DNA of 64,000 nt from a virus (Duplodnaviria > Caudoviricetes), in the IMG/VR virus record IMGVR_UViG_3300029288_000144, positions 13,464 to 77,463 of that record; one strand, given 5' to 3'. Shown here piece by piece: positions 1 to 64,000 of this stretch. Position 1 is the first letter of the stretch; each line of letters begins with the position of its first letter. The notes under the pieces were generated by a model. That model was not told the DNA's origin, did no database searches, and saw only the letters and a list, made by a program, of their open reading frames with translations. Position numbers and translations under genes: made by a program.

Positions 1-2
1 AA

Positions 3-671
3 TTGTTTATTGAATACATAATAGGATATTTAAATTTTCATTATAACTATTCGACGGACAAATATTTTATTTTCAATTTTTGTGGGATTGCTCAAAATAA
101 CCAATCAAACAGGGCTTTGTGTGATAGCATAGAACGTAATTGTGTTAATAATTCATATTTTATTCCTGAAAAATCAACGCGAAAAGAATTGCTGGTTGAA
201 TTGCTCATGTTGGATTTTTTTGGAAGATTGAAATGTGTTAGTGATAAAAATAAATGTGTGAAAGATATATGTGAAGAAATAGTTTTAAAATATGTTGTGT
301 TTCATGGAAAGAAAGGAAATGAATATAAAAATTTTCGAGAATTCGATCAACAAAGAATGAAGTATATGTTAGATGGTAATTGTATGAAAAGGACGCCGAG
401 CGAATCGTTTAATAAGTTTGGAAAAATAAGATATAATAAAATTGTTCAAGACTGTCACCATCTTTTACAACAGCGGTGTTTATATCTATACGACCCCACA
501 AATTACGAATTTCATATTAGACACCAAGATGAATATGATAATTGTTCGGATGATGAAATTGATTTTTGGAGTTGGTTTAATAAAGAGTATAAAAAATTAG
601 GAACGGCTATTGATAAAAAAGTATTGATAGAAAAAATGATGAATGTTGGTTTAATTGTTAAGAAAAATTAA
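3..671 (+). CDS. hypothetical protein (may be 5'-partial at window edge)
   Basis: 222-aa ORF, no recognised motif. Confidence 0.6.
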   Translation: MFIEYIIGYLNFHYNYSTDKYFIFNFCGIAQNNQSNRALCDSIERNCVNNSYFIPEKSTRKELLVELLMLDFFGRLKCVSDKNKCVKDICEEIVLKYVVFHGKKGNEYKNFREFDQQRMKYMLDGNCMKRTPSESFNKFGKIRYNKIVQDCHHLLQQRCLYLYDPTNYEFHIRHQDEYDNCSDDEIDFWSWFNKEYKKLGTAIDKKVLIEKMMNVGLIVKKN

Positions 672-711
672 GATGATGAAGATTTAAGACGATGATAAAA
701 GGAGAAGAGAG

Positions 712-1425
712 ATGAAAAATACAACATCACTCGAGAACGCTTTGAGATTTAAGATTGAGATGGGGAAGATTTACATTTCGGGGATTTTGGAGTTTAGCGG
801 TGGCGAATATATTGTTCTCGATAATTGTGTTTATAAGGTATCTGAGATAGATTGGAGAAACGGAATTTTGTTATTTAATGTTGGTGGGATTATTGATGTT
901 CGGTGTCATTTGTATTCATGGGAGGATGTTGAAAAGGATATTGGTGAGATTTCTGTTATGAACAAGATGCTGTATATTGCTGATTGTTTGAATTATGATG
1001 ATTTGAAATCTAATTTGAAATTGAAGCATTTTGTTTTAGATTCTTTGTTTAGGGATATTGTTTTTTCTGAAATTTTTGGGAATCATGTTAGGAGTGTTTC
1101 AAGAGATTGTGTTGTTATTAAGAGTGTGACTGGAAAGGACTTAGAGATTTATTTAGATTCTGTTTGTATGAGAAATATGGGAGAGGTTGAAGAGAAGATT
1201 TTGTTTGGTTGTGATAAAGAATGTGTGATGGCGAAAGTTAAAGAAATGTGGAATAGAAGATTTGAAAAATTTAATAAATGGAGAATGATTGGTAAAGATT
1301 ATATATGTCCTTGGCTTGCTGGAGGAATTTATAGTTATGATATTTTAACCGATGAGATTTTTGTATTCTTACACCCAAATAAAAATAGATTCAAAAGATA
1401 TTGGAAGATTTTTCGTGAAGATTGA
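712..1425 (+). CDS. hypothetical protein
   Basis: 237-aa ORF with AAAGGAG SD upstream. Confidence 0.7.
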   Translation: MKNTTSLENALRFKIEMGKIYISGILEFSGGEYIVLDNCVYKVSEIDWRNGILLFNVGGIIDVRCHLYSWEDVEKDIGEISVMNKMLYIADCLNYDDLKSNLKLKHFVLDSLFRDIVFSEIFGNHVRSVSRDCVVIKSVTGKDLEIYLDSVCMRNMGEVEEKILFGCDKECVMAKVKEMWNRRFEKFNKWRMIGKDYICPWLAGGIYSYDILTDEIFVFLHPNKNRFKRYWKIFRED

Positions 1426-1582
1426 ACTTAATGTACTAACTTACAGCGTTTACTTTCATTGTTGTTTTGTGCTGAAATATAAAGGACAATACGAACTAAT
1501 TATCAGCATTTATCATATTGATAAAAAACAAATAGACATTGGACATCGCACCAACAAAAGAAGAATGGAAAAGTTTAAATGA
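1415..1582 (+). CDS. MKI-family micro-protein (55 aa, GTG start)
   Basis: (M)KIELNVL...KRRMEKFK; stop overlaps next ATG (ATGA); the ORF track extends it to 1352. Confidence 0.6.
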   Translation: MKIELNVLTYSVYFHCCFVLKYKGQYELIISIYHIDKKQIDIGHRTNKRRMEKFK

Positions 1583-1770
1583 AAATCAATTTAGAAATAA
1601 GAAAATCCGGACTATTTGAACCTGTAAGAACTGCGTGGTTTTACAGAACTATTATACTCGTTGAATATATTTGGAAAGATAGAATAGAAACTGTTGGTGC
1701 TAAATGTAATCCGAAAAGACTTACAAAGATTGTTAATCGCTGGAATGACAACGGAAATGAAAAATTATGA
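1579..1770 (+). CDS. MKI-family micro-protein
   Basis: MKINLEI...PKRLTKI; ATGA overlaps at both ends. Confidence 0.7.
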   Translation: MKINLEIRKSGLFEPVRTAWFYRTIILVEYIWKDRIETVGAKCNPKRLTKIVNRWNDNGNEKL

Positions 1771-1964
1771 AAATAGAATTATTTTGCGAACATTATTTGG
1801 GGGCAAGAGAATACTGTCTCTTTAGAAAATACAAAAAAGAGAACAAGTTAATTGATAGAATATACTGGTACGAAAAATATAATTTTAATGAAGACCGAGT
1901 TGTATTTGAACTAGTTAATCAAAAAAGATTCGGAAAATATGGCAAAGTAATGGTTATAAAATGA
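1767..1964 (+). CDS. MKI-family micro-protein
   Basis: MKIELFC...QKRFGK; coupled. Confidence 0.7.
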   Translation: MKIELFCEHYLGAREYCLFRKYKKENKLIDRIYWYEKYNFNEDRVVFELVNQKRFGKYGKVMVIK

Positions 1965-2173
1965 AGATTAGAGCGTATTTCACATATAACAACTCCCCTT
2001 CACAAGCCTTAATGGTTAGAAAGTATAAAAACGATACGCATATACATGACCGAATTATGTATGGGTTTTTTCTACTTGATTTCAATTGTTATGATTATTC
2101 GGTTTATGGAAATGTTTGTTTGAGAAGATTTAGGAAATTTCAAAAAAATTGCGAGAAAATAAAATGGAAATAA
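1961..2173 (+). CDS. MKI-family micro-protein
   Basis: MKIRAYF...RRFRK; shares RKYK..DRI core with the preceding ORF. Confidence 0.7.
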   Translation: MKIRAYFTYNNSPSQALMVRKYKNDTHIHDRIMYGFFLLDFNCYDYSVYGNVCLRRFRKFQKNCEKIKWK

Positions 2174-2373
2174 AAACATTCATTTGGAATAAGAATGTAA
2201 TAGGGCAAGTTGATTTTTACATTTGTCGTAGAGTCTATGATATTGGTTCGGTCTATTATATTACCAATAAAGATGAAATGGTTACATATTACAAAAATAA
2301 CAAAGGTGTTGGTTATTTGAATAAGAATGTTAGTGGTAGATTGATTAAAAGATTCGAGAGTACCTTTGTATGA
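2164..2373 (+). CDS. MKI-family micro-protein
   Basis: MEIKTFI...IKRFE; ATG at 2164 preferred over 2149. Confidence 0.6.
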   Translation: MEIKTFIWNKNVIGQVDFYICRRVYDIGSVYYITNKDEMVTYYKNNKGVGYLNKNVSGRLIKRFESTFV

Positions 2374-2588
2374 AAATTAAAGCAACAGTACAAGTAAACA
2401 TCAGTCGTTTTGTTTTTGAAACTGATAGACTCTGGTTTGAATGGTTCTACTATGTTCGCGACAAACCAGATTATGAATTGTGTGTTTTATATTTCTTTGA
2501 TTCCGGCACCATCCAAACAGCATTGAAAAGATTAGAAAATTCAAAAATTATCAAAGTTCATCATTGGGAATATGCGGCGGATAGTTAG
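2370..2588 (+). CDS. MKI-family micro-protein
   Basis: MKIKATV...LKRLE; ATGA overlap. Confidence 0.65.
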   Translation: MKIKATVQVNISRFVFETDRLWFEWFYYVRDKPDYELCVLYFFDSGTIQTALKRLENSKIIKVHHWEYAADS

Positions 2589-2608
2589 ATTATTTTTCTA
2601 AAAACGTG

Positions 2609-2637
2609 TTGCCTTGTGAAAAATAAAAGAGTATATT
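2609..2637 (+). promoter_or_regulatory. sigma70-type early promoter
   Basis: TTGCCT-N17-TATATT in the only intergenic gap of the first array. Confidence 0.55.
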
Positions 2638-2671
2638 AAATAATGCGGAAATTCAATAGTTATTGGAAAGT

Positions 2672-2848
2672 TTGAAAACGTATGTATATCTGGTTCGGAA
2701 AAATAGTTGGGACTCCGATGCTGATGAAATAAAAGCGGCGTATCTTGATTATGATTTGTTGATGAATGAAACAAAATGGTAGCGAGAACATAAAGAAGGA
2801 TATATAAGAACCGCTTGGTATGTTGAAAAAATTGAGGTTAATAAATGA
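2672..2848 (+). pseudogene. small ORF with internal TAG
   Basis: TTG start after GGAAAG; in-frame TAG at 2780-2782; frame continues to a TGA overlapping the next ATG. Confidence 0.45.
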
Positions 2849-3012
2849 AAATAAATCTATATGTAAAAGATTATGGTGGTGGTGTTGTTTTTTCTCAAAA
2901 GCCATGGGGAATTAAAATGAGGATAATATTACAGGCATATTATGAGGGTCGTTATTGTTCAGATTATATCAACGCAAATACAAAACGACTAAAGATAGAT
3001 AGGTTTACGTGA
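2845..3012 (+). CDS. MKI-family micro-protein (55 aa, below ORF-track cutoff)
   Basis: MKINLYVKDYGGG...TKRLKIDRFT; ATGA/GTGA overlaps. Confidence 0.65.
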   Translation: MKINLYVKDYGGGVVFSQKPWGIKMRIILQAYYEGRYCSDYINANTKRLKIDRFT

Positions 3013-3233
3013 AAATAAAAATATTTGTTGCTGATTACAAAAAATGTGTAGCTGCGGCTCATATTAGAAGAGAAAATGAATATTTAGTTTTCGGAAATGT
3101 AGATTATAATTCAATTTACATTGTTGTGTTTCAAAAACCAAAAGAATACTGGATTTCAAATAAGACAAATGTAGACAGATTTAAAAAAATATATGATTGT
3201 GTGAACACCAATGAAAATACAATTAACCGTTGA
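3009..3233 (+). CDS. MKI-family micro-protein (GTG start)
   Basis: MKIKIFV...DRFKKI. Confidence 0.65.
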   Translation: MKIKIFVADYKKCVAAAHIRRENEYLVFGNVDYNSIYIVVFQKPKEYWISNKTNVDRFKKIYDCVNTNENTINR

Positions 3234-3405
3234 TAATGGGATATATAACCAAACCGATTTTGTTAGATTCCACACTAAAGAATCTAAACATTGTTTTTGT
3301 TCACATACGTTATATGAAATGTTCTTCACGTCTTTACTACCATTTAACAAATCCGTCAGAAATCTTAAAAAAGACCGATTTCAAAAAATAGGAGTAAAAC
3401 TGTGA
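3211..3405 (+). CDS. MKI-family micro-protein
   Basis: MKIQLTV...DRFQKI. Confidence 0.65.
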   Translation: MKIQLTVDNGIYNQTDFVRFHTKESKHCFCSHTLYEMFFTSLLPFNKSVRNLKKDRFQKIGVKL

Positions 3406-3593
3406 AAATATCGTTATATGTTTATGATGATGACCAATATACTTATGCTCATTTTTCAAAATCCAAATTATATCCAAAAATTGATAACTATGCGGACTTT
3501 ATAGTTGCGTTTTGTGATTATCCGTGTCTAAGCTTATGTAATGTTGAAAGATTCAAGAAAATTTATCCAACAGCAGAACTCTACGAGGATTAA
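3402..3593 (+). CDS. MKI-family micro-protein (GTG start)
   Basis: MKISLYV...NVERFKKI. Confidence 0.65.
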   Translation: MKISLYVYDDDQYTYAHFSKSKLYPKIDNYADFIVAFCDYPCLSLCNVERFKKIYPTAELYED

Positions 3594-3595
3594 AT

Positions 3596-3793
3596 ATGAA
3601 AATCTATCTTACATTTGATAATACCAAATTATACAAAAACTCTGTTCGTTTACATGCTAACAAAGTATTAAATTATTCGTATGGTCTTGGATACAACGAG
3701 GCTTTGGGTTTTATTGGTTATTTGGGTGATTATGTTTGTGTGTCTAATTGCGGAAGAAAATTAAATGTTACAAGGTTAAATAAACTAAAATGA
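3596..3793 (+). CDS. MKI-family micro-protein
   Basis: MKIYLTF...NVTRLNKLK. Confidence 0.65.
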   Translation: MKIYLTFDNTKLYKNSVRLHANKVLNYSYGLGYNEALGFIGYLGDYVCVSNCGRKLNVTRLNKLK

Positions 3794-3996
3794 AACTATC
3801 AACATATTTAATAACCGACGATGGTAATATACACTTAGCTAGAGATAAAAAAGAAACGCTTAATTATGGCGAAACGGAAAGTAACAATAGGTATTTCATA
3901 GTTGTTTTTATGGAATTTAATGAATTTTGGATTTCTAAACTGTGTAAGGTTCCTCGTTTTATGAAGTGGTTTACGGGACACAATTATAACGACTGA
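3790..3996 (+). CDS. MKI-family micro-protein
   Basis: MKLSTYL...VPRFMK; similar to 3009 ORF (VVF..EFWIS). Confidence 0.65.
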   Translation: MKLSTYLITDDGNIHLARDKKETLNYGETESNNRYFIVVFMEFNEFWISKLCKVPRFMKWFTGHNYND

Positions 3997-4166
3997 AAAT
4001 AAATTTATTTCTTAAAGATTGTTGTTTTTCTCATTATAAGACAGGAACCAATATGTTTATAATACATATGTTGACCTCCATCAGTAGAATCCCAGCATAC
4101 TCGCCGTATATAGAGACATTAAACGTAAGAAGAATCAAGAAAATTCAAAAGGAGTGGAAATCATGA
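3993..4166 (+). CDS. MKI-family micro-protein with probable CTG start
   Basis: CTG-AAA-ATA-AAT-TTA = (M)KINLFLK...NVRRIKK; CTGA overlap upstream, ATGA overlap downstream. Confidence 0.55.
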   Translation: MKINLFLKDCCFSHYKTGTNMFIIHMLTSISRIPAYSPYIETLNVRRIKKIQKEWKS

Positions 4167-5158
4167 ACAGATGTATTTTGATGCGTGGATATCCTGGTTG
4201 TGGAAAATCTACAAGAGCCAAAGAACTATCAGATGAGTTTGGAAACTGTTCAATCGTATCGGCTGATAACTATTGGATTGATTCAAACGGTTTTTACAAA
4301 TTTGATGTTTCTAAATTAAAATTAGCCCACGAATATTGTTACAATGAGTTTAAGAAAGCCATTGCTGCAGGACGAAATGTGATTGTTGACAATACGAATC
4401 TCAAATTTGAAGATTGTAAGAAATATTTCGATTATATTTTGAAGAACAATAATGTAGGAACTCATCGTTACGCAATCGATATTTGTGAAGTTTCTTACAA
4501 CGATTTAGATACAGCGATTTCTCTTAGAAGCAATCGCGAAGATGGAAAGAATATTCCATCTGAAAAGATTCGCGGAATGTATGATATCTTCCGGAAAATC
4601 AATTGTGTTTCGTTGATGCTTTCGAATTACACCAACAAGATTGATTTTGTTTTTCCGAAAGATGTAGTAGAATATAATTGGTTAGAGAATTCTTCAACAG
4701 ATAAAACCAAAAAAGATTGTGTGATTTGTGACCTTGATGGAACTCTATCTATTTTCAAACTTGCGGATGGCACGCTGTTACGAAATGCTTTTGATGCTTC
4801 TACTTGCGAATCGGATTTGATAAACGTTGCTGTAGCTAAAGCTATTTCAGCATTTGAGCTTGTAGGAAACGAAATCATTTTTCTTTCTGGAAGAGAGAAC
4901 AAATACAGAAAAGAAACCGAAGCATTTTTGAATAGAGTTTCGGAAAAATATGGATTGAATAAAAATCACAAACTATACATGAGAGCTGCTGGAGATTTTC
5001 GTTCTGATGATATTGTAAAATCTGAAATCTTTTCAAACAACATCAAAGACAAATATAATGTAGTTTGTGTTTTTGATGACCGACCAAAAGTTGTTCGTCT
5101 GTGGCGTTCTTTGGGGTTGTTTGTTTTTGATTGTAATTACCGTGGAGAGGAATTCTAA
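4163..5158 (+). CDS. pseT: polynucleotide 5'-kinase/3'-phosphatase (T4 PseT-like)
   Basis: P-loop GYPGCGKS, VIVDNTN; HAD DLDGT, LSGRE, DDIVK, FDDRP; ATG 4163 overlaps upstream TGA. Confidence 0.92.
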   Translation: MNRCILMRGYPGCGKSTRAKELSDEFGNCSIVSADNYWIDSNGFYKFDVSKLKLAHEYCYNEFKKAIAAGRNVIVDNTNLKFEDCKKYFDYILKNNNVGTHRYAIDICEVSYNDLDTAISLRSNREDGKNIPSEKIRGMYDIFRKINCVSLMLSNYTNKIDFVFPKDVVEYNWLENSSTDKTKKDCVICDLDGTLSIFKLADGTLLRNAFDASTCESDLINVAVAKAISAFELVGNEIIFLSGRENKYRKETEAFLNRVSEKYGLNKNHKLYMRAAGDFRSDDIVKSEIFSNNIKDKYNVVCVFDDRPKVVRLWRSLGLFVFDCNYRGEEF

Positions 5159-6336
5159 TGGAAACTTTTACTCTTAGAGAATATTTGAATCAGAACTATC
5201 TTAACGACGATTCGGTTGTAGCCGATTTTCATTCCAAGTTTGGTGTGAACGTTTCTAAGTTTGAAAATTATTTCCTTTTCAAATACGACCAAATTCTCGC
5301 TAATTGGAATGACCCGATTGTAAAAGAATGTCGTGGAACCATTCTTCAGAAAAATGAAACGTGGGAATATGTTTCTATTCCGTTTAGCAAATTCTTCAAT
5401 CTACAAGAAGGACGATGCGAAATCTTTTCTTTTGTTGAATTGAAGTTGGTTGAAAAGATCGACGGTTCGTGTATTCAAGTTTGGTTTGATGGAAATAATT
5501 GGAGAGCATCTACGCTTGGGAGCATTCAAACCGCGAATGTTTTTGATTGGCAGTTTACGTTTTCTGAGTTGTTCTGGAAAATATTCAACAACTCAGGTTT
5601 GAAAAAAGAAATGTTGATTCCTGGATATACTTACATTTTTGAACTGTGGAGCAAATACAATCAGGTTGTTACTCGTTACAGTGAAGAAAAGATTGTTTTG
5701 CTGGCTATTAGAAACAACAAGACTTTTTCTTTGACAGATTTTTCTAATGAACAAATTCAAAAAATGTTTGGGTTTGTTCATCGTCCAATCTTTCTTGAAA
5801 ACAAAGTTGGCTCTAAAGAAGAGTTGATTTCTCTGGTTGAGGAATTAGCAAAAGACGAAGTCCGTTTTGGAAAGATTCCCGAAGGTTTTGTTGGTTATGT
5901 TTCGGGAAGACCCGTGTGTAAAATCAAAAATGAGAAGTACTGTCAGACTCATAGAATTCTAACTGGAGATAAAGCATTCGTTTTGAAGAATGTGGTTGCT
6001 TCCGTTTTTTGTGGAAATGTTGATGACATCTACGGAGATTTGACCGACGAACTAAAAGAATTCGTTGATAGATTGAAAGAAAAGATTAGACAAATTATTG
6101 ACCAGTTGAACGGGGTTTCATATCAATTATTTTTGATGGATAACAAATTCAATGCGAAAGAATATGCTCTCAAAGTTCAAGAATTAACAAATAACGAACT
6201 GTTAATGTTTCGTGGATTTCTGTTTGATAAGAAAAAAGAAATATGTGAAACAGGAAACATGCGAGATTTGTTTCTTCCGTGGATTGTTAATGGAAACAGA
6301 TACGAAAAGAATTTGGATTTTTGGAGAAATGTATGA
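5158..6336 (+). CDS. rnlA: RNA ligase 1 (T4 RnlA-like)
   Basis: KFFN, motif I EKIDGS, YIFEL, LLAIRN, EGFV, KIKNEKY; adjacent to Pnk. Confidence 0.88.
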   Translation: METFTLREYLNQNYLNDDSVVADFHSKFGVNVSKFENYFLFKYDQILANWNDPIVKECRGTILQKNETWEYVSIPFSKFFNLQEGRCEIFSFVELKLVEKIDGSCIQVWFDGNNWRASTLGSIQTANVFDWQFTFSELFWKIFNNSGLKKEMLIPGYTYIFELWSKYNQVVTRYSEEKIVLLAIRNNKTFSLTDFSNEQIQKMFGFVHRPIFLENKVGSKEELISLVEELAKDEVRFGKIPEGFVGYVSGRPVCKIKNEKYCQTHRILTGDKAFVLKNVVASVFCGNVDDIYGDLTDELKEFVDRLKEKIRQIIDQLNGVSYQLFLMDNKFNAKEYALKVQELTNNELLMFRGFLFDKKKEICETGNMRDLFLPWIVNGNRYEKNLDFWRNV

Positions 6337-6968
6337 ATGAAGTAAAATACCCAAGAACATATCACCTTCCTTATTCTCCCGGAAGCACTAATGATGATAA
6401 AAAGTTTCCAAACGATTCTCACCTAATCGAAAAAGAAATTGTTCTAACTTTAAAATTAGATGGCGAAAATTGTTCGTTGACCAAAAATAAAATTTGGGCT
6501 AGGAGCTTAGATTCTCAAAACCACCCAAGTAGAAATTGGGTCAAGAATTTTTGGGAAAACATTCGTTATGATATTCCGGATGATTTAAGAATTTGCGGCG
6601 AAAATTTATACGCAAAGCATTCAATCTATTATGATGAACTACCAAGTTATTTCATATGTTTTAATATTTGGCGCGGCGATGAATGTTTAAGCTGGAAAGA
6701 AACAGAAGAATGGTGCAGTTTGATAGGATTAGAAATAGTTCCGGTTGTTTATCGCGGAATCTATTCAAAAGAGATAATATTAAAAGAAGCTACGAGTTCT
6801 GAGAAAATATTTGGCGGCGAACGCGAAGGAATTGTCGGAAGAAATCCTGAAAGTTTCAACTACGAAAATTTCAAAGAAAATACATTTAAATGGGTTAGAA
6901 AAGGACATGTCCAAACAACTCAACACTGGATGTATGACAAAATCATTCCCAACAAGTTGAAAATATGA
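6333..6968 (+). CDS. second ATP-dependent RNA ligase (Rnl2-like family)
   Basis: YPRTYHLP, KLDGEN, ICGEN, REGIV, KWVR nucleotidyltransferase motifs. Confidence 0.8.
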   Translation: MNEVKYPRTYHLPYSPGSTNDDKKFPNDSHLIEKEIVLTLKLDGENCSLTKNKIWARSLDSQNHPSRNWVKNFWENIRYDIPDDLRICGENLYAKHSIYYDELPSYFICFNIWRGDECLSWKETEEWCSLIGLEIVPVVYRGIYSKEIILKEATSSEKIFGGEREGIVGRNPESFNYENFKENTFKWVRKGHVQTTQHWMYDKIIPNKLKI

Positions 6969-7279
6969 AAATACATCTGAAAGTTGAAGTATCAAAATAT
7001 GTAGGAAAACGAAGAGTGTATAATCATTTTTTAGATTTAGGAGATTTTGAAATAGTTTACGTCTTTGAAACCGATGACTATTTTGAAGATACTGTATCTG
7101 ATTATATTTCAAACTGGAAAAGATTAGAAATAAGTAAAACAAAACCAAAAATTGTTACGTGGATAACTCCTTTCACAAATGAGGTGTTCACAAGTTTCAA
7201 TTCAACTGATGACAACAACGATTACATTACAACATATATGGAAGATAACAAAAGAATGATGAAATGGAAAACAAGATGA
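6965..7279 (+). CDS. MKI-family protein (104 aa)
   Basis: MKIHLKV...KRMMKWK; ATGA overlap. Confidence 0.6.
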   Translation: MKIHLKVEVSKYVGKRRVYNHFLDLGDFEIVYVFETDDYFEDTVSDYISNWKRLEISKTKPKIVTWITPFTNEVFTSFNSTDDNNDYITTYMEDNKRMMKWKTR

Positions 7280-7558
7280 AAACACTTAGGGGTTAACAAC
7301 ATTTTTCTAACATCTCGCAGAAGGGTGCTGTTACCTATTTTTCCAACGTTTTAACGAACAGTAATAGATAAAGACATATTGTATTTCTTTAATGTTTAAG
7401 ATATGTTAAAGTCCGATAGAATATGGGTTTGAAGAACAAAAATTAAGTTAAAAATGATAACAAATATGTCGTAAAAATCTAAACATTGTTGAAATAGAAA
7501 GAACTGCTTGAAATATTTTTGCGACAGATTAAAATAGAAGAAGAAAGAATAAAGCGAC

Positions 7559-7726
7559 ATGAAAATAACTTTGAAATATAATGGAATGTTTGGAACGTGG
7601 AATAGAATTTTAAAACAAGATAACCCCGATTCTTTAATTTTTCAGTCTGGATATAAACACTCAGACTTGATGGCATGGAATCGTATAAACAGACCTTTTG
7701 CTAAACGTTTTATAAAATGGCTGTGA
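7559..7726 (+). CDS. MKI-family micro-protein (55 aa)
   Basis: MKITLKYNG...AKRFIKWL; hand-translated. Confidence 0.6.
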   Translation: MKITLKYNGMFGTWNRILKQDNPDSLIFQSGYKHSDLMAWNRINRPFAKRFIKWL

Positions 7727-7729
7727 GAT

Positions 7730-7930
7730 ATGAAATGCGAATTAAAATTAGATAAAACCTCGTGGAGTTTTTCGCCAAAATACAATACCAAAAACGGAAA
7801 TGGAATATCCGTTGGTTTTATTTCCGGCAATCCATACGCATATTGGAGCAATCAAAATTCTCCATTCGCAATTCTAAAACGATTAAAGATAAAATACGAG
7901 TACAAAGGAATAATATGCCATACAAACTAA
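7730..7930 (+). CDS. MKI-like micro-protein
   Basis: MKCELKL...LKRLKIK. Confidence 0.6.
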   Translation: MKCELKLDKTSWSFSPKYNTKNGNGISVGFISGNPYAYWSNQNSPFAILKRLKIKYEYKGIICHTN

Positions 7931-8217
7931 AACATAGAGAAACGGGATTGTATTGGAAAGGCTCGTCTCAAAAGCCTCTTGAAAAAGGGGAGATGAATAA
8001 ATTGTGCTGGAGCAAGAACGGGAAGTCTTGGAATCAAAAAGGTCATTTAAGTTCTGCTTTAACAAATGTGCTTCGGCCAGAATATATTAGAGGAACTAGT
8101 TTCGAAGATTATTCCAAGAGTGAAGTATTGTATGGTTGGTTTGAAGAAAACTGCGTTGTTGAATATTATGAAACTCCAAAAGAAATCAATTTCTCAGATT
8201 TTAAGAAATTGGATTGA
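7915..8217 (+). CDS. conserved phage hypothetical protein
   Basis: MPYKLKHRETGLYW...WSKNGKSWNQKGHL; ATG 7915 after AAAGGA. Confidence 0.6.
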   Translation: MPYKLKHRETGLYWKGSSQKPLEKGEMNKLCWSKNGKSWNQKGHLSSALTNVLRPEYIRGTSFEDYSKSEVLYGWFEENCVVEYYETPKEINFSDFKKLD

Positions 8218-8218
8218 T

Positions 8219-8434
8219 ATGAAAATTAAACTTTGGGTTGTGGACCGAAATAGATATCACAACATTCATTTTGGAACCGATATGTATTATTCGGCAGGAT
8301 ATTACGATTATTTAGATTTTGGTGGAGTTTTTGTTTTCAACCCTAAGAAATATGAAAATTTACTATATAGGCTAGACAAATATTTTCCCGAAAGTAATAT
8401 TAAAAAATATGAAAATTTACTTAAAAATAAGTAG
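8219..8434 (+). CDS. MKI-family micro-protein
   Basis: MKIKLWV...; true start inside track ORF 8066..8434. Confidence 0.6.
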   Translation: MKIKLWVVDRNRYHNIHFGTDMYYSAGYYDYLDFGGVFVFNPKKYENLLYRLDKYFPESNIKKYENLLKNK

Positions 8435-8579
8435 ACGATATCATGAAACCGCTTTTATTTTCAACAAGAGAATAAATCTTTCAAAACATTTGACCGTAAT
8501 TTATGATTCGGTTGGAAAAGTTTTCGCTTCAAATTTATCAAACTACAAAAATTACAAAAGAAGGTTGAAACTTAAATGA
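8409..8579 (+). CDS. MKI-family micro-protein (56 aa)
   Basis: MKIYLKISRR...YKRRLKLK; hand-translated; ATGA overlap downstream. Confidence 0.6.
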   Translation: MKIYLKISRRYHETAFIFNKRINLSKHLTVIYDSVGKVFASNLSNYKNYKRRLKLK

Positions 8580-8791
8580 AAATATTATTAAAAGTAAATA
8601 AAGAATATTCAGAATATGAATTTGTATTGTATCGTAAATATACAAAACGAAAACCAAAATTTATTATTCGCTATTTTGCTAACGAAATAGAAAATCTTCA
8701 TCTTATGATACCTTACGACAAATACAACATCTACAAAAACAGATACAGAAATATAGAAAGAAGATTAAATTTGGAGATTCATAAAGTATGA
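8576..8791 (+). CDS. MKI-family micro-protein
   Basis: MKILLKV...LYRKY...ERRLNL. Confidence 0.65.
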   Translation: MKILLKVNKEYSEYEFVLYRKYTKRKPKFIIRYFANEIENLHLMIPYDKYNIYKNRYRNIERRLNLEIHKV

Positions 8792-8976
8792 AGTTACTAA
8801 TTCGATTTGAAAACCGTTATTCCGATCCTTATTGTTGTTGGTGCCGATGCTGGTTTTTGTTTGATAGAAGAATAATACGTTCGGATTTGGCGCAAAACCC
8901 AATCAGAATTCTTACCACCCAACAATACAATGGAGAAAAAATTAAAAAATATACAAACAAAAGGATTCGGTTATGA
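8788..8976 (+). CDS. MKI-family micro-protein
   Basis: MKLLIRF...NKRIRL; ATGA overlaps. Confidence 0.6.
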   Translation: MKLLIRFENRYSDPYCCWCRCWFLFDRRIIRSDLAQNPIRILTTQQYNGEKIKKYTNKRIRL

Positions 8977-9176
8977 AGATAAAATTGCGGTGTTTGGGTA
9001 ATTTGCGTGGTTACTCGTTCGCTCTATATAACCAAGAAAGAGTCGTATTACAATATTTTGCGTCCAAATTAAAACCAATATATTTGGTTTATGTCATGTC
9101 ACAACGTCACAAAAAAGAGATAAAACACGCTGCATTTCTCCGTCGAATGAAAACAACAATCCAATCACAATTATAA
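8973..9176 (+). CDS. MKI-family micro-protein
   Basis: MKIKLRC...LRRMK. Confidence 0.65.
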   Translation: MKIKLRCLGNLRGYSFALYNQERVVLQYFASKLKPIYLVYVMSQRHKKEIKHAAFLRRMKTTIQSQL

Positions 9177-9391
9177 AAATAACATTTAGAATATTTTTAA
9201 ACAACGAGAATAACTTTTTGTATTTTAATTTTGGAAAGAGTTATGATAGATCGAATGTTGTATTCCTTCCATATCCCGAATTAAACCAAAAATCTTGTAA
9301 CCTGAACGGAATTAACGATTTGGATTTTACGAAAACAAAAAGCCGCTACATTAGGTTATGTAAGCGGCTTAAGATAAAAATAATTGATTGA
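9173..9391 (+). CDS. MKI-family micro-protein with probable ATA start
   Basis: ATA-AAA-ATA-ACA = (M)KITFRIF...CKRLKIK; ATAA overlap with upstream stop; no ATG in frame. Confidence 0.5.
   Translation: MKITFRIFLNNENNFLYFNFGKSYDRSNVVFLPYPELNQKSCNLNGINDLDFTKTKSRYIRLCKRLKIKIID
9340..9370. terminator. hairpin at junction of convergent transcription units
   Basis: AAGCCGC-TACAT...ATGTA-A-GCGGCTT inverted repeat with A-tract on the left. Confidence 0.55.
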
Positions 9392-9400
9392 ATTGATATT

Positions 9401-9820
9401 TTATCTAACCGGAACTATCAATTCTTTATCAACTGCCTGTTTATACTCTTTACTATCTTTTTTCAAATTAAACAAATCGATAAACGATAATTTTTCTTTA
9501 CCTGGTTTTCTCAATTGAGCGATGTCTAAACCAAGTAACGAATCTATTTTCTTTCTATAAGCTCGGTAATTTGCGTCTGGTTCGGCAGATGCGCTCGGTT
9601 TCCATCGTTTCATTACTTCTTTCTGATGAGGTTCTTGTTTCGTAGTGTCATCAATTGCTAAGAAAAATGCCAATTTGATTTCGTCAAGAGTGTATTTAGT
9701 CAAATCAATTCCTACTTTCTCCAAATCTTTCATAGTTTTTTCAATAGCATCAAAATTGATAACATCTGTCCGACGAGCCATCTCATTTAATTCTGTATCA
9801 ACCCATTCACGCAAGTTCAT
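9401..9820 (-). CDS. putative head-internal protein B2
   Basis: MNLREWVDTELNE leader; paralog of 10101..10580 (GIDL.KY, WKPS..EPDANYRAYR). Confidence 0.7.
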   Translation of the reverse strand: MNLREWVDTELNEMARRTDVINFDAIEKTMKDLEKVGIDLTKYTLDEIKLAFFLAIDDTTKQEPHQKEVMKRWKPSASAEPDANYRAYRKKIDSLLGLDIAQLRKPGKEKLSFIDLFNLKKDSKEYKQAVDKELIVPVR

Positions 9821-10104
9821 TTGTATCTCCAAAATTTATAAGGAATGTTATAATCAACCAAAGCATTTCTCTTGTCATTTGTGTGTAATGTCCATTTAGA
9901 TACGTTTAGTGTTCTTGCTGCTTGTGATGCATCACCTTCCGCAGAATTAAGATGAACAATATACGCTAAAACTTTTGCCCCATCTTCAAACAGATTATCA
10001 AGATTTATATTCTTATGTTTCAAAGCCGCCGCCAAATCAAATGTTTTTGTGACATCAACAACCGCTTCATTTAATTGCTGTTCTGTATATTCTTTGAAAT
10101 TCAT
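9817..10104 (-). CDS. putative head-internal Fis-like HTH protein A2
   Basis: MNFKEYTEQQLNE leader; EGDASQAARTLNVSKWTL helix-turn-helix. Confidence 0.65.
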   Translation of the reverse strand: MNFKEYTEQQLNEAVVDVTKTFDLAAALKHKNINLDNLFEDGAKVLAYIVHLNSAEGDASQAARTLNVSKWTLHTNDKRNALVDYNIPYKFWRYK

Positions 10105-10580
10105 TCTTCTTCTCCAGCCATTTTGACACGACCTTGTTTCTGTTCTTTTTCAAACTTTGTTCCTGGCTGGATTCCTTTTAGAGATGAGAACGAAGTGTTA
10201 ACTCTATGCGGACGTTCTCCAGCAATTGGATTAGGAACCAAAATCTTGTTAATTTCTTCGACATTCAATTTCAGAAGTTTCATCAACTTGTCTCTGTAAG
10301 CACGATAGTTAGCATCCGGTTCCGATTTAGAGCTTGGTTTCCAATACTTCATAACTTCGGCTTGATGTTTTGGAGACTCCCCACGGACAATTTCATCAAG
10401 ATAGAAAAAGAAAGCGGATGTAATTTCATCAAAAGAATATTTACTCAAATCAATTCCTGCGGATTCAAGTTCGCTCATTGTCTTTTTAATGGCGTCCAAA
10501 TCAACTAAATCTTTTCTAAGAGCCATTTCATTCAGCATCTTCTCTTCAACTTCTTTATCAATTAGTTTTACCAAATTCAT
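10101..10580 (-). CDS. putative head-internal protein B1
   Basis: leader ending MLNE; paralog of B2. Confidence 0.7.
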   Translation of the reverse strand: MNLVKLIDKEVEEKMLNEMALRKDLVDLDAIKKTMSELESAGIDLSKYSFDEITSAFFFYLDEIVRGESPKHQAEVMKYWKPSSKSEPDANYRAYRDKLMKLLKLNVEEINKILVPNPIAGERPHRVNTSFSSLKGIQPGTKFEKEQKQGRVKMAGEEE

Positions 10581-10876
10581 TCTTTAATCCTCCACAACTC
10601 TTCTGGAATTTCAAGAGCAACCAACGGATTCTTCTTTGGGTCTTTAGAATGAAGAGTAGCTCTATCTTTTCCTAACGAATCTGCGGCTTTTGCTAAATTT
10701 CCTTCAAACGCTTTGATGTGCGAAAGATACGCTAAAACTTTTACACTATCTTCGCTCAAACGCTTTGACAATTTAGCTTCAACTAATTTGTCTCTTAATC
10801 CTAAAGCCTTGTTAACATTGATGGTTGCTTCTGATAAAACACCAATTTCTTTTTCAATAAACTCTTTTAAGTCCAT
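10577..10876 (-). CDS. putative head-internal Fis-like HTH protein A1
   Basis: MDLKEFIEKEIGVLSE leader; EGNLAKAADSLGKDRATLHSK fits the Fis/HTH_8 pattern; ATG 10876 follows late promoter and GAGG. Confidence 0.65.
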   Translation of the reverse strand: MDLKEFIEKEIGVLSEATINVNKALGLRDKLVEAKLSKRLSEDSVKVLAYLSHIKAFEGNLAKAADSLGKDRATLHSKDPKKNPLVALEIPEELWRIKE

Positions 10877-10893
10877 AATAACCTCTTTAGAAC

Positions 10894-10900
10894 TATTTAG
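10894..10900 (-). promoter_or_regulatory. T4-like late promoter CTAAATA
   Basis: followed by GTTCTAAAGAGG SD and ATG. Confidence 0.65.
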
Positions 10901-10912
10901 GAACAAAATCAA

Positions 10913-11110
10913 ATGAAAATAAATATGACAGTTGAAAAAGAACAGGAAAATTATTGGATTGTTAGATTTTTTTTGCCCATCATCCAATCAGATAGAACTT
11001 GTTTAGTTGGGCAATGGTTTCCAAGAGAAGTTGGTTATTTTATTCCCAAAATTGGCCGATACATATTTACAAAGTCAGCTAAAGACATGAGAATTTCCAA
11101 TCATAAATAG
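10913..11110 (+). CDS. isolated MKI-family micro-protein
   Basis: MKINMTV...; between divergent late promoters. Confidence 0.5.
   Translation: MKINMTVEKEQENYWIVRFFLPIIQSDRTCLVGQWFPREVGYFIPKIGRYIFTKSAKDMRISNHK
11102..11109 (+). promoter_or_regulatory. T4-like late promoter CATAAATA
   Basis: followed by GTTCTAAAAGAGG SD and ATG 11132. Confidence 0.65.
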
Positions 11111-11131
11111 TTCTAAAAGAGGTTAACTACT

Positions 11132-11974
11132 ATGGGATTTAAGGATTGGTTAAATGAAGAAGTTGATGTTGCTTCTGCTCTAAAAGAGAAGGCTGAAAAA
11201 GGTCTAAACATCAAGACTAAGTTCGGAACATTCAAGTTTGACAAGATGGACAAGAAGAAGTATGTCTTTGTTCTTGATGGAGATGATAAAGACATTTCTG
11301 TTGTTGTTGCCGAAAAACCCAATGAGAAATATCTTGACCTAACAATTTCTGTTTTCAAAAAGGATTCGCTTGTCGGAAAACGCAAATCTGCTCCGGATGA
11401 CGATTCCGAAACACAATATCTAAAAACAGATATTACTCGTAAGGCTGCAAAAGATATTAAGAAAGCTGTTGAAGAAATTCTCGGTTCACTTAATGAAGAT
11501 GAACTAATCACGCTCGATGAAGATTTTGGAGCAACCGCACTTGCCGCAGCTCTAATTCCCCTTGTCATTGGTTCTATTCCAGTTCTGAACAAAGCAGCTC
11601 ACGAATATAATTGGTTCGGAATTGCTAATGAAAAAGAATCTAAAATCAAAACTATCGATGACATTAAAGAAAAGATTCAGAAGTTCTCACTCAAACAGAT
11701 TCAAGAAATTCTAAAAGACGAAAAGAAAGCAGATGCGATTGTTGATGAGCTTTTAGATACAATTAAGAAAGAATCTCCAAGGTTTATTGTTAATCCTAGA
11801 ACCAAGGCAGAAATCTATGACCAAGTTCTTTTCTATCTTAGGAGAAGTGCAGAAGCTAAGAGCAAAGAACCCGTTGCTAAAGGAATGACTCCTGTAAAAG
11901 ATGCCGCGAAAGATGCTCTCGCTCGGTCGTCTGGTTACAAGAAAGGCGGCGTTTGGTTCGGAACTCAAAATTAA
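11132..11974 (+). CDS. putative head-internal (ejected) protein
   Basis: MGFKDWLNEE leader, internal LNE/LDE sites, hydrophobic GATALAAALIPLVIGSIPVL, late promoter. Confidence 0.7.
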   Translation: MGFKDWLNEEVDVASALKEKAEKGLNIKTKFGTFKFDKMDKKKYVFVLDGDDKDISVVVAEKPNEKYLDLTISVFKKDSLVGKRKSAPDDDSETQYLKTDITRKAAKDIKKAVEEILGSLNEDELITLDEDFGATALAAALIPLVIGSIPVLNKAAHEYNWFGIANEKESKIKTIDDIKEKIQKFSLKQIQEILKDEKKADAIVDELLDTIKKESPRFIVNPRTKAEIYDQVLFYLRRSAEAKSKEPVAKGMTPVKDAAKDALARSSGYKKGGVWFGTQN

Positions 11975-11992
11975 GTTAGGCAAAAACATCTA

Positions 11993-12021
11993 TTGACAAT
12001 GAAGCCTTCCGGTGGTATATT
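11993..12021 (+). promoter_or_regulatory. sigma70-type promoter overlapping an inverted repeat
   Basis: TTGACA(11993-98)-N17-TATATT(12016-21). Confidence 0.75.
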
Positions 12022-12040
12022 CAATCGGAAGGCTTTCTTT
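12002..12040 (+). terminator. intrinsic terminator-like hairpin
   Basis: AAGCCTTCCG / CGGAAGGCTT perfect 10-bp stem followed by TCTTTT. Confidence 0.6.
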
Positions 12041-12157
12041 TAGACTCTCTTTGGAATAAATCATTGAAATATTGAACAACTGAAAAATTAGAAAGATTTA
12101 TTAGGACTGGACATTTAAGCCACGATAAAATAAAGGTAACCAAGAGAGGTGGCACAT

Positions 12158-12571
12158 ATGAAGTTAAACACAGAGTATTCAGGAACAATTGCAAAGCATT
12201 CGTCGGCAACAAGAACCATTGTCAATTCCGACCCAAAGGAAGTGGTTCGCGTTTCGCAGATTAAGGTAAAGATTGATTATCAGCCGGGAATGCTTGATGA
12301 TATTCTTGTTGGAGATGACCAAACAATTGCAGATGCTAATACTTACAAAACTTGTTCGTGGGACCAGCGAGTCGGAAGTTATGAATTAGAAATTAACGAA
12401 ACGGCTCTTTGTGTTGTCATTAACAAGATTGACAGAAAGAATAAAGACGAAATGACCCAGGAATTGTATATTACCTTTGAAACAGCGGATGTTGAAAAGG
12501 CAGGATTCGTTGGGCATTATCTTCGTGACAAAGACAATCCAGCAAAACTTACTCTCAAAAATCTGGAATGA
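12158..12571 (+). CDS. hypothetical protein
   Basis: ATG 12158 after GAGGTGG SD. Confidence 0.7.
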   Translation: MKLNTEYSGTIAKHSSATRTIVNSDPKEVVRVSQIKVKIDYQPGMLDDILVGDDQTIADANTYKTCSWDQRVGSYELEINETALCVVINKIDRKNKDEMTQELYITFETADVEKAGFVGHYLRDKDNPAKLTLKNLE

Positions 12572-13131
12572 ACCAAAAAATAATTGATAAAACATTAGAG
12601 TTAAATCTATTCAAACCGAGCAAGAAAGTAAGCAATTACTTTCTTGTTTATCAGGGCAATCCATTCTCTACATCGTATTATTTCACCGAATCAATCCCGT
12701 TTCATTACTTCCAACATATTTGTTTGGCGTTGACATATTCAGAAACATTTATGGAACTGTGTGAATTCCGAGAAACAATTAAAAACTTATCATGTCCAAT
12801 GGTTGTTTCAAACAAAAACAAAATCCATCTTGATAATTTTTCTATTCTAAATTGTCAAAAAGATTGCGAGTGTGGAGCGTTCTCTCGTTTTTGGATTCGA
12901 ACTAAGATTGAGAAAAATCTTATAATTTCTCATAGTTCACACTTTTCAAGAATGTTAAACGAATTGACCCCAAGTAAACAAACGTTGCTTATTAGAACCA
13001 ATACATATAATAACAAATTCAAATATTTCGAATGTAGTAAACCATGTTGTTATGACTTTGAGATGAACAACTTCCAAGAAAATATTCAATTGCTTATTGA
13101 ATTCACTAAACTATTCCTGGTAAAGAAATGA
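12568..13131 (+). CDS. hypothetical protein
   Basis: 187-aa ORF, ATGA overlaps at both ends. Confidence 0.65.
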   Translation: MNQKIIDKTLELNLFKPSKKVSNYFLVYQGNPFSTSYYFTESIPFHYFQHICLALTYSETFMELCEFRETIKNLSCPMVVSNKNKIHLDNFSILNCQKDCECGAFSRFWIRTKIEKNLIISHSSHFSRMLNELTPSKQTLLIRTNTYNNKFKYFECSKPCCYDFEMNNFQENIQLLIEFTKLFLVKK

Positions 13132-13346
13132 AAATATTCTTACACATTACAGATTCTTATCAATTTGTTTTTCACAATCATCCAAAATTTAATGACCGCG
13201 ATCGCCGATATTCCATAACAAATTGCCTATGGATAACTTCCGAAGAGCTTGATTTGGAAGAAGAATTTTGGTATCTACCTAACGAAACAAATCAAAATCT
13301 GAACCACGGATATGAAACTTTCAAACGAAGAATGAAATTGAAATGA
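13128..13346 (+). CDS. MKI-family micro-protein
   Basis: MKIFLHI...FKRRMKLK. Confidence 0.7.
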   Translation: MKIFLHITDSYQFVFHNHPKFNDRDRRYSITNCLWITSEELDLEEEFWYLPNETNQNLNHGYETFKRRMKLK

Positions 13347-13543
13347 AAATAAATTTATACATAAAAAACGATAATTTCTTTTTTGGAAAACCTTTTAGTA
13401 TGCGTGAAGTTTTACGAATTGATTCCGGGGAAATTACAGAGAATAAATTATATATTCCCAAAACATGCGACTATTATATTTCCGATGAATTAATTGAAGT
13501 GTATCATAACTTTGCTAAAAGAATGAAAATGAAAGTTCACTGA
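13343..13543 (+). CDS. MKI-family micro-protein
   Basis: MKINLYIK..FFFGK...KRMKMK; close paralog of next ORF. Confidence 0.7.
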   Translation: MKINLYIKNDNFFFGKPFSMREVLRIDSGEITENKLYIPKTCDYYISDELIEVYHNFAKRMKMKVH

Positions 13544-13740
13544 TGAAAATAATATTAAAACAACATAGAGGTAATTTTTGGTTTGGAAAATCGCCCAAGC
13601 TTAATAGAGTTTTAATTGTAGACAACGGCGAAATTTCAAAAAATAGTTTTTACATTCCATATGAATCCGAATGTTTTCCAATTCTAACTTCTTACATCAA
13701 ATTCACCAAAAGAATGAAACTAAAAACAAGAGGTGTCTAA
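13543..13740 (+). CDS. MKI-family micro-protein
   Basis: MKIILKQ..FWFGK..VLIVDNGEISKN..YIP..KRMKLK. Confidence 0.7.
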   Translation: MKIILKQHRGNFWFGKSPKLNRVLIVDNGEISKNSFYIPYESECFPILTSYIKFTKRMKLKTRGV

Positions 13741-13744
13741 AACG

Positions 13745-14229
13745 ATGAAAAAAAAATTAAATTTGTAGTAGAATCATACAAGAAGATTGAATCAGACTTA
13801 GGATTTTCTGTCCAAGCTGTTATGAATATGGTTCAGTCAGGAATTCAACAAGCAACTGGGTCACAAAAATCCGGAGATGTTTATGAATTCAAACTTCTAT
13901 TCCCATATCATCAAAACGAACAAGTGACAAAAATGGTGAAAGAATTCAAAGATGTTTTCATCACCAATTCAAAACAATATCAATTTGATGATAATACCGG
14001 AGTTCTTGTTATTCATACAATTCCTTCCGAAGAAAAAGAAAAAGCTTGTAAGAAATTGATTCAACAGATTCTTGATAAAAATGATTTACAAGCTCTTTTG
14101 TTGATTAAACATCCGGATGATTTTGTTGCTAAACTCGCAGGAATGAAAATTAAGTATTTTGACAAGCAAGAATTCCAGACGGTAGAATCTTTGTTTCAAA
14201 ACGACATGCTGGATTTATATGAAGATTGA
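13745..14229 (+). CDS. hypothetical protein; SD-linked ATG out of frame across an A9 tract
   Basis: GAGGT SD + ATG 13745, A9 at 13748-56; long frame is -1 relative to the ATG; track start 13822. Confidence 0.55.
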
Positions 14230-14557
14230 TTTGTTATCTTTCAATGAGACAAATGTTGGTTTAGCAGCAATTGCCTACAAATGGGATATTTTGTTGTCAA
14301 ATAAAGAATACTACGAAGTCAAAAAGAAACTTCCGGAATATTTTCAAAATGGAGTTTCTTATTTGTTCGTAAAAGATACATTCAAAGATATGTATGTTCT
14401 AAGAGTTCACGCATATTTTGAAATCACTCCATTCAATTCAAAAGAACATGCTGAGAAATATATGTCGGATGATAATGTTTTTCTGCTGTATTCTAAACAT
14501 CCTATGATGGCTGAGTTGAATGATATTCGCTATACATTGATTCAAGTAGGAGAATAG
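14219..14557 (+). CDS. hypothetical protein (MKI-like N-terminus)
   Basis: 112-aa ORF in operon. Confidence 0.65.
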   Translation: MKIDLLSFNETNVGLAAIAYKWDILLSNKEYYEVKKKLPEYFQNGVSYLFVKDTFKDMYVLRVHAYFEITPFNSKEHAEKYMSDDNVFLLYSKHPMMAELNDIRYTLIQVGE

Positions 14558-14560
14558 ACA

Positions 14561-15259
14561 ATGAAGAAATTCAAAAGGTATACAGAAACGGGTTTGGGAA
14601 TCTCCAACAACGGAAGACTTCTTTATCCAAATGAGAATCAATTCACCCACATGTCCGCTGTGAATATTGGAGATTGTATTTTCACAGGAATTTCACCATA
14701 TCAACCACCGTATATTTCTTTAGATTATGTGTGGATTGTAGAATCTCTTCCAATTATTAAAGGGGATGTGTGTTGTTTTGATGTTAAAAATATTAAAACC
14801 AACAAAACAAGTAAAATGTTTACAACCGATTTTAATTATCATATTGCTAATTCTCCGATACAACCAACTAAAGAATATTTGAGTTACAACAAATTAACGC
14901 ATGAACAAGTTGAAGAAATACTACAAGAAAAAACATATGATAAAATCAAGAAAGAATATAAAGAACTTCCAAAAAGTAGTTTGAAAGATTTCCCTGATTT
15001 TGGTTATTATTTTTATGAACATACTAGCAAATACTACAAAGAAAAACACTGTATACACGTATCAAAATTCGGAATCTTTGAATACGCACATCAAGTTGAC
15101 TTAATTTCAAACAAAGTATTAAAAGGTAGTTGGAAGAAAAAATCAAATACATTGTTTACATATTTTACAAATACCAAATTCGAATTTTTCCGCAATTATG
15201 ATAATTTGACATTTTCATATGATGTGTTTCCTAAATGTATTGTTGATAAGGTAGAATAA
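14561..15259 (+). CDS. hypothetical protein
   Basis: 232 aa, AGGAG SD. Confidence 0.7.
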   Translation: MKKFKRYTETGLGISNNGRLLYPNENQFTHMSAVNIGDCIFTGISPYQPPYISLDYVWIVESLPIIKGDVCCFDVKNIKTNKTSKMFTTDFNYHIANSPIQPTKEYLSYNKLTHEQVEEILQEKTYDKIKKEYKELPKSSLKDFPDFGYYFYEHTSKYYKEKHCIHVSKFGIFEYAHQVDLISNKVLKGSWKKKSNTLFTYFTNTKFEFFRNYDNLTFSYDVFPKCIVDKVE

Positions 15260-15262
15260 ACA

Positions 15263-15535
15263 ATGGATTTTGACTTTATAAAACCCGACGGACCACTAGA
15301 CAAATATGCGACACTATTAGCAAATCAGCAACACGAGGAGAACACAATGAGAAATCTTTGCGAAACAGAAGACAACAAATATAGACAAATGAAAGTTAAA
15401 GATTTGAAGAAGTTCTTAAAAAAGTTTGATGATGATACTGAAATTCTTGTTGTTGATGGGGCGTGTTCTGGACAAGCACACCCATTATCTAATAGCAGCA
15501 TTGATTATGACAACAACAAAATAATCATTAACTAA
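15263..15535 (+). CDS. hypothetical protein
   Basis: 90 aa; MKVKDLKKFLKKFDDDTEILV resembles a common small phage motif. Confidence 0.6.
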   Translation: MDFDFIKPDGPLDKYATLLANQQHEENTMRNLCETEDNKYRQMKVKDLKKFLKKFDDDTEILVVDGACSGQAHPLSNSSIDYDNNKIIIN

Positions 15536-15547
15536 GGATTAGAAATC

Positions 15548-16081
15548 ATGGGCTACCATCTTCGTCTCGCAAAAATTGAAAAAACTATGAAATCTCATTG
15601 TTCTGGTTTCAAAACATACAAACAAGTAATGAAACGTTTTATGATAGAGGATTTCTATGACCTTCCTACATATGAAGAACTAATTTATCTTGGAGATGTT
15701 ACCGTCAACGAGAAAGAAAATTTCTTTGCTTTTGACATTAAAAAATATGGTTATGATTTTCATATCATCTCCGAAAAAGAACTCGAAAATATCATCGAAC
15801 AATACTATCAGCATGTTAGAAAATATTACAATAAACTTTATGACGAAGTTTCAAAAATGGCGAAAGACGAACCATTTAACCAAGGAGTAATCGGCTCTCA
15901 TATGCTTTCAATGAGAAATAATTGGTGTGACGATATTTGTAACTGGCGACCTTACAATCTGAATAGAGACAAGGAAAACATCGTAAGTAGTGACAGATAT
16001 GAATATGATGTTTTTGAACTTGTTCGGATTTTGAAAACATTCGATTTTAAAAACAACTATCTCATTTTGTCGGGATGGTGA
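15548..16081 (+). CDS. hypothetical protein
   Basis: 177-aa ORF, MGY...SGW. Confidence 0.7.
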   Translation: MGYHLRLAKIEKTMKSHCSGFKTYKQVMKRFMIEDFYDLPTYEELIYLGDVTVNEKENFFAFDIKKYGYDFHIISEKELENIIEQYYQHVRKYYNKLYDEVSKMAKDEPFNQGVIGSHMLSMRNNWCDDICNWRPYNLNRDKENIVSSDRYEYDVFELVRILKTFDFKNNYLILSGW

Positions 16082-16598
16082 AAATATTATTTGCCCAATT
16101 TGCGAAAATCTTGTTAAAAAACACACAAACAAATATTGGTGTGATATTTGTAATATAAAGTTTCCTTTAGATTTACAAAATAGAACATATTTTCGAACCA
16201 ACACGGATAATCACCGAACAAAATTAAAAATAATTATAAATCCGATACTAAGAAAAATACAATTCTGGACAGATAGACCGTTTGTTATTTCTTCTATTTG
16301 TCAATTGATTTTTCAAAATAATGATGAAAAAGTATATGAATTTATAAGATACAAAATACAGCGCGTGAGATATATAAAGGAGAAAACTATGAGTCTCATA
16401 TTAAACCAAAAAGAAATAGACGAATGGAAGAAAAACCCTATTGGAAAACCACCAGCTCCAATTCTATCTGAACGTCCAGGAATAACATATCGGGAAGAAG
16501 GTTTTTTATGTTTCAACCCAAAAACGATTCACACAAAACAAGTATTTGAAAATGGTGTTTGGGTAGAATACGACAAAGAAACAGGAGAAAAACTATGA
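16078..16598 (+). pseudogene. possible frameshifted zinc-ribbon protein (CPIC..WCDIC), in frame with a 69-aa ORF at 16389
   Basis: GTG 16078 overlaps upstream stop but is one base out of frame; second SD+ATG at 16389. Confidence 0.4.
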
Positions 16599-17092
16599 TT
16601 GCTGAAAGATACATTGAAGTAAAAGTTGGAGTTTTCGAAGATAAAATATTTCCTTACAACGAATTAACTTTTGTTGAAGATGATTATTTTGGGAATCATT
16701 ATAAATTTCCTGATGCTTCACATTCCGAGAAAATACACAAGCTGACAACAATGGTTTGGGATTTGAAAAAGAAATGCTTCAAACCAACCACTGTTCTTTC
16801 TTATAACAATCCAAGCGCCGACAAGTATCAAATTGGTAAGAATTATCTAATCGAAACAAAACACGGACATTACAAAATTGATGAACTTGTTGATATTAAA
16901 TTTGAATCTTACGACACTTCTTTTAAAAAATTCAAAGATGTTGATGATTGGGAAAAGAAATATATTGGAGAAATTCCTCCGTTAGATAAAAACGAAATTG
17001 TTGAGATTCGCACGAATAAACCAACATTTGTTTTCAAAAATGGAAAAGAAACTGAATGGGAACATGAAATTAACTTTTTGGATGAGGATTGA
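16595..17092 (+). CDS. hypothetical protein
   Basis: ATG 16595 (ATGA overlap, AGGAG SD). Confidence 0.65.
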   Translation: MIAERYIEVKVGVFEDKIFPYNELTFVEDDYFGNHYKFPDASHSEKIHKLTTMVWDLKKKCFKPTTVLSYNNPSADKYQIGKNYLIETKHGHYKIDELVDIKFESYDTSFKKFKDVDDWEKKYIGEIPPLDKNEIVEIRTNKPTFVFKNGKETEWEHEINFLDED

Positions 17093-17095
17093 TAC

Positions 17096-17485
17096 ATGCT
17101 AAAACAACTAACAAAAATGTCAATGCTTGATAGAGAATTATACGTTCTTCAAGTTCTGATGTATCACTGCGAAAAAGAAATTGTGAAGTATGATTACCAG
17201 CTACCTTCATCAGAAACATTTAAGAAAAATAAAAACAACGCCGAAGAAATTGTTAACATGATTCTTTATCGTTATGATTTATCGGAAATAAAATCTTCTA
17301 ACAAATGTTTCAGAGAATTTGTTTATTTAATCGAAAAGTGTGATTTTGATTTGGATGAATACTTTGAAAATTATTGTAAACTAAAAGGAAGATTGCCATT
17401 GAACGAAATTTCACTTGGTTATAAAAAGCCATGGTGGAAAATGAGTCTAACGGAGTTGTTTCATTATATAACCAAAGGAAAATAA
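17096..17485 (+). CDS. hypothetical protein
   Basis: 129 aa, GAGG SD. Confidence 0.65.
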   Translation: MLKQLTKMSMLDRELYVLQVLMYHCEKEIVKYDYQLPSSETFKKNKNNAEEIVNMILYRYDLSEIKSSNKCFREFVYLIEKCDFDLDEYFENYCKLKGRLPLNEISLGYKKPWWKMSLTELFHYITKGK

Positions 17486-17492
17486 CAAACGA

Positions 17493-17675
17493 ATGTCGAT
17501 CATATTAAAAGAATACATTAACAAAATAGAATATAAAATGACTATTGAAGATACGATAACCAGTTTGGAAAGAATAATAAAAAGAGAACGCGCAAAATTA
17601 AAGAGAATACAAGATAAATGTGAGCATAAAAATATAAGAAAGGAATACAACAAATCAAAGAAAAAGATTAGCTAA
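17493..17675 (+). CDS. hypothetical coiled-coil protein
   Basis: 60 aa, last gene before a convergent ORF. Confidence 0.45.
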   Translation: MSIILKEYINKIEYKMTIEDTITSLERIIKRERAKLKRIQDKCEHKNIRKEYNKSKKKIS

Positions 17676-18611
17676 ATCAACAGCTTCGTTAATCTTTTTC
17701 TCCATTTCTTTTTTCAATTCTTGTTTCACTTCTTGTGTTGATGGAAGCTTTTTGTTTCCGGCTTTGATTGGATCGAAAGCCCTCAACATCAACGCTTTAG
17801 CTTTCGGTGTTAACTTTCCATCTTTGTCTTTATAACCACCGATATTTTCACGCACTCTGGCGATGAACCTTATCGACCTTGAAACACATTCGCGTTCAGA
17901 TTGTGTGAGGTTTTTTGGAGCTTTTCCATTTGATATGTTTGAAGAATATTTAGATAAAATGTTTATCAACTCTTTAGCATTTTCTCTTCCGGTAGTAGCT
18001 GCTAATGATTCTTTGTTTCTCTCTTCATCAGTCCAGCCGGATTCTTTTCCATCTTCTGAATTATAAAAAGACCGTAATTGTGCCGAAGTCATGTTCACCA
18101 TTTCCGAAAACTTAGCCCACAAAATTTCAATATCACTCGGAACTGTTGAAACGCGTTCTTTCTTTTCATCGGATTCGGATAAGTTGTTTTGTGTATTCAA
18201 TGTTTGTTCCTCATCATTATTTATCTCTGATTCATTCATTTTCTTTCGCGGGTCGTGTCCCCAAACAAGTAGAGATAATAATTTACGAGTCTTTCTTCCT
18301 TTATCATCTAATAGCTGGCCAGGATTCGCTTTCATGCGCGAGATGAAAGAAATTTGCGCTTTCATCCAGTCCAAATCATTCTCAGTCCAATCTTCAAACT
18401 TTTTCCCAAGCATTCGAATGATTGCTCTTGCCGAATCTCTTCCGCTTGTGATTTTTCCGCCACCAGCTCCAGCCGTCGCCGCTTCTTTTCTACTCAATCC
18501 AGCTTCTTTTCCTTCATCGGAATCCAGAAACTTTTGAATTTCGTTAGCTGACATGTTAATCAGCTTTTTCCAAGTTTTATATTGCTCTTTAGTTTTTATG
18601 TCGTGTTCCAT
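17655..18611 (-). CDS. tandem DUF3140-like two-domain protein
   Basis: two repeats: INMSANEIQKFLDSDEGKEAG..SGR..WGHDP and VNMTSAQLRSFYNSEDGKESG..TGR..AFDP; late promoter 5 nt upstream of ATG 18611. Confidence 0.7.
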   Translation of the reverse strand: MEHDIKTKEQYKTWKKLINMSANEIQKFLDSDEGKEAGLSRKEAATAGAGGGKITSGRDSARAIIRMLGKKFEDWTENDLDWMKAQISFISRMKANPGQLLDDKGRKTRKLLSLLVWGHDPRKKMNESEINNDEEQTLNTQNNLSESDEKKERVSTVPSDIEILWAKFSEMVNMTSAQLRSFYNSEDGKESGWTDEERNKESLAATTGRENAKELINILSKYSSNISNGKAPKNLTQSERECVSRSIRFIARVRENIGGYKDKDGKLTPKAKALMLRAFDPIKAGNKKLPSTQEVKQELKKEMEKKINEAVDLANLFL

Positions 18612-18616
18612 AACTA

Positions 18617-18624
18617 TATTTATC
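18617..18624 (-). promoter_or_regulatory. T4-like late promoter GATAAATA
   Basis: exactly 5 nt upstream of ATG. Confidence 0.6.
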
Positions 18625-18637
18625 AAAAGGAGATAAA

Positions 18638-20461
18638 ATGTCAGAATCAAGAATTAAACACTTAGTTGAGAAAATCACCGAATGGTCTACCGCCTATTAC
18701 GAATCAGGAGAGTCGTTAGTTTCCGATTTAATTTACGATGCTCATTTTGAAGAACTCAAGCAACTCGATCCTGATAATGATATTTTTAAGTCATGTGGAA
18801 AAGGATATGTTGTTGAAGTTTCTGAAAAAGAGAAATTCACACATCCTATTGAAGTTGGAAGTATTGAAAAATACCGTGACTTCAACAAGCTATTGGAAAA
18901 ACTTGACAAAAACGCAACGTGGAGTTTTAAGCTTGATGGAAATAGTTTTGTGGATTATTTCGCTTATGGTAAATTGGAGAACGTTGTTAGTCGTGGTTCA
19001 AACAACATTGGAATTATTAGAACTAATCGGTTTGTTGAATATGTGAATACACCAACAAAAATAGATTTTATTAAAGACAGAAAGCTTGTTGCTGTTCGGG
19101 GAGAAGTCGTAATTCCTAAGAACAAATATACAGAAGAGAATGGTTTTGATATTTCCAAATCAAGTAGGAATGCCGTTGCTGGTCTAACATCAAGAAAGAC
19201 CGATTATTCCGAACTAAAACATGTAGATTCTGTTAAGTATACTTTTGTTGATTGTGAGACAGGTGAAGAACTTAATGATTTGAATTGGGAGAAATATTAC
19301 AAAGTTGAAAAGCAGAAGCCTGTATATGTAGGCGGAAAAGCAATTACCGAAGAAGAACTAAAAGAATTGATGACAAACCATGAATATGAATGTGATGGAG
19401 TTGTTTTCAAAAATTCCGATGGCGAATTGTTTGCTTACAAGTTTGAAGATGAAGAAGTTGTAACAAAATGTGTTGGTATTGAAATTACAATCGGGAGTGC
19501 TAACCGACTAACTCCCGTAGCATTACTTGAACCTGTGAATCTTAGTGGTTCAATTATTTCCAAAGCATCCCTGGGTTCAATGAAGGTCGCAGAAACACTT
19601 GGAGTCTTCCCACTCAAATCTGAGACATTTGTAGCCGTGGTTAGAAGCGGGGAAATCATCCCTTACATCACGCGGTTGGTTTCGTCTGAGGGTGAGGTTA
19701 TCCAAAATGAAATTCGTTGTCCAGTGTGTGATTCTGTTGGCGAATACGACGGAGCACACATGTTCTGTAAAAATGAAGAATGTCCAAATATTGAAAGAGA
19801 GTATTTGTTTAAGTTCTGTTCTTTTATATCTCCAGAAGGGTTGAAGGAAAAGACTTTGGAGAAAATCTTTGACCATTATGATATCACATCTGTTTTAGAA
19901 TTGGTTGAAAGCGAAGCTGGGGTTTGGGATATCACCGAAGTTGATGGAATTGGAGAATCAACGGCGGAATTGTTTGATGAAATGATTAACAATATGAATG
20001 GAGAACTTGATTCGAAAATCATCTACCAAACATTCATCAACGGCTGTGGAAAAAGAGCATCCAAAGCAATTGTTAATTCCGGATTCTCATTTGAAGAATA
20101 TGTTTCTGGTAATTATTCTTTAGAAAAACTTTACACACTACCAAACTTCAATTCAAACATTATTGAAGAACTAGAAGATAAACAAGAAATGATTTCGGAA
20201 GTTTGTCAATATGGTTCGTATTTTGATGATGTTGAAATTGTTGGTGAAAAGAAATTCTGTATCACGGGAGTTAGATTGTCAAAAGAACAATCTGAACAAG
20301 CTAAGAAAGCTGGATGGGATGAGAAATCTGTAGTAAGTAAGAATCTTGATGTTCTTGTTGTCAAAAACAAAACCTCAGCTTCTTCAAAAACAGAAAAAGC
20401 GAAGAGCCTTGGAGTCAAGATTGTTTCTCTGGATGAATTTTTGAAAATGATTGAAAAATAA
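18638..20461 (+). CDS. ligA: NAD+-dependent DNA ligase
   Basis: YY..ISD..YD, KLDG, VRGE, DGVV, GRLTPV-like OB fold, VRSGEIIP, CPVC..C..C zinc finger, C-terminal BRCT (FCITG..VSKNLDVLV). Confidence 0.93.
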   Translation: MSESRIKHLVEKITEWSTAYYESGESLVSDLIYDAHFEELKQLDPDNDIFKSCGKGYVVEVSEKEKFTHPIEVGSIEKYRDFNKLLEKLDKNATWSFKLDGNSFVDYFAYGKLENVVSRGSNNIGIIRTNRFVEYVNTPTKIDFIKDRKLVAVRGEVVIPKNKYTEENGFDISKSSRNAVAGLTSRKTDYSELKHVDSVKYTFVDCETGEELNDLNWEKYYKVEKQKPVYVGGKAITEEELKELMTNHEYECDGVVFKNSDGELFAYKFEDEEVVTKCVGIEITIGSANRLTPVALLEPVNLSGSIISKASLGSMKVAETLGVFPLKSETFVAVVRSGEIIPYITRLVSSEGEVIQNEIRCPVCDSVGEYDGAHMFCKNEECPNIEREYLFKFCSFISPEGLKEKTLEKIFDHYDITSVLELVESEAGVWDITEVDGIGESTAELFDEMINNMNGELDSKIIYQTFINGCGKRASKAIVNSGFSFEEYVSGNYSLEKLYTLPNFNSNIIEELEDKQEMISEVCQYGSYFDDVEIVGEKKFCITGVRLSKEQSEQAKKAGWDEKSVVSKNLDVLVVKNKTSASSKTEKAKSLGVKIVSLDEFLKMIEK

Positions 20462-20469
20462 CGCTTGCC

Positions 20470-20811
20470 TTGGAAAAAAGAATAGAGTATATTACAGCTA
20501 ACCAAAGCCCTCTTCATTTGATCCAAAGGAAATCCACAATGAACAACCTTGGTGAAGCCGACCCCGTTCCTCCAGCAGAATGTGTCACGTTTAAGCCTGT
20601 TGGTATTTTTGGATGGGTCCGAAATGAGCACGGACATTATCTGCTTGTCGAAACCTACGCCAGTTCTGTGTTGATTAAAATCATTCAGGATGACAAGGTT
20701 ACTGCTTTTCAGATTTCTCCGGAGAAGATGCTTAAGACCGTTGAAGATATTAAGGATGCTCTCGATTCTTGTTGTGATAGAACGAGAAACGATTATGCTA
20801 TTCCGACCTAA
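20470..20811 (+). CDS. hypothetical protein
   Basis: 113-aa ORF, TTG start uncertain. Confidence 0.55.
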   Translation: MEKRIEYITANQSPLHLIQRKSTMNNLGEADPVPPAECVTFKPVGIFGWVRNEHGHYLLVETYASSVLIKIIQDDKVTAFQISPEKMLKTVEDIKDALDSCCDRTRNDYAIPT

Positions 20812-21434
20812 GTGTTCATTTTAAAATAAGGTTCAAACGCTAATGGTAGGTGATAGTAATCATCTACCATTTTTGTTTTTGGCAACCGAGAAAAAAGATA
20901 TTCATTTCGGGTGCTTCCTGTTTCACTATACCAAACTCTATATTTCTTAGCATATTGAAAGAACAAGAGATACGAGTTGGATGATAAAACATATTCTTCT
21001 AAATTTACAGGAAGATTATATTCTTTTATCATCTCTATTGTATTACATTCACACTCATGCTCCACGTCCTGAATTTTTCTAACAACTCGTTCTACTGTGT
21101 TTGTATCAAGTTCAATGCTTTTATCAATCCAATCCCAAAATAATTCATACGCATTTTTATCATCAAAATCCAAATCTTTCCATTTCTTTGAATTATTTTG
21201 TTTTTGTAGAAAGTGGTTAAATTCGTGAGCAAGTGTCGAAACCCAATCTGTTTTATCAACGACGACCGCTAATTCTTTATCTGGTTCAGAATAATAACCT
21301 TCTACTTTGGAACCACCAATATATAAATCCTGTCCGACAAACAATTTAAGATTGTGTCGCGCTGCTTTTAATTTCTTGTCAACATGTGCGACAAAATCAT
21401 CTACATATTCATTTCCGGTCTCTATTTTTATCAT
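20808..21434 (-). CDS. zincin-like metallopeptidase
   Basis: LAHEFNHFLQ (HExxH) and a downstream VEHECE. Confidence 0.65.
   Translation of the reverse strand: MIKIETGNEYVDDFVAHVDKKLKAARHNLKLFVGQDLYIGGSKVEGYYSEPDKELAVVVDKTDWVSTLAHEFNHFLQKQNNSKKWKDLDFDDKNAYELFWDWIDKSIELDTNTVERVVRKIQDVEHECECNTIEMIKEYNLPVNLEEYVLSSNSYLLFFQYAKKYRVWYSETGSTRNEYLFSRLPKTKMVDDYYHLPLAFEPYFKMNT
20843..20875 (+). terminator. intrinsic terminator
   Basis: ATGGTAG..CTACCAT stem plus T-run just after the + strand unit. Confidence 0.55.
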
Positions 21435-22429
21435 TCCTCAAATGCCTTAATTATATCGCCAACAATTTTAGCTCTCTGAATGTCACTTTCCGTCATCTTA
21501 ACAAAACCAATTTCTTGAATATCTTTTAAGTAATTTATAGCACATTCTAATCCCGACATTTGGTCTTTCTGTATTTTCATGTCCGATTGGCTCAAATCCC
21601 CCGTTATTATTATCTTAGAAGTTCCTATCCTCGTTAAGAAACTAAGAATTTCGTGCTTTGTGGTATTTTGAGATTCATCGAGAATGATTATCGAATTGTT
21701 GAATGTAGCTCCACGAATAAGCGCCAAACTTTCAAAACAAATACGATTAGTTTTTACCAGATTCTCATATTCTTTTTCGCCTATATAATCCAAAAACAAT
21801 TGAACAATCGCATTTGAATATGGTCCGGTTTTTTCTCCAATATCTCCAGGAAGATAACCAAGTGAGTTCTTTCCATTACCATCAACGGTTGTCATTGGTC
21901 TTACGACAACAATCTTATCGTATCGATTATATTCAAGAAGTTTTAGAGCCATAGCTATCGCCATCGCGGTCTTTCCTGTTCCCGCACAACCATGGAGAAT
22001 TGTTATTTGCTTGTGTTGAATTGTTTTCAAAATTAGCTCTTGATTTTTTGTTCTCGGACTAATTTCTTTTCCATCATAAGTTGTATAAAATGAACGAAAT
22101 TTAGTTTCAGAATAAGGTTTTGGCAACATGTCTGATATAATATTGTCAATATCTTCATCTGTAATAATATATTCGCTATCAAACCAATCAAAAATTCTTT
22201 CAAGAACATAAGCAGCACTACGACAATGACCAACTTCTCCAGAAATATTAAAAACATTTCCTTTCAAATCAATATCAACACCAAATGATTTTTTTATCTT
22301 TATTAAATCAGATGGACATATTTCTTTTACCAATTGAACATCTGCAACGAATTTAACAATCTTTTCATCCTGTTCGTCTTGAGTTGTTTGGGTTTTGATT
22401 TTCCCACGCTTAACAGTAGCCTTGGTCAT
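21431..22429 (-). CDS. phoH: PhoH-like ATPase with N-terminal KH-like domain
   Basis: PRTKNQ, GCAGTGKT, LGYLPGD, LALIRGATF, IILDESQN, IIITGD..QSD. Confidence 0.93.
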   Translation of the reverse strand: MTKATVKRGKIKTQTTQDEQDEKIVKFVADVQLVKEICPSDLIKIKKSFGVDIDLKGNVFNISGEVGHCRSAAYVLERIFDWFDSEYIITDEDIDNIISDMLPKPYSETKFRSFYTTYDGKEISPRTKNQELILKTIQHKQITILHGCAGTGKTAMAIAMALKLLEYNRYDKIVVVRPMTTVDGNGKNSLGYLPGDIGEKTGPYSNAIVQLFLDYIGEKEYENLVKTNRICFESLALIRGATFNNSIIILDESQNTTKHEILSFLTRIGTSKIIITGDLSQSDMKIQKDQMSGLECAINYLKDIQEIGFVKMTESDIQRAKIVGDIIKAFEE

Positions 22430-22458
22430 AATTCTCCTTTTTGGCTGAAATAATAAAC

Positions 22459-22495
22459 AAAAAAGAAACTGGCAAATTAACCAATTTCCTTTTTT
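22459..22495. terminator. bidirectional hairpin terminator
   Basis: AAAGAAACTGG / CCAATTTCCTT stem flanked by A- and T-runs. Confidence 0.5.
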
Positions 22496-22519
22496 GTGTT
22501 TTCAATATCATAGTCTCTC

Positions 22520-22684
22520 TTAAAAAAAATCTTGTTGAAAATCTTCAGGGTCGTCAAGGAATGTGTATTTTGGAACGTCTTCTTGATAATCATCTATTGA
22601 CCGCCATGGCGAAACTTTGTCAAATGGCGAGTCAAACCCATTCTCATCTTCTTGTGAGAATGTTTGAAAATACATGTCATCCAT
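22520..22684 (-). CDS. highly acidic 54-aa protein
   Basis: MDDMYFQTFSQEDENGFDSPFDKVSPWRSIDDYQEDVPKYTFLDDPEDFQQDFF; GAGGAAGGG SD; late promoter at 22741-47. Confidence 0.6.
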   Translation of the reverse strand: MDDMYFQTFSQEDENGFDSPFDKVSPWRSIDDYQEDVPKYTFLDDPEDFQQDFF

Positions 22685-22739
22685 GTGTCCCTTCCTCTAT
22701 TCTACGTTGTTTTATTATAATTTTAACACTCATTTTCTA

Positions 22740-23276
22740 TTATTTAGCAATCATCACAAATGTTATTGCTGCGATTAAACACGTAACAATTCCCCCGAAT
22801 ATTCCGTGTTTCAATCCTTGTTTGTATTTTTTATCACTCTCTGTTAAAGATTTAATAACAACCGAATCGGCTTTTTCTACGATTCGTCCCAATTGTTCAT
22901 TACAAGAATCTCTATCTTCTGTCATTATTTGTAACGAAGCTGAATCTCTTTCGTAGCTAAATTTATATTCCAAACATTTCTTAAGTTGTTCGGTTGAATC
23001 TGATGAGTCTGTTTTTGGTATTTCGTTATCAAACAATTTGACAACCTGACTATCTGTTAATTGTTTTAGATTAGTTATACGTCTAGTTGAATTTTTTTTA
23101 ATAGTATCTATCTTCTTGTCGGTTTCCCTTGTTTGAATGATTCTGGTTGAATGTATTCTGTGAATTTCTTTCCTCAACTCAACTATTTTCTCAGTTGGTT
23201 TAGTATTGAAGAAAAAAATAAAAATCAAAGAGCAAATAAAAAGAACATATCCGAAAATTCCATATTTTAACGGCAT
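22740..23276 (-). CDS. membrane protein with N- and C-terminal TM helices and coiled coil (spanin-like)
   Basis: hydrophobic ends, charged helical middle. Confidence 0.5.
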   Translation of the reverse strand: MPLKYGIFGYVLFICSLIFIFFFNTKPTEKIVELRKEIHRIHSTRIIQTRETDKKIDTIKKNSTRRITNLKQLTDSQVVKLFDNEIPKTDSSDSTEQLKKCLEYKFSYERDSASLQIMTEDRDSCNEQLGRIVEKADSVVIKSLTESDKKYKQGLKHGIFGGIVTCLIAAITFVMIAK

Positions 23277-23800
23277 TCTGTAATAAACTCCACCGAATAG
23301 TCTTCAATCTTAAAAGAGACATCAAATGTTATTTCGTTAGCGGAACCAAACTCTAATGAAATATTACTCAGATTTGTAATAAAGCAATTTGTGAATATGT
23401 ATTTAATCTTTTCTCTTTTCTCATTGTCTAGAAAAATAACTTTAATATCATTTACAAAGTTCAATCTAAAAAACTTTTTATTATCTGTATTCTTTTGGTT
23501 TCTTAAGTCTCGCATCCAATTGTATAGATAGTAATAATTCAACATATCTTCAGACATTTTGAAAGTGATAGTCAAATCAACCAAGTCTTGATTGATTCTT
23601 GAAATAGGATGATTGATATGATAATTTACAAAATCAGATTCAATATAAGAAACATCAAGACTTGGAAAATTTACACTTTTAATATACAATTCATACAGGT
23701 CAAAGTTTAGAAAATTATTAAGATTGTTAGGCGTAAATCCTGGGATGTTACTAAAAATAACTCTAAATTTGTCTGAAAATTGTGTATTAGGTAATGCCAT
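23267..23800 (-). CDS. tail completion/tube terminator (T4 gp3-like)
   Basis: SVNFPSLD..DLTITFKMSEDMLNYYYLYNWM resembles the gp3/tube fold. Confidence 0.7.
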   Translation of the reverse strand: MALPNTQFSDKFRVIFSNIPGFTPNNLNNFLNFDLYELYIKSVNFPSLDVSYIESDFVNYHINHPISRINQDLVDLTITFKMSEDMLNYYYLYNWMRDLRNQKNTDNKKFFRLNFVNDIKVIFLDNEKREKIKYIFTNCFITNLSNISLEFGSANEITFDVSFKIEDYSVEFITECR

Positions 23801-24291
23801 TATTCCTCAACAGCCTCAGTATCATCTATTAGTTTCATAAAAACATAAAAATCTTCGGGAGCTAGTTTTTCAGGAAGATATTTGAATTTTGTTTTAGTGA
23901 TATTCACATCAATCTGTTCCGAAACAAAACCTTTGTATTCCGAAACCATTTGTTCATGTTTCTTGATGTCTTCCGAGAATACTTGTTTTAGTTTTTCAAT
24001 ATCACCTTCAAGAATAAGTCTATTCTCGTCCGAAAGCTTATATCTGTTGGCTTCAATGATTGGAGAACCATCTACATTTTTTTCAGCCAACTGTTCCAGA
24101 AGCGATAGTCTGGCTTTTTCAAAATTAACCAAAATTGAATTTAATTCCATTTCTTTTTGAAGAACATCATCAAAAATCTTTTTTAATTCTTCCTTGGTTT
24201 TTGCCAACGCGAACAAAAGAAATTTATTGAGTTCACAAGATGTAATCCCCGTTAGTTTGTTATACAGTTCTATTGCTTCAATGCGTGTCAT
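23800..24291 (-). CDS. helical protein, possible tail-fibre chaperone
   Basis: downstream of fibre gene; loosely similar to neighbour. Confidence 0.45.
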   Translation of the reverse strand: MTRIEAIELYNKLTGITSCELNKFLLFALAKTKEELKKIFDDVLQKEMELNSILVNFEKARLSLLEQLAEKNVDGSPIIEANRYKLSDENRLILEGDIEKLKQVFSEDIKKHEQMVSEYKGFVSEQIDVNITKTKFKYLPEKLAPEDFYVFMKLIDDTEAVEE

Positions 24292-24301
24292 GGTTGCCTT
24301 T

Positions 24302-24751
24302 CTATTTAATTATTAACATCAACGTATCAATCTCTTCTGAACTTAGATTGTTAAATACGTCATCAGGTAGCTCATCTATATTTATAAACCTACTAGGCGA
24401 ATAATTTGTTTTTAGATATTCTTTTAATTTCATATAATTGACAAATTCGGGCGCGGTGTTCATCTTATCCAAAGTTTCAACAATAATAGGAGCATCCGAC
24501 GGATTTACATTCACTCCAAGAATATCAATACCTTTTTCAGAACTATCGAATTGTTTAACATAGTTTAGTTTTTCGCGTTCTAACGTTATTAGTTCATCGG
24601 TATAATAGGTTTTCTTTAATTTTTCTACAACTTCCAATTCTGTTTCTAATTCCACGGTAATCTCCAAAAGTTTTCGACGTGATTTTGGAGAAGACGGTAA
24701 CCTAATCTTTTTTAATATATCTATGGTAGTTTGTATATCGCTCAGTTTCAT
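24302..24751 (-). CDS. helical protein, possible tail-fibre chaperone
   Basis: MKLSDIQ start; position after fibre gene. Confidence 0.45.
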   Translation of the reverse strand: MKLSDIQTTIDILKKIRLPSSPKSRRKLLEITVELETELEVVEKLKKTYYTDELITLEREKLNYVKQFDSSEKGIDILGVNVNPSDAPIIVETLDKMNTAPEFVNYMKLKEYLKTNYSPSRFINIDELPDDVFNNLSSEEIDTLMLIIK

Positions 24752-24752
24752 A

Positions 24753-27700
24753 TTAGTATCTAAGCACACTTAATGAATCGTCCGATGAAACATTTGTGGT
24801 ATACGGACCAATACCAAAAGACCTTCCTATAATTCCATTAAAACATGAGAATTCTTTTCCTCGGCCAGTAACAGTCTCTCCATAGTTACTGGCCGAAATT
24901 GTTGAATTTAGTCTATCGACAAATTTTATTTTTGAATCGGTTTCTCCCGAACCAACTCTACCCTGAGCCAAGATGTTAAATTGATTATTTGTTATTGTTG
25001 AAGTAAATGTTTGTTCATCATATCCAGGATAATTGCCGTGAATTGTATCATCAGAAGGGGTTGGTTCATCATTTGAAGTTGTATATATATCTATTTTGTT
25101 TATATCGTTAAACAAATAATAATCTGCCGACATTTGTCTACACAGCCCTTCTATTGTATATGATGGCGTTCTACTAACAGCTATCATACGATATCCATTT
25201 GCTATGTAAGTGTTAACATTTGCGTAATCTGCTGCATCGCCGTATAAAAATTTCATAGTTATTGGATTAAACATGACAAACTGAATTAGTTTAGTTATAA
25301 TTGTTTTTACCGTTGTGTTTGTTTCTACCGTTTTTATTGAACCATCTCTTGAAGAACTTGCCTTAAAAGACACAGAATCAATTTTGCCGGAATACGAATC
25401 GCATCTGGCTCTGAATATTTTTATAACTATATACGAATCGTTTGTATTGGACCCGTTGTTATCATAACGAACTCGGTGTATGAAAAGGGAATACTTGTAA
25501 CGCTCGATGTTTCCGGTATATCCTTCAAGTTCAATTTCGTCGGCTTTTAGTGAAATTTTTGTTCTTGTGTTGTTTGTTGAGCAAGCTTTGGCATCCAATA
25601 CAATGTTTTTAGCCACTAACGAAGCACTTGTTAACCAACATGACCCAATTTGAACCGTCTCAGATGAATTTACAGAAGCGCCATAACCGATAGCTACTGA
25701 ATTTGTAGCATTCGTAATACTTGTTGAATTTCCAATGCTATAAGAATTTACCGAATTAAAAATACTATTGTTATTTCCAAAAGCTACAACATAGGTGCCA
25801 ACAATTGTGTTATTATTTCCAAAAATTGAAGAATTAACACTTGAATTAACACCATTTCGATTTCCAAAAACATTTGTTTGATTTGAACTTATGATATTGT
25901 TATCTGAACCGCAGACTTTCGTTTCTGGTGCCGCGCTTATTGTATTGTTTATTCCTGTAACAAATGAATATGTTGATGTGGTTGTGACATTATTATAAAT
26001 TCCTTTTATATAAGACGATTCTGAACTGTTGATATTGTTGAAGAAGCCAATAGCAGTTGAGAAATTTGACGAAATAATTGAATTATTTCCACCAACAACA
26101 CTCGAGGAAGCTGAACCGGTTTGAACAGTGTTTTTATTTCCAAGTATTGTAGACCCCTGGGAATATGTAATGTTGTTTATACCTGCTATAAATGACTGAA
26201 TCGCTCCAGAGTAAACTGTCGTCCCTTGACCAAAAACAAATGACCCCATACCATCATTATATGTTTTTGTATACTGCCCAATATTATCCCAGGACGAACT
26301 TACAGGTATTTGCTGCTCAGATGAACCATCCCATATCTTTTTTACATACCCCGGAAAATATATTGTTGTTGAACCAACTCCACCACCATAAAGATAAGGC
26401 GATCCAAATGTGAACGAACCATGAGCATTTACATCCGCTTGGGCATATCCACCAAACACATATGACAAAATCGCATTAGCCGATGTGTGCTGACCATGCG
26501 ATTGTGACAAAATACCATCGGCAAGTGTGCTTAATCCTGTAGCAATTGTTAAAATTCCAAGCGCGGAAGTGCTCATTCCAAACGAATTATTGCCAGTTCC
26601 GTATGAAATTGTGTTTATATTAAATGCGGTGTTGCCATTTCCTTTTGCCAGGGTTTGAATGTTCGTAGCAAAATTACCGCCTGTAATAAGTAATCCAGCA
26701 AACCAATTCTGAAGGGAAGATGGGCTATATCCTCCTGGAAACAACCCGCTATCAACATCCGAAATAGCTGAAGTTTTAAAACCATAAGCTAGATTCATAC
26801 CTTCCGATGGAGAACCATAATAGGTGGTGTCCATCCCTTCTGAAGATGCTACTGATTGATAGCCACCAGCCAATGAGCCAAATCCAATAGCCGAAGTCCT
26901 ATATCCAAAGGTTGTTGAAATTAAACCCTGGGCTAATGTTTCAACACCCGTTGCTAAAGTGTACCCTCCGCGTTCTGTCGTATATAACTCATATATGCTT
27001 GGATTCGTGTCTCCGTAATTTGACGAACCGCTGTTGGCGTATCCTGTAGCAGAACAATAACAACCCATAGCAATTGATTTTATTCCCGTAGCAACGCAAT
27101 TATAACCAAGTTGTAAAATAGCATCATCAGGGCAGCTCGTATCGATATCAAAAACCGCCATATCCGCCCAATCCGGATAATTATCATATGGCTTAAATCT
27201 GGTTGTCTTAATATTTGTGAATCGCATATCATCATATGCTAACCGAACTTGGTCTTTTTCCGGGTCTGTTATTGTGAGTTTTGCTCTCGGAACCCACGAA
27301 CCCGGAGAAGCTGATGAAGAAATAACAACATCTCCATCATAATTCAAAGCATACGCAGATGTTGTGTTTGATGTTGGAATTCTTGTGAAATAATCGGTAT
27401 TTATATAAACTGGCGACGCCGCTGAAGATGCGAGAGAAAACTGTAATTCAATATTAGCTTCAAACGCATTTAAACTTCCAGCCGTATCTGATTTAATTTG
27501 GGGGGTGTCAAAAACAACAACAGCAAACAAAGTTGGATTGTATGGAGAACCAACAACACCAGGGTCCGCATAACCATACTGATTTACTCTAGTAGCATAA
27601 ATAGCAAGCATATTAAACTTGAACGATCCGGTTCCCGCTGGTATGCGACATTTATAGTTCCCAGAAGCAACTCCCGATGTTGATTGATTAGGCGAATACG

Positions 27701-28235
27701 AAGTTACTCTAAAAAGATTCTGATAATTCCAGTTAGTAGAAGATGCCGACAATGGATTCCAAGTGTTTACAGATGCTCCATTTAATGTTGTGTATGTCCC
27801 AACTGCCGAAAGTTGCCCAGCCGCAACATTAACAAAACGTGTTGCTGATGTTTGTGTCTGAAGGACTCGGTTGTTTAAAACGTTTACAACACTATCACCA
27901 TTTCTCTGACGGGTTCCTGTGAATAGTGGTCCGGTTCCCGAAGTTCCCCGCGAATACATTGTGTTGAAATTTTTGATATCATAAGACCCCTGACCAAAAA
28001 GTTCTGGGTTATTATAAATTATTTCATACGCTGATAAAGAAGTGTGGGTTGCTGTTGAATAATTAAGTGAACTTATACTCAAAGCCGAAGTATCACAAAT
28101 AGTTTTATCTACTCTGAAATCGTAAATAGGTAGAAAATAAGTCAAAGCGAAATAAGGACCTAATGCTCCTGCGGATGTTACAGAAGATAGACCAGCCGAG
28201 CAAATATAAGTTACACCATTTAGACTTGACATCAA
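24753..28235 (-). CDS. baseplate/tail-fibre protein with YadA-head-like and Asn-rich beta-roll repeats
   Basis: ~14-aa repeats (ATGxxSxAxG, SxAxG), NNSIFGNNNTI-type repeats; directly follows gp7-like gene. Confidence 0.7.
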   Translation of the reverse strand: MMSSLNGVTYICSAGLSSVTSAGALGPYFALTYFLPIYDFRVDKTICDTSALSISSLNYSTATHTSLSAYEIIYNNPELFGQGSYDIKNFNTMYSRGTSGTGPLFTGTRQRNGDSVVNVLNNRVLQTQTSATRFVNVAAGQLSAVGTYTTLNGASVNTWNPLSASSTNWNYQNLFRVTSYSPNQSTSGVASGNYKCRIPAGTGSFKFNMLAIYATRVNQYGYADPGVVGSPYNPTLFAVVVFDTPQIKSDTAGSLNAFEANIELQFSLASSAASPVYINTDYFTRIPTSNTTSAYALNYDGDVVISSSASPGSWVPRAKLTITDPEKDQVRLAYDDMRFTNIKTTRFKPYDNYPDWADMAVFDIDTSCPDDAILQLGYNCVATGIKSIAMGCYCSATGYANSGSSNYGDTNPSIYELYTTERGGYTLATGVETLAQGLISTTFGYRTSAIGFGSLAGGYQSVASSEGMDTTYYGSPSEGMNLAYGFKTSAISDVDSGLFPGGYSPSSLQNWFAGLLITGGNFATNIQTLAKGNGNTAFNINTISYGTGNNSFGMSTSALGILTIATGLSTLADGILSQSHGQHTSANAILSYVFGGYAQADVNAHGSFTFGSPYLYGGGVGSTTIYFPGYVKKIWDGSSEQQIPVSSSWDNIGQYTKTYNDGMGSFVFGQGTTVYSGAIQSFIAGINNITYSQGSTILGNKNTVQTGSASSSVVGGNNSIISSNFSTAIGFFNNINSSESSYIKGIYNNVTTTSTYSFVTGINNTISAAPETKVCGSDNNIISSNQTNVFGNRNGVNSSVNSSIFGNNNTIVGTYVVAFGNNNSIFNSVNSYSIGNSTSITNATNSVAIGYGASVNSSETVQIGSCWLTSASLVAKNIVLDAKACSTNNTRTKISLKADEIELEGYTGNIERYKYSLFIHRVRYDNNGSNTNDSYIVIKIFRARCDSYSGKIDSVSFKASSSRDGSIKTVETNTTVKTIITKLIQFVMFNPITMKFLYGDAADYANVNTYIANGYRMIAVSRTPSYTIEGLCRQMSADYYLFNDINKIDIYTTSNDEPTPSDDTIHGNYPGYDEQTFTSTITNNQFNILAQGRVGSGETDSKIKFVDRLNSTISASNYGETVTGRGKEFSCFNGIIGRSFGIGPYTTNVSSDDSLSVLRY

Positions 28236-28257
28236 TGCCTCATTTATGTTACAAAAC

Positions 28258-28265
28258 TATTTATG
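28258..28265 (-). promoter_or_regulatory. T4-like late promoter CATAAATA
   Basis: upstream of GAGG SD and fibre gene. Confidence 0.6.
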
Positions 28266-31200
28266 AAATTGTTTTGTTTATAAACAGATTACCTTCAAGT
28301 TGATATCTGCCCGAAACATAAATTTCCGGGGATTCTGTTTTGAACTGTCCAACTAATCCTTCAAAAACAACATTAGCTGGACGAATTGCCTCAAAACTCT
28401 TATAGACAGATGTCAACATTTGCTCGCTTCCATAAATGTTTTCGAGTGACGTGTTGTTTATATCAATAGACACATACATGTGAGGTGTCGGGAATCTATC
28501 ATTTGTCATTTCTGGAGATACGTATGTTCCGGGAGGAATATTGTTTATAACCCAATCAGAAACATAATCATTCGTATACACTTCTAATAAATCTCCAAAA
28601 ATTCCAAAAGACAAAAGTAGAGTTTTAATAGCATTTCTTGTTGTTTTTATTGAATACCAGTTTGGTAAATTCCTAACAACAAATCTCAGGGCTTTCTTTT
28701 GATATTCAATAAAAACCTCATTGTTATCTGGACCATCGTTATAAGCCGAACTATTTGGACTTGATATGAAACCTCCGAGTTCGCTCTTATTAACATCTAC
28801 ATTGTAACCCAGATAATTAGCAAAAAATTGAATATAATCTAATTCCATGGTATCTGGGTCATGTAGATTTCTAAGCCGATTTGTTTTTTCAAGAACCCCC
28901 AGAGAACATGGTTGGTCGAGATTTTGATACAGTGTGTTTAGATATCCTTCAAAAAACGAGGTTAGAGTTATATATTCAGATTCTTGTCCATTGTTATCAA
29001 AAGCGAGATGATTTGGAACATAATTGGTTAGATTTATTTTCCTACCATCACAAGCAAAAACACAATTGTTCATTGTAAAAGTTGCAGAATTTGATAACTG
29101 ATTCATAGCCGAAATTGTTACATTTCCCGAAGCCGAAATTTCAACAGCAACATCATATATTTTGTTAGAATTTACCGAAACTAACGAAGAAATGTTTCCA
29201 CCAACAACGCCAATAGTTGCTGATAATATTCCATACGCCATATCACTTATGCGGAAATTAGAAGTTATTGTTTTTCCATACTCTTCAACTAATGATTCGG
29301 GGACAGAGTTTATGTGTATTATGGTTGGATAAGAAATTAAACCAACGGTTGTTACAATTATTGTTATTGGTTCAGAATAAGAATATGCTCCAAGATTATC
29401 AGTTGTTTTTGATATTAACGTATGACTTCCTGGCGTTAATAACGACGCAGGAATTGTTAACGTTCCATTTGTAGTGGTTCCAACATAAATCAACTGGCCA
29501 TTAACAATTTCATAAACCTCTGTTGAAACTATGGTTGCTGAATTCGGTGTTGTTCCTGTAGCACTAATTGTTATGTTAGCCGAAACAGAATATGAAGAAG
29601 TTGTTGTTGAAATTGTAGATATCGTTTCTTCTATCATATTAACATTTACTATTGGAGATAACGCGGTTAATCCCGTAGTATCGTAAATTTTAGCAACAAG
29701 TGACGACACATTCGAATTATTTGTTATTCTCCAAACATTATTACTTATTTCTGAGGAATTGCCAATTAAAGTGACACCATCGTATACTTCAACTGCCGAA
29801 ATCTGTCCAAACGAACTTGGCGAGACTAATGTATCAATATTAAAAGGAGTTCCTGACATAATATAAGAATTATTAACAGGGTTCGTTATAAATGCGACCG
29901 GATAACTTATAACAGTAGATGATACTTTTGTGGAATACGAATAACATCCATTTGTCGTTGTTGTTTTAGCGTAGAATTCTATTATTCCCGGAACAGTTAC
30001 CAACGCAGAATTGCCATTAACTAATTGGTTATTCATATAATATTGTATTTCTGATATGTTTGTATTAGATGAACTTACCGAAAAATCCACATACGACATC
30101 AATGGATAATATAATCCTGATGTCGGACTAGTCAATACCGAAGTAGTTGCTTCTTGAATAGGATGCGTGTTTTTGTTTTTCATATCAACACCAAAAAGCG
30201 TTGAGCTTGTATAAAGTGTAAAAGCCGAAGTTCCAACAACTGGGTAATAATCAAAATCAAACGTAACAAAATCATTATTACTCAAAGCACTTATTTCCGA
30301 AATAGTATACACCGGTGTTTCAAAGTTATCGTAAACAACAGCTGAAGTTATAGTTTCTGTTGAGAACAAATAGGGATTCCCGGATGTTCCGTATGATGAA
30401 ATAAATTGCGCTTTTGCTACAATCCCCGAAATGTGTAGTTTATCTCCTGCACAATTAGACGACTCAATAGTTCCAATATTTGACAAGAAGGCGGTCCTTA
30501 TCAAAGTTATGTATTCTGAATATACCTCACATCCGCCGTTTGTAATGACTTTAGATTTAATATTGTAAATTTTATCTTTAATTATACTAAACGAAATTGT
30601 GTTTGTTGATGAATACAAAACTTCAATAGAATCATCGGTTTCAATTATAAACTGTGTCTCTTTAACATCAAAAACATCCATTGACGACGAAATAGTTATA
30701 TTTGTTGCTGATACGGGAACAATATATATACCTGATACATTGTGTGAATAATTTGTTGGAAAAATTACATTCTTCACATCACCCGTTGTTAAAGATGATA
30801 TTGGATAATTATAAATAAAATTTCCATATTCATTCACGCAAATAAAGTTAAGATTTGTAGTCCCATCAATAGGATTTGACCAGAGATAATTAAAAGCATA
30901 CGAATCATTTGTTTGACTTAGAGACAAGTCGGTCACATACGTATTATCTGCATATAATTTAGCTATAAATGTATTGTCAATATATGGATTGCTACCAGAA
31001 ACTCCATCGAAGAATAAAGACCCATTTATTCTTATAGTGCTACCACAATTAGAAAAGTTTGAAAGTTCAACAGTTGGCCCAAGAACATAGAATGCTAAGA
31101 TTTCGTAATCCAAGCACCCACCTATTGTTCTGGTTTCTATTAAAATATATTTAAGCGTTCCGGTATATTCTGTTGGTATATACGCCGAATTATTTGGAAC

Positions 31201-34200
31201 GGATGCCGAAATTAAAGACAATTTGTTTCCATATTCATCACTGTTCCAAATATCCATATACGTTACTTCAGAAGATATAACCGACGCCGATACAAGAACA
31301 TTCCCAGCACTAACAACATTTATTTTAGGAGTTATTACAGTCCCCGTTTTTTTACCAAAGGGGAAGTTGTTTATTACATTTAGAATTGGTGTGGTGCCAG
31401 CTGATATAACAAATGGGGTTATCGAGAAATCTGTTGCTGATACAGCATCATAAACAACTGCGGATAGGTTGTGAATTCCAGATGGAGGAGAATTCCAATT
31501 CCAAATAAAACTACCATCAACACTAATAGCTGATGTTATTACCTCGTTTGCCGAAACTATTTTCACAACGCAATTTGAATTTCCATCAGCATCCAAAACT
31601 AATCCAGTTACAGGTATAGTTCCATCATGACAAGCTGGACCCATGGGATTTGTTAATGTAAACGTTGGGATATTATTAGCTGATATTGAATGTAAATTTG
31701 AAGTTGCTGAAGAACCATATACATCTGTTGCCGTTAAGAAAATATCATAAACCCCCCCAACATTGTTAAATATTTCCAGTTCGGCTGATACATTTATTGT
31801 TTTGCTCCAAACATCACCTATATTTGTTCCTACTCCAACACTCGTTGTAACTACGCCATTCGTTATGAAGAATTCCGCTGAAGGAACAGCTGATGAATTT
31901 GTAATATTTCCAATAAGCGTTATGTTTGTATTTTGTAACGAATACATTCCCTCGGCTGGAGGGGTTATCAGCGTTACTTCGGGGGCTTTTCTAACAGCCG
32001 ATGCCAAAATTGTTGATGTTGTTGAGCTTCCACCAAATGAATCAAACACTGTTGCTGAAATAACACTTGTTCCGGACATTGGATTCTGCCACACATATTC
32101 CCACGAACCTGATGTAAAATTTTGATAAGTTTTTATTGTTCCTAGTCCTATTGTTGTTGAACTGGTATATGCTGAAATTGTGGTTACGTAATCGTTCACA
32201 TCGGTCCCAAAATCTGGTTCGTAAAATCTACCAAAAATAGTTAAAGGCGATGTATTTGAATACGGCGCAGGAGATACAAACAATGAGACATTCGGAGTCT
32301 GGTTTCCATACGCCATATAAATTTCGGACTCTGCCGAACAACCTTTTGAAGTGGTAACCGATAGTTTATAGTAAATCCTCTGCCCCATTTGAAGAGAATC
32401 ATAAACTTCAACATTCTTTACGACTTCCGAAACTTCAACCAAATTCCAGGTAACACTGTCAATTGATTTGTATAGCGAATAAGTTGCCGTGTCACCATGA
32501 TAAAAATCAACACCCCCAATATCAAATTCAAATAACTTAGTAACCTCTCGGGTGTTTATTACCGAAATATTATTTGATGGGTGTGTTTTTGTAATCACCG
32601 GTTTTCTGCTCGAAACAACATAGAAATCTGCCGAAACACTATCATATTCGTAGTCAAATTTTGCTATGTATCTAGCGTTTTCGTTAAATGGTAAATTTGA
32701 ATAATTGCTTGTCCAAACATCACCAACTGTTATATTTGAATCAATATAATTGTAATTATAAGAACCCCAATTAGCGCCATTATATTTACTCATTCCTGAT
32801 TGTGTGGCCACCCATATGTTACTGTTAGTTTTTAGGATACATTTAATATTATCATCTGGAAATGATTTATATGTTTTAGTATCATATACAACCCAATTTG
32901 CAGAAACTTGCGATGCAGAAAAATCAATTCCTGTAAATTTTAACAGACCGCCATTAAACGCACCATTGACGCCTTTCCCGAATCCAAAATATTTGTCCGA
33001 CCCATCAGCAAACACATATGAACATTGTAAATTCTTTAATGCGGTGGATGATGAATTTAATCCATTTGGCCAAGAAGGAGTATTATCAGGATTTGCGTAT
33101 TGCCATGCAGAGGTCGTTGTGTTATAATATCCAAGGCCGCTAGTAGAACCAACATAAATATTTCCGTAAACATCAACATCAACATCAACTACATCCGGAA
33201 TCGTTGGTGTAGGAACCTTTACGAATTCATCAGTAGCGCTTGAGTAAATACAAACATTCAACTCTGTTCCAACAACAAGGTTTGAATTATTGTGCTTTAA
33301 TGATGTTATATATTCGTTAACCGGTGTCGAATAACTTGTAACGAATGGGTCGTTGAAATTATTTCCTACAATTTTAAGAATATTGTTAGCTGCACTCCAC
33401 GACAAACTAAACCACATATTATCATTATCGTCTACAGCAATATTATTTACTTCTACACCTTCTCCAAAATTAGAAAATATCGAGTTTGTTGTGTTGTAGT
33501 AAATCCAATCATTTGACGACACCGAATTCCACTTTGTTGTATCAAAACGAATTAGCCCAGACCAATATCTATTGCTTAGACCTATAAAAGCCATGCCGTT
33601 AGAGTTCATTCCTAAACATGTTAGATTTTTATAAGGGATGTCTTGAAAATAAGATTTCCAAATATTTGTGGTCGAATCAAATCTCCAAAGTCCATCATTT
33701 TCCGTAGCAACCCACAAAACATCCGAATTATTAACATCTTCGACCATATCAACAACAACCGCCGATATTGGCAAAAATGTCCCAGAAACTGTTATTTTTC
33801 CTGTGGCCGATGTGTTTGAAACAGTTCCAGCAAATGTTACAACCCCGTCGTTACAAACAATTCCGGATGTTGTTATTGTTAGAGTTGGCGCATCAACAAG
33901 AACTATTGTTACCAACTCACTGAAACCGTAAACTCCTTGGTCCGATTCAGCTTTCGCGAAAAATTGAATAATGTTGCTTCCTGATGGGAATGTTATCGAC
34001 CCGGACCACAAATCTCCATTATTTGTTAAATTACCAGCAAAAACATCTTGGCTATTGTTCTTGTAATAAACTTCAACATCCGTTATACTTCCTCCAGATA
34101 CTGATGATTCGGCATTTACTACAACTGTGTTTGAAAATAAATTAGAATTTTCTAGAGGTTTCTTAATTTCGATGTTTGGAACTGGACCAATCGGATTTGC

Positions 34201-35676
34201 TACATTATACGCAATTAGAAGTTGAGGCTTTCCAGTTGGTGTTCCTGATGAAGAAAACCTGGAGGAATTCATTTTATAAACAATTGGAGCAACGCTGGTC
34301 TCGTTAGAGCTTGGATGGAGTTTTATTAAAAATCCATGGTTTTCTGTAGGATTCAATCGCCAATATTCAACAATATCTGACACATTAACATCAATCCAAA
34401 AGTGTTTATTATTCTGTGCGGATGTAAAATTTTCATTAAGATTTACATTTCCAAGCCAAACGTGTGCCTCGGAATCATAATCTCCACCGACCGAGCTCCA
34501 AGTTGTTGAACTTGTAGCGTTTGACCAAGTTGCTTGAGATTCCTCCCACGCCTTTGTTATTCTGTGAACCGACACATGTCCGTCGTTAGCAGAATAATTC
34601 CAGGCTCCCGATGTCTCTAAAACATTCAATCTTAAAATGGCATTACGAATACTTGTGGCTGAAGTTGGTATTCCCCCAAGGTCAAATTTCAAAAGAGACC
34701 GGGTTGTAGTTGAAGACGAACTTTTAATCTGGAGTAGATTTTTATCAACAGAATTAACGGCGACAGGATTGCTCTCTCCATCAGAGATATACACGCCTTG
34801 ATTAGCACCACTTGTTGAAGTAGGCTCTAATTTGATTTGATTAACTATGTTTGGGTGATATCCAGGCATTCCCCTTCCAACATCCGTTTCTTCATTAACA
34901 TCTACCCAAGCACCATCAACAAATTCTTGTAGAACAAAGTGTAAATTATTATCCAAGGCAGACTCGAGCTTAGAATACCAATATTCCGATGGTTTTGATG
35001 AACTATTAAAATAACCGGATGTAGGGGATATAAAAATTTCAGTCCCTGAAAGACCGCAATTTGACGGAATCGAAAGTGACGAATTCCAAGAAATTATAAA
35101 TTTTGTATCGCAACGCCGAGAATCAACTCGCACATATTCAGCTGCTGATAAAAACGATAATGCTGGAGCGGGAGCAGCGGTTGTTGAACCTGAATACACC
35201 TCTTGCGTATACGGTATAAACCACGTAACCGAATAACCAACATTTGGCGGCAACTCTGTCAAAACAATATCGAAGTAATAATCTGTTCGGTTTATTATAG
35301 AAATAGGAGCTATGTAAGAATTATTCGATGGTATGTTTAGGGTAATTATTGGTGCTAGTTTTGAACTATCTATTACTTCGTGATTAACTCTATAAACATA
35401 TGAAGATGTGTTAAGATTAACAATACCAGTTTGCCCGACACCCGAATAATTTGGATTCGGCATAATTGTAAATGGTTGTATTGTTCCGTTACCCACACCA
35501 CCACTAACGATAGTTTCGGATGCCAGTCTCGACTGGCTCCATAAATATCCGACAACCCGAACGGCTGACAATGAAACAGAATTAGTATCAGTATTAGTAA
35601 TTTGAAGATTTACAGAATATTTTGAATTATCATCATAACCAGCGCCGCGACAAACTTTCAAATCCAATTTAGACAT
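28261..35676 (-). CDS. giant baseplate wedge protein (gp7-like C-terminus) with DNRLRE/CBM-like, beta-propeller and Ig-like domains
   Basis: RSLLKFDL..WEESQATW..NHGFLIK; propeller (LWVATENDGLW, IAVDDNDNMWF, IWVATQSGM); PxVxIxxP Ig repeats; C-term LHDPD..YIQFFANYLGY..LPNWYSIKTT; follows gp6. Confidence 0.75.
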   Translation of the reverse strand: MSKLDLKVCRGAGYDDNSKYSVNLQITNTDTNSVSLSAVRVVGYLWSQSRLASETIVSGGVGNGTIQPFTIMPNPNYSGVGQTGIVNLNTSSYVYRVNHEVIDSSKLAPIITLNIPSNNSYIAPISIINRTDYYFDIVLTELPPNVGYSVTWFIPYTQEVYSGSTTAAPAPALSFLSAAEYVRVDSRRCDTKFIISWNSSLSIPSNCGLSGTEIFISPTSGYFNSSSKPSEYWYSKLESALDNNLHFVLQEFVDGAWVDVNEETDVGRGMPGYHPNIVNQIKLEPTSTSGANQGVYISDGESNPVAVNSVDKNLLQIKSSSSTTTRSLLKFDLGGIPTSATSIRNAILRLNVLETSGAWNYSANDGHVSVHRITKAWEESQATWSNATSSTTWSSVGGDYDSEAHVWLGNVNLNENFTSAQNNKHFWIDVNVSDIVEYWRLNPTENHGFLIKLHPSSNETSVAPIVYKMNSSRFSSSGTPTGKPQLLIAYNVANPIGPVPNIEIKKPLENSNLFSNTVVVNAESSVSGGSITDVEVYYKNNSQDVFAGNLTNNGDLWSGSITFPSGSNIIQFFAKAESDQGVYGFSELVTIVLVDAPTLTITTSGIVCNDGVVTFAGTVSNTSATGKITVSGTFLPISAVVVDMVEDVNNSDVLWVATENDGLWRFDSTTNIWKSYFQDIPYKNLTCLGMNSNGMAFIGLSNRYWSGLIRFDTTKWNSVSSNDWIYYNTTNSIFSNFGEGVEVNNIAVDDNDNMWFSLSWSAANNILKIVGNNFNDPFVTSYSTPVNEYITSLKHNNSNLVVGTELNVCIYSSATDEFVKVPTPTIPDVVDVDVDVYGNIYVGSTSGLGYYNTTTSAWQYANPDNTPSWPNGLNSSSTALKNLQCSYVFADGSDKYFGFGKGVNGAFNGGLLKFTGIDFSASQVSANWVVYDTKTYKSFPDDNIKCILKTNSNIWVATQSGMSKYNGANWGSYNYNYIDSNITVGDVWTSNYSNLPFNENARYIAKFDYEYDSVSADFYVVSSRKPVITKTHPSNNISVINTREVTKLFEFDIGGVDFYHGDTATYSLYKSIDSVTWNLVEVSEVVKNVEVYDSLQMGQRIYYKLSVTTSKGCSAESEIYMAYGNQTPNVSLFVSPAPYSNTSPLTIFGRFYEPDFGTDVNDYVTTISAYTSSTTIGLGTIKTYQNFTSGSWEYVWQNPMSGTSVISATVFDSFGGSSTTSTILASAVRKAPEVTLITPPAEGMYSLQNTNITLIGNITNSSAVPSAEFFITNGVVTTSVGVGTNIGDVWSKTINVSAELEIFNNVGGVYDIFLTATDVYGSSATSNLHSISANNIPTFTLTNPMGPACHDGTIPVTGLVLDADGNSNCVVKIVSANEVITSAISVDGSFIWNWNSPPSGIHNLSAVVYDAVSATDFSITPFVISAGTTPILNVINNFPFGKKTGTVITPKINVVSAGNVLVSASVISSEVTYMDIWNSDEYGNKLSLISASVPNNSAYIPTEYTGTLKYILIETRTIGGCLDYEILAFYVLGPTVELSNFSNCGSTIRINGSLFFDGVSGSNPYIDNTFIAKLYADNTYVTDLSLSQTNDSYAFNYLWSNPIDGTTNLNFICVNEYGNFIYNYPISSLTTGDVKNVIFPTNYSHNVSGIYIVPVSATNITISSSMDVFDVKETQFIIETDDSIEVLYSSTNTISFSIIKDKIYNIKSKVITNGGCEVYSEYITLIRTAFLSNIGTIESSNCAGDKLHISGIVAKAQFISSYGTSGNPYLFSTETITSAVVYDNFETPVYTISEISALSNNDFVTFDFDYYPVVGTSAFTLYTSSTLFGVDMKNKNTHPIQEATTSVLTSPTSGLYYPLMSYVDFSVSSSNTNISEIQYYMNNQLVNGNSALVTVPGIIEFYAKTTTTNGCYSYSTKVSSTVISYPVAFITNPVNNSYIMSGTPFNIDTLVSPSSFGQISAVEVYDGVTLIGNSSEISNNVWRITNNSNVSSLVAKIYDTTGLTALSPIVNVNMIEETISTISTTTSSYSVSANITISATGTTPNSATIVSTEVYEIVNGQLIYVGTTTNGTLTIPASLLTPGSHTLISKTTDNLGAYSYSEPITIIVTTVGLISYPTIIHINSVPESLVEEYGKTITSNFRISDMAYGILSATIGVVGGNISSLVSVNSNKIYDVAVEISASGNVTISAMNQLSNSATFTMNNCVFACDGRKINLTNYVPNHLAFDNNGQESEYITLTSFFEGYLNTLYQNLDQPCSLGVLEKTNRLRNLHDPDTMELDYIQFFANYLGYNVDVNKSELGGFISSPNSSAYNDGPDNNEVFIEYQKKALRFVVRNLPNWYSIKTTRNAIKTLLLSFGIFGDLLEVYTNDYVSDWVINNIPPGTYVSPEMTNDRFPTPHMYVSIDINNTSLENIYGSEQMLTSVYKSFEAIRPANVVFEGLVGQFKTESPEIYVSGRYQLEGNLFINKTIS

Positions 35677-35694
35677 TAACCACCTCGTTAAAAC

Positions 35695-35701
35695 TATTTA
35701 G
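35695..35701 (-). promoter_or_regulatory. T4-like late promoter CTAAATA
   Basis: upstream of GAGGTGG SD. Confidence 0.6.
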
Positions 35702-35704
35702 TTA

Positions 35705-38305
35705 TTAACGATAGTAAACATATTGAGAAAGTTCCGGAGCCTTTATTCTTACTATCTCATTCTTTATAGTATAATTTACAGCATTTGTATATTCATCCAT
35801 CACACTATTCTGTAAATCGTTTATGAAAGAGTTTCTAAAAATATCAACAACCAGTGAGAATTTTGTATTTAGAAAATCTGCAACTTCAATAGGGTTAGCT
35901 TTGGAGATTAGACGAATATCTTTTCCAAAAATAGAGTCAAACGAATTTGTATTAACTGAATTTGTATTAAGTTGTCTTAGCGAACACCCAACACAACTAT
36001 CCTTGTTGGAAATATAACCCTGAACATAATGAAGAATTGAAGAATTTGCTTTGTTGTCTGTCGCGATAAGTTTTAACTTATTGTAAACACAATTCATCAT
36101 TCCAATATAGAAATTTCTCTCACTTGGCTTAAAGTCATAGATTAAATCTTGCTCACTATCACCATCAATAAAAACCCTACAGTATCTCTTGTTCCAAATA
36201 TTTTTAGACGGCCACACAATATCCGTAACAACAAATTTCTGATTTGAATAGATGTTTGGGTCAACTTTATATGTTACAGTCTCAAGTTGAGGCAAAACCA
36301 TCAATATCGCTTGTTTAGTATCATTTGAATACGATGAAAGTATTTCGGAAAGAGTCCAAGAATATATATCATAACTGTTATAAAGATATGGTTCCGAAAT
36401 ACTTCTTATATTATCAGTTTGATTATATATTTTACCAATTGGGTCAGAATCGTATGTTGCTGAGACTACTCCAAATCCTGTTGCGCTCGTAAAACGACTA
36501 TTTGTTAATGCGTCTTCGTAAAATTCATTATTCGATAAAAGTTTTATATCTGCGTGATGAACTTCTGGGAAGCTTTCAATTATCTCCAGCAAGTTTGAAA
36601 TATAAACAGGAACGTCAAAATCAGCATTATTGTCAAGGTATTCATAAATGGCGTTTTTAATTTTGTTATTTGTATTTATCCTATCTGCTAATGCGTTAAG
36701 ATAAACATACCCCCCGATTTTCAAATCTTTTATTATTGGCGAAATATATACATTCTTTACCGTAACCTGCGAACGATTCTTTAATTTATCATAAACTAAT
36801 CCAACATCATCAAGCTCTCCAGATGATTCGAATTTTTCATCTTTGAGTGGAGTTGTTGAATCGCCTACTACTAATAAATCAAACCAATTATTATCTGCCA
36901 ACAATCTATAAAAATCTTCATCTGTAGCAATGGAATCATAGGTATTAACACCATTTGTCACTGTTTTATGATACATGCTTCCAAGAATTGAAAAAAGAAC
37001 AACATTAAACATTTTAATATTAGGAACAATTTTATCAACCGTCTCTTCTTGTTCACCCCAAGCAATAGCATTTTTAACAGTTATCGGCGAAGTTAATGTT
37101 TTCAAAAAGTTCACATAATCTTTTGAAGAAACGCATCTGTCTAAAGAATAGAAAATACCAGGAGCATTTACTTTCATAGATTCGATAGATTCAATATCAG
37201 CGCCGCCAGTTATGTTCTTTCTTAAATAGAAATCGACATCCCCGCTTTGGAAAGAACCAAAAGATGAATTTTGACAAAATACTAGTTTACCAACAACTCC
37301 GATTTGATTAGCTAAGGACCCAGCCGTGGATAGATATTTAACATAAAGATGTTGATTAAATGATGGGCCAATTTTACCTATATTATCATCCGCGAACAAC
37401 ACCTCAACCGCGTCATCCATAGCCGTTCGTATCACACAATATTTTGAAGACTTTCCAGTATCTCTTGCAGATAAGGACGAATATGTAGCATCGTTTAAGA
37501 AAGAACGACGGTCAATATAAAACTCTCCGGAGTTATCAAAATTATTCATGTCTGGAGCAAACGCGGTAACTTCCGTTTCAGCAACACCAATCCTTGTAAA
37601 ATTATGTGTTACATCAATAACACCCGTTGATGAGTTATAACCATAATCTTCTGAACCATATAAATTTGAAAACCCCTTATCGGATATTTTATAAATTTGA
37701 TATCTTGTATTTATTTGTGGATTGTCTGTTGGAGCTAAATCATAAGCCAACAAATCTCCCTGAATTAAAGTTATTGGCGTTTTATTATTGTCAGTAATTT
37801 GTTCATTTGGTTTAAGAACCCCAACGTCTGTTTTGTCGTAAAAATCTAATGTAATTGAATAATTCGGGTCTGTAGCAAAATTGTTTATATCTGTCTGTGT
37901 TAATGTGTAGCTTATAGAATCCTTAAGAACGTAATTATACCCATTGAATGAAAAAACTGTTCCTTTGTTTAGAATAAATGTGTTTGGTGAGGTTCCGGCG
38001 GATTTTATCTTAATTCGTATCGAAGTTGTTGCTGGAATTGGTCTCTGAACAACATATCCAAGCATTTTAGACAACATGATAACCGAACTTCTTAATTTTG
38101 CCGAATCTAAGAAGGATTCTTCCGCACGTCTTCCGATATAATAATTTGTAAAATCTGTCGTTGCTGCAAAAATTTCAACAAGAACGGAATATAACTGAGA
38201 TTCTGTAAAATTAGAAAACCTCGGGTCTTTTGACATTCGCGATATTATGCTCTGTTTTATTTCGCCATAAGAAAGATTTGCGTAATTTAGAAAGTTAGAT
38301 TCCAA
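35705..38305 (-). CDS. baseplate wedge subunit (T4 gp6-like)
   Basis: NLSYGEIKQSI..ESFLDSAKLRSSVIMLSKMLGY, GGADIESIESMKVNAP, RCVSSKDY. Confidence 0.9.
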   Translation of the reverse strand: MESNFLNYANLSYGEIKQSIISRMSKDPRFSNFTESQLYSVLVEIFAATTDFTNYYIGRRAEESFLDSAKLRSSVIMLSKMLGYVVQRPIPATTSIRIKIKSAGTSPNTFILNKGTVFSFNGYNYVLKDSISYTLTQTDINNFATDPNYSITLDFYDKTDVGVLKPNEQITDNNKTPITLIQGDLLAYDLAPTDNPQINTRYQIYKISDKGFSNLYGSEDYGYNSSTGVIDVTHNFTRIGVAETEVTAFAPDMNNFDNSGEFYIDRRSFLNDATYSSLSARDTGKSSKYCVIRTAMDDAVEVLFADDNIGKIGPSFNQHLYVKYLSTAGSLANQIGVVGKLVFCQNSSFGSFQSGDVDFYLRKNITGGADIESIESMKVNAPGIFYSLDRCVSSKDYVNFLKTLTSPITVKNAIAWGEQEETVDKIVPNIKMFNVVLFSILGSMYHKTVTNGVNTYDSIATDEDFYRLLADNNWFDLLVVGDSTTPLKDEKFESSGELDDVGLVYDKLKNRSQVTVKNVYISPIIKDLKIGGYVYLNALADRINTNNKIKNAIYEYLDNNADFDVPVYISNLLEIIESFPEVHHADIKLLSNNEFYEDALTNSRFTSATGFGVVSATYDSDPIGKIYNQTDNIRSISEPYLYNSYDIYSWTLSEILSSYSNDTKQAILMVLPQLETVTYKVDPNIYSNQKFVVTDIVWPSKNIWNKRYCRVFIDGDSEQDLIYDFKPSERNFYIGMMNCVYNKLKLIATDNKANSSILHYVQGYISNKDSCVGCSLRQLNTNSVNTNSFDSIFGKDIRLISKANPIEVADFLNTKFSLVVDIFRNSFINDLQNSVMDEYTNAVNYTIKNEIVRIKAPELSQYVYYR

Positions 38306-38307
38306 TG

Positions 38308-39507
38308 TTATATCCTCTTTGAACTATTTAGCATTCCTTCTATCGAACCATCGTTTATTGATTTGTGATAATACGGCATCCGTTCAAATTCAACAGTATT
38401 TCTCTTCAAATAAATTTTAGCAAATGTAAGATAATCATAAATCTTTTGAATTCTATCATTTACATCCGATAAAGATGGGTTATTTTCAACCGTGTTCACT
38501 ATGACTACATTTCTTGCTAAAATATATTTACATATCAAAATATCTCGGTCGTCCATAGTAAATGGAAATTGTATTTTTTCTATAAGCCCAGAGATGAGAA
38601 CATCATCTTTTTGTATTTTTTTCAAGTTATTTAATTCTCGACCAAAAGATTTATCAAAACTTATATTTCTATTCTTTTCAAAAATTATAAAGTCGCCAAC
38701 AATATCTCCATTTAATATCTTTGTTTTTAATATTGCCGACAACTTTTGGCAGATTTGCCTTTTTGTTTGAACATCTTTTTTATCAGCTGGTTTGTGCCAA
38801 ACATGGTCAACATAACATTGTTTTGCCGCCATAAGAATATTATTACCCGTTCTATATAAACAATCCGAAATAAAATTATCTTCACCACCCCAAGAACCAT
38901 CAAATTCCGGGTTAAATACTCTTGGCATTCCCGATATTTGATAATTTATTTTTTTACATAATTCGATTGCTTGTTTGTTAAAAGCCAAGTTACAAGAATA
39001 TGTAAAAATTGATTCTAATGTGACTCTACTTGAAATTAACAGTCTGGCGTTCTTATCAGTAAACGAATAATCATTACCCCACATGTTATTGATTCTCTCA
39101 TCTTCTTCTCGTTCTCCGGCTTCCGTCAGCATTACCCGACGACCACATGAAACCGCTGGGATTGATGATTGATATAAACACTCGTCATGTAGTTCTACTA
39201 ACTTATTCCCCGGAAGACAGTCCCCATCTGTAAAAATTATATTATTGTAATCTGGATAATTTTCAACAACATAATTGATACCAAAATCCCTAGTCATCCC
39301 TGCTGAAAAGTTAACTCCTTCGTTTTTTATCAAGCATCTGATGTTTAAATCTGTTTTTGATGATAAGAATATAGCTCTTGAATCATCTGAACATCTATCA
39401 AAAACAAATAACAACAAATCCGGTCGTTTAGTTTGTTTTTCATAGCAGCTTATAATTTTTAAAATATTTTTACCTTGATTGTGCGACGGAACAATAACAA
39501 TATTCAT
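38308..39507 (-). CDS. glycosyltransferase family 2
   Basis: IVIVPSHNQ, FDRCSDDS, R..G, FTDGD (DxD), WGGED, HVWH. Confidence 0.85.
   Translation of the reverse strand: MNIVIVPSHNQGKNILKIISCYEKQTKRPDLLLFVFDRCSDDSRAIFLSSKTDLNIRCLIKNEGVNFSAGMTRDFGINYVVENYPDYNNIIFTDGDCLPGNKLVELHDECLYQSSIPAVSCGRRVMLTEAGEREEDERINNMWGNDYSFTDKNARLLISSRVTLESIFTYSCNLAFNKQAIELCKKINYQISGMPRVFNPEFDGSWGGEDNFISDCLYRTGNNILMAAKQCYVDHVWHKPADKKDVQTKRQICQKLSAILKTKILNGDIVGDFIIFEKNRNISFDKSFGRELNNLKKIQKDDVLISGLIEKIQFPFTMDDRDILICKYILARNVVIVNTVENNPSLSDVNDRIQKIYDYLTFAKIYLKRNTVEFERMPYYHKSINDGSIEGMLNSSKRI
38325..38331 (-). promoter_or_regulatory. T4-like late promoter CTAAATA
   Basis: followed by GTTCAAAGAGG SD; inside GT2 3' end. Confidence 0.6.
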
Positions 39508-39519
39508 AAAACCTTTCTA

Positions 39520-39903
39520 TCATATTGATATTTTTTTGTTATAACTAACTTTGATTTTGGCTTTGTTTATTATAAACGGAACGCTCAAAGATAATGAATG
39601 CTCTCGTGTGTTTATATTCAACCGGCAATCTTTAGAAATCACTGTTATCCTTGGTTCAAATTTATTCAAGGACGCTATTAAAGAATCGAGAAGACGTTCC
39701 CCATTTTGTGTTGTGATATTACGAAAAACCGTCGCCATTAAAATTGAACCAAACTCCGGCTCAAACACTCTTTCTCCAGGAACCGTTAACAAAATGTTTT
39801 CAACAGATTGCAGAATTGCTTTCGAATCATAAACATCAGATTGAGTTAATGAGTCTTTTGACAAATCAATAGCATAATCCGATATTTCAAACCTATTAAG
39901 CAT
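39520..39903 (-). CDS. baseplate wedge subunit (gp25-like)
   Basis: AILQSVENILLTVPGERVFEPEFGS, FEPRI. Confidence 0.92.
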   Translation of the reverse strand: MLNRFEISDYAIDLSKDSLTQSDVYDSKAILQSVENILLTVPGERVFEPEFGSILMATVFRNITTQNGERLLDSLIASLNKFEPRITVISKDCRLNINTREHSLSLSVPFIINKAKIKVSYNKKISI

Positions 39904-40918
39904 TTTGGAAATCCTCAGTGTAAAATACCGTCACTTTTCGTGTGTTTTTATTTTCTTCTGGTTTCGTTACATTTGTCGTATCAATCGGTGTGTTGTTGGA
40001 GATTTGAAAATTAGTATTGTCTTTTTTTATTTCGGATTTTACAGAATTAAATTTTTCTTTAGAGTCGTTAGCATCATCCGATAATTGTTTGAAAATATCT
40101 TTTGTGTTGTCTAAAGTTGTTGTTAACGAATTTAATATCTTTTCTTTTGATACTGCCCACGTTGAAGACAAAGATGTTAACGACGGTCTTGGCTTTCTTT
40201 CACAATCCATTTTCTGACCAAAATCATCTAAAAAGTTTTTTGTAGATACCGAAAAATCACAAGCAGCGAACGCACAATCCATAAAAGGCTCAACATCCTC
40301 ATTGATTATTTTCAAAATCTGCGACATTAAGGCTTCGTATTCGGCAATTTTTCTTTTAATCAACCGTCCAATGTAATGAGCATTTAACCAGTAATCAGCA
40401 TCTAAATATTTTTCAAACTGCTGAAGATATGCTAATAATGAATTTATAATGTTGTCTATGTAATTATTCAATAGTGTCGTTGTTGACAATCTACAAGCAA
40501 TATATTCAAATAAATCATAGTTACTGTTTATTGTAACTCCATAAATTCCCAAAGATTCTAATGTTTGTTGTTTAATCGGATTTGGTCCGAATATTTCATT
40601 AGCTACCGATTCAGGAATAACACCGAATTCTATCAACTTTTTAATAGCTGGTAAACAAGAATATAACAATGAACAAAAAGATTTCCGGGCTTTAGAAGCA
40701 TCCGTGTTTCTCATTGTAAGATAAGATTTTATTAGGTCGGAGATTTCTTTTGCGTATTTAACAAGAACGTCATTTATTATATTTTTTAATTTTTGAACAA
40801 GCTGTCGTATCTGGTCTAATATTTTTTTGGGTATGTCTTTCAGATTATTCAGTAATGTTATTAAAGAAAACCAGGTGTCTCTTAAGATGTCACAAACATT
40901 TTTCTCAGCATTACTCAT
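39896..40918 (-). CDS. hypothetical late helical protein
   Basis: 340 aa, late promoter 5 nt upstream of ATG. Confidence 0.7.
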   Translation of the reverse strand: MSNAEKNVCDILRDTWFSLITLLNNLKDIPKKILDQIRQLVQKLKNIINDVLVKYAKEISDLIKSYLTMRNTDASKARKSFCSLLYSCLPAIKKLIEFGVIPESVANEIFGPNPIKQQTLESLGIYGVTINSNYDLFEYIACRLSTTTLLNNYIDNIINSLLAYLQQFEKYLDADYWLNAHYIGRLIKRKIAEYEALMSQILKIINEDVEPFMDCAFAACDFSVSTKNFLDDFGQKMDCERKPRPSLTSLSSTWAVSKEKILNSLTTTLDNTKDIFKQLSDDANDSKEKFNSVKSEIKKDNTNFQISNNTPIDTTNVTKPEENKNTRKVTVFYTEDFQNA

Positions 40919-40923
40919 ACTGT

Positions 40924-40930
40924 TATTTAG
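40924..40930 (-). promoter_or_regulatory. T4-like late promoter CTAAATA
   Basis: exactly 5 nt upstream of ATG 40918. Confidence 0.6.
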
Positions 40931-41421
40931 AGTCTGAACTTAGTTTCGTCTTCAATTTCCGTTTTTGAATTGGTTGTTGCTAACCCTGAAGAAAAAGCAG
41001 GTTCTCCAATAAGCGACGATAACGTAGTTCTCAACAAAGCAATTTCATTAGCAAGACGAACAATTGCCGAATGAACATTATCTACACCATTAAGATTCGT
41101 GTTTGTTGATGTGTTTTGAAAATTAACATTAACTGCCGAATCAACTGAACCGGAGAATCCATCTCTCAAATTTGTCAGAACTGATTTTGTTATAGAATCA
41201 ACAATGACTTCGATTGGAACTGCCGAATTAGGAACTTCTAAACCGTTTTTGTATTGGAGAATATTTCCTGGAACTGTTGGATTTACCGCATCGCTTGTTG
41301 AAAGTGCGGACGTATACAATCCAGAATCAACAAGATTTGATATCGCGTCTGCATAAACTGGATTTGTTGGGGTGGCTCCATAATATCTAGCAACTACTTT
41401 TTTAACATCTACCGACATCAT
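40927..41421 (-). CDS. hypothetical virion protein
   Basis: 164 aa, coupled to gp5-like gene. Confidence 0.6.
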   Translation of the reverse strand: MMSVDVKKVVARYYGATPTNPVYADAISNLVDSGLYTSALSTSDAVNPTVPGNILQYKNGLEVPNSAVPIEVIVDSITKSVLTNLRDGFSGSVDSAVNVNFQNTSTNTNLNGVDNVHSAIVRLANEIALLRTTLSSLIGEPAFSSGLATTNSKTEIEDETKFRL

Positions 41422-42881
41422 TCCTCCAAAATATTGTTAAAACCGCCGGACGGACCTATTAAATCAAAATATGTTGTTTTATTGGTTGGATCGAGTAATG
41501 CTTGAGCTTCGGCTGTTGGTATTTTAAGGGTATGTAAATTGGATTTTCCTTGTGGGGAATTTAAGTCTAAAATTGTTCCAAATACTGGACTCTTAAGATG
41601 TTCTCCGTAAAGAGTAACGACATCTTCTATCTTTTTATCATAAACAACATTTATGCTATCTATAGATTCTTTGATTTCCTGAGCCATTTTTTGCTGAGTA
41701 AACGCAACAGCAGCAGGACCAGCGACCGCCATCTTCGTCTTTTCTGTAACCGAATTATATTTCTTTGTTATTTCTATTATTGAATCGGAAATAGCTTTGC
41801 CCCGTTCGGTTTCTATAATCGTTTTCATACGAGTAACTTCCGCCGTCTTAATAACATCTGTTGTTTTTATTGCTGATTTTCCTGTTACTTTTCGCCCTTG
41901 GTGTAAAGCTCCAGTAAGCGGGTCGAATGTTATGGAATTGAAAGGGCCACCAAGAATAGACGGTTCTACAGTCATCAACGGAACACCAAACTCGCTTCCA
42001 ACAGTCATTTCAAAATTTTTTGCTTTTTCCATCGCGTCCGTATCAGGAACTCCGCTAATATTAACTATATTAGTTGGTCCTGTAGCAATATCAAAATTTA
42101 TTTCATTAGCCAAAACATCACACGATAAAGTTTCAATTGAACATTTATCTTTTGCTGAAATCTTTGTTTCTCCACCAGCGATAATATCACAATTGCCATT
42201 TACCGCAATTTCTGCATTTTTCAAACTTTGTATCTTTGTTGAACCATTGTTTGTAATGTTCATGTCACCAAATCCCGAAAGATTAAAGTTGTTTGTGAAA
42301 ATGTTTATATTCCCATAAGGATTTGTGATATTGAAATTTCCTCTAAGATTCAAAGTTAAATCACCAACATCTGTAGAGTCTGTTGTTACTTCTATAATTC
42401 CACTTTCGAATATTTTAACAAAAACTCCATTATGCGTCTTTAATGAATATTCTCCTTTAGCTCTGTTAAATTTAGAAAAATCACCTTGTTCTGTTTCCCA
42501 AAAAATCATACTGTTTGGGTAATCTTCATTCTTATCGGATTCAAAATTCTGATTAGATAAATCCATCGTTTTTGAATAATATCTTGGTTGGTAAATATCC
42601 CCATCATCAAAATAAACATTAACAACCGTCTTCTCTTCCGGGACAATAAACGAACCTTTCGCGCTTCCGCAAAAATTAAAATCTGGGAGCGACCACGGCA
42701 ACAATTCTGTTTCTATTCCATCATACAGTCCCATTACACGAATACGACATCTACCGTTTCTTTCCGGGTCGTTATTATCTTCTACAACTCCATTATATCT
42801 TTGACTGTATCTATTTGCAGGCCCATCATCAACGAAGTCTCTTAATTTTTTAATAAGTGTTTGTGGTAATGTCTCTTTCAT
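41418..42881 (-). CDS. baseplate hub/central spike (T4 gp5-like OB fold, no lysozyme domain)
   Basis: YNGVVEDNNDPERNGRCRIRVMG..LPW..GSFIVP...VNVYFDDGD..PRY; beta-rich C-terminal half. Confidence 0.88.
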   Translation of the reverse strand: MKETLPQTLIKKLRDFVDDGPANRYSQRYNGVVEDNNDPERNGRCRIRVMGLYDGIETELLPWSLPDFNFCGSAKGSFIVPEEKTVVNVYFDDGDIYQPRYYSKTMDLSNQNFESDKNEDYPNSMIFWETEQGDFSKFNRAKGEYSLKTHNGVFVKIFESGIIEVTTDSTDVGDLTLNLRGNFNITNPYGNINIFTNNFNLSGFGDMNITNNGSTKIQSLKNAEIAVNGNCDIIAGGETKISAKDKCSIETLSCDVLANEINFDIATGPTNIVNISGVPDTDAMEKAKNFEMTVGSEFGVPLMTVEPSILGGPFNSITFDPLTGALHQGRKVTGKSAIKTTDVIKTAEVTRMKTIIETERGKAISDSIIEITKKYNSVTEKTKMAVAGPAAVAFTQQKMAQEIKESIDSINVVYDKKIEDVVTLYGEHLKSPVFGTILDLNSPQGKSNLHTLKIPTAEAQALLDPTNKTTYFDLIGPSGGFNNILEE

Positions 42882-44131
42882 TTTTTAACTCTTTTCAAAT
42901 CTTTTTGTATCATCTCGTCATTTTTTATGTTGAACCCATTCCGAAACAAAACTAAAACCATTGTATACAAACCACCATTGTATATGTTGTGATAAATTCC
43001 ACCAACTAGATATTCTCCCGAGTGAATTTCGTCTATTCCAACTTTTCCAGTTTCTATATCAAATTGTTTTATAAACGACACGTCAATTTTATCCATTAGT
43101 TGTATTTTTAGATTTGGAGAAACTGTTATTGTTGTATAATACGAAAACATCATTTTTTTAAGATACTTGTTTTGATTATAGGCTAACAAATAATTATCAT
43201 GAACATTGGAATTCTGCATGTTGTAGTTTATACTATCATACATTTTTCCTTTTTGATTTCTCTTGTTAATCATGTTTGTAAATGGAGCATAATTAAATGT
43301 TAAATAGTGGTCATAAAAATCAGTTCCATCAAAATATGTAAAATCAAAACCATAACCACCCGTTCTATTTTCAATTGGCATATAATCATTAAACGTATAA
43401 TCACTCTTGAAATACAAAACTTCGTCTCGTTTAGTTTCGCCTATCAAATCTTGTATAACTTTATCTTGATTTCCAGCATCAATCGACAACATATCATTAT
43501 TAAATGCTTTGAACTTTGTCTTCTGAGAACATTTTGTTTTTAATGTAGTATAATGAAAAGTATTATCTTTTGTTGAATAAAATATAGGAATGTCTTTTTC
43601 TTGGTAATAAGCTCTTTCTAAAACATGTTTAATAAAATTAGAATCGTTCACACTTATCTGATACCAAATCTGAGAATCATTTGATATTACATCTTCAACA
43701 TAAGTTAATTGCTTGTTCTTTGAAACAACCTCACCAATAACTTGAGAAGAAGGACCAACATAAGCTGTCTGGTCAACTTCTCCAAACATATAATCCGTTT
43801 TTTGAATAGCTACCAAACTAACAAAATACATGGCATTCCCAGCGGTGTTCTTCTTTGCGACCTTGCTGCTTAAAATATCAAATTCGATTTCTACAGGATT
43901 CTCTTCTTTATCTTTAGCTAAAATTAGTTTGAGATACGAACCATCAACTATTGGAGAAATTTCAACAAAGGTTCCATTATCAACAAAATCCAAATCCAAT
44001 TCAACCGCTGTGTCGAAGATAAACTCTCTCAAAGAAAGAGATTGAATCATTTTAGATAATAACTCAACACCATCGATCATCACCCGACAATAATACTGCG
44101 AACCTTCAATGTTGGTGTCTTGACGAATCAT
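42878..44131 (-). CDS. baseplate hub protein (gp27/Mu gp44-like)
   Basis: position between gp53- and gp5-like genes; WYQI..D..FIKHV, FYST, SGEYLVGGIYH. Confidence 0.7.
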   Translation of the reverse strand: MIRQDTNIEGSQYYCRVMIDGVELLSKMIQSLSLREFIFDTAVELDLDFVDNGTFVEISPIVDGSYLKLILAKDKEENPVEIEFDILSSKVAKKNTAGNAMYFVSLVAIQKTDYMFGEVDQTAYVGPSSQVIGEVVSKNKQLTYVEDVISNDSQIWYQISVNDSNFIKHVLERAYYQEKDIPIFYSTKDNTFHYTTLKTKCSQKTKFKAFNNDMLSIDAGNQDKVIQDLIGETKRDEVLYFKSDYTFNDYMPIENRTGGYGFDFTYFDGTDFYDHYLTFNYAPFTNMINKRNQKGKMYDSINYNMQNSNVHDNYLLAYNQNKYLKKMMFSYYTTITVSPNLKIQLMDKIDVSFIKQFDIETGKVGIDEIHSGEYLVGGIYHNIYNGGLYTMVLVLFRNGFNIKNDEMIQKDLKRVKK

Positions 44132-44490
44132 TTATTAAAATTCCTAGCAAAACTAAAAAACTCATCAATGTCTTGTTTGCTAGGAATATTTATATACTCT
44201 GAAATCTTAACCGCGTCAGGATATTGTGTTTCTTGTTCATCATCAACAGCAACATCATTCCAGATGTCTTCTATTTCTGGATTACATTTTAAGATAATCC
44301 ACCAATAATCTGAAACTCCGAAGAACTTATATGAGATTTTATCTGGACGCATATAGTCATCATATTGAAGTTTGTATTGGGTAAATTCATCCTTGAAAAC
44401 ATATGAAGAAAATGCGCTGTTAACTAAATCCCTTTCCATAAGAGAATCTATTACTTCTGGTTGAAAATAATTTGTTCTTGAGTATTTCAT
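44128..44490 (-). CDS. baseplate wedge subunit (gp53-like, LysM-type)
   Basis: MRPDKISYKFFGVSDYWWIILKCN. Confidence 0.85.
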   Translation of the reverse strand: MKYSRTNYFQPEVIDSLMERDLVNSAFSSYVFKDEFTQYKLQYDDYMRPDKISYKFFGVSDYWWIILKCNPEIEDIWNDVAVDDEQETQYPDAVKISEYINIPSKQDIDEFFSFARNFNK

Positions 44491-45440
44491 GGGGATTGTG
44501 CTATTCCCGCTGCTTTTTTAGCAGCATCCCAAACAGTTTTTGCCTCGTTAGTTGAAGCATATCGTATAGCAATATCAGTTTCTTGGTCTATAACAACGCG
44601 ACTTCCTTGATATTTGTTTACAAGAAACCCAGGTCCAAATATTTCAATTTGTTGATTGGCTGAATCCTCTGGAAGATACATTGCTAAAGAAGAATATAGA
44701 CTTTCAACACCCAAATCAAAATCAACATATGTCGGATATTTATTATTACCCGACTTTGTAAATTCTTTAGAAAATGTAAAATCTACACTTGTTAAAACCA
44801 TTTCTGCTTTCTTAAAATACGAGCCAATACTAACTTTTAGATGCGGTGGCATTTTTGTTGTAGTATTGTCTGTAATACTTTTTAATGTATTTAATCCAAC
44901 ATCTCCTACATTCGTCACATCTTCTGCTATTTCTGCCGCCCCTTCTCCAATAATTTTACTACCTTCTCTAAACAAAGCACCAATAATAGCTAACGGGTTG
45001 TCCTGAAGCATAACATTATTTCTGGCAATTATTGGAAGGCAACACTTTGTCAACAAGTCGCACCTCGCAATAACATTTGGGTCATCATACGCTCGAAATT
45101 TTAAATTCAAAGAAACATACGATTTTCCCGGATTAAACATTCTCTTTGAACCATAGCCAGAATAAAATCCCGTATTCCTTTGAGTTAGGTCTTTGAACAC
45201 ATTAAATGCCAACATATCCGGGTCGCTCCAAGAAAGAATATTATTGTATTCCGCTTTAACAGAATAAGTAAAAGCATCTTTCATAAATCCTTCAATTGTC
45301 GCTAACGGTTTTCCATCTATATTGTTTGGTGGCATTATATCTATAACAATTTTGTGTTCCTGAGCAGCTGCCAACTGTTCCGGCGACCGAACAGGCCCCG
45401 TTCCATCAGTTCCTTCGTGTCTGTAAATACTCCAACTCAT
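44487..45440 (-). CDS. baseplate tail-tube cap/initiator (gp48/gp54-like)
   Basis: PPHLKVSIG..LTSVDFTF..PTYVDFDL; position. Confidence 0.65.
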   Translation of the reverse strand: MSWSIYRHEGTDGTGPVRSPEQLAAAQEHKIVIDIMPPNNIDGKPLATIEGFMKDAFTYSVKAEYNNILSWSDPDMLAFNVFKDLTQRNTGFYSGYGSKRMFNPGKSYVSLNLKFRAYDDPNVIARCDLLTKCCLPIIARNNVMLQDNPLAIIGALFREGSKIIGEGAAEIAEDVTNVGDVGLNTLKSITDNTTTKMPPHLKVSIGSYFKKAEMVLTSVDFTFSKEFTKSGNNKYPTYVDFDLGVESLYSSLAMYLPEDSANQQIEIFGPGFLVNKYQGSRVVIDQETDIAIRYASTNEAKTVWDAAKKAAGIAQSP

Positions 45441-47896
45441 TCGTCACCACCAAATTCCATTTTAACTACATTGGCTAAAGCTGGCATGAAAGTATTTATC
45501 CAAAAATTAGAGTCCGAATAAATATCATATTCTTCAATTATTTCTGGAGTTGTAGTTTTTATATTTCCTGATTTTGCTTCAGCACGTATCTTATTTGCGT
45601 AATACTCAGGCATAATGATTTCGCCCTTGTGAACAAACGCATCTTGGTCTTTATCAACATTCCAAGCACCAACCGAATACGAATTCATATAAGAAACATC
45701 AACATTCATTTTTTTGCTTGCCCATTGATAAATATCCGAAACGGTTTTCGCTATACCATTGGAATAAAATACATCGGGATTACTTGCTGCGGATTCGGGC
45801 AATATATCAGCAGCAATAGTATCTGGAGAAGATAACGCAGTTTTAATAAGTTTTGGACCACCACCAGGCCCAAGAAAATGTAATAAGTAAATATGCGGTT
45901 CTGTTATAGACAACCCACGGCGCTTAAGAGTATCCATATTATCTTTTATATAAGTAGCCCCCATTATAGCGTTTGCTTGTGGGTCCGTTCGTTCGGCTTT
46001 ATCGGTCAACCCAAATTGTTCTCCATATTTCTTTAACTGCCCACGCCACGTTCTTCCTGTGAATTGAAATAACCCCGTAGCCGAAGAGGTTTTGGCTTTT
46101 ACTCCTGTTTGGAAACTTGATTCAACATGAGCAAATTTAACAAGCGTTTCTAAAGGGATCCCGGTTTTTTGAGAAGCTTCTAAAAGATGATTTTTAACGG
46201 AGGAATATCTGGCACCGATTTCTGTTTTTTGAATAGAAGACAATATGTTCGCGGTTTTATATTCTTTTCCGGGGGCGATTGTTCCAGCAGTATTAAAAGT
46301 ATTATCAGATGGTGCAGAATTAGAACCTCGCCTATCAACTCCAGAACTAACAGAAAAAATACTTCTGATTTCTTTTATATCAGCTAGAAAACTCTTAAAT
46401 CTATTATCTATTAACGATTCTTCTCTTCGTCCTTGTTTTTTTAATTCGGCTTTAGCATCTTTTATTTTTTGTTCTTTTTTTCTATTATTTTTAGAATTAG
46501 GAACATATGTTTCGGCTTGATGCTCACCAACCACATAGGTTTTGTTTTTTACAACAGGACCACCACTTCTTCTTGTTGAAATATTAACTTTTCCAACATT
46601 CGGAACAACCATGAAAAGTCTACCATTATCCATGACGATTTCTCGAATTCCATGTTTTGTGTTTAATTTGTATGTTTGTATTCCCGGAAGTTTTGGGTCA
46701 GTAGATCGAATGATAGGATTTTTATTCCCCATTGCCGACAAATATTTTCCAGTTGACGAATCTACAATAGGCTTCCATTCATTTCCTGTATTATATTCCC
46801 AATAGATATTTTTATAATCTTTGAAGTTTGGGCGAAGTTGAACAAGCGTCCCTTTTTGTTTTTCTGTATCAATTAAATGTTCTGTCTTTGCTACCTTTTC
46901 TCTAGCTTCTCCGACATATCCACTCGTTCTCCCTTTTGTTTCTCTCATCGAATCTGAAACCATTGTCATTGATGTTCCAAGAGCAAATAAAGCAATTCCT
47001 AATGGTCCAGGTAAAAACGAACCAACAACATTGATTGTATTTCCAAAAACATTCATCAGAGTAGAAGAAATCGCACTCTGAGCACCTAGTTTATCACCGG
47101 CATCATTAAACTTTTTATAATGAGAAATTCCTGTTTTGATAGATTTGACCATATCATAAATTGAATAAACAGCACCAACAATAGGTAATGCTTTTGTTCC
47201 TACTTTACCAACACCTTTTACAATTTTTGCTATTCCGCCAAGTTTTCCAATTCCTGGAAGTTTTAGTTTCTTTAATAAAGACGCGATTGCTCCACCGCCA
47301 AGAAATGACCCAATTATACCTTTTATATTTCCAAAGAATCCACCACCCGATTTATCTTCTTTGACATCTTTCGTTTCAAAATTTGGACTATTTGAAAGAT
47401 TTCTATCAATTCGCTTCAAAATAGCTATCTTTTCTTCAAACATATTACTAACGTCATCAGTTCTGTAAAAATCTTGTGACGATTGATGTGAAGTTTGTTT
47501 CTTAACATTTTCAGGAAGATTGATGTTCTTGAATGAAGCGTTTTGAATTGTTAGATGAGGAAATAACAATTTTGTAGATGCGATTTTTATAGAAGATGTC
47601 TTTTTGTCTTCTGTAACTATTTCTTTTTTTGGTTTTGACGAATGAACTAAATTTGTTATTGATTTTACAAGTTTAGTTTGAATAGATTTTAATTTGGTTG
47701 ATTCTTTTTTGCTTGTTTCTTTTTTGCTTGTTTCTTTTTTTCTTCCAAGAACACCACGAAGAATCAAATTCAACTTTTCGAATTCATCTATCTGAGAATC
47801 AACTATCTTGTTGGTCTTTTCTAATTCAGTAAACACCTGTTTGTTAGCTGTCTGAAGCCTAGAAAATTCCGCGTTGAAAAATGTTCTTATATCCAT
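45437..47896 (-). CDS. tape-measure-like protein with lytic transglycosylase domain
   Basis: AHVESSF..AKTSSATGLFQFTGRTW..R..P..N..MGA.Y..Y..HFLG SLT motifs; GGPV..YVVGE motif. Confidence 0.75.
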   Translation of the reverse strand: MDIRTFFNAEFSRLQTANKQVFTELEKTNKIVDSQIDEFEKLNLILRGVLGRKKETSKKETSKKESTKLKSIQTKLVKSITNLVHSSKPKKEIVTEDKKTSSIKIASTKLLFPHLTIQNASFKNINLPENVKKQTSHQSSQDFYRTDDVSNMFEEKIAILKRIDRNLSNSPNFETKDVKEDKSGGGFFGNIKGIIGSFLGGGAIASLLKKLKLPGIGKLGGIAKIVKGVGKVGTKALPIVGAVYSIYDMVKSIKTGISHYKKFNDAGDKLGAQSAISSTLMNVFGNTINVVGSFLPGPLGIALFALGTSMTMVSDSMRETKGRTSGYVGEAREKVAKTEHLIDTEKQKGTLVQLRPNFKDYKNIYWEYNTGNEWKPIVDSSTGKYLSAMGNKNPIIRSTDPKLPGIQTYKLNTKHGIREIVMDNGRLFMVVPNVGKVNISTRRSGGPVVKNKTYVVGEHQAETYVPNSKNNRKKEQKIKDAKAELKKQGRREESLIDNRFKSFLADIKEIRSIFSVSSGVDRRGSNSAPSDNTFNTAGTIAPGKEYKTANILSSIQKTEIGARYSSVKNHLLEASQKTGIPLETLVKFAHVESSFQTGVKAKTSSATGLFQFTGRTWRGQLKKYGEQFGLTDKAERTDPQANAIMGATYIKDNMDTLKRRGLSITEPHIYLLHFLGPGGGPKLIKTALSSPDTIAADILPESAASNPDVFYSNGIAKTVSDIYQWASKKMNVDVSYMNSYSVGAWNVDKDQDAFVHKGEIIMPEYYANKIRAEAKSGNIKTTTPEIIEEYDIYSDSNFWINTFMPALANVVKMEFGGDE

Positions 47897-49515
47897 TAAC
47901 CAACTCCAAAGACGTTGCCAATGTTGTAACTCATAATATTTTCACTAGTTTTTTCTGTTTTAATCATAGACGCAAACTTAGGAACAAATTCATCAAGCCA
48001 AAATTCTTTTCCTAATTGATTTCTAGAAACATATTGTGGAGTTTGAGAATAAGAAACTGGTTGGTTTTGTAATTTAGAAATAGCTCTCAACGCTTCCGAT
48101 TGTGCCGCAGGAATCACCATCTCATTTTTGTGTAAAGAAACCTTCATGTCTCTTGGAACATTCTTGTCACCAATTCGTCTAGCAGGTCCGGGGGCTTCTT
48201 TTGGTGGTTCTTGAACTTTTGGAATTTGTAGAATATTGTTTAACCCTAAGAACGAAAGCCCTTTATTAGCAACATCAGCACCCTTGTTGAAAATCATAGA
48301 AGCTGTTTCTTTAACAACGGTTATCGCCGGGGCAATCTTGTCCTTCGCCAAATCTATTAAATTACCAATTCCGCGCTTTATCATAGCTATCAAGTTCTTC
48401 GGCTTAAAAAACTCTAAAACCTTCTCAAATGAATCAGAAAAATAGTTAAATCTATTTGTTACCATTTTATTCTGGTCTTTAATCAATTCCAACACACTAT
48501 CAAAAATCTTGTCGTCGTTTCCATATTTTTCGTTGTGAGAAATTAACTTGTTGTTTGGAATGATTCGGCCTGTCTCTCTTGGTGTGAAAAGCTCCGGGCC
48601 TTTCTCACCAACAATATATGGTTTTCCAGAAATGACAGACCCACCTTTTTCTCTCGGTTCTGCGTTTCCAACTTCATCAAAATCTTTTGTGAATAATCCC
48701 GCTTTTATAGAATCATAAATTGTGTAACCAGCGCCCGCTAAAGCTAAACCAATTAACAATTTTGGATTCTTTAATAATTTGCCCGAATCTTTTAATAAGG
48801 TTGATGGTTTTAATTTTGAAAGCGGCTTAAATAAGGAACCTAACTTTTTGAATTTAGATAATCCAAACATTCCTCCGACAACTCCACCAACTCCCGCTTC
48901 GGCAGCACCCGCAAACATTTTTGATAAACTCCCAATACCCGCAAACAAGCTATCAAATAGGCTTGCTCCAGAACCACCTGAGAAATTTAATTTGTTTTCA
49001 ATACTCTTTAATAACTCAATCTCATCACCAAAATAATTAGAAGCATCGTCGGTTCTGTAAAAGTCTTGGCCTGATTGTTTTTCTTTTGATGAGATGTCTA
49101 TGGGGAATTTGAAGTTCTTGGAATTGATTATTAAATTCCCTCGGACTGTTAAATTTGAATTGGTTATTGAAACCTTCTCAAGAGATGGGTTTTTAATCTT
49201 TGGCTTTTTAATTGTTTCTTTTACAACTTTTGATTTTGCTGCTTTTTCAATTGACAGTGTTGTAGATTTAAGAAAAGATTGTATTGTATTGTCTTTTTTA
49301 TTTGTTTGTTTCTTTTCTTCTGTCTTTTCACGAAACAAGTCAAGCTGGTCAATAGATGTTCTTAAAGTCTTTACTAATTTTTTGCTTTTATCTGTTAGCT
49401 TAGTTTGAACTTCATTTGTATTTTTAATAGACTCTAACTGCGAGGACGCAATCTTGTTGCTCGCAGCTAAAGCCTCGTTTAATAAATTTGTAATATCGGA
49501 TGGATTACCTGCCAT
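47896..49515 (-). CDS. tape-measure-like protein, paralog of downstream gene
   Basis: shared QDFYRTDD, GGSV..YIVGEKGPELFTP, LHKNEMVIP, FW..F.P blocks. Confidence 0.7.
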   Translation of the reverse strand: MAGNPSDITNLLNEALAASNKIASSQLESIKNTNEVQTKLTDKSKKLVKTLRTSIDQLDLFREKTEEKKQTNKKDNTIQSFLKSTTLSIEKAAKSKVVKETIKKPKIKNPSLEKVSITNSNLTVRGNLIINSKNFKFPIDISSKEKQSGQDFYRTDDASNYFGDEIELLKSIENKLNFSGGSGASLFDSLFAGIGSLSKMFAGAAEAGVGGVVGGMFGLSKFKKLGSLFKPLSKLKPSTLLKDSGKLLKNPKLLIGLALAGAGYTIYDSIKAGLFTKDFDEVGNAEPREKGGSVISGKPYIVGEKGPELFTPRETGRIIPNNKLISHNEKYGNDDKIFDSVLELIKDQNKMVTNRFNYFSDSFEKVLEFFKPKNLIAMIKRGIGNLIDLAKDKIAPAITVVKETASMIFNKGADVANKGLSFLGLNNILQIPKVQEPPKEAPGPARRIGDKNVPRDMKVSLHKNEMVIPAAQSEALRAISKLQNQPVSYSQTPQYVSRNQLGKEFWLDEFVPKFASMIKTEKTSENIMSYNIGNVFGVG

Positions 49516-49520
49516 GTAAG

Positions 49521-49527
49521 TATTTAG
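49521..49527 (-). promoter_or_regulatory. T4-like late promoter CTAAATA
   Basis: exactly 5 nt upstream of ATG 49515. Confidence 0.6.
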
Positions 49528-49539
49528 ATTTTGCTAGAA

Positions 49540-51012
49540 TTAAACAGCAGAATCTATTAGAGATGTTAATGTTGGTTCTATAAGAGTTGCCCATTGGTCA
49601 TATCCACTTGAAGAAAAGTGACCACCATCACCAAACGAATAATCTAACAACCATTCGAGTGTAGAAGAATTCCAAATACCACCGTCGGATTCTGATAATA
49701 TAGAATTAACATATATTGTTTTTAATGTATCTACAGCTGCCCGGTAATTTGCTTTTTTTGCTTGGTCAGATGAAATCATTGTCCAAGTTCCTGGAATTAT
49801 AACCCAAAATGGTTGTGCTGGCATAATAGATTTCGCAAGAGCGGTATCAGATAACGCCTGTCCTCCTTGGTCAGGATAACCATAACCATCATTATAGTTG
49901 TTTATAGAAATTCCTTCATAAACAACACACCTCAAATCCAAAACCGATGCTATTTTTTGCCACATCGTTAAAATTGACGGAGTTGGTAGCCCTTGAATAC
50001 CTAACTGTAATGGAATATATGGTTTATTATTAGTAATCCAAATTTCTTCAAGTCGGGTTGCTAGGCCACGACGACCGTTTATCCCACCATCATCTCCGAA
50101 GGTCTGAATATGAGAATCGCCTATTAACGGAATTGTTACCACGGGCGTTCCTAAACCAGAAAAACCAAACAACAAATTAGGCATTGTGCCGAACGACTGC
50201 GAAGTCCCTGTAAGAGTAAATGAAGAAGACGGAAGAGTTGAAAGAATTTGCTCATCGCCATTAGGTTCCCAGCCTGTTGATTCATATGGAACGCCCCACA
50301 ATCTCTGTTCAGCACCCGCAGATAACTCAACAACAACTCTGCATGAATTTACCAGCGTTGTTTGTAATTGAAACCCACCGGCAGGAGTTACTTTAGTAAA
50401 CCCTGGGTTTGTTTCTGTTCCGGCGGAAACTGTTCGTGTGTTATTAAAAATAGTCACAAATCCAGTTGATATGTTCTCTGTTAACTCGGTCGCTGTTGAA
50501 TTTCCAACATACATTCCTACAATTTTATAAGAGATGGCGCCTGTAGAAATCCCCCACACATCCAAAGCCGTAAAAGTATTACCCCCAGGAATATAAACAT
50601 CGCAAATATACGCTTTAGATGTTTCTATATTAGACCATTTTCGCAATCCGCCTGGGGAAACATAGGTATAAGAAGTTGCCAATGATAGATAACTTTGAGT
50701 TTCTGTTGTTGCTGTTATAATACCTGTTGAACTTGACAATCTAACGTTATTTCCTCGAAACTCATACAGAGTTGTTTGTTCCAAGCCAGTAATGTTAGTC
50801 GTTACATTAGTTATTCCCGAAGTTGATAACAACCAAGACGAAGAACCAGATTTTCTATATTGTAAATCCCATGATACCAACGTAGCAGATTCTGGGACGT
50901 TAATAGTTACCGACGCAGTAGTTGCAGTGACTGCGCTTGTTGATAATGTGGCACTTTCCATGGTGCCATCTTTAGAAATAAAATTTGAGTATACTTTCTC
51001 CGTGTTCATCAA
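49540..51012 (-). CDS. FN3-domain plus SGNH/GDSL hydrolase protein
   Basis: LQYRKSGSSSW..ITGLEQTTLYEFR (FN3); IGDSH, GIQG, ISINN, DGGHFSSSGY (SGNH blocks). Confidence 0.72.
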   Translation of the reverse strand: MMNTEKVYSNFISKDGTMESATLSTSAVTATTASVTINVPESATLVSWDLQYRKSGSSSWLLSTSGITNVTTNITGLEQTTLYEFRGNNVRLSSSTGIITATTETQSYLSLATSYTYVSPGGLRKWSNIETSKAYICDVYIPGGNTFTALDVWGISTGAISYKIVGMYVGNSTATELTENISTGFVTIFNNTRTVSAGTETNPGFTKVTPAGGFQLQTTLVNSCRVVVELSAGAEQRLWGVPYESTGWEPNGDEQILSTLPSSSFTLTGTSQSFGTMPNLLFGFSGLGTPVVTIPLIGDSHIQTFGDDGGINGRRGLATRLEEIWITNNKPYIPLQLGIQGLPTPSILTMWQKIASVLDLRCVVYEGISINNYNDGYGYPDQGGQALSDTALAKSIMPAQPFWVIIPGTWTMISSDQAKKANYRAAVDTLKTIYVNSILSESDGGIWNSSTLEWLLDYSFGDGGHFSSSGYDQWATLIEPTLTSLIDSAV

Positions 51013-51323
51013 ATCATACCTTTTAATGTTACATTTCCACTAGTAACATTGAGTCTAAAATCTTTAAGTTTTCCTTCATACACAAGAATCTCTGACTCCG
51101 AACCCGTTGATGTAAACGTATAAATATCGGTCCAATTGGAACCATCAAAAGTAATTTGGACTGTTCCCGATGACGCTGACGTTGTTATGATTTGAAACGT
51201 AACATTTCCTAACACCGAGTCTTCTGGTTGCTTTGCGAACATCTGAAAACTGGCGGATTGTGAATTTTGTATAATTGCTGGCGAAACTCCTGATGTGTTC
51301 ATTGTATACGAATAAGTTGCCAT
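51009..51323 (-). CDS. small beta-rich virion protein
   Basis: 104 aa, GTVQITFDGSNW; late promoter at 51349-56. Confidence 0.6.
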   Translation of the reverse strand: MATYSYTMNTSGVSPAIIQNSQSASFQMFAKQPEDSVLGNVTFQIITTSASSGTVQITFDGSNWTDIYTFTSTGSESEILVYEGKLKDFRLNVTSGNVTLKGMI

Positions 51324-51359
51324 TTAGTTTACCTCTTTAATCTAAATGTATTTATCATT

Positions 51360-52061
51360 TTATATTCTATCTTCCCACCAAGAATTATCGGGGTCTTTTG
51401 GAGCACATTCTGTAACTCCTGGTTCATACAAGAATTTCTTTTTCTCTTCATCTATTACATCATTTAATCCATAGATATCCATTACACCAACGCCCGAAGC
51501 AGATGTGGTTATATAATCTCCAGCATTAACTAAATCTTGGCTAATTAGATAACCTTTGTTCTTAAATTCAACCAATTGTAATGTCCAAGTATGTTTTCCT
51601 TGTAAGAATATTTCATCTTCTTGTTTGACCATATTAACTTCGTAGAATTTGTCATTATATTTTGCGTAAACAACATCTCCTATCTTAGGTTCATAACTTG
51701 GATAATAAGCTGATGTTCCAGAAGAAGAAAATTGAGAAGCTACAGACATATGGAGCATGTTGATGTAAATTGGGAAGTTGTCAATAACAATAGTTCCAAA
51801 AGAAGAAAACAACTTCTCTTCTTTTGGCAATTCGTAGTGCGCATTGTAATCAAAAGCTCTTTCAATTATTCTTGCGTTATCTTCTCCGTATAATGTATCT
51901 GCGGAAATGGAAACTGTGTAATATCTCATAGGAACGGCGTGATGATTATACCCTTCCATTTCTAAAACATCATAAAGTTCTCTTTCACAATCATATGCGG
52001 AGACGCATTTTACGAAAAAGTTTTTATTTGGTAGAGGATTCCACTGGTCGTAGTGAGACAT
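51360..52061 (-). CDS. neck protein (T4 gp14-like)
   Basis: DTLYGED..F..G..DN....I..F...P..GDVVY....FYEVNMV.....F..G. Confidence 0.8.
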   Translation of the reverse strand: MSHYDQWNPLPNKNFFVKCVSAYDCERELYDVLEMEGYNHHAVPMRYYTVSISADTLYGEDNARIIERAFDYNAHYELPKEEKLFSSFGTIVIDNFPIYINMLHMSVASQFSSSGTSAYYPSYEPKIGDVVYAKYNDKFYEVNMVKQEDEIFLQGKHTWTLQLVEFKNKGYLISQDLVNAGDYITTSASGVGVMDIYGLNDVIDEEKKKFLYEPGVTECAPKDPDNSWWEDRI

Positions 52062-52062
52062 C

Positions 52063-53313
52063 TTAGATACCCAAATATAAATTTTTAATATCTAAGAATT
52101 CTTGTTTCATCGACGAACACTGTTCTGTTAGGAACTGAAACCTCTCATCTCCACAAGCGTAAATTTCCGAATAACCTTCGGTATTTTCTTTGTTCAACAA
52201 CCAATAACCAAAATATTTTAAATTTTGTGCGGCGTTAAAATCTCTATCATGTTCTGCTCCACAATTTTTACATTTCCATTCTCTATCACTTAATTCCAAA
52301 TCATTTTTCTTAGCACCACAACATGAACAAAATTTTGAACTTGCATAAAACTGAGGAGCCTTAACTAAATGAATACCTTGAAGTTCGCATTTGTATTTTA
52401 GTTGTCTTTGAATCTCACCAAAAGACGCATCTAAAATCGCTCCAGCTAGTTTATGATTCTTGCTCATGTTTTTTGGTTTTAATGTTTCTACAACCAACAT
52501 TTTTATTTCGGATTTTGTTAGTGATGATGTCATTTTGTTTGAACAATCTTTTCTAATGTTAACAATTTTTCTATGAAGTCTTTGTAGTTTGGTTTTTGTT
52601 TTATTCCTATTTTTAGAACCAATTTTTTGTCTGGCTAATTTGCGTTGATATTTCTTTAATTTCATTTGATACTTTTTATAAGCTTTGGGGTTTGAAAACA
52701 CTTGCCCGTCGGAACAAATTCCCAAATCTTTGATACCCAAGTCCAAACCAACAATATCATGTTCTGATAAGTTTATTAGTTGTGGAAGCGGCCCATTAGT
52801 TCTTTGTTTTCCTTCAACATAAAAAGAAGCAAACCATCTATCAGCTTCTCTTGTTATGGTTATACTTTTTACCGGAACTTTTATATCCGTAGCAAATCCC
52901 TTTCTTTTCATTCTAACTTTACCAATTTTAGGAAGATAGACATGAGAGAAGTCTACAGATGTCGCCAAAACTCTGAAAGAATCTTTGTTCCCTTTCTTAC
53001 GCTTAGGATAATTTCCAAACCCTTTAAAGAATCTTTCAAAAGCCGCCTGCAAATTTAATAATGCTGTTGTTGGTGTCCACTTTGAACATCTATTCATCCA
53101 GTCTGATTCTTTTTTTATTGGAACAAACTCTTTTTGCCAATCAAATGCCGACACTTTAGGTTTAGGCGTTCCATTTGTTTTTGATAGTTCATATTCTTCA
53201 GAATGTTTTTCCAAAGCCCAATTATAAGCATAACGCGCGACACCCGCATTCAAGCGAAATGCTTTAATTTGTTCAAGATTCGGTTTTAGTTCTATTTTAT
53301 ATGACGTTATCAT
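52063..53313 (-). mobile_element. tnpB: TnpB RNA-guided nuclease (IS200/IS605-IS607 family), no adjacent transposase
   Basis: HTH_OrfB N-terminus (YKIELKP..G.ARYAYNW), RuvC GLDLG / VVETL / HDRDFNAA, CxxC..CxxC finger. Confidence 0.92.
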
Positions 53314-53324
53314 TTTTATATAGT

Positions 53325-53332
53325 TATTTATA
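53325..53332 (-). promoter_or_regulatory. T4 late promoter TATAAATA
   Basis: perfect consensus 11 nt upstream of tnpB ATG. Confidence 0.7.
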
Positions 53333-53372
53333 CTGGTTTATTTGTAATTATTTACAAAATTGACGTTTTGAA

Positions 53373-53609
53373 CTATTTCTTTCCTAACATATCCATTAGA
53401 TTAACATTTGAATTTTTGTTTCCACTCATTGCTTCATTTCGTTTTTGAATATATGAGTCAAGGCGTTCTTTTAATCCAAGAACTTCATAAAAATCTCTAT
53501 CTTCAATTCCGGTTATGTTAGCGTGGACCGCAAGAGCAAATTCAATATCAAGCAGTTGGTCTATGCTGATACTTGGGAAGAAAGAACTCTGGTTGAAATC
53601 GAACCTCCA
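53373..53609 (-). CDS. start-less open frame, gp51-like chaperone extension
   Basis: FPSISIDQLLDIEFALAVHANITGIEDRDFYEVLGLKERLDSYIQKRNEAM...; no ATG/GTG/TTG in the conserved part; overlaps the gp26-like 3' end in the +1 frame. Confidence 0.6.
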   Translation of the reverse strand, partial: WRFDFNQSSFFPSISIDQLLDIEFALAVHANITGIEDRDFYEVLGLKERLDSYIQKRNEAMSGNKNSNVNLMDMLGKK

Positions 53610-54354
53610 TTAGGTTTTCCTCCCCACAGACTTCATTAGAACACTTTGCTGGAATAACTGGAGAAATTCCAATGTCAAATTCTTCCAAATAAGATTTAAT
53701 AAACGCAAAATCTTCAACAGATAGCTGATTAAGATATTCATAAACATACTTCAACGACATCTCTTGACCATTGATAGTTTTAATCATGGAAGCCATTGAT
53801 AAGATATCTTCGTCCAAATTTTTGTTCATTTTTATCATCTGATTGACTTTGTTTTCATCTTTGACTTTCGGAAAATTGATAGTGATTGTGTCTTCTACAT
53901 TCAAAAGTTTTATTTCATTGTTCGGGTCAAATTCTTTATCGGTCAATGTAACTACTGTAAGTTTATCCATTGTAAACAAATAATGATTCTTAGCTCCACA
54001 ATGCGAACAAACATACTCGGTAGAATACCCTTCGTTCTTATAAGTGTTAGCACGAAGCCAAAAAAGAATGTAAAGTTTATCTGCTACGTAAAGTTCGTTG
54101 ATATCAATACCAGAAATAGCATTCTGAAGAATCTCGCTGATGATAAATGCGTAGTTAGTGTCATTCATTCCCGCTAAAAGTTTGACTTCTTTTACTGTCA
54201 GCGGTCTTCCGTAAATCTTTGTGTTTACTGGATAAAGACGATAATCTGTTGGAATTCCTTCAATTGGAAACATGTTTGATTTGGTTGTGATTGTCTTTTC
54301 TTCGGGTGCGACGAATTCTTTTACAATTGGTTCGCGCTTTCTTGTCTGAGCCAT
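53548..54354 (-). CDS. baseplate hub assembly chaperone (T4 gp26-like)
   Basis: RPLTVKEVKLL, DKLYILFWLRA, CSHCG..N, ITINFPK, C..CG..N. Confidence 0.85.
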   Translation of the reverse strand: MAQTRKREPIVKEFVAPEEKTITTKSNMFPIEGIPTDYRLYPVNTKIYGRPLTVKEVKLLAGMNDTNYAFIISEILQNAISGIDINELYVADKLYILFWLRANTYKNEGYSTEYVCSHCGAKNHYLFTMDKLTVVTLTDKEFDPNNEIKLLNVEDTITINFPKVKDENKVNQMIKMNKNLDEDILSMASMIKTINGQEMSLKYVYEYLNQLSVEDFAFIKSYLEEFDIGISPVIPAKCSNEVCGEENLMEVRFQPEFFLPKYQHRPTA

Positions 54355-54393
54355 AATTATCCTTTCAAGCTTCTATAATAGTATATAGGGAAA

Positions 54394-54975
54394 TTAAACC
54401 GTTTGATTCACCGCACCCCGATTGTCTACTTCGTGAAAATGGTCTGCGTTGAATGTGATGTCGTAAAAGATTTGCTTTCCATCTTCAAAAGCATAATTGG
54501 CAGTTGATGCTTTAAGATAGTAACAGTTCTTGAAGTAAACCTTTCTTACATTATCACCATTTGCTTGATAGATAGAAACGATAATGTTACTAATTACTGT
54601 TTCGTTATATGGTCTGTGAAATCCATCAACATCTATATTTCTATTCACCAAATCTCTTATTAGTTTTTCAACACTCCCTGACGAATCTTCTTCAAATTTG
54701 ATTGTAAAGTCAAATCCATTATGGTCCAAAACCGGAAACGATTTAACGAATGGACCAACTTGTTTATCTTCTTTCTTAAACGCATAATTAGGTAGTTCAA
54801 CAGAAACGGCATGGTATGATTTTACCCAAGAAAAAATAGGGTCCGCTCCTTCGGAATCTTCAAAATAAACAATAAAATTATACGCTCTTTGGATATCCTT
54901 GAAGCGATAAAATTGGGCGGTTCTACTTGTTAGCGAACCGCCATCGTTTAGGAAATTTCCCCTATCATCCGCCAT
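54394..54975 (-). CDS. second tail-tube-fold protein (gp19/gp54-like)
   Basis: SVELP, FTIKFEED, YFKNCYY, ITFNAD; adjacent to the tube gene. Confidence 0.7.
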   Translation of the reverse strand: MADDRGNFLNDGGSLTSRTAQFYRFKDIQRAYNFIVYFEDSEGADPIFSWVKSYHAVSVELPNYAFKKEDKQVGPFVKSFPVLDHNGFDFTIKFEEDSSGSVEKLIRDLVNRNIDVDGFHRPYNETVISNIIVSIYQANGDNVRKVYFKNCYYLKASTANYAFEDGKQIFYDITFNADHFHEVDNRGAVNQTV

Positions 54976-54978
54976 TTA

Positions 54979-55635
54979 TTAACTTGCGCTTTCCTGAACA
55001 TTCATCTTAAGTTTTGGATTAGGTCCACCGATATAAGGAGGATTATCAGTATCACCCATCAGCCAGAAATCAAACTGGAACGTAGCGTTATATTTAACAG
55101 CTTCATTTGTTGAATAATCCAGAGTAACATCATCAACGTTCTGTAACCAAGCGTTGTAGAAGTAAACCGAGTTTTCAAAAACTTCTCCGTTGTAACGAAC
55201 AGGAGTTACGCGAATCACGTCAACATAAGCATCCGATTCAGAAGTTCCGCGTTTCTTGCCCGAGTTAGCATGACCCTTGGTAACATCAAAAATCATCTGA
55301 TGCCAATTGTAAAGCCAAATTCCGATTCCCTGAGATTCTGTCTCTTCAAACTGAATCTGAGTTGTGTTAGAAAACGTTGGCTTTCCAGGGAAGAACTGTT
55401 TCATCGCACCGAAGTTTGATTCAATAGTTTCATGTCCACGCTGAGGAAGAACGCAACTACGTGCTCTTAGAGTTACATCTTCTGATTTCCAGTTGGTTCC
55501 AAGAGCTTTATCATATCCAGGAAGCTGTTTGTTGGTGAAGTTCATAATCTCCACCTCAAACATAAACGAACGTTCAATATCAGCAAAATTCTTGATATTC
55601 CGTCCTTCAATAAACATTGGAGAAATTCTAGCCAT
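54979..55635 (-). CDS. tail tube protein (gp19-like)
   Basis: LRARSCVLP, FFPGKPTF, IQFEE, YFYNAW..NVDDVTLDYS..YNATFQFD. Confidence 0.88.
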   Translation of the reverse strand: MARISPMFIEGRNIKNFADIERSFMFEVEIMNFTNKQLPGYDKALGTNWKSEDVTLRARSCVLPQRGHETIESNFGAMKQFFPGKPTFSNTTQIQFEETESQGIGIWLYNWHQMIFDVTKGHANSGKKRGTSESDAYVDVIRVTPVRYNGEVFENSVYFYNAWLQNVDDVTLDYSTNEAVKYNATFQFDFWLMGDTDNPPYIGGPNPKLKMNVQESAS

Positions 55636-55645
55636 TTCCTACTCC

Positions 55646-57403
55646 TTATTCGCTGACCGTGACGGAATCAGCAGTTATAATCACCTTCAAGTTAATATAT
55701 TCAATCGCATATGTTGGCTGAATATACAAATCAACATTCAAAATATTCTGAGCAATTGTTGTTTCTGTGTTGTTAGAATCATCTGCGACAACTCTAAAAG
55801 ATTGAACACCATCACCAGTCTTAACACCCGACATGAAGTTGTTAATCAAACTAGAAACACGCTCTCTTGTCTTTGGAGAGTTACCCTTAAACAAGAATCC
55901 AGCAAGAATGTTTTCTACGTTTCGTTCAACATACAGAAGCATACGACGAACGTTGATTCTGTCTCTTGCGGTGTTCTTAAGTTGAGCAGTCTTCTGTCCC
56001 CAAACATACTGAACTCCCGCGATTCTCTTCACGCTGTTAATGTTGTAACGAGAGTATAGGTCACCAAGCTCAATATCAGAAAGAGAAATGTTCTGTTTTG
56101 CCGCAGGAATTCCACCAAAATCAGTTCCGGCAGGAGCATCCCAACGATTAGCAACTCTATCAGTTCTTGCGATAACCGAAGCCGCAAAAATAGAGTTAGG
56201 AAGCCAAACACGAACAGCATTGTATGGGTCATAAACCTGCTGCCATCCACAATATTTTCCCCAATAAGAAGGATTCGAAACAGTTCCCGAACCAGGGCCA
56301 GCAAAATCGGCTGTGAGAATCGCACTCTTCGTTACATCTGTCAGCTTACCAACGTTTACCGGAGCAAACACATCCATTCTCTGAGAAATCACACTATCAA
56401 CCACAGAGGCTAATGTAGTATCAACAGCGTTTGTATTAGCGGTTCCGTTGTAAGGAGTCACATCAAAAATATCAATTGACTGAGAAGACTTATTAGAATA
56501 AAATCTCCAAGCAGCTTGATAACTTGCGGCTGCTTGTGTAGCAAATGTAGTATTGACACCACCAGCCAACTGAAGATATGTTGGTGTGTAAGCTGGCATA
56601 ACCAGATTTGATTTTACGTAAATATACGCCGAATTACCGTTAACAATTTCTTCAACGAACATGCTGTTTCCAGAATTATCAAGAACAGTGTAATCATGAG
56701 AAACATAGAAAGACTCAGCAGGAGCAGCAGAAATAGAAGACCAAAGAGAAGCGAAAGAATCACTGGTATTCTTAACATAGACGTTAATCTTGAAAATGGA
56801 TTTCCACCGTGCGTTTGCCGCAGATACGTTTGCTGGTTCATCATATTTGTATACCCAATCTACCAAAGCCGACGTGCTTAAAGCTGTCATCGCCGGAGTA
56901 ATTACTGAAATCGCAATGTCATTTCCCCAAACTCCCGGAGCATTTGCGTGAACATCCAGAGAGGAAGCAATTGTTGTAAAATCACCAATATCATTAGGAC
57001 TGTAACCTTCTGGATATGTGGTAATTGCTGAAGATGCCAATGCTGTAACCGGAATCGAAACGCTTGTTGCTGAAGTTGCAGAAGTTCCCGAAAGACCAAC
57101 ACCTGAATACACTTCTGTTCCATTAGTAGCACGAACAAAGTAAACATTAGATGTCTCTTTCAATACTTCTCTCGCAGCATAAATTCCGTAGTCGATTACT
57201 TGAGTGCTCGGAATTCCTCCCGAAACAAGTGGCGCACCAAAAATGTTAATCAAATCTTGTTCACTCTTTACTAAAACTTTTGAGTTAACTATTCCTTTTC
57301 TGGCCAATCCAACGGTAGCAACTACAGTGCTGTTATCAACAACATTTACCTGCGAGTTATCTACTTCTGTAGTATTGATACCAGGAAGCCCTGTGTATGC
57401 CAT
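55646..57403 (-). CDS. tail sheath protein (gp18-like)
   Basis: PGINTTEVD, PGVWGNDI, WDAPAG, WGQKT, DRINVRRML, IQPTYAIEYI. Confidence 0.95.
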   Translation of the reverse strand: MAYTGLPGINTTEVDNSQVNVVDNSTVVATVGLARKGIVNSKVLVKSEQDLINIFGAPLVSGGIPSTQVIDYGIYAAREVLKETSNVYFVRATNGTEVYSGVGLSGTSATSATSVSIPVTALASSAITTYPEGYSPNDIGDFTTIASSLDVHANAPGVWGNDIAISVITPAMTALSTSALVDWVYKYDEPANVSAANARWKSIFKINVYVKNTSDSFASLWSSISAAPAESFYVSHDYTVLDNSGNSMFVEEIVNGNSAYIYVKSNLVMPAYTPTYLQLAGGVNTTFATQAAASYQAAWRFYSNKSSQSIDIFDVTPYNGTANTNAVDTTLASVVDSVISQRMDVFAPVNVGKLTDVTKSAILTADFAGPGSGTVSNPSYWGKYCGWQQVYDPYNAVRVWLPNSIFAASVIARTDRVANRWDAPAGTDFGGIPAAKQNISLSDIELGDLYSRYNINSVKRIAGVQYVWGQKTAQLKNTARDRINVRRMLLYVERNVENILAGFLFKGNSPKTRERVSSLINNFMSGVKTGDGVQSFRVVADDSNNTETTIAQNILNVDLYIQPTYAIEYINLKVIITADSVTVSE

Positions 57404-57430
57404 ATTTATTTTTCTCCTATCTTATAACTG

Positions 57431-57437
57431 TATTTAG
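57431..57437 (-). promoter_or_regulatory. T4-like late promoter CTAAATA
   Basis: upstream of AGGAG SD of the sheath gene. Confidence 0.65.
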
Positions 57438-57441
57438 TGTT

Positions 57442-59037
57442 TTATAAATTTCCGAATAATCCACTATCTGGCTTATAATCCGATAAACTTTTATAGTTTC
57501 CAAGATTGTAATCATCAAAATCTTTTCCAATAAAATTATCATCTAATATGGCAAAATTGTCAAATTCGTTCTTTTCATTCTCACCTGTTTTTTTTACCGA
57601 GGACGAATCAAAGAAATCGGTGTTCACATAATACAATCCCCAAATCAAACTCGTAACACAATCATCATTCTCATTAGCACCCTCAGCATGATAAACGTTA
57701 GGAGAAACTTCAACATAACGAGACAGTTCGTAAATAGTTCTCTTGTCACAAATACTCAACCAACCATTCTCAAGATATTTCTTTAGAAGCAAATTACCCT
57801 CAAGCTTTGATTTTCTAGTGGCCCGAATTCCATATCCCTTCTTGTCACAATTCAACAAACGGTCAAATTCCTTCTTGTTCCACAAATCACTACAAAATAA
57901 TTCACCAACATCATTAGACTCAGCCATCACTTCACACTCATTGTAAAAATCCGAAATGCCAATAGTGATTTCCTCTAACTTGTCTATCTTGATGTAGTTA
58001 GAACGGAAAACAGCTACCTGATGAATTTCATACTCTGATACAATTTTTAGAACTTGAATAACAGAATAATCATTTCCAGAACCCTTGCCTGGGTCGACTC
58101 CTAAAATGTATTTCTCACCTTCAATCGGCTGCTCGTAAATCTGTAATGCCCCGGAATAATGCGAAATGTCAATCGGCTCTTTTGGATTTAATTCTTCAAG
58201 TTTGTCGGCGTCAATCAATTGAGATGATGAACCTAAAAATTTGCAGTTAAATTCTTGTTGGAAACGGGCAGGGCCGCAATCTCGTATCATATCTTCTTTC
58301 CACTTCTCATCTCTATCAGGACGCGAATACCATGGAATTTTTACAGAATAATAATTATTTTCATTTAATGTTGCTTTTTTATAAATGTCATAAAAATGAT
58401 TTAATCCGTTTGGAGTTGAAACCATTATAATTTTTGATTTTTTACCAGAAGATATTGACGGATAAACTGAAGAATAAAAATCTTCCCAAATGTGGTCCGC
58501 CACATGAGCTGCCTCGTCAATTAAAATTTTGTTAACTGAAAATCCTTTGAGTGCGTTTCCTGAAGTTGCTTGTGCTATCAAACGAACTCCATTTTCTAAA
58601 GCTGTGGTTTTTTTATTCCACTCTATAACTCCTCGCTGCATCCACAAAGGAAGTAAAGAATATGACATTTGTATTCTGCTTAAAATTTCAATTGCGGTTG
58701 ATTCTTTATTTGCTAATATTCCAATTGTTTCGTCTTTGTTAAATAAAGCAGAATGTAAAAGATAAACCGTTGTTATTGTTGTTTTTGACATTTGACGAGC
58801 TGATAATACAATAACATGTCGTTTATCGTTTGGAGGATTTGTCATGACTTTCAATAATTGTTTCTGAAAACTCCACAACGGTATTAACATTTTTCCACTA
58901 TCTAATGTCATGATATAGAAATATTTTTCAGCCCAATACAAAATATCCTCTTTACATTTTATTATTTCTTTAATCATTTCTTGTGAATATTCAAATGTTT
59001 CTCCGGCTGCGCGAAGTGTTGGGTCGCCATTAAACAT
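57442..59037 (-). CDS. terL: terminase large subunit (gp17-like)
   Basis: GDPTLR, SARQMSKTT, IDEAAH, VSTPNG, QEFNCKF, GVDPGKG, NDDCV; start 59037 overlaps endonuclease stop. Confidence 0.96.
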   Translation of the reverse strand: MFNGDPTLRAAGETFEYSQEMIKEIIKCKEDILYWAEKYFYIMTLDSGKMLIPLWSFQKQLLKVMTNPPNDKRHVIVLSARQMSKTTITTVYLLHSALFNKDETIGILANKESTAIEILSRIQMSYSLLPLWMQRGVIEWNKKTTALENGVRLIAQATSGNALKGFSVNKILIDEAAHVADHIWEDFYSSVYPSISSGKKSKIIMVSTPNGLNHFYDIYKKATLNENNYYSVKIPWYSRPDRDEKWKEDMIRDCGPARFQQEFNCKFLGSSSQLIDADKLEELNPKEPIDISHYSGALQIYEQPIEGEKYILGVDPGKGSGNDYSVIQVLKIVSEYEIHQVAVFRSNYIKIDKLEEITIGISDFYNECEVMAESNDVGELFCSDLWNKKEFDRLLNCDKKGYGIRATRKSKLEGNLLLKKYLENGWLSICDKRTIYELSRYVEVSPNVYHAEGANENDDCVTSLIWGLYYVNTDFFDSSSVKKTGENEKNEFDNFAILDDNFIGKDFDDYNLGNYKSLSDYKPDSGLFGNL

Positions 59038-60130
59038 TTTTGCGTCCTCCTGGTTTTCTTTCAGCTGGTTCAAACCCCCAACCTAATTCTCTCCATGTCT
59101 TTCCTATCATTTCTTCTGTTATCTTTTGGTCTGTTATTTTGCTGAATATTTTCACAGTATTGTTGTTTTTAATTTTACACCTATCGTATATACAAACTTC
59201 CGAATTTCCTATTGCTTCGGATGCCGATTTTAAAGAATCAAATTTCCCAAACGGAGTTACATAATATCCTTTAAACCAAGAACTTTTATCCCCAACATTT
59301 AATCCTTTTAACGATTCTGATATATTTTTACATTGGTCATCCGTTCGTTTACTGCCTGTATTTTTTTCGGCGGTTTTTCTAATCTTCTCAGGGTCTCTAT
59401 TTGTTTTTTGGTTTTGTGGGCATTCCCTTCCAGTTAATGACATCGAAACCTTTCTACATCTTTCCGGGTCTTTGTTAGCTTTTTTAGAAGCTTCTGAATT
59501 CTTTAATGCTTCAGACATTTTCTTAGAATGCTCTTTGGATTTCATTGTGGTTTGAAATTTTTCAGAATTTCTATTTCCGTTAGATATTTTTTCACGAACC
59601 TCTTCTGATGACATCGCCGCTTTATGCGCTTCTGATTTTCTTAACGAATTAGATAGTTTTCTAGCTCTTTCTTCGGAATGAACCACCTGTTGAAAAACTT
59701 CTGAATTATTCAAGCCATTTTTTATATTTTGTTTCCACTCGTCTGTTAATGGAACCCCTTGGCGTTGTTCTCTTAATTTCTGTCTTGTTTCTTCCGTGTG
59801 AGTTTTACCCCAAAATGGATTTAATTCCCCCGGAAGACCACCTCCGAATCCACCCAAACAGAGATTATAAACATCGTCTCTTTCGATGAATTCCTCGTTA
59901 ACAATTTCTCTTTCTTTTTTAGTAGCTTCTTCTTGTGTTTCAAAAACGTGAAGAATTTCTCTTTTGAAGTTTTTCTTTCCATGTTTTTCAATTGCTTTTT
60001 TTAACAGATATCCACTTCCTAGATAAGAATCTTTTTCTATATTTTCCGAAGCGTGGTAGCCAATATAAATTTTCCCATTTATCAGATTTGTTGTTTTGTA
60101 GATATAGAATTTAATTTCGTTTTCGTTCAT
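59030..60130 (-). CDS. GIY-YIG homing endonuclease (Seg-like) with NUMOD3 repeats
   Basis: YIYKTTNLINGKIYIG, YLGSG, YNL..GG, NPFWGKTHTEETR and ~6 further helical repeats. Confidence 0.9.
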   Translation of the reverse strand: MNENEIKFYIYKTTNLINGKIYIGYHASENIEKDSYLGSGYLLKKAIEKHGKKNFKREILHVFETQEEATKKEREIVNEEFIERDDVYNLCLGGFGGGLPGELNPFWGKTHTEETRQKLREQRQGVPLTDEWKQNIKNGLNNSEVFQQVVHSEERARKLSNSLRKSEAHKAAMSSEEVREKISNGNRNSEKFQTTMKSKEHSKKMSEALKNSEASKKANKDPERCRKVSMSLTGRECPQNQKTNRDPEKIRKTAEKNTGSKRTDDQCKNISESLKGLNVGDKSSWFKGYYVTPFGKFDSLKSASEAIGNSEVCIYDRCKIKNNNTVKIFSKITDQKITEEMIGKTWRELGWGFEPAERKPGGRKNV

Positions 60131-60168
60131 ATATAATGCATCCCTCTACATTTATATATGTCTCTTTT

Positions 60169-60762
60169 CTAATCTTTCTTATAAAATTTTCTGTAAATTT
60201 CTGATGTTAGACCAAAATCGAGTAGGAGAACTTTTCCATTTTTTTGACCCCAGCTCGAGATTCTGACCATATCTCCAACTGACAAATCGTAATCATCTAT
60301 TAGTTTTGCTAATTCTCTCAGGAGTTTATTGTTTTCTATTTCTATTTCTTTTTTTGAATCTAAATCTACTTTATTTCTTTTTTTGTCTTTTTTGTATTTG
60401 AGCAATTCGTAGAGTCTTGTTATAGAAATGTTTGCCAGTGTTTTGAATTGTTCTATTGTGACTGGTTCGACTTTTTCAAACACAGACCAAGATGAATCTT
60501 CAGAAAATTTGATTAGATTAGGAACACAATCTGGTTTTATCAGCCCAATGGAAATTTCTACTTTATTTTGTTCTATTCCTTTTTGATTTTTGGCAATTTT
60601 AATAACAGATTCTCCAAAATCAAACACGTTTCTTGATGAACCTTTTGCCAGTTCGTTTAAGTGTGTTCGGCAGTAGAATAGTTTGTTAGAAATTGTTTTT
60701 TGATTGTTTAGTTCGTCTATTGAAAATGGGTTTATTGACTGGATATATTGGAAGTATAACAT
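60169..60762 (-). CDS. protein kinase-like protein
   Basis: KGSSRNVF, VIKIAK, N..E, GDMVRISSWG, LLDFGL; TATAAATA upstream. Confidence 0.72.
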   Translation of the reverse strand: MLYFQYIQSINPFSIDELNNQKTISNKLFYCRTHLNELAKGSSRNVFDFGESVIKIAKNQKGIEQNKVEISIGLIKPDCVPNLIKFSEDSSWSVFEKVEPVTIEQFKTLANISITRLYELLKYKKDKKRNKVDLDSKKEIEIENNKLLRELAKLIDDYDLSVGDMVRISSWGQKNGKVLLLDFGLTSEIYRKFYKKD

Positions 60763-60771
60763 GCTTTCTAT

Positions 60772-60799
60772 TATTTATAGAACTTGAAAATACTAAATA
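60772..60799. promoter_or_regulatory. back-to-back late promoters
   Basis: TATAAATA on - (60772-79) and CTAAATA on + (60793-99). Confidence 0.65.
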
Positions 60800-60804
60800 C
60801 TCTT

Positions 60805-62136
60805 ATGGAAAGCTACGGAATAGACACATATTTTATTCAAAGAGGAACCTCCGCCTGGGTAGAATGTGACACTGTTTGTTATCATTCTAAGAATCTTTTC
60901 AACCAAGCTAACTATCGTATCAGACAACAGTGGTTTAATAATCATAAATACATCAACAATTTTGAACTCCAAAAACAACTACAAAACGAGAAATTAGAAT
61001 GCTACACAAATCTTCCCGCCAAAGTCTCACAACAAGTTATACGGGCGTTGGATGTAAGTTGGAAATCATTCTTCGCCGCACTAAAGTCGTTCAAAAAGAA
61101 TCCCAAAAAGTTCAAAGGTAAACCTAAACCGCCCAACTACAAAGATAAAGATGGACGAAATTCCGCAACTTTTGACCTTGGTGTAATTTCCGAAAAATAT
61201 CTGAAAGAAAATCAATTAAAATTTGTTAGAATAAATCTTTTCATTCAACTCAGATTGATAGAAGAAGTAGACCAAGATGGTGTTGTTACCTACAAAACAA
61301 GACTAAATCTAAGAGATGTGACACTAATCCCAAGAAATGACGGCTACGAAATCGTTGTCAAATACAAAAAAGAAAAAGAACCATCTAAAATCTGCGGCGA
61401 ATATTTTGCAGGAATAGATATTGGTTTGAATAATTTAGCTACTATCATAACTAATAACAAAAAAGCCGATTCTTTTATTATCAACGGCAAACCTTTGAAA
61501 GCTCTGAACGCATACTACAACAAAAGAGTTGCCAAATTAAATTCAAAGATTGACATAACAAAATCTAGAAGAGAAAAGAAAAGACTTCAAAATGAAAGAA
61601 AGAAATTAGTAAGAAAGCGTCACTTCAGAATCAAACATTACTTACATGAGACTTCCAAGATGATTGTTACTCAATTAGCTTCTTTAGGTGTTCAGACTTT
61701 AGTAGTCGGCAAAAACACTGGATGGAAACAAGAAATAAGCATCGGGACGAAAAATAACCAAAACTTTGTCTACATACCTCACGCCAAATTCATTGATATG
61801 TTGAAATATAAATGGGAACAAATTGGCGGAACTTTCGTAACTCAAGAAGAAAGCTACATCTCAAAATGTTCTTTCCTTGCCGGAGAAGCGGTAGAGAAAC
61901 ATGAAACACATTTAGGCAGAAGAGAGAAGAGAGGATTGTTTGTTTCCGGCCAAAATAAGAAATTAAATGCTGATATTAACGGAGCTGGGAACATTTTGAA
62001 AAAAGGAGTTAGCAACGCTTTTGACCTATGGTTGGAAGATGAGCTAATTAAAGGGTTTTGTAATTACCCTCGGAGATTAACACCTCCTCAGAAAATGAAA
62101 TATGTTTCTGAAAATGTTTGTAAAGAAAAGATTTAA
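60805..62136 (+). mobile_element. tnpB: TnpB RNA-guided nuclease (IS1341-like, rearranged RuvC-II), no transposase
   Basis: SKNLFNQANY, AGIDIGLNNL, LVVGKN..WK, QEESY.SK, NADINGAGNI; ATG 60805. Confidence 0.9.
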
Positions 62137-62170
62137 TTTTATCTTACAAAACAAAATTATTGGAAAAAGT

Positions 62171-62482
62171 TCATATTTTTTTAATTATAATCTGTTCTAT
62201 TTCTTTTCTCGATTTTTCAACGATGTCTATTTCACACAATCTTGAAAACCATTCTCTTGTCACTAAATTTTGTCGGTCTTCAAGAACAGACATTAGACTT
62301 TCATAATCTTTTGATTCCATGATGATAAGGAATTTATCAAACCACGAGCGTTGCTGTTTCTTAACAACAGATTCGGTTAATTTACCATAAAATCCTTTAT
62401 CGTAGTATTTTCGAAAAACTTCTTCGAAAATATCTAACTTGGATTGTTTAACAGATGCCTGATAATATTCCTTAAATCTCAA
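62171..62482 (-). CDS. small putative head-internal protein
   Basis: MRFKEYY leader, LTES site, late promoter at 62504-11 plus AGGAG SD. Confidence 0.6.
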   Translation of the reverse strand: MRFKEYYQASVKQSKLDIFEEVFRKYYDKGFYGKLTESVVKKQQRSWFDKFLIIMESKDYESLMSVLEDRQNLVTREWFSRLCEIDIVEKSRKEIEQIIIKKI

Positions 62483-62514
62483 GTAATGCTCCTGGCTTTG
62501 AATTATTTATGCTA

Positions 62515-63048
62515 TTAGTTTTTAACATTATCCGTGTCTTGGTCAAAATTGACTTCAATAGCATTTAATTGAGAATTTTGTTGAGCTTCGCGAATCATTT
62601 TATCTATGTCATTTGAATTTAGGATATACGAATTATTAACTGTAACCGGTCCGGTGATTTGATTTTTTGTGACGCCAGTTTCTGTTTCTCTTACTGTCAT
62701 TCTTCTTTCGGCAATAGAAATATCTACAATGTCTCTATTTAACTGTCTTAATTCTCTTAGCGCATTTTGAATTGTGTTACAAACAAGTGTATAAACTTCA
62801 AACATTGACGCTTTTGTTCCTTGCTTCATTAGTTCGTCTTCTAAACGTGTTTTTATGTTTTGATTTGAAGCGATTAAAGATTTCAATTCAAATTCTAAGT
62901 ATTCTTTATCTTCTAAAGAAAATGCTTTCTTTTTAGCTTTTTCTTTAGTTTTTTCCAACGCTTGAATTTCGTTGTTAATATTTGGTATGTTTAATTCTGA
63001 TTCTTCTGGTTTGAAACTCGTATTTAATGCTTCAGATATTAGGTCCAT
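62515..63048 (-). CDS. terS: terminase small subunit (gp16-like)
   Basis: helical; ELKSLI..MFEVYTLV..I..L..L, then NNSYI..S.D; upstream of TerL. Confidence 0.65.
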   Translation of the reverse strand: MDLISEALNTSFKPEESELNIPNINNEIQALEKTKEKAKKKAFSLEDKEYLEFELKSLIASNQNIKTRLEDELMKQGTKASMFEVYTLVCNTIQNALRELRQLNRDIVDISIAERRMTVRETETGVTKNQITGPVTVNNSYILNSNDIDKMIREAQQNSQLNAIEVNFDQDTDNVKN

Positions 63049-63063
63049 TTGGTTCTCCTGTAA

Positions 63064-63930
63064 TTATATATGTTTTTGGTTTCTAAAAGCAAAATTAAAT
63101 ACAAATTTACTATAATCAAAGTCTTTATATTTAACTCCGGGAAGATTATTCTTGATAGCATATTCTTCTAGTAAATTATACATAGTATCAATTGTTGTTT
63201 GATAATCTTTCTTTTTATTTGTTGGGTGCCATCTATGAAAAACAGTATGCTCTGGTTTAATTGATAATATACTCATATCCAAAAACATCGAAATCAACCC
63301 AACAATAGTATCTTCTCCACCGTATAATCCATCACAAGTCGGCGAAAATATTCTTTTTTTTCTGGTTATATCGTAGTTGACATTTATTATATTGATAGCC
63401 GCGTTAGGAGTTATTCCAAGACAACACGACCAAATAATCATACCGGGTTTAGATAGACCACGGTTTGTTATTATCATATTACCATCTTTGCTGAAAATTT
63501 TATCACGCAGCCACGGAATTGAAACGCGGGAATCCTCCTCAATTCCACCAAATTCGGTTTCTAGATTGCGACTAGCTATTACAATTCCATTATTGTTTAT
63601 ATAAAAAGCTTTAGCAAATTCCTCAAACAGATATGGTGACGGTGAGCAATCTCCGTCTAAGAATATTGCCGGATACTTGTTGTGTTTTTCCCACGCTAAA
63701 TCTCTACAATATCCCGCCATAAATCCATCACCGTCATTATTGATAATTATATCCACTGTATTTGTTTTGGCAAATTCATTGATTATTTCTTCCGAAGTAT
63801 CACTACACCTATCAAGAACAAAAACAAAAATCTCAGGTTTGTATGACTGCGACGAATATGCCTGAAGAATATCTGGAAGATTTTTGGATTGGTTGTGGAT
63901 TATTGTGATTGTATTAAATTTAGCCCGCAT
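63064..63930 (-). CDS. glycosyltransferase family 2, paralog of 38308..39507
   Basis: HNQSKNL, LDRCSDTS, MAGYCRD, FLDGD, YGGED, HRWH; start 63930 preferred, track gives 63975. Confidence 0.85.
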   Translation of the reverse strand: MRAKFNTITIIHNQSKNLPDILQAYSSQSYKPEIFVFVLDRCSDTSEEIINEFAKTNTVDIIINNDGDGFMAGYCRDLAWEKHNKYPAIFLDGDCSPSPYLFEEFAKAFYINNNGIVIASRNLETEFGGIEEDSRVSIPWLRDKIFSKDGNMIITNRGLSKPGMIIWSCCLGITPNAAINIINVNYDITRKKRIFSPTCDGLYGGEDTIVGLISMFLDMSILSIKPEHTVFHRWHPTNKKKDYQTTIDTMYNLLEEYAIKNNLPGVKYKDFDYSKFVFNFAFRNQKHI

Positions 63931-64000
63931 ATCTACCTGCACAGAAAGCATACCACTTACCGCCATCATAAACAAAAACAGTGTTTCCGGTGGGGTCGTG

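Follow-up and report, generated by a model that had tools for sequence, protein, structure and literature searches.

The window, a 64,000-nt stretch of viral DNA, probably includes a plastic region of early genes from an uncultured T4-like landfill myovirus of 305 kb, in which about 25 real genes make up one lineage-restricted family of basic proteins of ~60-70 residues. The phage is T4-like by its TerL, which is 36-40% identical to those of cyanophage and rhizobiophage T4-likes, and by its sheath and baseplate matches. The array consists of 27 small ORFs on the + strand (1415-14557), distributed as the earlier note gave them: three runs at 1415-4166 (n=13), 6965-9391 (n=9), and 13128-13740 (n=3), plus isolated ORFs at 10913 and 14219. 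About 25 of the 27 start with MK(I/L)-x-hydrophobic and carry a basic N-x-x-R-[FLM]-x-K motif toward the C-terminus. Members are 55-74 aa long; only 6965 (104 aa) and 14219 (112 aa) are longer. Flanking the array or enclosed by it are genes kept in relatives, namely those for PNKP, Rnl1, an Rnl2-type ligase, NAD ligase, and PhoH. Genes are named here by their first position:

712-1425 (+): left-flank gene, non-member, 237 aa, conserved
1415-1582 (+): member MKIELNV...KRRMEKFK; GTG start, 11-nt overlap with the end of the 712 gene
1579-1770 (+): member MKINLEI...NPKRLTK; ATGA overlap
1767-1964 (+): member MKIELFC...QKRFGK; ATGA overlap; paralog of 1961 and 1415
1961-2173 (+): member MKIRAYF...LRRFRKF; ATGA overlap
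2164-2373 (+): weak member MEIKTFI...LIKRFES; 10-nt overlap with the upstream gene
2370-2588 (+): member MKIKATV...ALKRLEN, then a 15-aa tail; ATGA overlap
2845-3012 (+): member MKINLYV...TKRLKI; free-standing after a 257-nt gap
3009-3233 (+): member MKIKIFV...NVDRFKKI, then a tail; GTG start, GTGA overlap
3211-3405 (+): member MKIQLTV...KDRFQKI; ortholog of L003 5754 (43% identity)
3402-3593 (+): member MKISLYV...NVERFKKI; GTG start, GTGA overlap; ortholog of L003 7158 (38% identity); AlphaFold model
3596-3793 (+): member MKIYLTF...VTRLNKLK
3790-3996 (+): member MKLSTYL...KVPRFMKW; ortholog of L003 8166 (82% DNA identity over a 49-nt stretch)
3993-4166 (+): member (L)KINLFL...NVRRIKKI; CTG start, CTGA overlap; ortholog of L003 8795 (39%)
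4163-5158 (+): PNKP; PF25109 133 bits, PF13671 41 bits; ATGA overlap with the array
5158-6336 (+): T4 Rnl1-type RNA ligase; PF09511 58 bits
6333-6968 (+): Rnl2/DraRnl-type RNA ligase, nucleotidyltransferase domain; PF09414 116 bits
6965-7279 (+): member, 104 aa; internal NWKRLEISK, terminal NKRMMKWK; ATGA overlap with the ligase
7559-7726 (+): weak member MKITLKY...AKRFIKWL; free-standing after a 280-nt gap
7730-7930 (+): weak member MKCELKL...ILKRLKIK
8219-8434 (+): member MKIKLWV...NIKKYEN
8409-8579 (+): member MKIYLKI...YKRRLKLK; 26-nt overlap with the upstream gene
8576-8791 (+): member MKILLKV...IERRLNLE; ATGA overlap; 9-nt in-frame indel at 8602 in another assembly
8788-8976 (+): member MKLLIRF...NKRIRL; ATGA overlap; atypical codon usage
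8973-9176 (+): member MKIKLRC...FLRRMKT; ATGA overlap; atypical codon usage
9173-9391 (+): member (I)KITFRIF...CKRLKIKIID; ATA start, ATAA overlap
10913-11110 (+): isolated member MKINMTV...; weak match to L003 6865
13128-13346 (+): member MKIFLHI...FKRRMKLK; ATGA overlap
13343-13543 (+): member MKINLYI...AKRMKMKVH; ATGA overlap; AlphaFold model
13543-13740 (+): member MKIILKQ...TKRMKLK; 41% identity to 13343
14219-14557 (+): doubtful member, 112 aa, MKIDLLS start; acidic, without the C-terminal motif

The 712 gene had no match in a Pfam search and is 40% identical (E 9e-37) to the gene directly upstream of the array in the relative L009; its final ~57 aa close with the family-like NKNRFKRYWKIF. 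From its two motifs, 6965 looks like two fused family units. The ORF at ~7927-8217 lies within the array and is a non-member. Sigma70-like sites occur at 7508-7535, in the gap ahead of 7559, and at 14159-14188, ahead of 14219.

Most junctions had been described as 4-nt stop/start overlaps, and indeed an exact NTGA-type overlap with the upstream stop is found at 15 of the 27 starts. Six other members overlap the upstream gene by 1-26 nt, three begin 1-3 nt past its stop, and three are free-standing (2845, 7559, and 10913). Start codons are ATG (22), GTG (three; 1415, 3009, and 3402), CTG (one; 3993), and ATA (one; 9173).

The array genes are coding. The three runs contain 12, 10, and 3 + strand ORFs of at least 55 aa, compared with 0.4, 0.5, and 0.1 in shuffles, and NTGAARATH occurs 29 times in 13.4 kb (5.1 expected), with 22 of the 29 at member starts. 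By the earlier note's own account, MKI starts no commoner than the general phage background would have counted against its reading; instead, MK[IL] begins 18 of 29 + strand ORFs here, compared with 2 of 82 on the rest of the contig (Fisher p = 2e-11). Of six frame models, in-frame phage codon usage fits best for 25 of 27 members, and 8788 and 8973 are atypical.

Judged by their sequences, the members probably make up a network of paralogs that have diverged strongly and arose for the most part by local duplication. Among 50 members, BLAST yields 16 links at E<1e-3, compared with 0-2 after full shuffling and 0-1 after shuffling of the middles alone. The strongest pairs are the neighbors that had been singled out before (13343/13543, 41%; 3009/3790, 39%; 1767/1961, 32%), and eight of the ten best within-window pairs are no more than four genes apart. 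For 32 of the 50 members, BLAST finds no pairwise partner, and some of these could thus be genes of separate ancestry that took on the same ends. Leave-one-out HMM scores exceed the shuffle maximum for 1415 (11.5 vs 8.4) and 10913 (11.1 vs 5.2), while 2164 scores no higher than shuffles; the family-wide leave-one-out HMM on middles alone performs at chance level (3/27). Profiles of sub-clusters align over their full length with hhalign probabilities of 25-63%. We also scored members against HMMs of other sub-clusters alongside 20 decoys each, in which a member's own ends were kept and its middle shuffled. Real members outscore their own decoys (Wilcoxon p = 1.4e-7), and 13% beat all 20 (4.8% expected). 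Across the family, similarity is concentrated at the two ends; the middles can be aligned only inside small sub-clusters, beyond which a weak but significant signal remains. The BLAST links and cross-cluster signal bear out the proposal of a very diverged paralog family with conserved ends.

At the N-terminus a strand/hairpin (MKI-x-hydrophobic-x-hydrophobic) and at the C-terminus an R-[FLM]-x-K helix show protein-level conservation. Codon 2 is AAA (32) or AAG (13), and codon 3 is ATT (20), ATA (21), or ATC (2). AlphaFold models of two members, 3402 and 13343 (pLDDT 68 and 60), each have an N-terminal beta-hairpin (pLDDT 75-86) and a helix over the C-terminal motif, with confident strands at 5-10/13-18 and 5-8/11-14 and the rest below pLDDT 70. 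The two models do not establish one scaffold displaying variable surfaces, as both are confident only for the N-terminal hairpin and C-terminal helix. A Foldseek search with the models gave no match.

The family also has no match in Pfam, PHROG, PADLOC, PDB, or the ESM Atlas, in that no known family is hit by more than a single member and no hit attains a curated cut-off. Following the suggestion of an HMM search, an exhaustive profile search of 1.84 billion representative proteins recovered the family in this phage and the L003 sister lineage only. Between the window and L003, collinear small-gene orthologs are 30-43% identical, compared with 81% for PNKP and 66% for the Rnl1-type ligase; members evolve several times faster than the neighboring enzymes. 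Pooled dN/dS for L003 vs L010 is 0.61, with several genes >1; relaxed constraint would give a value of 0.6 as well.

The array had been said to wrap an RNA-repair cassette, and Pfam confirms PNKP, Rnl1, and an Rnl2-type ligase, all with scores above their cut-offs. More distant relatives, whose PNKP is 57-69% identical, have the RNA-repair genes and lack the array. Cassette and array are therefore not functionally tied; the cassette is a backbone that the array grew around and provides no evidence for array function. In T4, the PseT polynucleotide kinase-phosphatase and RNA ligase 1 counter the PrrC anticodon nuclease. The present genes resemble that pathway, here within and coupled to the array, and differ from it in that the cassette is kept in array-less relatives of this phage.

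Whole genes have been gained and lost in the sister lineage, often where the conserved first 16-23 nt of one member recombined with those of another. Over 5 kb, seven whole-gene indels separate L003 from L010 (DNA 88-96% identical). In three of the seven, breakpoints lie within 16-23-nt AAATGAARATT... repeats formed by the conserved gene start, and one of these indels spans exactly one gene unit (209 nt). Between L009 and L003, homology stops 2 nt ahead of a member's ATG. As anticipated in the earlier note, entire genes are thus gained and lost at the ATGAARAT start in this lineage (L003 vs L010, L009). In the interval from four ortholog anchors to PNKP, 13 extra genes are present in L003 and one in the window. 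Contigs compared with the window's own array gave no credible joints.

The array genes would be transcribed as long early or middle operons; 1-16000 has no + strand copy of the late promoter TATAAATA. Eight of 27 members have an SD-like core ahead of them, compared with 15 of 25 late-region genes, and most members may be translated by termination-reinitiation at the NTGA overlaps, in which case GTG, CTG, and ATA starts would be tolerated. The conserved gene start could have a double role, as a structural element of the protein and as a homology patch driving the accordion. The small proteins themselves may bind nucleic-acid or host targets and be kept by selection that is diversifying or relaxed.

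Some members were missed by gene callers in the 305-kb assembly, as they would be if the ORFs were chance open frames in AT-rich DNA; this reading can practically be dismissed, given that it is contradicted by the ORF density, NTGAARATH, MK[IL] start, and codon usage statistics, and that reading frames are kept in diverged orthologs. It is unlikely, to a much lesser degree, that these are mostly unrelated ORFans whose common ends are convergent and imposed by the mode of translation: reinitiation would call for AAA/AAG as the second codon and an A-rich start, and ribosomes would land on a purine-rich K/R tail to begin the next gene. Such convergence would fit a family-wide signal that sits in the ends, the many members without a pairwise partner, and a junction that is the best conserved DNA between distant members. 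However, the C-terminal motif varies in position from 0 to 24 residues ahead of the stop and is present also where no member follows, hydrophobic residues at positions 5 and 7 are conserved too, and the hairpin is confidently predicted. Moreover, PNKP, the Rnl2-type ligase, and other non-family genes of the same coupled operon lack the MKI start despite the same ATGA overlaps, and the middles hold cross-cluster signal.

The proteins may instead be small nucleic-acid-binding proteins, of the RNA/DNA chaperone or modulator type, that aid the RNA-repair enzymes rather than a library of host-protein inhibitors, which we regard as a minor though real possibility. Their composition is basic and aromatic-rich (median pI 9.7; K+R 17% of residues vs 10% in large genes; F+W+Y 16% vs 10.6%), and they share an operon with PNKP and two RNA ligases. 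Nonetheless, the family matches no nucleic-acid-binding family, the cassette persists in relatives without the array, and ~25 fast-diverging copies are hard to square with a single conserved ligand. A common N-terminal tag on otherwise diverse small basic proteins also recalls the capsid-targeting leader of T4 internal proteins, with products packaged and injected. That leader ends in an [LI]-x-E prohead-protease site, and expression is late. Neither feature is found here: the alignments have no conserved [LI]-x-E cleavage site or Glu after the MKI strand, and 1-16000 is without a + strand late promoter. The AlphaFold prediction also places the tag in a structured hairpin that is part of the protein, making this explanation very unlikely.

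We therefore return to the plastic early-gene region and how it compares with known systems. A library of anti-defence or host-takeover inhibitors, as proposed in the earlier note, would be hypothetical; the acidic DNA-mimic inhibitors are unlike these basic array proteins. T4 GoF, MotB.1, and Frd.2, small early-region proteins of dissimilar sequence, have a proposed shared N-terminal beta motif (Kim et al. 2025, PMC12152347). The array proteins are likewise small, dissimilar, and from a T4-type early region; the T4 proteins, however, are single-copy and longer, and of their LSm-like bent five-stranded sheet the array models have a two-stranded hairpin alone at confidence, with low-confidence middles.

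T4-type phages have hyperplastic regions with modular shuffling mediated by PeSLs, which pair a strong sigma70-like early promoter with a stem-loop terminator inside an intergenic spacer (Arbiol et al. 2010, PMC2839356; Comeau et al. 2014, PMC4122927). The PeSL was ruled out as the boundary repeat here, as 15 junctions are 4-nt overlaps without a spacer. Neither promoter-like sites (81 vs 67.8 +/- 9 in shuffles) nor terminator-like sites (6 vs 5.4 +/- 2.4) are enriched in the array. Like a T4 hyperplastic region, the array is a block of small non-core ORFans between conserved genes of a T4-like genome, and close strains of the sister lineage differ by whole-gene insertion, deletion, and replacement at short boundary repeats. 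Unlike in PeSL regions, the repeated joint is the coding start (NTGAARAT plus ~10-15 nt) rather than an intergenic promoter and stem-loop, most junctions have no intergenic DNA, and shuffling involves paralogs from a single family instead of unrelated ORFans. Altogether, we read the array as a hyperplastic region of the T4 type in which coding sequence serves as the recombination joint.

The window corresponds to bases 13464-77463 of a 77.5-kb IMG/VR contig, and a 305,169-bp ENA metagenome contig carries the same sequence, identical across 20.2 kb. Because the window sequence sits in this longer contig, the phage is at least 305 kb in size. The source DNA is a landfill metagenome, and identical low-depth fragments occur in a second landfill study. 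Hits in PHROG (tail sheath, baseplate wedge and hub, large terminase) and a terminase sharing 36-40% identity with the terminases of T4-like cyanophages and rhizobiophages indicate a distant T4-like myovirus; its GC content is ~31%. The features discussed here are as follows:

1415-14557, + strand: array of 27 small ORFs (members), each named by its window start coordinate
4163-5158: PNKP
5158-6336: Rnl1-type gene
6333-6968: Rnl2-type ligase gene

ORF listing and junction reading, with GTG, CTG and ATA starts included, reproduced the ORFs of the earlier note, 27 in number. The three runs of the array contain 12, 10 and 3 plus-strand ORFs of ≥55 aa, against shuffle means of 0.4, 0.5 and 0.1. 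The pattern NTGAARATH was observed 29 times in 13.4 kb (5.1 expected), 22 of these 29 being member starts, and it stays at background level elsewhere on the contig. MKI starts no commoner than in AT-rich phage genes at large would have counted against the reading in the earlier note; MK[IL] opens 18 of 29 plus-strand ORFs in the array region and only 2 of 82 elsewhere (Fisher p = 2e-11). In addition, for 25 of the 27 members the in-frame codon table drawn from the large genes of this phage gives a better fit than any of five off-frame tables. ORF density, NTGAARATH, MK[IL] starts and codon fit are not products of chance. Fifteen member starts overlap the preceding stop by exactly 4 nt, and since PNKP and the Rnl2-type ligase are coupled by the same overlap, a single coupled gene chain spans enzymes and micro-genes.

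Member 8576 shows a 9-nt in-frame deletion at window 8602 in the Logan assembly of the probable source run, relative to the window. A ~100-aa ORF at window ~7927-8217 (MPYKLKHRETGLYWKG...) lies within the array and has neither family end. Member 6965-7279 (104 aa) has an internal NWKRLEISK near residue 55 and a second, terminal NKRMMKWK; its sequence reads like two in-frame fused family units, as if the stop/start junction had been lost. The left-flank protein 712-1425 is ~57 aa longer than its ortholog on L009, a near relative of the sister-lineage contig L003, and the extension ends in the family-like NKNRFKRYWKIF. The last ~57 codons of this gene may be a family member fused onto it.

Members had no match in Pfam, PHROG, PADLOC or PDB sequences, the last searched with a family profile. 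Within the window, BLAST links them in chains. Adding those of the sister lineage brings the set to 50 proteins and the links at E<1e-3 to 16, compared with 0-2 after full shuffles and 0-1 after shuffling of the middles only; because middle-only shuffling leaves 0-1, the links rest on true similarity in the middles. No more than 18 of the 50 proteins take part in these links. A leave-one-out, family-wide HMM recognised 21 of 27 members at full length and 3 of 27, equivalent to chance, on middles alone. Profile-profile alignment of six sub-clusters gave full-length alignments with probability up to 63%. We also applied a paired decoy test, in which each protein retained its ends, had its middle shuffled, and was scored against HMMs of the other sub-clusters. 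Real proteins outscored decoys (Wilcoxon p = 1.4e-7, with pairs that are not independent), and 13% beat all 20 decoys, versus 4.8% expected. Of the ten best pairs inside the window, eight lie ≤4 genes apart, as local duplication followed by divergence predicts. The paralog family put forward in the earlier note holds. Our reading of these sequence comparisons is that the members form one very diverged family in which some memberships are doubtful, namely that of 14219 and perhaps those of 2164, 7559 and 7730.

Conservation is concentrated at the ends. Codon 2 is AAA in 32 cases and AAG in 13, codon 3 is ATT in 20, ATA in 21 and ATC in 2, and ~40 of 47 members have hydrophobic residues at positions 5 and 7. 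The distance from the N-x-x-R-[FLM]-x-K motif to the stop varies from 0 to 24 residues. Non-family genes with the same overlaps do not carry the signature (PNKP starts MNR, the ligase MNE), and the member ends are constrained as protein. Among distant members, moreover, no stretch of DNA is better conserved than the junction: 8548 and 13315, for instance, match over 62 nt at 73% identity. Members are basic (median pI 9.7) and contain 16% aromatic residues, versus 10.6% in large genes. The idea that the MK-hydrophobic start and basic tail form a ClpX-type degron was set aside, since in many members the basic motif sits well before the C-terminus.

AlphaFold2 models of two members were built from a 40-sequence family alignment. 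The 3402 model (pLDDT 68) has a hairpin at residues 5-18 (~85) and a short helix over VERFKK, while the 13343 model (pLDDT 60) combines a 5-14 hairpin with a long helix, 48-65, spanning the basic motif. Because both models have a hairpin and a helix, a shared hairpin-plus-helix frame across the family is plausible. A single fold, the scaffold with variable surfaces that had been proposed, is not supported by these models, neither of which resolves the middle. A Foldseek search of BFVD and PDB with the 3402 model returned no hit at E≤0.001, a result of little weight given the weak model, and the ESM Atlas held no credible look-alike of 3009 (own model pLDDT 0.49) or of the L003 gene 5240.

PNKP has many homologs, the closest being that of L003 (81%), which carries ~20 MKI micro-genes upstream of PNKP and further ones after Rnl1. 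More distant relatives (L004-L008 and one further contig; PNKP 57-69% identity) encode PhoH, two unrelated small genes, PNKP, Rnl1, an Rnl2-type ligase and NAD ligase, and none has the array. The RNA-repair cassette reported inside the array is real, and its PNKP, Rnl1 and Rnl2-type ligase are also kept in these array-less relatives. When 1.84 billion representative proteins were searched exhaustively with a profile, nine matched, all from this phage or the L003 lineage. The 27-member profile with a word prefilter matched only the phage's own genes, and member 13343 alone, searched against 5.8 billion proteins, matched only itself. Megablast of the array against GenBank phages gave no match, a PNKP-based search for related loci in IMG/VR gave no relative, and the KRRMKLK/MKI junction, scanned for as an exact pattern, had no match in IMG/VR either. 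Together, the matches confined to this phage and the L003 lineage and the array-less relatives mark the family as a recent, narrow expansion around a conserved RNA-repair backbone.

A 47-nt copy of the KRRMKLK/MKI junction at window 13311-13357, with 3 mismatches, occurs on an 86-kb contig of similar depth from the same landfill run; the rest of the 305-kb genome, or a co-occurring relative, may carry further members. Four longer members with an MKI start (95-133 aa) lie at L003 4546-5548 and 6865-7161, and L003 4952, 5240 and 6865 have an extra C-terminal module with the common end motif G-[EL]-[IV]-x-x-K-[ET]-[FW]-[LA]; no long members with such a module were seen in the window. Between PNKP and Rnl1, L003 carries a LAGLIDADG-type homing endonuclease gene (11005-11961, minus strand; weak Pfam match) that is absent in the window. 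A full IF3 homolog (IF3_N and IF3_C) adjoins PNKP in two of the distant relatives (L004 11883-12395 and L007 11015-11527; PNKPs 67% identical), and none was found in this phage's 77-kb contig. In another, L006, a PolyA_pol/CCA-adding-type nucleotidyltransferase and a WGR-PARP-like gene lie downstream of the RNA-repair genes (17988-20993).

At the DNA level, alignment of the window with L003 is confined to PNKP and Rnl1. Four micro-genes adjoining PNKP have collinear L003 orthologs with 30-43% identity, versus 81% for PNKP and 66% for Rnl1, and between these anchors and PNKP there are 13 extra genes in L003 and one in the window. Synonymous sites are saturated in this comparison (PNKP 77% nt identity). 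For L003 and its near relative L010 (5.4 kb; surfaced, like L009, by profile search), pooled dN/dS is 0.61, with several genes >1 on small counts. These two contigs share 88-96% DNA identity and differ by seven cassette-level indels. In three of the seven, the conserved gene start supplies imperfect 16-23-nt repeats inside which the breakpoints fall:

Between the ATGs of L003 4546 and 5240: two-gene indel, breakpoints in the gene-start repeat
Between the starts of adjacent paralogs L003 5545 and 5754: one-gene indel of exactly one 209-nt unit, gene-start repeat
Ending at the start of L003 7961: three-gene indel, gene-start repeat

The other four have breakpoints within spacers or gene ends. 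The 95% match between L009 and L003 begins 2 nt ahead of the ATG of 5240, and upstream of it L009 has a different gene, a homolog of window left-flank gene 712-1425. L010 835-1123 is a frameshifted remnant of L003 6161 (MSRIL.IFNNEKF common, then divergent) and appears to be a decaying cassette. Comparison of array content among close relatives, which the earlier note called for, thus bears out the accordion, the gain and loss of whole member genes at the shared gene start, in the sister lineage, where strain-to-strain evidence shows whole genes gained or lost by recombination within a coding gene start. Contigs aligned to window 1-16000 gave only joints with 21-nt sides and no credible joint; as cassette deletions these were rejected and taken as repeat or foreign matches.

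No canonical T4 late promoter (TATAAATA) was found on the plus strand of 1-16000. Sigma70-like sites show no overall enrichment, and plausible ones stand ahead of the free-standing members 7559 and 14219. An SD-like core precedes 8 of 27 members versus 15 of 25 late-region genes. From these sequence features we infer that the array probably forms early or middle operons and that most members would be translated by reinitiation at the stop/start overlap. Reinitiation would also account for the persistence of CTG and ATA starts in coding-like frames, and such starts at overlaps offer natural cases for reinitiation studies.

Tentatively, and with more doubt than belief, we propose that the first ~20 nt (~7 residues) of every member would be a dual module, serving with the C-terminal helix as a handle for the hypervariable middle and, at the DNA level, as a recombination joint for duplicating, deleting or swapping whole binder genes. 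If true, the array would amount to a library of small proteins, host-targeting or counter-defence, that shuffles itself with neither a dedicated recombinase nor an intergenic cassette. In large phages, small genes of unknown function take up a large share of the genome, and their origin and turnover are poorly understood; here, an undescribed protein family limited to two sister lineages is diversifying several times faster than its neighbors. Its ~25 natural variants on what may be one small frame make a compact set for screens with host targets or defence systems.

In structure, the members may be analogous to the LSm-like GoF family (PMC12152347). Of the mechanisms already described, PeSL-mediated modular shuffling in hyperplastic regions of T4-type phages (PMC2839356, PMC4122927) comes closest, resembling the array in setting and outcome. 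The joint here, however, consists of coding sequence and lacks a spacer, promoter or stem-loop. Because the defining feature, the PeSL joint, is absent, the array does not qualify as a PeSL system. The family and its gene-start joint are new.
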